DNA of 64,000 nt from Octopus bimaculoides. Lineage: Eukaryota. This document shows, one piece after another, positions 1 through 64,000 of the stretch. Below the pieces are notes generated by a model. It did no database searches. It saw only the letters and a program-made list of their open reading frames with translations, and was not told where the DNA came from. The stretch is taken from positions 2,993,803-3,057,802 of the forward strand of contig NC_069001.1 of the NCBI RefSeq assembly GCF_001194135.2, in the 5' to 3' direction. The translations under genes were made by a program, and so were the position numbers. Within the stretch, counting starts at the first letter, position 1. Each line of letters begins with the position of its first letter.

Positions 1-13244: not shown

Positions 13245-13745
13245 TACTACTTTATATATTAGGCCACTCTTCTAAGGCCCCTTTCTACTCTGTATCAGAT
13301 AAAGCACTCTTCTAAGGCTCTTTCTGCCCTTTCTAATAGAGCAACTTTCTAAGGCTTCTTCTGTCCTCTATAATAAAGCTCCCTTTTAAGTCCCCTTCTG
13401 TCCTCTATAATAAAGCTCTCTTCTAAGGCCAATTCTGCCCTGTAACACACTCTTAAGGCTCCTTCTGTTCCTGTATAATAAAGCTCTTTTCTAAGGCTTC
13501 TTCTGCCCTCAATAATAAGGCACTATTTCACTATTCTAAGACCCCTTCTGTCCTATATAATAAAACCCTCTTCTAAGGCTCCTTCTGTCCTATATAATAA
13601 AGCTCTCGTCTAAGGCCCCTTCTGTCCTGTATCATGGAGCACTCTTTTAACGTCCCCTCTCTTGTACATATTAGAGCAGTCTTTTAAGGCCCTTTCTTCT
13701 GTATATAATAAAGCAATGTTATCAGGCCCTTTCTCTTGTCTACAA
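13245..13745 (+). repeat. ~35-bp degenerate minisatellite containing repeated AATAAA, 3' of ASB8
   Basis: About 14 units of ataataaagctctcttctaaggccccttctgtcct. Confidence 0.85.
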
Positions 13746-13987
13746 CAGCGTTTATTGTAAGCCTCTATGCATGTATAGTGATTCCTTTTCTTACAAAAAA
13801 CTGTTGCAATATAAATGTAATTCTGGCTTTGAACAATAAAAGAAGAAAACAATGTATAGATTTATTTTACTTAAACTACTCTTGTCAGTCATTAATTCAC
13901 ACACGCACACGCGCACGCGCACACACAGAGGGTGAGCCAAAAGCCATGCACTGAAACATTTGGCATTTTATTTATATTACATTATTA

Positions 13988-14345
13988 TTACCTCTGCCTT
14001 ACCGAAGGTGGAGGTATAGTTTTCATTCGTGCTTGTTTGTGAACAAGATATCTCAAGAGCCACTGGATGCATTCAGATGAAGCTTTCAGGGATGTTTGGC
14101 CTCATGACTGGCACGAACTGATTACATTTGGGCATCGGTCTGGTTTCAGACAAGGATTCTGGATTATTTTTCCTGTTTTTCTTTTTTACTTAATTTTTGA
14201 GAGCGGTCGGGTTCATTTTTACTATTCTCTTTTGTGAGAGCAGCCGAGATTATTTCAGATATTCTCATTTTAAAAATCCTCTCTGGCTAATCATTGAGAG
14301 GATGTTGGTGTTGCCTTGGCAGAGGCTTGCGCTTTCTGAGTGCCT
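13988..14345 (+). mobile_element. Helentron-associated (DINE-1/HINE-like) non-autonomous element
   Basis: 5' ACCTCTGCCTT-ACCG-AAGGTGGAGGT hairpin, 3' subterminal inverted copy CCTTGGCAGAGG (14314-14325) and a terminal GCGCT/AGTGC hairpin. Confidence 0.55.
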
Positions 14346-14802
14346 GGTAGAATCGTTAGCAACCCGGACAAGATGCTTAGTAGCATTTCACCTGTCTTAA
14401 TGTTCTGAGTTCAAATTTCGCTGAGGTTGACTTTGCCTTTCATCCTTCAAGGGTCGATAAATTGAGTACCAGTGACATTCTGGGGATCGATGTAATTGAC
14501 CAACCCCCTCCCCCCAAATTTCAGGTTTTGTGCCTTTAGTAGAAAGGATTAATATTATTATTATTATTATTATTATTATTAAGGCAGCAGGCTGACAGAA
14601 TTGTTAGCACGCTGGGCAAAATGCTTAGCAGTATTTTGTCTGCTGTTACGTTCTGAGTTCAAATTCCGCTGAAGTCAACTTTGCCTTTCATCCTTTCAGG
14701 GTCAATAAATTAAGTACCTATCAAGTACTGGGGTCGATGTAATCAACTCTCTCTCCCCTCAGAAATTCCAGGCCTTGTGCCTTTAGTAGAAAGGATTATT
14801 AT
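14325..14802 (+). mobile_element. Two tandem SINE family 1 copies joined by (ATT)n
   Basis: Same head and core as 1335; tail ggccttgtgcctttagtagaaaggattattatt. Confidence 0.85.
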
Positions 14803-15344
14803 TAAGATGAAGAGCGCGATTCCATTGTAAGATATTTTATAAGTCGAACGATATTTCAACATTACGTCTGTCTTTGTCGAGTTCAAAATAAAAAGTGATA
14901 AAAATTCAAAATTACAGAAATTCAAACATAAAGTATGAACGAGAGCAACCAGCATCCACACGTTGATGGAATTCCTACTTTACAGTGATATCAGTTAAAA
15001 CCTCCCATCAAGATTTCATGTTAGTTTATGTTCCAAACACCAGCTAAATACACTAATTTCTTCATTATTTTCAAAACTAATTGAAATAAATGCAGTGTAT
15101 TTCGATGGCATTATGGTGACAAAAGGGTTAAGCCCTCATGAGTAGTTTGGTGTACATTCCATCAAGGCAATTTTCAAGCTCTCTTTTCAAAGCCCAGCTT
15201 TTAACCTCAGAGAGAAGAATGCTTTCTGTTTATGCTCTGAAAAACACTAGACTTGTTCACTTAGAAATGCATGACTGTCAGATTTTGTGACTGGCACTCC
15301 AACCATGCTAGAAAGAGAGAGAGCAACATTGTATAGCAAAGAAT

Positions 15345-15740
15345 ATTTGACTGAAAAATATTAGTTGTTGCCCCAGGGTGGTAGTGCGGTATTTTTGTAG
15401 TGAGTAGCAGAATGTAGAAACAATTTATTACAGTTTATTTGACTGAGAAATGTTACTTGTAACTCCATGATAGATCTACGATGTAGAAAGAATTTCTCAA
15501 AATTTATTTCATGAAAGAAAGTTAGCTGTTGCCCCAGAATGATGATACCATATTTTTAAAAGGAGTAGTGAATTGTAGACATAATTTAACAAAGTTTATT
15601 TCACTGAAGAATGTTACTGTCGACCCAGAATGGTAGTACAATATTTTTAAAGGGAGCAGCACAATGTAGAAAGAATTTATTCAAAGTTTATTTGACAAAA
15701 TAAAGTTAGCTTTTGCTCCAGTATGGTAATATCGTATTTT
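15345..15740. repeat. ~90-bp degenerate minisatellite (~4-5 units)
   Basis: Units ttag(t/c)tgttgccccag..tggtagt...tattttt...tgtagaaa.aattta...aagtttatt.actga start near 15361, 15521, 15613 and 15705. Confidence 0.7.
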
Positions 15741-17379
15741 TATAGGTTGTAGTAAAAGGGTAGAAATAAAAACAATCGAACAACAGAATAATGGGTCATA
15801 CATTTACTGAAAATCCATACAAATTGATAGATATGACATGGTAATGCTGCACAGGCACACATTNNNNNNNNNNNNNNNNNNNNNNNNNNNNNNNNNNNNN
15901 NNNNNNNNNNNNNNNNNNNNNNNNNNNNNNNNNNNNNNNNNNNNNNNNNNNNNNNNNNNNNNNNNNNNNNNNNNNNNNNNNNNNNNNNNNNNNNNNNNNN
16001 NNNNNNNNNNNNNNNNNNNNNNNNNNNNNNNNNNNNNNNNNNNNNNNNNNNNNNNNNNNNNNNNNNNNNNNNNNNNNNNNNNNNNNNNNNNNNNNNNNNN
16101 NNNNNNNNNNNNNNNNNNNNNNNNNNNNNNNNNNNNNNNNNNNNNNNNNNNNNNNNNNNNNNNNNNNNNNNNNNNNNNNNNNNNNNNNNNNNNNNNNNNN
16201 NNNNNNNNNNNNNNNNNNNNNNNNNNNNNNNNNNNNNNNNNNNNNNNNNNNNNNNNNNNNNNNNNNNNNNNNNNNNNNNNNNNNNNNNNNNNNNNNNNNN
16301 NNNNNNNNNNNNNNNNNNNNNNNNNNNNNNNAGAAATAAAAACAATCGAACAACAGAATAATGGGTCATACATTTACTGAAAATCCATACAAATTGATAG
16401 ATATGACATGGTAATGCTGCACAGGCACACATTCACACACACAAGTATCCATGCATGTGTATGTGCTTGCATGTATATATATATATATATATATTTTTAT
16501 TTATATATCGTATATATACCCACACACATACACCTCCTTCGTTTTCTCTCTCTCTCTCTCTCTCCCCTTTCATTTCAATGTCAGCCTCATCAATTGATCT
16601 AAGACCTTCTCTCAAAAAAAAAAAAGAAAGGTGGACACAAAATGAAAGGAAGGAAAAAGTATTGTCTGAAATATTTAAAGAAATCAATAAATAATCTTTG
16701 TTAGTCAAACTCTAAGCGAGCAGAAGAACAAAAGGTGAAGAATTGCTGAAACTAAGGTGATTCAGAAAGGAATTTTTTTTTTTTTTTTTTTTTTTTTNNN
16801 NNNNNNNNNNNNNNNNNNNNNNNNNNNNNNNNNNNNNNNNNNNNNNNNNNNNNNNNNNNNNNNNNNNNNNNNNNNNNNNNNNNNNNNNNNNNNNNNNNNN
16901 NNNNNNNNNNNNNNNNNNNNNNNNNNNNNNNNNNNNNNNNNNNNNNNNNNNNNNNNNNNNNNNNNNNNNNNNNNNNNNNNNNNNNNNNNNNNNNNNNNNN
17001 NNNNNNNNNNNNNNNNNNNNNNNNNNNNNNNNNNNNNNNNNNNNNNNNNNNNNNNNNNNNNNNNNNNNNNNNNNNNNNNNNNNNNNNNNNNNNNNNNNNN
17101 NNNNNNNNNNNNNNNNNNNNNNNNNNNNNNNNNNNNNNNNNNNNNNNNNNNNNNNNNNNNNNNNNNNNNNNNNNNNNNNNNNNNNNNNNNNNNNNNNNNN
17201 NNNNNNNNNNNNNNNNNNNNNNNNNNNNNNNNNNNNNNNNNNNNNNNNNNNNNNNNNNNNNNNNNNNNNNNNNNNNNNNNNNNNNNNAAGGTAAACAATA
17301 CAATATTAATAATAATAATAATAATATTAGTAATAGTAGCAGTAATAATAATAGTAGTAATAATATTAATGATAATTTC

Positions 17380-18688
17380 CTTAAATAGGCACAAGGCCTC
17401 AAATTTGGGAGGGGGGAATAGTCAAAACTATCGACCCCAGTACTTGCCTGGTACTTTATTTTATGATCCCTGAAAGAACAAAAGGCAAAGTTGGCCTTGA
17501 TGGGATTTGAACACAGAAATAAAGGGCTGGAATAAATACTGTAAAGTATTTACTCCACCACTTCAATAATTTTTTTTTTTTTTTTTTCGCCAAGTAAAAA
17601 TTTAATACATTTTACCACCCAAGATTTGAGAAAAAATATTTCAATCAGGAAATTATTTTTAATAAAGCAATTTTGTTTATATTATTATTACAAAAAAAAA
17701 ATTATAGATATCTATAATTACATATAGTGAATTCTAATAAAATATTAATTCTATAATTTGGCATTTTAAACATGAAATTAATAGAATTTTCTAAAATAGA
17801 AAAAAAAAGGAAAACATTTTATTTTTGTGTAACTGCTAATCATTATCAAATTAAAGTCATTTAGAAGACAATATTTTTTATTCCAAATCTTAAGATTATA
17901 TTTACTAAAAATATGAAAGAAATCTGGTTTGTAACTGATTTATTTATTTATTGAATTGGCATGAGGTCCCCAGGGGATTACTGGTACTATTGTATCGAGG
18001 TCCAATCATGAAAAGCAAAGTATAAATTCCTATCAGGAATTGATCTCTGAACGTCATGTTGACGGATGGACTGACACATGACAGATAGGTGCTTTCTTGT
18101 CCAATTTCTACCAAATTTGCTGACCTCTAATTAGCGGTAATACTAATTAAAATTAATAAGAATAATAATCCTTTCTACTAAAGCACAAGGCCTGAAATGG
18201 TTGGGGCGGGGACTTGTCAATTACATCAACCCCAGTGTGTAACTGGTACTTGCCAATCCTGAAAGGATTAAAACAACAAAGTTGACCTTGGCGGAATTTG
18301 AACTCAGAACATAGCAACAGATTAAATACTGCTTAGTATTTCGTCCAGCGTGCTAACGATTCTGCTGGTTTGCCGCCTTAATAATAATAATAATCCTTTC
18401 TACTATAAGCACAAGGCCTGAAATTTTGGGGAGGGGACTAGTCGATTACATTGACCCCAGCATTTCACTGGTACTTATTTCATCAACCCCAAAATGATGA
18501 AAGGCAAAGTCAACCTTGGCGGAATTTGAACTCAGAATGAAAAGATGGGTGAAATGCTGCTAAGCATTCTGCCTGGTATGCTAATGATTCTGCCATCTTG
18601 CCGCCTTGATGATAATAATAATAATGATCCTTTCTACTGTAGGCACAAGGCCTGGAGTTTGTGGGGAGGGGGCTAGTTGTTTACATCG
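17380..18688 (-). mobile_element. Cluster of four SINE family 1 copies (minus orientation)
   Basis: Reverse-complement copies at ~17380-17560, 18165-18380, 18390-18605 and 18620-18688, separated by (TAA)n. Confidence 0.8.
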
Positions 18689-21600
18689 NNNNNNNNNNNN
18701 NNNNNNNNNNNNNNNNNNNNNNNNNNNNNNNNNNNNNNNNNNNNNNNNNNNNNNNNNNNNNNNNNNNNNNNNNNNNNNNNNNNNNNNNNNNNNNNNNNNN
18801 NNNNNNNNNNNNNNNNNNNNNNNNNNNNNNNNNNNNNNNNNNNNNNNNNNNNNNNNNNNNNNNNNNNNNNNNNNNNNNNNNNNNNNNNNNNNNNNNNNNN
18901 NNNNNNNNNNNNNNNNNNNNNNNNNNNNNNNNNNNNNNNNNNNNNNNNNNNNNNNNNNNNNNNNNNNNNNNNNNNNNNNNNNNNNNNNNNNNNNNNNNNN
19001 NNNNNNNNNNNNNNNNNNNNNNNNNNNNNNNNNNNNNNNNNNNNNNNNNNNNNNNNNNNNNNNNNNNNNNNNNNNNNNNNNNNNNNNNNNNNNNNNNNNN
19101 NNNNNNNNNNNNNNNNNNNNNNNNNNNNNNNNNNNNNNNNNNNNNNNNNNNNNNNNNNNNNNNNNATAATAATAATAATAATAATAATTTGTAGATACTT
19201 TTTTTTGTTTTCCTTCGTTCTTCATTTAACTCCCCCCAACAAAAAAAAAAAAAAATTTAAGTGATTTATAATCACATAGAATTTATCTCAAATAACCAGT
19301 TGAAGTTGAAAACATCGAGACAACTTTAATTTTAAAATGAAAAGAAAGAAAAAAAACTTTTTTATTCTTTTTCCAGTGAAAACATAAAAACAAAATGTCT
19401 GGTTTATTTATTGTCAGACTAAACCAGTTCGAAGATGTTTCTTGATCACAGTTGTTGATTGTTTTTTTTCTCTTTTTTTTTGTATGTGTCTTTTTTTTTT
19501 CTCCTCTATTTTGGTTGTCTGGCCTTTTAACATGCTGGCCTATATAGCATAGATGACAACCAATTTATACCAGGTACGTCACACCATTATCATTATTCAT
19601 ATTAATATGTCTTTAAATCTATTCTGCAGCAACAATGAATGCATGTATCTGATTAGTTAAAACAAAAATACAAACCCATCTTGCTGCATCTTGTCAATGA
19701 CTTGTGTTTATCAAATGGAGAAAAAAAAAAACCCAAAGAAAACTGTTATCAGACTTAGTTTAGTTACAAACGCTCTATAGAAACATTTCTGCAAGAAGAT
19801 ATGTCCATTTTAGGCGATCTTTCTTACTCCTTTTCACCGAAAAAATTAGTCACGAAAAACATGTGTCTTTGATAAATCTGGCAATAACAAGGAAGTGAAG
19901 AGGTGGGAGTGGATTTAAGAATTGGTGACAGGTCTTCAGTTGAAGATTAAAAGTATTCGATGATGTTACATCACCAATATTGGAGGAACAAAGGGAAGCA
20001 AGATAGAATACTGACAGGGTTTCTCTGAGCTAACAGGTCTTGTTTACAGAAAAGCGATACAGAAAATACTTTATTCAGAAGTATTTAGTTTCTCTGTGAA
20101 ATTAGGCCCTGTTGTCTAAAGACAAGGCTCTTTTCAGTTGCTTGGAACGAGAATTGGACTGATGAGTTTCACCTTCTTTAATACTCATCAGAATCTACTG
20201 ACCCTTCTCTGTTCCAAAGAGTAGATTCGTAAGTGGAAAGTTGCTTCTTAAAAATGTAAACAAGAAAAAACCTGGCTGACATTATTGTAACCAAAAAGAG
20301 AGAAGACAAAAATAGAGCATAATTTCCTACCAGAAACAAGGAAGTTTGAATGCAAAGCATGTTTCAGCTATAACAACTTTACATACAAATTCAAACTTAT
20401 AAGTATGTACATATATGTTTAAATATAGATGCATTTGTCAACACACTTATATGCACAAACAGGTGTACACTGAAAAAGGAAAAATGTGCAGAATTTTCTG
20501 GAAGTTCATCTATAGCTTATTCTAATTGCCATCTGATAAAGCTATTTCTGTCGGACTAGTCTCTGATCAGTAATTAATTAAAGATGAGAATGTTTGCAAA
20601 ACAATATATGTACCTAACATAGTGAGAGAGTGAAGTTGGAGGAGGATAGCTAATTTCGAGGGAGTTTTCTCTTTCTCTTTCTCCCTCTTTTTTATTTTGT
20701 TTGTTTGTTTCAGAAACAAATAAACAGAACACATCCTCAATCATGAAAGAATTAGGGACAACAAGCGGCCCTTTCAAATTTGGGTTAACAAAATCTGTTA
20801 TATAAGAGGCTGCATGACAAGCCACACACCAGTATGGCAAGCTTCTTGTTAGTTAAATCACAATAGAAGCTTTATATGTGTATATGGCTCAGTGAATTGT
20901 TATTTGTTGGTTCTAATCTTAATGTAGTTATGTTATAAATTTCCAGGTTCCTAATACCAAAATCTGTTTCAACACAGACCCTCGATATCTCACCAATATA
21001 TGGGGCACAATTTGTCTCTGCTTTTATCTCTTAACTGATCCTCCTTCATGGAAATCCTTTATGCCAGCATCCAAACTAAATTTTAAAAATATAAATCTAT
21101 ACATTTTGTATTCAGTTTTAGATTTGCCCTCAAATTTAATCTAAGGTCTTGCTTTAATTACATAAACTAAAAGATAGAATCAATAAGTTTCTCTACACAC
21201 AAGACATACAGAAAAGAGAGAGAGAGATGAAATATAAATAGGTATACTTAGTAGGTTTAATCATAGATCAGGCCTCATATTTAATCATGTAAATTGTGTG
21301 TTGGTTGCGTAACTAGGGAGGTGGGGGCAGTCCACCCTAGGTCACGATTTTGTGAAGGCAGTAACTTGGAGGCTGCTGTAAAATCGTTTAGGTTTTGGAG
21401 GCTCAGCAAACTCAAGGGCTGCCATGGCTGGCACACACACACACACTCTAGCTATGCCACTGATGTGTGTGTGTGTGTGTTTAGTTTTTACATAAATTGA
21501 GAAGGGAGATAATGGCATGGCTTTTCTTTCTCCAGCCACACTCATACATTCATACAGACACAGCTAGGGTGACAAATAGACAAGATGGAGTTGTGTAAGT

Positions 21601-22245
21601 TTGAATAATAAATACAGCTTTGAACTAAAGAGAAAAAGGTCTATTGATATAAGATGTGCACACAGGTCCAACGTATTGAAATACAAGGACCTGACCTAGG
21701 TGTGGTGGTGAGACTATTACAGCACACATTACAGCACACAGTCAGAGGTAAGTAGTTTTGTATGTATAGGTTTGTATAGAACTGAAATATCTAAGTAATA
21801 TTGCTCTTAATGTTCTTCCATACATTTTTTGCCAGGTTTTCATTTTCTTATTGTTCTTCCATACATTTTTCTTTTGTCATGGTTTGAGACAAATAAAACA
21901 AAAACAAAGTTGAATACATAAATTAAAAAGTCAAAGTGGATCTTGTTTCTCACAGGGAAGAAAAACTCAATGTCAAGAGGAGGAAGAATGAAGGAGATGT
22001 GACTATAAAGGGGTTGGGTGAAGAGAGAGAGAAGGGGAGCTTGCTAGGTCTTTCTACTCTATTATAGTTGATATCATTCTTCTGATATTTCACACAGTTG
22101 CTGGCTATATTACCTATCTTTCAATTTGTCCTTTTTAGTAAAAATTTACCAAACGAGGTGTAATTCAATTAAGTGTTGTGTGAGCCTTTTTTGAGGAATC
22201 TTTTAACCAAAAAAAAAACAAAAACAAACCAAAAAAATATAGAAA

Positions 22246-22417
22246 TTATTCCAGGATTCCATCTTCGTACAAAAGAGCCTCGAGGTTTCCACTCCGTTTC
22301 AAAACACTTCGCAAGTCTGTAGAGCTTCCTTCGTTTTCGTCATTGAAAGCCAAAAGAGAACCGCTCACATCAGTGGCCTGCTGGAAAGTACTGAAATCTG
22401 GAGAACCTGATGGTCGC
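22246..22417 (-). CDS. MYO3: Myosin terminal coding exon (RPSGSPDF...DLRSVLKRSGNL...GILE*)
   Basis: Long pyrimidine acceptor ttttctctctag, phase 2 matching the 42808 donor, TAA stop. DLRSVLKRSG resembles the D(Y/F)RxLLRKT THDII actin-binding motif at the MYO3A C-terminus. Confidence 0.75.
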
Positions 22418-22796
22418 CTAGAGAGAAAAGTAGAGAGAAACAACACACTTAAGATTTTTCAAAAGCAGAGGGATACATATACATTATATTGGTCAGCACA
22501 CTTATTGAGAAATGTATATATATTTGTATTGAAGGTTTATTCCATTTGGAACGTATTAGAATACAAAATAGAGCTCGCTCACCCTTACCAAATAGCGAGT
22601 AGTATTATTACTGTCCCCGAAAGTAAATCTTTGATGCTAACACATCCAACTGTATATCACCTGGATCCCATTATACAGGTAAACCGTTGCTTAATTTAAA
22701 TCCTGTGTGTATGTGGATCTATGTTGTATCGAAACAGGTTTAGTGTTTATTAAGTAGCTGTCTAAATGTACTCCTTGTTCATTTAAGCAACCAAAT

Positions 22797-23700
22797 AACC
22801 CTGAACAAAAAGATTGTGTGTGAAGAAGTGGCCACAAGGCAGCCTTCACAGAGTAATCAAATTGCCATCATATCTTTATGGTAATTCCATTAATTGAAAT
22901 AAATTTAGATATCTTGATTTTATTAAAATTATTGATGATTTGGTAGCTCAGCAGGTAATGGGTGTTGCAAAGTGGTAATATAACAAGTGGAGGTTTCAAA
23001 TCTCTTCCAGGAATTACAAAGGTTCTTATTAAATAACATTTTTATTTACGCAACCAAATTTCCCTCAGCAAAAAGATTGTCTGTGTGAAGAAGGGGCCAC
23101 AAAGCAGCTTTGATATAGCAACCAAATCTCCTCCAAATCTTTNNNNNNNNNNNNNNNNNNNNNNNNNNNNNNNNNNNNNNNNNNNNNNNNNNNNNNNNNN
23201 NNNNNNNNNNNNNNNNNNNNNNNNNNNNNNNNNNNNNNNNNNNNNNNNNNNNNNNNNNNNNNNNNNNNNNNNNNNNNNNNNNNNNNNNNNNNNNNNNNNN
23301 NNNNNNNNNNNNNNNNNNNNNNNNNNNNNNNNNNNNNNNNNNNNNNNNNNNNNNNNNNNNNNNNNNNNNNNNNNNNNNNNNNNNNNNNNNNNNNNNNNNN
23401 NNNNNNNNNNNNNNNNNNNNNNNNNNNNNNNNNNNNNNNNNNNNNNNNNNNNNNNNNAACCCTGAACAAAAAGATTGTGTGTGAAGAAGTGGCCACAAGG
23501 CAGCCTTCACATAGTAACCAGATCTCCCTCGTATATTTATAGTAAATACAATATTTGAAGTAAATTTAAGTATCTTAATTTTCTCATAGAAATTGTTGCT
23601 GCTTTGGTGGCCCTTTGGTGGCCCAGTGTTTATAAGTAGTAACAAGACACCAGCAGAGGTATCTAATCTCTGCCAGGAATTACAGGGTGGTCTTATTAAA
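22797..23700. repeat. ~260-bp tandem repeat (at least 3 units, with an internal gap)
   Basis: ccctgaacaaaaagattgtgtgtgaagaagtggccacaaggcagccttcaca at 22798 and 23460; diverged copy at ~23061. Confidence 0.8.
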
Positions 23701-24998
23701 CATTTTCAATTTTTAACTCTAGAGATAAAAAAGAATAATAAATTTTAGTAAGACCCCTTAATGCAGGCCTTGACCCCTGCCCAGGATGTTCAATGTGGTT
23801 GTCTATGTCTCTACCCATGAGACCACCAAGACAACCAACATTAACGTATTAAATTAAGAGATATTTCAATCTATCATAACTAAAGATAAAAAACAAAAAC
23901 TCTCTCTCTCTCTTTCTCTCTCTCTATATGTATATATATATATATATATATCGTGGTACTCTGTCAGTTATGACGACGAGGGTTCCAGTTGATCCGGTCA
24001 ATGGAACAGCCCGCTCGTGAAATTAACGTGCAAGTGGTTGAGCATTCCACAGACACATGTACCCTTAGTGTAGTTCTCGGAGAGATTCAGCGTGACACAG
24101 AGTGTGAAAAGGCTGGCCCTTTGAAATACAGGCACAACAGAAACAGTGAGAGAAAGTTGTGGTGAGAGAGTACAACAGGGTTTGTTACCAACCCCTGCTG
24201 GAGTCTCGTGGAGCTTTAGGTGTTTCTGCTCAATAAACAATCACAACACCTGGTCGTATCGGAATTTAAGGTAAAAAAACAAAACTGGTGGATGCGCACG
24301 CATACAGGCACACAAGAACATTTCTGCTTAACAGAAGGCAGCTTAAAATTAAAGGGAGAGCATTCAATTTTTCAGAGTGAGACGAATATATTATTCAAGG
24401 GAGAGCACTTANNNNNNNNNNNNNNNNNNNNNNNNNNNNNNNNNNNNNNNNNNNNNNNNNNNNNNNNNNNNNNNNNNNNNNNNNNNNNNNNNNNNNNNNN
24501 NNNNNNNNNNNNNNNNNNNNNNNNNNNNNNNNNNNNNNNNNNNNNNNNNNNNNNNNNNNNNNNNNNNNNNNNNNNNNNNNNNNNNNNNNNNNNNNNNNNN
24601 NNNNNNNNNNNNNNNNNNNNNNNNNNNNNNNNNNNNNNNNNNNNNNNNNNNNNNNNNNNNNNNNNNNNNNNNNNNNNNNNNNNNNNNNNNNNNNNNNNNN
24701 NNNNNNNNNNNNNNNNNNNNNNNNNNNNNNNNNNNNNNNNNNNNNNNNNNNNNNNNNNNNNNNNNNNNNNNNNNNNNNNNNNNNNNNNNNNNNNNNNNNN
24801 NNNNNNNNNNNNNNNNNNNNNNNNNNNNNNNNNNNNNNNNNNNNNNNNNNNNNNNNNNNNNNNNNNNNNNNNNNNNNNNNNNNNNNNNNNNNNNNNNNNN
24901 NNNNNNNNNNNNNNNNNNNNNNNNNNNNNNNNNNNNNNNNNNNNNNNNNNNNNNNNNNNNNNNNNNNNNNNNNNNNNNNNNNNNNNNNNNNNNNNNNT

Positions 24999-25270
24999 TT
25001 GCCAAGGGAAGTTATCCTTCCCATCTTGATCTACGATACGTACGTACTCGAGTTTCAGGGTTATTTCCCTTCTTCAGCGTACGACAATCGCCGAGCTTCG
25101 ATGCAAAAGGCATCCCTTGGCAAATATATATAAGTTTTTCCAGTGAAATTATTCACTGATATCGAAAAACTGACAACAAGCAATGTTAAATCTCTGAACG
25201 AGGTATTAACAGTAACTGCACGATAAAGTGAAGTATATTTGCCACTTAAATGTGGCTGACCCCGAGGGGT
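24999..25270 (-). mobile_element. Structured HHR-bearing element (Penelope pseudo-LTR / retrozyme-like), truncated by an assembly gap
   Basis: Contains the HHR, an 11-bp inverted repeat (24999-25009 / 25113-25123) and hairpins at 25006-25022, 25100-25114, 25141-25158, 25241-25256 and 25259-25270. No ORF. Confidence 0.5.
25039..25083 (-). ncRNA. Minimal type I hammerhead ribozyme
   Basis: Minus strand reads CGTACG-CTGAAGA-AGGG(AAATAA)CCCT-GAAA-C(TCGA)G-TA-CGTACG: 6-bp stem I, intact CUGANGA and GAAA core, 4-bp stem II, palindromic ACTCGAGT stem III, GUA cleavage triplet. Confidence 0.85.
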
Positions 25271-25275
25271 GGATG

Positions 25276-28200
25276 TTACGTACGTTCGCTCGGACGTACG
25301 TACGTTTGTTTGTTTGTTCGTTCGATCTTTCTTTCGTTCACAAGTGCGTGCGTTCGTTCGTTTGTTCATTCTAATGTACGTACTATGTGCGTACGTTCTT
25401 TCGTTCTTTTCGGGCGTATGTACGGACGTTCTTTCGTTTGCTCGATCGTACGTACGTACGTTTGTTTCTTCGTACGTACGCACGTACGTTCTTTCGTTCG
25501 GTCGTTCTTTAGCTCTTTCCTTCGTTCGTTCTTTTGTTAGTTCATTCCTTCATATGTACGTTCGTACGTACATACGTAAGTTCGTCCGTTCGTATGTACG
25601 CAAGTACGTACGATCGTTCGTCCGCACGTACGTACGTACTTACGTAATTACGCACGTACGATCTTTCGTTCGTTCATTCGTACGTATGTGCGTATGTACG
25701 TTCAATCATTAGTTCCTTCGTACGTTCGTTCGTTCGTTCGTACGTTCGCTCGTTTATTCATTTCGTTTCTTCGTTCGTATGTTTCGTACGATATTTCGTT
25801 CTTGCGTGCGTACGTACGTTCGTTCTTTCGTTTGGTCCTTCGATCGTTTGGTCGTTCGTTCGTACATACGTACGCACGTTCGTTCGTACGTACGTACGTT
25901 CGTTCGTTCATTCCTTCATTCTTACGTATGAACGTACGTACAAACGTACCTTCGTTTGTTCGTACGTACACACGTACGTTCTATCATTCGGTTGTTCTTT
26001 CGTTCGTTCGTTCCTACGTGCGTGTGTACGTTCAATCGTCAGTTCCTTCGTATGTTCGTTCGTTCGTGCATACGTACGTACGTTCGATCGTTTATTCATT
26101 TCGTTTCTTCGTTCGTATGTACTTACTTACGTTCGTTCGTTCGGACGTACTTACGTGCGTACGTTCGTTCGTCCATACGTAATTACGTATGTACGTTCTT
26201 TCATTCGTTCGTAGGTGCGTATGTACCTTCAATCGTTAGTTCCTTCGTACGTTCGTTCGTTTATTCATTTCGTTTCTTCGTTCATTCGTTCGATCGTATG
26301 TACGTACGATCGTTCGTTCTTACGTACGTACTCTCGTTCGTTCCTTCGATCGTTTGGTCGTTCGTACGTACGCACGTTCGTTCGTGCGTGCGTACGTTCG
26401 TACGTACTTACGTTCGTTCATTCTTACGTATGAACGTACGTACAAACGTACTTAAGTACGTACTACGTAAGTACGTACGTTCGTTCGTATGTACATACGT
26501 AGGTATGTTCATTGTTTCGTTCGTTCGGACGTACGTACGTTCGCTCGGACGTACGTACGTTTGTTCGTTCGATCTTTCTTTCGTTCACAAGTGCGTACGT
26601 TCGTTTGTTCATTCTAATGTACGTACCACGTACGCTCGTTCGTTCTTTTGTTCGTTCGTACGTACCTACGTTCAGACGTACGTACGGACGTATGTACGCA
26701 CGTTCCTTAATTCGCTCGATCGTACGTACGTACGTTTGTTTCTTCGTACGTACGCACGTACGTTCTTTCGTTCAGTCGTTCGTTAGTTCTTTCCTTCGGT
26801 CGTTCTTTCCTTAGTTCGTTCCTTCGTATGTACGTTCGTGCGTACATACGTAAGTACGAACGTACGTTCGTTCGTTCGTATGTACGTACGTACGATCGTT
26901 TATACATACGTACGTTCGTTCTTTCGTTTGTTCCTTCGATCGTTCGTTCGGACGTACGTACGTTCGCACGTTCGCTCGCTCGGACGTACGTACGTTTGTT
27001 TGTTTGTTCGTTCGATCTTTCTTTCGTTCACAAGTGCGTACGTTCGTTTGTTCATTCTAATGTACGTTCGTTTGTACGTACGTAAGTACGAACGTACGTC
27101 CGTTCGTTCGTACGTACGTACGTACGTTCGTTCTTTCGTTCGTTCGTTTGTCCGCACATACGTACGTTTGTTCGTTCGTACCTACGTACGTAATTACGAT
27201 CGTTCTTTCGTATGTTCGTACGTTCGCTCGTTTATTCATTTCGTTTCTTCGTTCATTCGTTCGTATGTACGTACGATCGTTCGTTCTTACGTACGTACGT
27301 TCGTTCTTTCGCTCGTTCGTTCGTTTGTAAATACGTACGTTCGTTCGTTTATTCATTTCGTTTCTTCGTTCGTTCGTATGTACGTACGATCGTACGTTCT
27401 TACGTACGTACCTACGTTCGTTCGTTTATTCATTTCGTTTCTTCTTTCATTCTGTCGTATGTGCGTACGATCGTTCGTTCTTACGTACGTACGTGCGTAC
27501 GTTCGTTCCTTCGATCGATCGTTCGGACGTACTTACGTGCGTACGTTCGTTCATACGAACGTACGTTCGTTCATACGAACGTACGTTCGTTCGTTTATTC
27601 ATTTCGTTTCTTCGTTCATTTGTTCGTTCGTTCGTATGTACGTACGATTGTACGTTCTTACGTACGTTCCTACGTTCGTTTGTTTATTCATTTCGTTTCT
27701 TCGTTCATTCGTTCGTTCTTACGTACGTGAGTACGTTCGTTCCTTTGGTCGTTCGTTCGTTCGTGCGTACGTTCGTTCATTCCTTCATTCTTACGTATGA
27801 ACGTACGTACAAACGTATGAACGATCGTACGTACATACATAGGAACGAACGAACGCACGTACCTTCGTTTGTTCGTTCTTTCGTTCGGTCGTTCCTTAGT
27901 TCTTTCGTACGTTCGTTCTTTCGCTAGTTCGTTCCTTCGTATGTACGTTCGTTTGTACGTACATACGTAAGTACGTACTACGTAAGTACGTTCGTTCGTT
28001 CGTATGCACGTACGTACGTTCGTTGTTTCGTTCGTTCTTTCGATCGTTCGGTCGTTCGTTCGGACGCACGTACGTTTGTTTGTTTGTTCGTTCGATCTTT
28101 CTTTCGTTCACAAGTGCGTACGTTCGTTCGTTCGTTTATTCATTCTAATGTACGTACGTACGTACGCTCGTTCGTTCTTTTGTTCATTCGTACGTACCTA

Positions 28201-31200
28201 CGTTCGGACGTACGGACGTATGTACGCACGTTCCTTAATTCGATCGTACGTACGTACGTTTCTTTCTTGGTACGTCGGCACGTACGTTCTTTCGTTCGTT
28301 AGTTCGTTCCTTCGTATGTACGTTCGTTTGAACGTTTGTACGTACATACGTAAGTAAGTACGTACGTACGTCCGTGCGTTCGTTCGTATGTACGTACGTA
28401 CGTTCGTTCTTTCGTTCGTTCTTTCGTTCGGTCATTCGTTAGTTCTTTCCTTCGGTCGTTCTTTCGTTAGTTCGTTCCTTCGTATGTACGTTCGTGCGTA
28501 CATACGTAAGTACGAACGTACGTTCGTTCGTTCGTACGTAGATCGTTCGTACGTACGTACGTTCGTTCTTTCGATCGTTCGTTCGGACGTACGTACGTTC
28601 GCTTGGACGTACGTACGTTTGTTTGTTTGTTCGTTTGATCTTTCTTTCGTTCACAAGTGCGTACGTTCGTTCATTCTAATGTACGTACTACGTACGTACG
28701 TACGCTCGTTCGTTCTTTTGTTCATTCGTACGTACCTACGTTCGGACGTACGTTCGTACGTACGGACGTATGTACGCACGTTCCTTAATTCGCTCGATTG
28801 TACGTACGTACGTTTCTTTCTTGGTACGTACGCACGTACGTTCTTTCGTTCGTTAGTTCTTTCCTTCGTTCATTCTTTCGTTAGTTCGTTCCTTCGTATG
28901 TACGTTCGTTTGAACGTTCGTACGTACATACGTAAGTACGTACGTACGTACGTGCGTTCGTTCGTATATACGTACGTACGTGCGTTCGTTCGTATATACG
29001 TACGTACGTACGATCGCTCGTACGTACGTACGTTCGTTCTCTCGTTCGATCGTTCGTTCGTTGTTTTGTCCGCACGCACGTACGTTCGTACCTACGTTCA
29101 GACGTACGTTCGTTCGTATGAACGCACGTTCCTTAATTCGCTCGATCGTGCGTACGTACATTTGTTTCTTCGTACGTACGCACGTACGTTCTTTCGTTCG
29201 TTTGTTCTTTCCTTAGTTCGTTCCTTCGTTTGAACGTTCGTACGTACATACGTAAGTACGTACGTACGGCCGTGCGTTCGTTCGTATATACGTACGTAAG
29301 TACGATCGCTCGTACGTACGTTCGTTCTCTCGTTCGTTCCTTCGATCGTTCGTTCGTTCTTTCGTCCGCACGAAGGTACGTTCGTACCAACGTTCAGACG
29401 TACGTTCGTTCGTTTGTTCGTATGTACGCACGTTCCTTAATTCGCTCGATCGTACGTACGTTTCTTCGTTTGTTTCTTCGTACGTACGTTCTTTCGTTCG
29501 GTCGTTCGTTAGTTCTTTCCTTCGGTCGTTCTTTCGTTAGTTCGTTCCTTCGTATGTACGTTCGTGCGTACACACGTAAGTACGAACGTACGTTCGTTCG
29601 TTCGTATGTACGGACGTACGTAGATCGTTCGTACGTACGACCGTTCGTACGTACGTACGTTCGTTCTTTCGTTCGTTCCTTCGATCGTTCGTTCGGACGT
29701 ACGTACGTTCGCTTGGACGTACGTACGTTTGTTTGTTTGTTCGTTTGATCTTTCTTTCGTTCACAAGTGCGTACGTTCGTTTGTTCATTCTAATGTACGT
29801 ACGTACGTACTATCGTTCGTTCTTTTGTTCGTTCGTACGTACCTACGTTCAGACGTACGTTCGTTTGATCGTTTGTACGTACGGACGTATGTACGCACGT
29901 TCCTTAATTCTCGCGATCGTACGTACGTACGTATGTTCTTTCGTTCGATCGTTTGTTAGTTCTTTCCTTCGATCGTTCTTTCCTTAGTTCGTTCCTTCGT
30001 AATTACCTTCGTTTGTACGTTCGTGCGTACATACGTAAGTACGAACGTACTTTCGTTCTTTCGTTCGTTCGTTCGTCCGCACGTGCTTACGTTTGTTTGT
30101 TCGTACCTACGTACGTAATTACGATCGTATGTTCGTACGTTCGCTCGTTTATTCATTTCGTATCTTCGTTCATTCGTTCGTATGTACGTACGATCGTTCG
30201 TTCGCTCGGACGTACGTACGTTTGTGTGTTTGTTCGTTCGATCTTTCTTTCGTTCACAAGTGCGTACGTTCGTTCGTTTGTTCATTCTAATGTACGTATT
30301 ACGTACGTACGTACGCTCGTTTGTTCTTTTGTTCATTCGTACGTACGTACGTACGGACGTATGTACGCACGTTCCTTAATTCGCTCGATCGTACGTACGT
30401 ACGTTTCTTTCTTGGTACGTACGTTCTTTCGTTCGGTAGTTCGTTAGTTCTTTCCTTCGTTCGTTCTTTCTTTAGTTCATTCCTTCGTATGTACGTTCGT
30501 TCTTTTGTTCGTTCGTTCGTACGTACCTACGTTCAGACATACGTTCGATCGTACGTACGGACGTATGTACGCACGTTCCTTAATTCGCTCGATCGTACGT
30601 ACGTTTGTTTCTTCGTACGTAAGTACGTACCTACGTTCGTTCGTTCATATATGCGTACGATCGTTCGTTCTTACGTACGTGCGTACGTTCGTTCCTTTGG
30701 TCGTTCGTTCGTACACACGTACGCATGTTCGTGCTTGCGTACGTTCGTTAGTACTTACGTTCGTTCATTCCTTCATTCTTACGTATGAACGTACGTACAA
30801 ACGTACCTTCGTTTGTTCGTTGTGTCGTTTGTTCGTTCGTTCGTTTCTTCGTACGTACACACGTACGTTCTTTCGTTGGGTCGTTCCATAGTTCTTTCGT
30901 TCGTTCGTTCTTTCGCTAGTTCGTTCCTTCGTATGTACGTTCGTTTGTACGTTCTTACGTAAATACGTAAGTACGTACTACGTAAGTACGTTCGTTCGTT
31001 CGTATGTACGTACGTACGTTCGTTGTTTCGGTCGTTCGTTCGGACGTACGTACGTTTATTTGTTTGTTCGTTCGATCTTTCTTTCGTTCACAAGTGCGTA
31101 CGTTCGTTCGTTTATTCATTCTAATGTACGTAATATATACGTACGTACGCTCGTTCGTTCTTTTGTTCATTCGTACGTACGGACGTATGTACGCACGTTC

Positions 31201-34200
31201 CTTAATTCGCTCGATCGTACGTACGTACGTTTCTGTCTTGGTACGTTCTTTTGTTCGGTCGTTCGTTAGTTCTTTTCTTCGTTCGTTAGTTCGTTCGTAC
31301 GTACGTACGTTCGTTCTTTCGTTCGTTCCTTCGATCGTTCGTTAGTTCGTTCGTACGTACGTACGTTCGTTCTTTCGTTCGTTCNNNNNNNNNNCTTCGA
31401 TCGTTCGGTCGTTCGTTCGTCCGCACGCACGTACGTTCGTACCTACGTACGTACGTTCGTACCTACGTACGTACGTTCGTACCTACGTACGTACGTTCGT
31501 TCGGACGTACTTACGCACGTACGTACGTTCGTTCGGACGTACTTACGCACGTACGCTCGTTCGTTCGTTCGTACGTACCTACCTTTCAGACGTACGTTCG
31601 TTCGTTCGTACGTACGGACGTATGTACGCACGTTCCTTAATTCGCTCGATCGTACGTACGTACGTTTGTCTCTTCGTGCGTACGTTCTTTCCTTCGGTCC
31701 TTCTTTCGTTAGTTCGTTCCTTCGTATGTACGTTCATTTGTACGTACGTAAGTACGAACGTACGTACGTTCGATCGTTCGTTCGGACGTACGTACGTTCG
31801 CTCGGACGTACGTACGTTTGTTTGTTCGTTCGATCTTTCTTTCGTTCACAAGTGCGTACGTTCGTTTGTTCATTCTAATGTACGTACGTACGTACGTACG
31901 CTCGTTTGTTCTTTTGTTCGTTCGTACGTACCTACGTTCAGGCGTACGTTCGTTCGTTCGTTCTTACGTACGGACGTATGTACGCACGTTCCTTAATTCG
32001 CTCGATCGTACGTACGTACATTTGTTTCTTCGTACGTACGTTCTTTCGTTCGTTAGTTCTTTCCTTAGTTCGTTCCTTCGTTTGAACGTTCGTACGTACA
32101 TACGTAAGTACGTACGTACGTCCGTGCGTTCGTTCGTATATACGTACGTACGTACGATCGCTCGTACGTACGTACGCTTGTTCTCTCGTTCGTTCCTTCG
32201 ATCGTTCGTTCGTTCTTTCGTCCGCACGTGCGTACGTTTGTTCGTTCGTACCTACGTACGTAATTACGATCGTATGTTCGTACGTTCGCTCGTTTATTCA
32301 TTTCGTATCTTCGTTCATTCGTTCGTATGTACGTACGATCGTTCGTTCTTACGTACGTTCGTTCTTTCGGTCGTTCGTTCGATCGTTCGGACGTACTTAC
32401 GTGCGTACGTTCGTTCGTACATACGTACGTCCGTTCGTTTATTCATTTCGTTTCTTCGTTCATTCGTTCGTTCGTTCGTATGTACGTACGATCGTACGTT
32501 CTTACGTACGTACCTACGTTCGTTCGTTTATTCATTTCGTTCATTCGTTCGTTCGTATGTACGTACGATCGTACGTTCTTACGTACGTACCTACGTTCGT
32601 TCGTTTATTCATTTCGTTTCTTCGTTCATTCTGTCGTATGTTCGTACGATCGTTCGTTCTTGCGTACGTTCGTTCTTTCGCTCGTGCGTACGTTCGTTCG
32701 TACGTACGTACGTTCGTTCGGGTATTCATTTCGTTCATTCGTTCGTTCGTATGTACGTACGATCGTACGTACCTACGTTCGTTCGTTTATTCATTTCGTT
32801 TCTTCGTTCATTCGTTCGTATGTGCGTACGATCGTTCGTTCTTACGTACGTGCGTACGTTCGTTCTTTTGTTCGTTCCTTTGATCGTTTGGTCGTTTGGT
32901 CGTTCGGTCGTACACACGTTCGTTCGTGCGTGCGTCTGTTCGTACGTACTTACGTTCGTTTATTCCTTCATTCTTACGTATGAACGTACGTACAAACGTA
33001 CCTTCGTTTGTTCGTTCGTTCGTTTCTTCGTACGTATGCACGTACGTTCTTTCGTTCGGTCGTTCGTTAGTTCTTTCCTTCGGTCGTTCTTTCCTTAGTT
33101 CGTTCCTTCGTATGTACGTTAGTTCGTACACACGTACGCACGTTCGTTCGTGCGTGCGTACGTTCGTACGTACTTACGTTCGTTCATTCCTTTATTCTTA
33201 CGTATGAACGTACGTACAAACGTACCTTCGTTTGTTCGTTGTGTCGTTTGTTCGTTCGTTCGTTCGTTCCTTCGATCGTTCGGTCGTTCGTACGTTCGCT
33301 CGGACGTACGTACGTTTGTGTGTTTGTTCGTTCGATCTTTCTTTCGTTCACAAGTGCATACGTTCGTTCGTTTGTTCATTCTAATGTACGTACTACGTAC
33401 GTACGTACGCTCGTTCGTTCTTTTGTTCATTCGTACGTACCTACGTTCGGACGTACGTACGTACGTAAGTACGCACGTTCCTTAATTCGCTCGATCGTAC
33501 GTACGTACGTTTCTTTCTTGGTACGTACGCACGTATGTTCTTTCGTTCGTTCGTTCTTTCGTTAGTTCGTTCCTTCGTATGTACGCTCGTTTGAACGTTC
33601 GTACGTACATACGTAAGTACGTACGTACGTCCGTGCGTTCGTTCGTATATACGTACGTACGTACGATCGCTCGTACGTACGTTCGTTCTCTCGTTCGTTC
33701 CTTCGATCGTTCGTTCGTTCTTTCGTCCGCACGCACGTACGTTCGTACCTACGTTCAGACGTACGTTCGTTCGTATGTACGCACGTTCCTTAATTCGCTC
33801 GATCGTACGTACGTACGTTTGTTTCTTCGTACGTACGTTCTTTCGTTCGGTCGTTCATTAGTTCTTTCCTTCGGTCGTTCTTTCGTTAGTTTGTTCCTTC
33901 GTATGTACGTTCGTGCTTACATAGTACATTCGTTCTTTCGTATGTACGGACGTACGTAGATCGTTCGTACGTACGATCGTTCGTACGTACGTACGTTCGT
34001 TCTTTCGTTCGTTCCTTCCGACGTACGTACGTTCAGACGTACGTACGTTCAGACGTACGTTCGTTCGTACGTACGGACGTATGTACGCACGTTCCTTAAT
34101 TCTCTCGATCGTACGTACGTACGTATGTTCTTTCGTTCGATCGTTCGTTAGTTCTTTCCTTCGGTCGTTCTTTCCTTAGTTCGTTCCTTCGTATGTACCT

Positions 34201-37200
34201 TCGTTTGTACGTTCGTGCGTACATACGTAAGTACGAACGTACGTCCGTTCGTTCGTACGTACGTTCGTTCTTTTGTTCGTTCGTTCGTCCGCACGTGCGT
34301 ACGTTTGTCCGTTCGTACCTACGTACGTATTTACGATCGTTCTTTCGTATGTTCGTACGTTCGCTCGTTTATTCATTTCGTTTCTTCGTTCATTCGTTCG
34401 TATGTACGTACGATCGTTCGTTCTTACGTACGTGCGTACTTTCGTTCTTTCGCTCGTTCGTTCGATCGTTCGGATGTACTTATTTACGTGCGTACGTTCG
34501 TTCGTACATACGTACGTTCGTTCGTTTATTCATTTCGTTTCTTCGTTCATTCGGTCGTATGTGCGTACGATCGTTCGTTCTTACGTACGTGCGTACGTTC
34601 GTTCTTTCGCTCGTTCGTTCGATCGTTCGGACGTACTTACGTGCGTACGTTCGTTCATACGTACGTACGTTCGTTCGTTTATTCATTTCGTTTCTTCGTT
34701 CATTCGTTCGTTCGTATGTACGTACGATCGTACGTTCTTACGTACGTACCTACGTTCGTTCGTTTATTCATTTCGTTCATATGTGCGTACGATCGTTCGT
34801 TCTTACGTACGTGCGTACGTTCGTTCCTTTGGTCGTTCGTTCGTACACACGTACGCACGTTCGTGCTTGCGTACGTTCGTACGTACTTACGTTCGTTCAT
34901 TCCTTCATTCTTACGTATGAACGTACGTACAAACGTACCTTCGTTTGTTCGTTGTGTCGTTTGTTCGTTTCTTCGTACGTACACACGTACGTTCTTTCGT
35001 TCGGGCGTTCCATAGTTCTTTGGTTCGTTCGTTCTTTCGCTAGTTCGTTCCTTCGTATGTACGTTCGTTTGTACGTTCTTACGTACATACGTAAGTACGT
35101 ACTATGTAAGTACGTTCGTTCGTTCGTATGTACGTACGTACGGTCGTTGTTTCGTTCGTTCGGTCGTTCGTTCGGACGTACGTACGTTTATTTGTTTGTT
35201 CGTTCGATCTTTCTTTCGTTCACAAGTGCGTACGTTCGTTCGTTTATTCATTCTAATGTACGTAATACGTACGTACGCTCGTTCGTTCTTTTGTTCATTC
35301 GTACGTTCGGACGTACGTACGGACGTATGTACGAACGTTCCTTAATTCGCTCGATCGTACGTACGTACGTTTCTGTCTTGGTACGTACGCACATACGTTC
35401 TTTCGTTCGGTCGTTCGTTAGGTCTTTCCTTCGTTCGTTCTTTCGTTAGTTCGTTCATTCGTATGTACGTACGTACGTACGTTCGTTCCTTCGGTCGTTC
35501 GTCCGCACGCACGTACATTCGTACCTACGTACGTACGTTCGTTCGGACGTACTTACGCACGTACGCTCGTTCGTTCGAACGTACCTACCTTTCAGACGTA
35601 CGTTCGTTCGTTCGTACGTACGGACGTATGTACGCATGTTCCTTAAATCGCTCGATCGTACGTACGTACGTTTGTTTCTTCTTGCGTACGTTCTTTCGTT
35701 CGGTCGTTCGTTAGTTCTTTCCTTCGGTCGTTCTTTCGTTAGTTCGTTCCTTCGTATGTACGTTCGTTTGTATGTACGTAAGTACGAACGTACGTACGTT
35801 CGTTCTTTCGTTCGTTCCTTCGATCGTTCGTTCGGACGTACGTACGTTCGCTCGGACGTACGTACGTTTGTTTGTTTGTTCGTTCGATATTTCCTTCGTT
35901 CACAAGTGCGTACGTTCGTTTGTTCATTCTAATGTACGTACGTACGTACGCTTGTTTGTTCTTTTGTTCGTTCGTACGTACCTACGTTCAGGCGTACGTT
36001 CGTTCGTTCGTTCTTACGTACGGACGTATGTACGCACGTTCCTTAATTCGCTCGATCGTACGTACGTACGTTTGTTTCTTCGTACATACGCACGTACGTT
36101 CTTTCGTTCGTTTGTTCGTTAGTTCTTTCCTTAGTTCGTTCCTTCGTATGTATGTTCGTGCGTACATACGTAAGTACGAACGTACGTCCGTTCGTTCGTA
36201 CGTACGTTCGTTCGTACGTACGTACGTTCGTTCTTTCGTTCGTTCGTTCGTTCGTCCGCACGTACGTACGTTTGTTCGTTCGTACCTACGTACGTAATTA
36301 CGATCATTCTTTCGTATGTTCGTTCGTACGTTCGCTCGTTTATTCATTTCGTTTCGTCGTTCGTTCGTTCGTATGTACGTACGAGCGTACGTTCTTACGT
36401 ACGTACCTAAGTTTGTTCGTTTATTCATTTCGTTTCTTCGTTCATTCGGTCGTATGTGCGTACGATTGTTCGTTCTTACGTACGTGCGTACGTTCATTCT
36501 TTCGCTCGTTCTTTCGATCGTACTTTCGTGCGTACGTTCGTTCGTACATACGTACGTTCGTTCGTACATACGTACGTTCGTACATACCTACGTTCGTTCG
36601 TTTATTTATTTCGTTTCTTCGTTCATTCGTTCGTTCGTTCGTATGTACGTACGATCGTACGATCTTACGTACGTACCTACGTTCGTTCTTTCGTTGGTTC
36701 CTTCGATCATTCGTTCGTACGTTCCTCCGCACGCTCGTACGTTCGTACCTACGTACGTACATTCGTTCGTTCGGACGTACTTACGCACGTACGCTCGTTC
36801 ATACGTACCTACGTTCAGACGTAAGTTCGTTCGTATGTACGCACGTTCCTTAATTCGCTCGATCGTACGTACGTACGTTTGTTTCTTGGTATGTACGCAC
36901 GTTCTTTCCTTCGGTTGTTCGTTAGTTCTTTCCTTCGGTCGTTCTTTCTTTAGTTCGTTCCTTCGTATGTACGTTCGTGCATACATACGTAAGTACGAAC
37001 GTACGTTCGTTCGTTCGTATATACGCACGTACGTACGATCGTTCGTACGTACGTACGTTCGCTCGGACGTACGTTCGCTCGGACGTACGTACGTTTGTTT
37101 GTTTGTTCGTTCGATCTTTCTTTCGTTCACAAGTGCGTACGTTCGTTCGTTTGTTCATTCTAATGTACGTACTACGTACGTACGTACGCTCGTTCGTTCC

Positions 37201-40200
37201 TTTGTTCATTCGTACGTACCTACGTTCGTACGCACGTTCCTTAATTCGCTCGATCTTACGTACGTACGTTTCTTTCTTGGTACGTACGCACGTACGTTCT
37301 TTCGTTCGTTAGTGCTTTCCTTCGTTCGTTCTTTCGTTAGTTCGTTCCTTCGTATGTACGTTCGTTTGAACGTTCGTACGTACATACGTAAGTACGTCCG
37401 TGCGTTCGTTCGTATATACGTACGTACGTACGTTCGTTCTTTCGTTCGTTCCTTCGGTCGTTCGTTCGTTCTTTCGTCGGCACGCACGTACGTTCGTACC
37501 TACGTACGTACGTTCGTTCGTTCGGACGAACTTACGCACGTACGCTCGTTCTTTCGTACGTACCTACGTTCAGACGTACGTTCGTCCGTACGTACGGACG
37601 TATGTACGCACGTTCCTTAATTCGCTCGATCGTACGTACGTACGTTTGTTTCTTCGTACGTACATACGTACGTTCGTTCGTTTTTTAATTTCGTTTCTTC
37701 GTTCATTCGTTCGTATGTGCGTACGATCGTTCGTTCTTACGTACGTGCATACGTTCGTTCTTTTGTTCGTTCCTTTGATCGTTTGGTCGTTCGTTCGTTC
37801 GTGCGTGCGTACGTTCGTACGTACTTACTTTCGTTCATTCCTTCATTCTTACGTATGAACGTACGTACAAACGTACCTTCGTTTGTTCGTTCGTTCGTTG
37901 TTTCGTTCGGTCGTTCGTTCGGACGTACGTACGTTTGTTTGTTTGTTCGTTCGATCTCTCTTTCGTTCACAAGTGCGTACGTTCGTTCGTTTGTTCATTC
38001 TAATGTACGTACTACGTACGTACGTACGTACGTACGCTCGTTCGTTCTTTTGTTCATTCGTACGTACGGACGTATGTACGCACGTTCCTTAATTCGCTCG
38101 ATCGTACGTACGTACGTACGTTCTTTCCTTCGGTCGTTCTTTCGTTACTTCGTTCCTTCGTATGTACGTTCGTTTGAACGTTCGTACGTACATACGTAAG
38201 TACGTACGAACGTCCGTTCGTATGTACGTATGTTCGTTCTTTCGTTCGTTCGTTCGGGCGTTCGTTCGTACGTTCGTCCGCACGCACGTACGTTCGTACC
38301 TACGCACGTACGCTCGTTCGTTCGTACGTACCTACGTTCAGACCTACGTTCGTTCGTTTGTTCGTACGTACGGACGTATGTACGCACGTTCCTTAATTCG
38401 CTCGATCGTACGTACGTACGTTCTTTCATTCGGTCATTCGTTAGTTCTTTCCTTCGGTCGTTCTTTCGTTAGTTCGTTCCCTCGTATGTACGTTCGTGCG
38501 TACATACGTAAGTACGAACGTACGTTCGATCGTTCGTACGTACGTTCGTTCTTTCGTTCGTTCCTTCGATCGTTCGTTCGGACGTACGTAAGTACGTTTG
38601 TTTGTTTGTTCGTTCGTACGTACCTACGTTCAGACGTACGTTCGTTCGTTCGTAAGTACGGACGTATGTACGCACGTTCCTTAATTCGCTCGATCGTACG
38701 TACGTTTGTTTCTTCGTACGTATGCATGCACGTTCTTTCGTTCGGCCGTTCGTTAGTCCTTTCCTTCGGTCGTTCTTTCTTTAGTTCGTTCCTTCGTTTG
38801 TACGTTCGTGCGTACATACGTAAGTACGAACGTACGTCCGTTCTTTCGTACGTACGTACGTTCGTTCTTTCGTTCGTTCGTCCGCACGTACGTACGTTTG
38901 TTCGTACGTTATCTCGTTTATTCATGTACGTACCTACGTTCGTTCGTTTATTCATTTCGTTTCTTCGTTCATTCGGTCGTATGTGCGTACGATCGTTCGT
39001 TCTTACGTACGTGCGTACGTTCGTTCTTTCGCTCGCTCGTTCGTTCGGACGTACTTACGTGCGTGCGTACGTTCGTTCGTACATATGTACGTTCGTTCGT
39101 TTATTCATTTCGTTTCTTCGTTCATTCGTTCGTTCGTTCGTATGTACGTACGATCGTACGTTCTTACGTACGTACCTACGTTCGTTCGTTTATTCATTTT
39201 GTTTCTTCGTTCATTCGTTGCTATGTGCGTACGATCGTTCGTTCTTACGGACGTGCGTACGTTCGTTCTTTCGTTCCTTCCCTTGGTCGTTCGTTCTTTC
39301 GTTCGTTCCTTTGGTCGTTCGTTCGTACACACGTACGCACGTTCGTTCGTGCGTGCGTACGTTCGTACGTACTTACGTTCGTTCATTCCTTCATTCTTAC
39401 GTATGAACGTACGTACAAACGTACCTTCGTTGTGTCGTTTGTTCGTTTCTTCGTACGTACACACGAACGTTCTTTCGTTCGGTCGTTCCTTAGTTCTTTC
39501 GTTCGTTCGTTCTTTCGCTAGTTTGTTCGGTCGTTCCTTAGTTATTTCGTTCGTTCGTTCTTTCGTTAGTTCGTTCCTTCGTATGTACGTTCGTTTGTAC
39601 GTTCTTACGTACATACGTGAGTACGTACTACGTAAGTACGTTCGTTCGTTGTTTCGTTCGTTCCTTCGATCGTTCGGACGTACGTACGTTCGCTCGGATG
39701 TACGTACCTTTGTTTGTTTGTTCGTTCGATCTCTCTTTCGTTCACAAGTGCGTACGCTCGTTCGTTCTTTTGTTCATTCGTACGTACCTACGTTCGGACG
39801 TACGTTCGTACGTACGGACGTATGTACGCACGTTCCTTAATTCGCTCGATCGTACGTACGTACGTTTCTTTCTTGGTACGTACGCACGTACGTTCTTTCG
39901 TTCGGTCGTTCGTTAGTTCTTGCCTTCGTTCGTTCTTTCGTTAGTTCGTTCCTTCGTATGTACGTTCGTTTGAACGTTCGTACGTACATACGTAAGTACG
40001 TACTTACGTCCGTTCGTTCCTTCGTATGTACGTACGTACGTACGATCGCTCGTACGTACGTACGTTCGTTCTTTCGTTCGTTCCTTCGATCGTTCGTCCG
40101 TACGTTCGTCCGCACGCACGTACGTTCGTACCTACGTACGTACGTTCGTACCTACGTACGTACGTTCGTTTGTTCGGACGTACTTACGCACGTACGCTCG

Positions 40201-42084
40201 TTCGTACGTACCTACGTTCGCTCGTACGTACGGACGTATGTACGCACGTTCCTTCGTTTGCTCGATCGTACGTACGTACGTTTGTTTCTTCGTACGTACG
40301 CACGTACGTTCTTTCGCTCGGTCGTTCGTTAGTTCATTCCTTCGTATGTACGTTCGTTCTTTCGTATTTACGCACGTACGTACGATCGTTCGTACGTAAG
40401 TACGTTCGTTCTTTCGTTCGTTCCTTCGATCGTTCGTCCGCACGTACGTACGTTCGTTCGGACGTAATTACGTACGGACGTTCTTTCGTTCCTTCGTTCG
40501 TACATATGTGCATATGTTCGTTCAATCATTAGTTCCTTCGTACGTACGTTCGTTCGTTCGTTTATTCATTTCGTTTCTTCGTTCATTCGTTCGTATGTTT
40601 CGTACGATCGTTCGTTCTTGCGTGCGTACGTAAGTTCGTTCTTTCGTTCGGTCCTTCGATCGTATGGTCGTTCGTTTGTACACACGTACGCACGTTCGTT
40701 CGTTCATTCCTTCATTCTTACGTATGAACGTACGTACAAACGTACCTTCCTTTGTTCGCTGTGTCGTTTGTTTGTTCGTTCGTTTCTTCGTACGTACACA
40801 CGTACGTTCTTTCGTTCGGTCGTTCTTTCGCTAGTTCGTTCCTTCGTATGTACGTTCGTTTGTGCGTTCTTACGCACATACGCAAGTACGAACGTACGTA
40901 CGTACGTTCGTTCGTATGTACTTACGTACGTGCGTTCTATGTTTCGTTCGTTCCTTCGATCGTTCGTTCGTTCGGACGTTCATTTGTTTGTTCGTTCGAT
41001 CTTTCTTTCGTTCACAAGTGCGTACGTTCGTTCGTTTGTTCGTTCATTCTAATGTAAGTACTACGTACGCACGTACGTTCGTTCGTTCTTTTCTTCGTTC
41101 GTACGTATCTACGTTCGTTCGTTTATTCATTTCGTGTCTTCGTTCATTCGTTCGTATGTGCGTGCGATCGTTCGTTCTTACGTGCGTACGTACGCTCGTT
41201 CTTTTGTTCGTTCCTTCGATCTTTTGGTCGTTCGTTCGTACATACGTACAAACGTACCTTCGTTTGTTCATTTGTTCGTTGTGTCGTTTGTTCGTTCGAT
41301 CGTTTCTTCGTACGTACACACGTACGTTCTTTTGTTCGGTCGTTCGTTAGTTCTTTCGTTCGTTCGTTCCTTCGTATGTACGTTCGTTTGTACGTTCTTA
41401 CGTACATACGTAAGTACGGACGTACGTGAGTACGTAAGCACGTTCGTACGTACGGCCGTTCGTTCGTTAGTACGTTCGTATGTACGTACGTACGTTCGTT
41501 GTTCGTTCGTTCCTTCGATCGTTCGGCCGTTCGTTCGGTCGTTCGTTCGTTCGTTCAGACGTACGTACGTTCGCTCGGACGTACGTACGTTCGTTTGTTT
41601 GTTCGTTCGATCTTTCTTTCGTTTACAAGTGTGTCCGTTCGTTCGTTCGTTTGTTCATTCTAATGTACGTACTACGTACGTACGTGCGCTCGTTCGTTCT
41701 TTTGTTCGTTCGTGCGTGCCTAGGTACGTTCGTTCGTACGGACGGACGTATGTGCTCGCGTTCCTTAGTTCGCTCGATCGTACGTACGTACGTTTGTTCC
41801 TTGATACGTACGCACGTTCGGTCGTTCGTTATTTCTTTCCTTAGTTCGTTCCTTCGTATGTACGTTCGTTTGAACGTTCGTACGTACATACGTAAGTACG
41901 TACGTACGTATGATCGCTCGTACGTACGTACGTTCGTTCTTTCGTTCGTTTCTTCGATCGTTCGGTCGTTCGTTCGTCCGCACGCACGTACGTTCGTTCG
42001 TTCGTCCGCACGCACGTACGTTCGTTCGTTCGTACCTACGTACGTACATACGTTCGTTCTTTCGTTCGATCGTTCGTTCGTTCG
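25276..42084. repeat. ~16.8-kb compound (TACG/TTCG) CpG-rich satellite with higher-order repeats, in the last myosin intron
   Basis: Built from tacg/ttcg/ttctttcg units with recurring landmarks (ttcacaagtgcg, ttccttaattcgctcgatcg, tttattcatttcgtttcttcg, cttacgtatgaacgtacgtacaaacg). One 10-N gap at 31385. Confidence 0.97.
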
Positions 42085-42273
42085 TTATATATAAAAATAA
42101 ATATATATATAAAAATAAATAAATATGTATACCTATGTACACACATACATGTATATATATGTATGTGTAGACATATATGTATATACATGTACACACACGC
42201 ATATATATACACTTGCATACATATAAACCTATACACACACACATATATATATATGTATATATANNNNNNNNNN

Positions 42274-42324
<51 letters not shown>

Positions 42325-42528
42325 TATATACGTAAGGAGCAAAATAGCTTCTTCTAAAATCTCTAAAAAATATATAATTAACAACAATAGTAAACAATAA
42401 GTTTTTTTTTATGACTATAACATGGCTGTTCTATAAAGAATTATGTTACTACATTTTAACACCAATATGTATACATACATACCTATATATGTGTGTGTGT
42501 GTATATATATATATATACACACACAAAT

Positions 42529-42624
<96 letters not shown>

Positions 42625-42708
42625 CTGGAGCCTGGTGTTGCCATCCGGTTTCACCAGTCCTCAGTCAAATCGTCCAACCCATGCTAGCATGGAAAGCGGA
42701 CGTTAAAC

Positions 42709-42759
<51 letters not shown>

Positions 42760-42807
42760 ACACTACTACTCCTTAAACAAAGAAATAAATATTATTTTCC
42801 TTCTCAC

Positions 42808-43110
42808 CTTTTCATTATTGGGGTCTGAATATGCGAAACAGAACCCATTTCAAATAAATTAATTCTGTCTCGTACTGCAGGCGCATCTAATTCGGAATAG
42901 TCGATCATTTCTTCATCACCAGACTCCGAGAAATCTGATTCCTCATCGGACTCATACATTGTCATGTGACTGAACATCATCGACAGGATCCTTGCAGTCA
43001 CTTGGGTCTCACATTTCTTTGCTAATTCTGTTTTGGTGTTCTCTTCAAAGAATTCGTCTAATTCCTTCTCACCTTCGTCATCTATTTCATCAGCAAATCT
43101 AGGGACGGGG
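42808..43110 (-). CDS. MYO3: Myosin tail acidic exon, 303 bp (PVPRFADEIDDEGEKELDEFFEE...AVRDRINLFEMG...)
   Basis: tttcttttccag acceptor, AG|GTGAGA donor, phase 2-2; lies within ORF 42804..43154. Confidence 0.8.
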
Positions 43111-43746
43111 CTGGAAAAGAAATTGGTTTGCAGTGAAGGAATATACAAATACAATAATATTTAACATGTTTGTGTACATTTGAATGTGAGAAGCCCTTTT
43201 GCTGTGGAAGAAGTCTCAGAGAAAACATTCCTCCTCATGGACAATATGTGTGAAAACACATTGGGCAACAAATGACAACATTGAATTGCAGGACACATGC
43301 ATTTCTGCATTGTTACACATCGTCCTCCACAACCCCATCAAAATGATAGTTCTGTTATATAAGAATAGCAAACAATAAATTTGCTAGGCAAGCTGGAATT
43401 AATTAAACAGAGTTGCAAGAAGCAGCATTGAATATCTGTGCATGTACAATGATATTTAACAATTTTGTGTACATTTGAACATGGTAAGACTGTTCATTGT
43501 AGAAGTAGTCCTGGGAAAAAATTGTATGAAAACACATTGGGCTACAAATAGCATCATTAGAGTGTAGCCTGCATAGGTTTCTGCATCATCATATGTCATC
43601 AACCTTGAATACCTATTCTGCATTTGAGATTCATTTTATTTTCATCAAATAGAGTAAAGAGTTTATATTTACTTCAAAGTGTTAAGAGCCTCCCTCCCTC
43701 CCACACCACCGCCATTCCACCCAGGAATAACCAAAGATCAACTCAC

Positions 43747-43833
43747 AGTGGTCCACTTTCCTTTCTCTTTTGTTTGGCTGCTTCAATGAGACAGGAGAGT
43801 TGGTCTTCTTTGGGTTGCCCTTCTTCAGTAGTC
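43747..43833 (-). CDS. MYO3: Myosin tail exon, 87 bp (TTEEGQPKEDQLSCLIEAAKQKRKESGP)
   Basis: ttgttttag acceptor, GTGAGT donor, phase 2-2. Confidence 0.75.
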
Positions 43834-44659
43834 CTAAAACAATGGAACAATATAGCATAAGAAAAAAGTTGTTTGACTCTTTCAACCATAAAATATGAGA
43901 TGAAAACAAGTTCTTTTCTAAAAAGAAAAATATTAAAAAAAAAATTAAATTATAAATTGAATTAGTGAAATTTTAATCAAATTTAAAAGTGAAATAACCT
44001 CAGAAAACAAACCAAAACAAAAAAATTGGGTTTCTGAATATTTTTTTTTTGTCTTAAATCTGGTGAAACAGAAATTGTTAAACTTTATGAGATTTAAGAT
44101 AAAAGAATTCAGAGAATAAATTTTTTGTTTCTCAATTCTTTATTTTGAGAACAATTGTATTTGTAAATTTTAAATAAATAAATTTTCCATTTCGAATGAA
44201 AAATTTTATAAGTTAAAATAAATAAATTTTTTATTTATGATAAATTTATTTAAAATAAATATTTTTTATTCAAAATAAATTTTTATTCTTAAAATTTCAT
44301 TTATATATTAATCGTTTTCCCCCAAAAATACCCCACCAAAAAATATTTAGCAATTTTGATTTGTTTTCCTGAATATTATTAATATTTATTATCAAAATTA
44401 GAACATTTTTGATTCTATTTATTTTTAACAGATTTTATCATTATCACAAACTTTAGTTCTTCTATTAACCTATTTATTTTTTTACAAGCTGTGTCAATTT
44501 CTGGGGCATCATACATATATTGCACAGTATGGTTTAGATATGTAGTCAAGTCCATTTTAAGGACATACATCTACATAATGTCAACTAGAGCACAACTACT
44601 TGTCCTGAGATTTTTAGTTGGTAGCCATGATGGCAGAACGTTAGATACATGCTCTAGAT

Positions 44660-44951
44660 CAGGGGTTCTCAACCATTTTTTTTATCTATGGACCCCCTTT
44701 GATTGCTATTTCATTCTGATGGACCCCATAGCCATTCGATGTTTAAAAACTAGCTTTATAGAATGTTATTTATTAATGTTTTCACACATTAATTTGTGTA
44801 GGTTGAACTATGTAAAATGTTAGAGAAAGAAACCCAGCTGTTTCTTAAAATACAATCCAATACATATGTCTAAAGCTAAATTGTTTCAGAGGCCCTTAAA
44901 ATACTATTGTGGACCCTTAGGAGCCGTATGGACCTCGGTTGGGAACCACTG
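44660..44951. mobile_element. hAT (Charlie-like) MITE, 292 bp
   Basis: TIRs CAGGGGTTCTCAACC / GGTTGGGAACCACTG (13/15); 8-bp TSD ctctagat / ctctagac (NTCTAGAN type). Confidence 0.85.
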
Positions 44952-46830
44952 CTCTAGACTGGCCAATATGCTGGTATGAAACCAGAGGTATTAGGTTTTT
45001 GACTGAATTTATTATTCACCTTTCCAACCTCTTAATCACTCTTTCTTTCAGTTTTAACACACACACACACCCACACACGTGTATCTTTTGCAAAATAAAG
45101 ACTGTAAAGTGGTTGGCGTTTGAAAGGGCATCCAGCTGTAAAAACCTTACCAAAACTGATCTTGCCTGTGCTGGTGCCATGTAAAAAGCACTCAGTCCAC
45201 TCTGCAGGGTGGTTGGTGTTAGGAAGGGCATCCAGCCATAAAAGCTGTGCCAAAACAGACACAGAAGTCTGGTGCAGGCTCCTGCCTGGCCAGTTCCTGT
45301 CAAACTTGTGCCAGCATGGAAGGCAGACATTAAATAATGATGATTTCCCAGCCACAACTTCCCATGAAAAATCATATCTAAAGCTAAATGACAAGAACTG
45401 TTTTCAAAACAATTTAACAATTTATAAATTTCACTTGAATGCAAGATACAAAAACAAACAGATTTTCTTGAAGAGAAAAAAGGGAAAAATAACAAACAAA
45501 CCGATATGCACACATGAGGAACCTTTCATATAGAAAGCAAAATCTATTAAAATCAAGGCAAAATAATATTTCAAATAAAAAAAGGATAAAAAATTATTGA
45601 CATAAAAAAAAACAAAGCATTGAATAAGCCATAGTTTCTATGAGATTGTTTTGATGTTGTTTCTATTCATTCCCAATATTTTGTTCAGTATATGATCAAA
45701 AGTATTTCCTGCCATGACCATCCCATCATTTTTCTGGTCAAGCTGGATCTAGGACAATATTATCTAATATATCCTTCCTTTTTTTTTTTTGGTTGGTTTT
45801 CATTAAAGCTAAGATGTGATTTTCATGAAGTTTGGCTACTATTTTTAGCAGGTCGAGCATCCACATATTACAACATTGTTGTTGTTTAAATCCAGGACAA
45901 CCTTCATGGAGTAGACCTATGAGCAGAGACACTCCAACTGTGACCATTTAATCTTTTCACACACACACATGAAAACACAGTCCTACAAAGGCTAGCAGGC
46001 TGAAGCTTCGAAGTTACTTTCACCCCACTTTTTGTACAAGTTTAATAAATACATACTCTAGATCTTTTAGTTTAATGCTAAACTGTTCCAAGTATAACTG
46101 GGGATAAAGACAAACATATATATATAGATAGGTATGTATCTTTTTAGTGCAATAGATATTATAAAGATATAGACTGTAGTAAAGTATAAAGATAAGTTAA
46201 GTACAGAACTAATAACTAGAGTTGGATGTGTAGTCAAAGACTGCAATACTTAATAGTCTAAGAATATGATGAGGCATGGTAGTAGTTAAGGACCAGGCAC
46301 TGTGATCAAATGTAGAGTTAGCTAGGGACCTAGAGTCAAAGGTAGTGTTAGTTTAGGACAGCACTTCAAATAAAATGGTTAAAAGATGAATGGTTCAGAA
46401 AAAAAAGGAGAGAACAATTGAAATTAAATAAAGTTCAATATAGAAGAAATCCAAAAACTTTGATATAAATTATATCAAGGGAAGTCACACAATACTTTAA
46501 GAATATTTTCTTATAATTCTGCTTAAGACATTTCATGTATAACATTACTATTTGTTTTTGATATAAAATATAATTTATTTTATGCTGTTTGCCTTTAATA
46601 AAATACAATACAATTATAAACTATAAACTGACTTACTGTCTCTTTATTGGATAATACCATCGTTGTTTATTATTATTATTATTATCATTATTATTATGTT
46701 AAAGTATTGTGCCACAATTTGAAATACAAACATTATAAATAACACACTTCAATTGGTTGAATATACCATCAAGCAAAACTTAGAACTCCAGCTGGCAAAA
46801 TGATAATATATCCTTTTAAACTCTTTTTTG

Positions 46831-46861
<31 letters not shown>

Positions 46862-47000
46862 CTAATAACCTTATCATGTTTGGTATTTAGAATAATAATG
46901 ACTGGGAGAGAAATATTTACAATGTAAACTTGATGGACTATAAGTAAAATATATACATACAGATATGTAGTATGTGTGTGTGTGTATGTATATATGTGTG

Positions 47001-47033
<33 letters not shown>

Positions 47034-47060
47034 ATATATATATATATGTGTGTGTATATA

Positions 47061-47148
<88 letters not shown>

Positions 47149-47554
47149 CACATACATATATATGCATATACAGTGTGTGTATGTGTATATACATATATTT
47201 ATGAATACACACATGTGCACACGAATGGTTACATATATACATGTTAACTGCTGGTAGTTACTTCTCAATCCACAATTTTCAGAAAGATTTTGCAGTAAGT
47301 AGAGCAGCAAATTAGCATTTTTTTGCTTCTGACGAAAGCAAATCTGTCAAAGACAGGCATGCCTAAATTCTGGAACACTAGCATAAAGCTATGGTGTGGA
47401 AGGAACTTCAACCAATATATACGGGCACTATAAGATTGTCAATGACAATGTATAGGTCACTTTTGTGTGTAACATGAGATAAAAGCAATACCTAACAATG
47501 CTCCTTATCACACAGAGACACACGTATATAAACATACAAAACATATACGTAAAT

Positions 47555-47953
47555 ATATATATACACATCGTGGCACTCTGTTGATTATGATGACAACGGT
47601 TCCATTTGATTTGATCAACGGAACAACCTGCTCGTGACATTAACGTGCAAGTGGCTGAGCACTCCACAGACATGTGTACCCTTAACATAGGTCTCGGGGA
47701 AATTCAGCATGACACAGAGTGTGACAAGGCTGGCCCCTTTGAAATACAGGTGCAACAGAAACAGGAAGAAAGAGTGAGAGAAAGTTGTGGTGGAAGAGTA
47801 CAGCAGGGTTCACCACTGCTCCCTGCCAGAGCCTCGTGGAGTTTTAAGTGTTTTTGCTTAATAAACATCCACAACGCCTGGTCTGGGAATTGAAACCATG
47901 ATCCTATGACCGTGAGTCCGCTGCTCTAACCACTGGGCCATTGCGCCTCCACA
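47555..47953 (-). mobile_element. tRNA-derived SINE family 2; copies also at ~4480-4695 and ~23955-24270
   Basis: Shared text gtgacacagagtgtgacaaggctggcccctttgaaatacagg...gctcaataaaca...ccactgggccattgcgcctccac (tRNA-like head on the minus strand). Confidence 0.8.
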
Positions 47954-49877
47954 CATACACATATATATATATATACACATACATATAAATAAATACACAT
48001 ACATATTTACGTATGTATATATAGAATAGGATTTATGTATTGAGGTTATATCATGAAAATTAGATTAAACAGAAAAGTAGGTTTATGTAATGAAAATTAG
48101 AAAAGTATCTATCTACAGAAAAATTTATTATCTAATCAAAATAAATTATCTAATGAAATATTGTAAATATTTGGATATTACATGTTAAAATTGAAATTAA
48201 AATTTAAAAAGAAATTACTATTCAGACTGAGAATGCAGAAAAACTAACAACAAATGTGAGTAATTCACTACTCTACATAAAACATGCTGAAGTTCTTAAA
48301 AATGGTGAATCCATGAAGAATTAATTCTACAATATCTTGGTGAGATCATGGTAATATATTACATGGTAAAGAAGTTTATTCTTTAATTCTTTTCTCATTT
48401 TTTTGCCAGTTTCCTGTACTATATATATTATTTTCTGCCTTGTTTATCTAAGCAATATCATTCACTCTTCCCATGTGTGACATTGAAAAAGAATTTTAAT
48501 TCAAGAACAAACACAGAATGCAACTTCTATCCCACTGAATTTAACTTTATCAAACATATGAATAAGCATTTTCTAAAACATATTTGTGCAAGCCTTGTAT
48601 TTATTATTATAGTAATTAGAAATTTGTTGCTTTTGCCTGGATGCATGGTTCTCTGATTCAAACATGTACTTCACCAAACTTTGGGGAAAACACATTCTGG
48701 TTAACTTCATTGAATCACAGTATTGCTAGGTTAGAATGAGTCTTCACTTTTGATGGGACATAGAAAATTAAAGAGATGTCTCTATTGCACATAGTTTGTA
48801 CAAGTCTTTCATAGCATCTTTAGGAGAGTAGACCAATGTCTTTGAGAGAGTACAGTAGTGCCTCTAGCAGAGTACATCACATGATCTCCCATGTTTTTTT
48901 GTTATTCCTATGTAGTTTGAAGATGAAAAAATTTGTTTTTCTTTTAATGGATGAGTATATGTGATGATGTGACATTCATGCTTCTCTTAAGATCATTAAT
49001 GAAAAGACTACAACAAGATAGCAACAATTGTATTGTAATATTCATTTCCTGCTAACTCCTCTCCACTTTACCATGCTTACATACACACACATATAACTAC
49101 ATAAACACACATGATCACACACATGTGAGTATATGTGTGTGCATGTGATTGTGTGCAAGTATATGTGTGTATGTGTGTGTGTTTCTGTGTATGTTTACAT
49201 GTTAAGTAACACAACAATACAGTGATGACAATGTGTTTGAAAATAATGTTCCTTTTTTTGAAAATACATTATTCTGGGGTGTTTTTTTTTTTTTTTTTGG
49301 TATTTTTTTTTCTCAATATTTGACTTGTATAATTTCCCATCTCAAAGACATGCCAAGATGGAGGAAAAACATAAGAGTTAAATAAAAGATTTTAAAGAAT
49401 AATTAAATTTAAGGAAAAAGTTGAAAAAGAAAAAAAAAGGTTCCTTGCAGGCTACGGATAGCAGAAGGGAACAGTCTGAAACATGATGCAATAACAACAA
49501 AAAAAAAATGTCTTTAAAAGAATTCTACAGAAATGGAACAGGATATCTTGCATTGAGTATGTAGTTCAACAAAGGAACAGAGACAGAGATGAACAGGCAA
49601 GGAGACAAGGTAGCAAACCAATTTGGTCTCAGGAATAGTTATACCAAAAATAGTCATGCCAATGTAAGAAAAAAAATGTTATCATGCATTTTTGTGTGGT
49701 TTTGAGAGCAAGACATTAAACCACAAATGAACGAACATCTGATGTGGAAAGAAAGAAAGAAAGAAAGAAAGACGTACTGAATGAACAAACATTACTGACC
49801 AAAAAGAAAAAAAGGGAAAAATAACACGAACCGACATTGATGAGGAAAGAAAGAAGAAATGAAGAAGAAAGACCCAC

Positions 49878-52070
49878 TTAACAAGACGAGGTCTGGCGAT
49901 GGTATTTGCAATCAAGCATTGAGATATTTCTCCTCTTTCATGGGCTTTGTTAATCTCCACAGATCTGCTTTGCCTAAATAAATGCCCAGGCGACATGGTA
50001 TGAGGTTGGAATGGATTAGTATCTAAAGAACTATGACTATTGCTCAAACTGGATCTACCTTGATCTTCGGTAAATAGATAAGTATTACTGTAGGACGGAT
50101 TTTCTGGACTAGATGAATCGGCGTTGATGAACGACTGCGAATCTTTTGAACGGCTGAACGTGTCGGAAGAAACAGTAGCAGCAGTAGAGGAAGCAGATAA
50201 GAGAGGTGAGCTAGAATTACTTCGACTAGAACTACGGCTAAAAGGAATATCTATGTAGTAGTTATCACAGCTGCCTAAATACCAGGAGTCGTCCAGTTTT
50301 TGCCAACATCTATCAACAGGAAGTAAGGGACTACTTAATTCAGGAATGCTTTGTTTGCTCTCATCACTGCTTGGCCTCTGGCTTTCAATGTCGGACGTAT
50401 CACAATCAGCCATATTCGATTTAAAGCTACAACTGTTTGTGCTTATGCTGCACGCTTGTTCGTTGGAGTCGTTCTCTACACTTAAGCTAAACACACTGAC
50501 TGTGCTGCCACCTATACTTTCGAAATCTTCCAGTGATGTCCTTCCTTTTGTATCACTGTGATTTGAGTCGCTATAATTCACGGAGCTAGCCTCCTCCAAA
50601 TTAATTGTCTCTTCACTGATTGCAACTAGACTGCCATCGTCAAAGCTCATTTTTAAGAAAAAGTTCATACCTAAACAAGAATCATAATCCTTAGATGCTG
50701 CGTGAATATTTCCAAATTCTTGGCTTTGTTTAGATTCCACAAGGTTACACCTATTATAACTAGTTTTGTCTTCGTGAGAATGGTGATTCTTTAATTTATA
50801 CAAGTCTTTACGTCCAAATCTTGATCTGTAGGGTCGAGTATCTATACAGGGAGCTCTTGACCGGATTTCATTACATAAGCTGTTTTTGTCATTGCGGTTT
50901 TGATCTGAGCAGTTCTGTAGACTTGGCCAATCATTCTCATCGGTGCTTGTCTCGTCCCCATTGTCATTGAAATCGGCCTGACAGTAATAGCCTCCTAAAA
51001 TACAAGCTGGATGAAAAGTTTCGTCCTCGTCTTCTTCATCCTCCATCTCTGGCCATGAGTCTTTCTCAAAATGTACGCTAATACTATCATTGTCGATGCT
51101 TTCGTTAAAGTGGTAATCTAATACAATACTCGGTTTCGGATAACTTTCTGGCTCGGCACACACAGGAAATTTTCGGCTACCATTGTAGCAAGCTTCTTGG
51201 TAGTCATTGTTCCTCGCTTTCGTCTGGTTACAGTCTTCACACACTCGACAGTTGTTGTATATCTCACCGCCATCACTTGCTCGTCTATTAACATCAGGCG
51301 GCATCAAACCACTTTGACGGAAATCATGACTACGTCTACGATGATTGTTCAAAATCGTACGGATTGAATCGTCGATTGTATTGATCCAGTGGTACTCCTC
51401 GTTTATTGGCAGTTTGTTGACCGATTCCGATGAACGTTTTATAGTGGTATCAAAATTTCGAGACTCATCCACCCTCCATTGCACATCTTCGATGCCAGCA
51501 GAGAGTTTGTTTTCAGAACTTGGCAACAGTTTCCTTGAAGGACGGGTGCTCCTTCGCCCCATTGTCAGATCTTCCCCAACGGGAGGCAGTACACGGCAAC
51601 TGTTATTTTGTACATGGTTACTCTCTTTGCTTGTTTTATTTGTATCGTCAATGACTAAAACTACAGGCTTGCGATTATATTCCGGCTCCTTAATAATTTC
51701 TGGGTGATCTCTCTTGGCCGTTTCCTCCAAAGGGAACTGATAGTTCTCAACGACTATATTCTGTTCAGACCCAATCCATTTCCCAGAAGAATCTGAATTA
51801 CTAATGGTAGTTTCTATGTTATTCTGCTTCTGGTTGCTATCCATACTATTCTGCACATCACTAACTACAACAGCATTAGTAGCACTAGTGCTAGGCTGTT
51901 CACGCTCATGATAGCTCCCCTCATACTCAGTCCCGACGGTGGCAGGAGGATCGTCATACTCAATGCTTTTTTTATAGTTATGCTGTGTGCTGTTATAGGG
52001 TTTATTGGCCCGAGGCATTATCTCAGAGCTCTCTGGAGAATCTGTCTGCAAAGATTCCTCTGGCATTGGC
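49878..52070 (-). CDS. MYO3: Myosin tail giant exon, 2193 bp (731 codons), Ser/Asp/Glu/Asn-rich low-complexity
   Basis: Covers most of the 794-aa ORF 49682..52066. catctttag acceptor at 52072-52071; donor AA|GTGGGT at 49877, after which the ORF degrades into intron-like F/S-rich text; phase 2-2, in frame with flanking exons. Confidence 0.8.
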
Positions 52071-53416
52071 CTAAAGATGAAGTAAACAAAAGAAAATTGG
52101 TAAATTCTTCACTTCAGAGTCGTGCGGCTGCAACAGAACAATTGATGGAATGGATACAAAATACTCTCTCTCTCTCACACACACACTCACATGAATGTAC
52201 ACATAAATACATATAAATATAGGTACAGATATGGCTGTGAGGTTAAGAAGTTTGCTTCCCAACCACATGGTTTCAGGTTCAGTCCCACTGTGTGGCACCT
52301 CAGAGCAAGCAGCTTTTACTACAGTTCCAGGCCTACCAAAGTTTTGTGACTGGATTTCGTGTATGGAAACTGAAAGAATTTCATATGTTTGTGTGTGTGT
52401 TTGTGTCTTTTTGTCATGTAAAAACCACCCACTACACTCTTGGAGTAGTTGGCATTAGGAAGGGCATCCAGCCATAGAAACCATGCCAAAGCAGATTGGA
52501 ACCTGGTGCAGTTCCCCTGCTTACCAGTTTTCAGTCAAACCGTCCAACCCATGCCAGCATGGAAAACGGACCTTAAGTGATGGTGATGATGATGATGATG
52601 GTTTTGTGTATTCTAGAAGTATAAGCAATTCACTGCACATTAATTTTAACAACAAAATTTTACACAGACCCCCACCAAGGGCCATATGGACCTCAGTTGG
52701 GAATCAACATGAAACTGACTTTGTGTGATAAGGTGGACCTTCAACTGATAGGCTTCCATACAGTTTCCATCAAACCGATTTCACTTCATGGGGCTTGGAA
52801 TAACCAAGGACTGCAGAAGAAGAGAGTTGCTGTCACTAAATAGGATTGAACTTGAAACCTTGTGATTGAGAAGTAAACATCTTAACCACTGAACAACCCT
52901 CATATCCAAACGTATACAGATATATACACACACACACACACACAAATGTGCACACATACACACACACACACAAAACTATGCATGTACACAAACACAACTG
53001 TACAACATATACACACGCACACACACATACACCCCCAACACACATGGAAGTCTTACAAACTTACCTGTTCTAAATGATGTCAACACAGTAATAAAAAAAT
53101 TAATGAATTCTTCACAAATTACAAAATTTCTTCACAATATAATCAATAAGAATCAAAGCAAGGAATCTTACATGGAATGGTAATATGAAATCAGAGAGAT
53201 ATTTGTATGCATGATGATGATGATGATGATGATGATGTTGTTGCTCCAGTAATCCTAAGGTTTATGACGCAAAAATTAGGGAGCATTTCCACAATATAAT
53301 CAACATATTTCTTAGAATTATTGTCTTCATTTTGGAATGGTAAATGCTTACTCAAAGAGAGGAAATAGGAAAAAAAATTACTCCAGAAATACTGAAGTAT
53401 TCACAGAATTGTTGAA

Positions 53417-53457
<41 letters not shown>

Positions 53458-53576
53458 ATATATTATATATATATGGTATACATATATAATATCTACATAT
53501 ANNNNNNNNNNATATATATATATATATGTAAATGATAAGAATATTCAAGAGAAATAAACAATAAAATTGCAAATAC

Positions 53577-53651
53577 TTTTTAATTTGATTGACTCTGAGT
53601 TTTTCCTTGATACTCGCAAATGTCGTCTTTCCAGATGGTTTCTCAGTTGGC
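53577..53651 (-). CDS. MYO3: Myosin tail exon, 75 bp (PTEKPSGKTTFASIKEKLRVNQIK)
   Basis: tttgtttcag acceptor, GTATTT donor, phase 2-2. Confidence 0.6.
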
Positions 53652-54394
53652 CTGAAACAAAGAAAAAACAGAAACATTTGTTAGAACTCTTGGAGAACGA
53701 TGCAAGAACTTCTAATGGCTTTTGTCTTCATCTACCCATAATGGGATTCAGTTATTGACTGAGCTATTAAGTTGTGCTAGATGGAGTTTAGCGATACGAA
53801 GGCCAAGTCGAGGCACATGATCGCAAGATTGAGGGTTCGATTCCTGGTTCTGGTGATGCCCTGTGTGTCCTTGATTAAAACACTTCATTTCAAGTTGTTC
53901 CAGTCCTCTCAGCTGGTAAAAATTGATTAATCCTGTAACAGACCACCGTCCCATCCAGGAAAAAATAGATACCCCAAAGAAACCAGGAAACCATCTCTAT
54001 ACTCCTTATGGAGTAAATGTGGACTAATTGCATCAATACAAGGGCAATATTGTGCAAACTATGAGAGCAACCCTTGTCCTTTTTTCAGAAGTGGCTGTGT
54101 GATTACAAAGGGCTCAACTGGTACTTAATTTATCGACCCTAAAAGGATGAAAGGTAAACTTATCGCAGTGGGATTTGAACACAGAACATAAAGGGCTAGA
54201 TGAAATACTGTAATAATAACGGTTTCAAATTTTGGCACAAGGCCAGCAATTTTGGGGGAATGGGCTTGGGTTGATTATATTGACCCCAGTGTTCAACTGG
54301 TCCTTATTTTATCAACCCCAGAATTTTACATTATTTCCGAAATTAGTTGAAACAAAGCTAGTGTATTTTAACAGAAATATGGTAACAAAAGGGT

Positions 54395-54421
54395 TAAATC
54401 AGAAGACATTATTATTATTAT

Positions 54422-64000: not shown

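What the first reader, a model, noticed from the sequence alone, without database searches (positions are those of the whole stretch)
25039..25083. Intact minimal hammerhead ribozyme, sense to the myosin pre-mRNA, inside its last intron
Seen: the minus strand gives CGUACG-CUGAAGA-AGGG(AAAUAA)CCCU-GAAA-C(UCGA)G-UA^CGUACG, with every conserved core nucleotide, paired stems I and II, and a GUA cleavage triplet. Established: metazoan minimal type I HHRs with a very short palindromic stem III (here ACUCGAGU) are associated with Penelope-like elements and tandem retrozyme/satellite repeats and typically work as dimers. Inference: because the myosin gene is transcribed on this strand, the ribozyme would be in the pre-mRNA just before the terminal THDII-like exon, where cleavage could affect splicing of a ~20-kb intron or release intronic RNA.
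Basis: partly seen in the sequence, partly recalled or inferred. Interest (0 to 1): 0.8.

Follow-up and report, generated by a model that had tools for sequence, protein, structure and literature searches.

The report
Retroelement hammerhead ribozyme in myosin intron
The hammerhead ribozyme motif is real, but it is one of about 200 near-identical copies of a small non-coding retroelement spread through this octopus genome, and this copy landed by chance in the last intron of a myosin-III gene, so it is an ordinary transposon relic rather than a device of the myosin gene.

Summary
The 45-nt motif at 25083..25039 (minus strand) is exactly as described. It has every invariant hammerhead core base, a 6-bp helix I, a 4-bp helix II and a palindromic helix III (ACUCGAGU), with a GUA cleavage site between 25045 and 25044. 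It is not chance. It sits in a 282-bp copy (24998-25279) of a 351-bp non-coding repeat, and at least 197 copies of the ribozyme occur genome-wide (47 exact; control 0). An older sister family of about 358 bp carries the same ribozyme, with compensatory changes in helix I and in the helix III palindrome and no change at any core base. The insertions look like Penelope-like-element (PLE) products: variable 5' truncation, two preferred 3' ends about 45 bp apart, (TA)n targets and inverted 5' partial copies. It is therefore a retrozyme-like, PLE-mobilised element. The gene context is also right: a canonical 20,390-nt GT..AG last intron (42807..22418) of a myosin-IIIb-like gene, sense strand, 2.6 kb upstream of the 3THDII-like exon. 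A regulatory role is unsupported, because the copy is young (2% diverged), carries a single ribozyme, and has the architecture that needs a dimer. No Rfam hammerhead model detects it. The 10.1-11.1 pair is A-U, not G-C.

The parts
25039..25083 (-). Type I hammerhead ribozyme motif. Helix I 5' strand 25083-25078; CUGAAGA box 25077-25071; helix II hairpin AGGG/AAAUAA/CCCU 25070-25057; GAA 25056-25054; helix III ACUCGAGU 25053-25046; A17 at 25045; predicted cleavage between 25045 and 25044; helix I 3' strand 25044-25039.
   Evidence: Identical to the family consensus at 45/45 positions. Helices supported by covariation.
24998..25279 (-). One 5'-truncated copy of the 351-bp non-coding repeat (unit positions 117-351 followed by 1-47). 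Its 3' end is lost in the assembly gap.
   Evidence: BLAST of the unit against the window finds only this copy. It shows 6 differences in 282 nt from the consensus. Predicted fold -89.7 kcal/mol, z = -5.7.
25078..25124 (-). 5' strand of the extended helix I (the long closing helix of the repeat unit).
   Evidence: The distal 5-bp segment covaries (C-G versus U-A).
24998..25044 (-). 3' strand of the extended helix I. This would be the 5' end of the RNA after cleavage.
24412..24997 (.). Assembly gap of 586 N. It hides the 3' end of the copy, which in other copies lies at unit position about 173 or 218 and is followed by (TA)n.
22418..42807 (-). Last intron (20,390 nt, GT..AG) of the myosin-IIIb-like gene. 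It contains the repeat copy and the 16.8-kb tetranucleotide array.
   Evidence: tblastn of the Argonauta hians myosin-IIIb-like protein and P0004. Donor AAAAG|GTGAG and acceptor CTCTAG|G keep the frame as ..PIMKR|RPSGSPDF...
42808..43109 (-). Penultimate coding exon of myosin III.
22249..22417 (-). Terminal coding exon, ending ..DLRSVLKRSGNLEALLYEDGILE* (3THDII-like C-terminal motif).
25279..42086 (.). 16.8-kb degenerate (CGTT/CGTA)n array. It abuts the 5' end of the repeat copy. It is context, not part of the element.

Best explanation
The motif is the self-cleaving ribozyme of a small (351-bp unit), non-coding, retrozyme-like retroelement that Penelope-like-element (PLE) machinery copies into AT-rich or microsatellite DNA. 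The proposed life cycle is as follows. Source loci carry at least two units in tandem, and their transcripts hold two ribozymes 351 nt apart. The two ribozymes pair through the palindrome ACUCGAGU to form a double hammerhead with an 8-bp helix III. Each cuts after GUA. This releases a unit-length RNA whose two ends are held together by a helix of about 45 bp that extends helix I, ready for ligation into a circle. A PLE reverse transcriptase then starts at either of two internal sites (unit positions about 173 and about 218) on a nicked (TA)n target. It copies back through the ribozyme, giving 5'-truncated insertions. The window holds one such insertion. It is young, 5'-truncated at unit position 117, and landed in the sense orientation in the last intron of a myosin-III gene. 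There it is most likely a passenger. With one ribozyme and a 2-bp helix III it should cleave the pre-mRNA weakly, if at all. Shown here: the sequence, the copy number, the insertion anatomy, the covariation, the predicted folds and the intron position. Inferred: catalysis, circular RNA, the PLE as mobiliser, and neutrality for the gene.
For: Motif and rarity by chance. Repeat family: the 281 nt around the motif match many loci at 90-99% identity, with copies in a 351-bp period. The 45-mer matches 197 places within 3 mismatches, 47 of them exact, against 0 for the control. Insertion anatomy in 40 loci: 5' starts are scattered; 3' ends cluster at unit position 168-173 (15 copies) and 212-218 (8 copies); nearly all are followed by (TA)n; several carry an inverted partial copy at the 5' end. 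The sister family shows the same pattern, with 3' ends at about 171-178 and about 214-227. These features match the published PLE hallmarks of partial tandems, inverted 5' copies, microsatellite bias and an optional 30-40-bp 'tail' between two internal reverse-transcription start sites (PMC8557442; PMC11167929). The element is non-coding: every frame on both strands of the circular unit has at least 3 stop codons, and GC is 42%. Constraint on the ribozyme: the family 1 and family 2 consensus ribozymes differ at 13 of 45 positions, none of them a core base. All differences fall at N7, H17, the loops, 10.1/11.1, or as compensatory pairs (chance about 0.005-0.01). In 63 distinct ribozymes, 91.8% of cells pair, against 16-50% when partners are slid. 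There are 73 double-change cells against 30.6 +/- 7.8 in shuffles (0 of 500 shuffles reach the observed value). Pairs 11-53 (G-C/A-U), 12-52 (U-A/U-G/C-G), 3-59 (C-G/U-A) and 42-45 in the palindrome (U-A/U-G/C-G) all covary. RNAalifold independently recovers helix I in the ribozyme register. Dimer use: two copies co-fold best (-44.7 kcal/mol against 2 x -19.2) as a domain-swapped double hammerhead. Pair 42-45 cannot form in a monomer hairpin, yet it covaries. Unit RNA fold: -130 kcal/mol, z = -6.7, with the ends paired. Precedent: axolotl retrozymes of 353 bp have a 2-bp helix III plus tetraloop and a mismatch at the base of helix II. They cleave weakly as monomers and well as dimers (PMC7229834). 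Window copy: 6 differences in 282 nt from the consensus and a single ribozyme.
Against: No Rfam hammerhead model reports either family, even at E<=10. The same library does find other hammerhead families in this genome. Pair 10.1-11.1 is A-U here and C.A or A.A in the sister family, whereas G-C is described as highly conserved (PMC4209133). In the uncleaved window transcript a slipped (CGUA)n register is predicted to be 4.2 kcal/mol more stable than the ribozyme-competent fold. Genomic copies show only a modest deficit of mutations in the ribozyme (1.95% against 3.0%, p = 0.01), and that figure may carry sampling bias. No autonomous PLE with a matching terminal repeat was identified. No expression, circular-RNA or cleavage data exist. 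The 3' end of the window copy is hidden in a gap, so a second ribozyme there cannot be strictly excluded.
Confidence: 0.8

Rival explanations
1. Co-opted intronic ribozyme. This sense-strand copy cleaves the myosin-III pre-mRNA 2.6 kb upstream of the 3THDII exon. Cleavage would disfavour the distal terminal exon relative to the alternative proximal terminal exon, or would release an intronic RNA. This would parallel the conserved intronic hammerheads of amniotes.
For: The copy is in the sense orientation inside a confirmed intron. The ribozyme matches the consensus at 45/45 positions. An alternative terminal exon at 43748-43897 is used by an O. sinensis isoform. Domesticated intronic hammerheads derived from retroelements are documented (PMC6155905).
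Against: It is one of at least 197 dispersed near-identical copies. It is young (2.1% diverged), so its intactness needs no selection. It carries a single ribozyme of a dimer-dependent architecture. The ribozyme-competent fold is not the predicted minimum. No cross-species conservation could be shown. From my own knowledge, intronic ribozyme cleavage need not block splicing, because exons remain tethered to the polymerase (Dye et al. 2006).
Confidence: 0.04
2. A hammerhead-shaped but catalytically dead element. On this reading the conserved helices and boxes are kept for another reason, such as recognition by the PLE reverse transcriptase or folding of the template RNA, and the RNA no longer self-cleaves.
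For: Pair 10.1-11.1 is not G-C, and it is a mismatch in the older family. No Rfam hammerhead model scores either family. Metazoan PLE hammerheads showed low activity in vitro (PMC4209133). The covariation in helix I could equally be explained by the long closing helix.
Against: All core bases are unchanged between two families that are only 80% identical overall and 71% identical within the ribozyme. The palindrome covaries at a pair that matters only for a dimeric helix III. An axolotl ribozyme with a mismatch at the base of helix II is active.
Confidence: 0.12
3. Assembly artefact. The copy was misplaced or collapsed next to a gap and does not really lie in this intron.
For: A 586-N gap starts 41 nt from the motif. 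Many other copies also border gaps. The assembly is a gapped draft.
Against: The 5' junction with the unique local array is contiguous sequence. Gaps next to (TA)n-flanked repeats are expected and do not imply misplacement. The motif sequence itself occurs 47 times exactly in the genome.
Confidence: 0.03

Closest known systems
Metazoan non-LTR retrozymes (Cervera & de la Pena 2020, PMC7229834), especially axolotl Rtz_353 with HHR_Amex2
   Same: Both are non-coding units of about 350 bp with low GC (42% here) and one type I hammerhead per unit, arranged in tandem. [quoted passage not shown] Both are expected to depend on dimers. The unit RNA is strongly structured, with its ends paired.
   Different: Copies here are mostly partial dimers of 1.1-1.9 units; only 5 of 40 loci hold two ribozymes, and there are no long arrays. 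The insertion signature is overtly PLE-like: two 3' ends about 45 bp apart and (TA)n targets. Circular RNA and activity are untested. The host is a cephalopod, and I found no report of these elements in octopus in the searched library.
Hammerheads in the pseudo-LTRs of Penelope-like elements (Cervera & de la Pena 2014, PMC4209133; Frangieh et al. 2024, PMC11167929)
   Same: Both are associated with PLE-style insertions. Both have a palindromic helix III and a proposed dimeric mechanism. Both show internal reverse-transcription start sites that produce a 'tail'.
   Different: The element carries no reverse transcriptase or GIY-YIG ORF. Helix I is long, with a conserved internal loop, rather than the 4-5 bp of the min-HHR. 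G10.1-C11.1 is not kept. No homology to a specific PLE pseudo-LTR was shown.
Newt satellite 2 / Schistosoma Sm-alpha hammerheads (Rfam Hammerhead_1, RF00163)
   Same: Both have type I topology, a 6-bp helix I, a 4-bp helix II, a short palindromic helix III, and a repeat-borne origin.
   Different: This motif scores below E = 10 on RF00163 and on every other Rfam hammerhead model. Other families in the same genome pass the RF00163 cut-off.
Conserved intronic hammerheads of amniotes (RECK, CTCL, DTNB; de la Pena & Garcia-Robles 2010, reviewed in PMC6155905)
   Same: Both are type I hammerheads of retroelement ancestry lying in the sense orientation within an intron.
   Different: The amniote examples are single, deeply conserved orthologous loci. 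This one is a young member of a multi-copy family with no evidence of conservation.

Membership tests
Hammerhead ribozyme, type I | Invariant core C3 U4 G5 A6 (N7) G8 A9 / G12 A13 A14 / A15.1-U16.1 / H17 | tested here: met
   The core is unchanged in the consensus of both families.
Hammerhead ribozyme, type I | Three helices around the core, with helix I open and helices II and III closed, supported by covariation | tested here: met
   91.8% of cells pair, 4 pairs covary, and 0 of 500 shuffles reach the observed value. RNAalifold recovers helix I in the correct register.
Hammerhead ribozyme, type I | G10.1-C11.1 pair at the base of helix II (near-universal but not absolute) | tested here: not met
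   The pair is A-U in the window copy and in family 1, and C.A or A.A in family 2. An active precedent with a U.U mismatch exists in axolotl.
Hammerhead ribozyme, type I | Score at or above the Rfam gathering threshold (RF00163 or another hammerhead model) | tested here: not met
   No hit at the gathering threshold or at E<=10 on short stretches.
Hammerhead ribozyme, type I | Site-specific self-cleavage giving 5'-OH and 2',3'-cyclic phosphate ends | not testable with these tools
   This needs in vitro transcription or RNA end mapping.
Non-LTR retrozyme | Non-coding unit of 150-450 bp, GC below 50%, one type I hammerhead per unit, in tandem copies | tested here: met
   The unit is 351 bp with 42% GC and stop codons in all frames. 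The tandem period is 351 bp, but most copies are partial dimers; 5 of 40 loci hold two ribozymes.
Non-LTR retrozyme | Expression as unit-length linear and circular RNA | not testable with these tools
   No transcriptome data were available. Indirect hints only: the ends are paired in the predicted fold, and family 2 has unit-length copies whose 5' and 3' ends coincide.
Penelope-like-element-mobilised insertion | Variable 5' truncation, partial tandems, inverted 5' partial copies, two alternative 3' ends ('tail'), and AT-rich or microsatellite targets | tested here: met
   compared with PMC8557442 and PMC11167929.
Penelope-like-element-mobilised insertion | Sequence homology of the unit to the pseudo-LTR of an autonomous PLE in the same genome | not tested
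Only incidental GIY-YIG and RT-like ORF fragments were seen near copies.
Domesticated intronic hammerhead | A single orthologous locus conserved across species | tested here: not met
   The multi-copy part was tested and fails: at least 197 copies, and this copy is 2.1% diverged. Orthology in other species could not be tested.

The most novel reading that the evidence does not exclude
The sense-strand intronic copy has been co-opted. Its ribozyme, perhaps pairing in trans with abundant transcripts of the same family, cuts the myosin-III pre-mRNA upstream of the 3THDII actin-binding exon. This would shift output toward isoforms that end at the proximal alternative terminal exon. It would be an invertebrate counterpart of the amniote intronic hammerheads.
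Probability: 0.03. Interest if true: 0.65.

Novelty: new member of a known kind. Interest (0 to 1): 0.3.

Why it matters
For the myosin gene it probably does not matter; this is a passenger insertion. The family itself has modest value for three reasons. First, it appears to be an undescribed cephalopod retrozyme-like element that combines a hammerhead with the full PLE insertion signature, including the two-start 'tail'. That supports the recent proposal that animal retrozymes are non-autonomous PLE derivatives. Second, covariation at a pair that can form only in a dimeric helix III is sequence-level support for the double-hammerhead mechanism. Third, both families are invisible to every Rfam hammerhead model, because the base of helix II is not G-C. 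Rfam-based censuses, such as the 235 hammerheads reported in giant squid, therefore undercount these ribozymes.

Tried and rejected
1. Rfam scans at the gathering threshold on the whole window, and at E<=10 on three short stretches, gave no hammerhead hit.
2. Chance motif: rejected on family conservation and covariation.
3. Helix I as a by-product of the neighbouring (CGTA)n array: rejected. The CGTACG arms belong to the repeat unit in all copies, and the array abuts unit position 117, not the arms.
4. Coding potential or a rolling-circle ORF (351 = 3 x 117): rejected. Every frame has at least 3 stop codons.
5. Pfam on the long + strand 'ORFs' at 26-42 kb gave nothing. They are translated microsatellite.
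6. The 65-nt fragment folds best in a slipped register. In the cleaved unit the correct register is the minimum-energy fold. In the uncleaved window copy the correct register is +4.2 kcal/mol above the minimum.
7. Fetching the orthologous O. sinensis locus failed: no record was found.
9. The hammerhead-like strings at both ends of a mariner-like element in L006 were judged to be chance matches in terminal inverted repeats.
10. The mutation deficit in the ribozyme among genomic copies is weak (p = 0.01) and possibly biased. I give it little weight.

Full report
**Observation.** The minus strand at 25083..25039 reads CGUACG-CUGAAGA-AGGG-AAAUAA-CCCU-GAAA-CUCGAG-UA|CGUACG. All invariant hammerhead positions are present: C3 U4 G5 A6 G8 A9, G12 A13 A14, A15.1-U16.1 and H17 = A. 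Helix I has 6 bp and helix II has 4 bp closed by a 6-nt loop. Helix III is 2 bp plus a tetraloop, and together they form the palindrome ACUCGAGU. The predicted cut lies between 25045 and 25044. A descriptor scan of my own finds no other candidate in the window. It expects 0.015 hits per dinucleotide-shuffled window, and none of 200 shuffles reaches this helix quality. Two deviations from the textbook motif stand out. Pair 10.1-11.1 is A-U, not G-C. No Rfam hammerhead model reports the site, either at the gathering threshold or at E<=10 on a 211-nt stretch. A 586-N assembly gap starts 41 nt downstream in the RNA sense.

**It is part of a repeat family.** The window is G000:C21:2993803-3057802 of a 2.34-Gb, 145,327-contig assembly. 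The best protein match of the local gene is 94% identical to an Octopus sinensis protein, so the genome is an Octopus or a close relative. The 281 nt around the motif match many loci at 90-99% identity (84 scored matches, 2,337 first-look candidates). The matches lie in a 351-bp register. The 45-mer itself occurs 197 times within 3 mismatches, 47 of them exact, against 0 for the reversed-pattern control. The window holds a single copy, consisting of unit positions 117-351 followed by 1-47 and then the gap. It differs from the family consensus at 6 of 282 positions, and the ribozyme is identical at 45/45. The unit has 42% GC and stop codons in every frame on both strands, even when read as a circle.

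**Insertion anatomy.**
- In 40 loci, every copy crosses the 351|1 junction, which is the ribozyme site.
- 5' starts are scattered over the unit.
- 3' ends cluster at unit position 168-173 (15 copies) and 212-218 (8 copies). Almost all are followed directly by (TA)n.
- Several copies carry an inverted partial copy at the 5' end.
- Five loci hold two ribozymes exactly 351 nt apart.

These are the published hallmarks of Penelope-like-element (PLE) integration. They include partial tandems, inverted 5'-truncated copies and microsatellite bias (PMC8557442). They also include an optional 'tail' of a few tens of bp that arises from two adjacent internal reverse-transcription start sites (PMC11167929). 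The window copy departs in one respect. Its 5' junction abuts a 16.8-kb degenerate (CGTT/CGTA)n array rather than (TA)n, and its 3' junction is hidden in the gap.

**Evidence that the ribozyme is under constraint.** A chance neighbour in locus L046 revealed an older sister family. Its unit is about 358 bp, its copies are 85-89% identical to the L046 copy used as query, and it has 2,443 first-look candidates. Its consensus ribozyme is CACACG-CUGAUGA-CGGG-UCAAUA-CCCA-GAAA-CUCGGG-UC|CGUGUG. The two consensus units are 80% identical overall. The ribozymes differ at 13 of 45 positions, and none of the 13 is a core base. The differences fall at N7, H17, loop 2, 10.1/11.1, the helix III palindrome, and two compensatory pairs of helix I. 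The chance of missing the core in this way is about 0.005-0.01.

I tested a structure that I specified on 63 distinct ribozymes from both families:
- 91.8% of cells pair, against 16-50% when partners are slid.
- Double-change cells number 73, against 30.6 +/- 7.8 in shuffles (0 of 500 shuffles reach this).
- Four pairs covary: G-C/A-U, U-A/U-G/C-G, C-G/U-A in a distal segment of helix I, and U-A/U-G/C-G inside the palindrome.

These changes represent only a few independent events (two or three lineages), so the counts overstate the number of events. Still, every one of them preserves pairing. RNAalifold, given no structure, recovers helix I in the ribozyme register. The covarying palindrome pair would leave a 2-nt loop in a monomer hairpin, so it makes sense only in an intermolecular 8-bp helix III. 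Pair 10.1-11.1 is not conserved as a pair: it is A-U in family 1 and C.A or A.A in family 2. Among genomic copies the ribozyme is only slightly less mutated than the rest of the unit (1.95% against 3.0%, p = 0.01). That is expected if selection acts on the source copies only.

**Predicted folding.**
- Two 65-nt ribozyme segments co-fold best as a domain-swapped double hammerhead, at -44.7 kcal/mol against 2 x -19.2.
- The unit-length RNA that cleavage would produce folds at -130 kcal/mol (z = -6.7). Its two ends are joined by a helix of about 45 bp that continues helix I in the correct register. Family 2 folds the same way.
- In the uncleaved window copy a slipped (CGUA)n register is predicted to be 4.2 kcal/mol more stable than the ribozyme-competent fold.
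- The UGU/U internal loop of helix I and two A's of loop 2 are nearly invariant across families. This is compatible with a loop-loop contact, but I could not test it.

The architecture is therefore that of the 'canonical' metazoan type I hammerhead: helix I of 6 bp, helix II of 4 bp, and a short palindromic helix III (PMC4209133). It is not the stripped-down min-HHR.

**Gene context.** The minus strand encodes the end of a myosin head and IQ motifs at 59.5-63.6 kb. The gene is myosin-IIIb-like. The Argonauta hians protein and a second homologue map to exons ending at 43109-42807, and then to 22434-22249. The donor AAAAG|GTGAG and the acceptor CTCTAG|G join the frame as ..PIMKR|RPSGSPDF.., as in the homologues. 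This gives an intron from 42807 to 22418, which is 20,390 nt. The terminal exon ends ..DLRSVLKRSGNLEALL... That matches the C-terminal ..FR.LLRKT[GS].. motif of fish and clam class III myosins, which from my own knowledge is the 3THDII actin-binding motif. The ribozyme is therefore in the sense orientation, 17.8 kb into the last intron and 2.6 kb upstream of the terminal exon (gap sizes are nominal). An O. sinensis isoform ends instead at an exon homologous to 43748-43897.

**Interpretation.** The most likely account is a retrozyme-like, PLE-mobilised element. Its ribozyme processes multimeric transcripts as a dimer. The window copy is a recent, truncated, single-ribozyme passenger. Comparable elements are documented. 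Axolotl 353-bp retrozymes have a 2-bp helix III and a mismatch at the base of helix II. They cleave 6-22% per hour as monomers and efficiently as dimers (PMC7229834). A 2026 preprint argues that animal retrozymes derive from PLE pseudo-LTRs, and finds them depleted from introns in Xenopus. Nothing points to a role in myosin-III splicing, although I cannot exclude one. Orthologous loci were not retrievable and no RNA data were available.

**Limits.** Only incidental GIY-YIG and RT-like ORF fragments were seen near copies. Copy counts are lower bounds. Catalysis, circular RNA and mobilisation by a PLE are all inferences.

Noticed in passing
window 25279-42086: A 16.8-kb degenerate tetranucleotide array, (CGTT/CGTA)n on the + strand, at 68% match and with 77-157-bp higher-order repeats. 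It fills most of the myosin-III last intron and produces spurious long ORFs on the + strand.
   Followed up: partly
window 8690-9085 and 12044-12775 (+): Exons of an ankyrin-repeat plus SOCS-box (ASB-like) gene, convergent with the myosin gene.
   Followed up: partly
window 43748-43897 (-) and 50666-52078 (-): The first is an alternative terminal exon used by O. sinensis myosin-IIIb-like isoform X6. The second is a large serine-rich, apparently disordered tail exon present in that isoform but absent from the Argonauta model. Both point to alternative 3' ends, with or without the 3THDII motif.
   Followed up: partly
loci L021-L030 (elsewhere in the genome): Other hammerhead families pass the Rfam RF00163 cut-off. 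One is a 42-nt form (GUAC CUGAAGAG ACCC..GGGU CGAAAC AUGU GUU GUAC). Another is a ~105-nt form with a ~70-nt insertion in helix II. The first look gave 186,549 candidates, of which only 74 were scored.
   Followed up: no
loci L051-L080: Sister family of about 358-bp units. In 12 of 32 copies the 5' start lies at unit position 172-188, the same place as the proximal 3' end (~176). These are exactly unit-length copies, as expected from a circular or tandem template.
   Followed up: partly
L018 2456-2833 (-), L058 855-1517 (-), L022 2681-3046 (-): GIY-YIG endonuclease and PLE-like reverse transcriptase ORF fragments lie within about 1 kb of ribozyme-bearing repeats, often at the same (TA)n tracts. 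No linkage to the repeats was shown.
   Followed up: partly
L006 405 (+) and 2951 (-): Hammerhead-like strings (CTGATGACGAGCAATGACTCAGAAACATGTT) occur in the terminal inverted repeats of a mariner/Tc1-like element. The base of helix II is mismatched, and I judged them to be chance.
   Followed up: no
window 24001-24240, 4471-4611, 47707-47925 (-): Three copies of another short interspersed repeat that give similar pseudo-peptides (..KHLKLHE.PAG....CCTLPPQLSLT..). They are unrelated to the ribozyme element.
   Followed up: no
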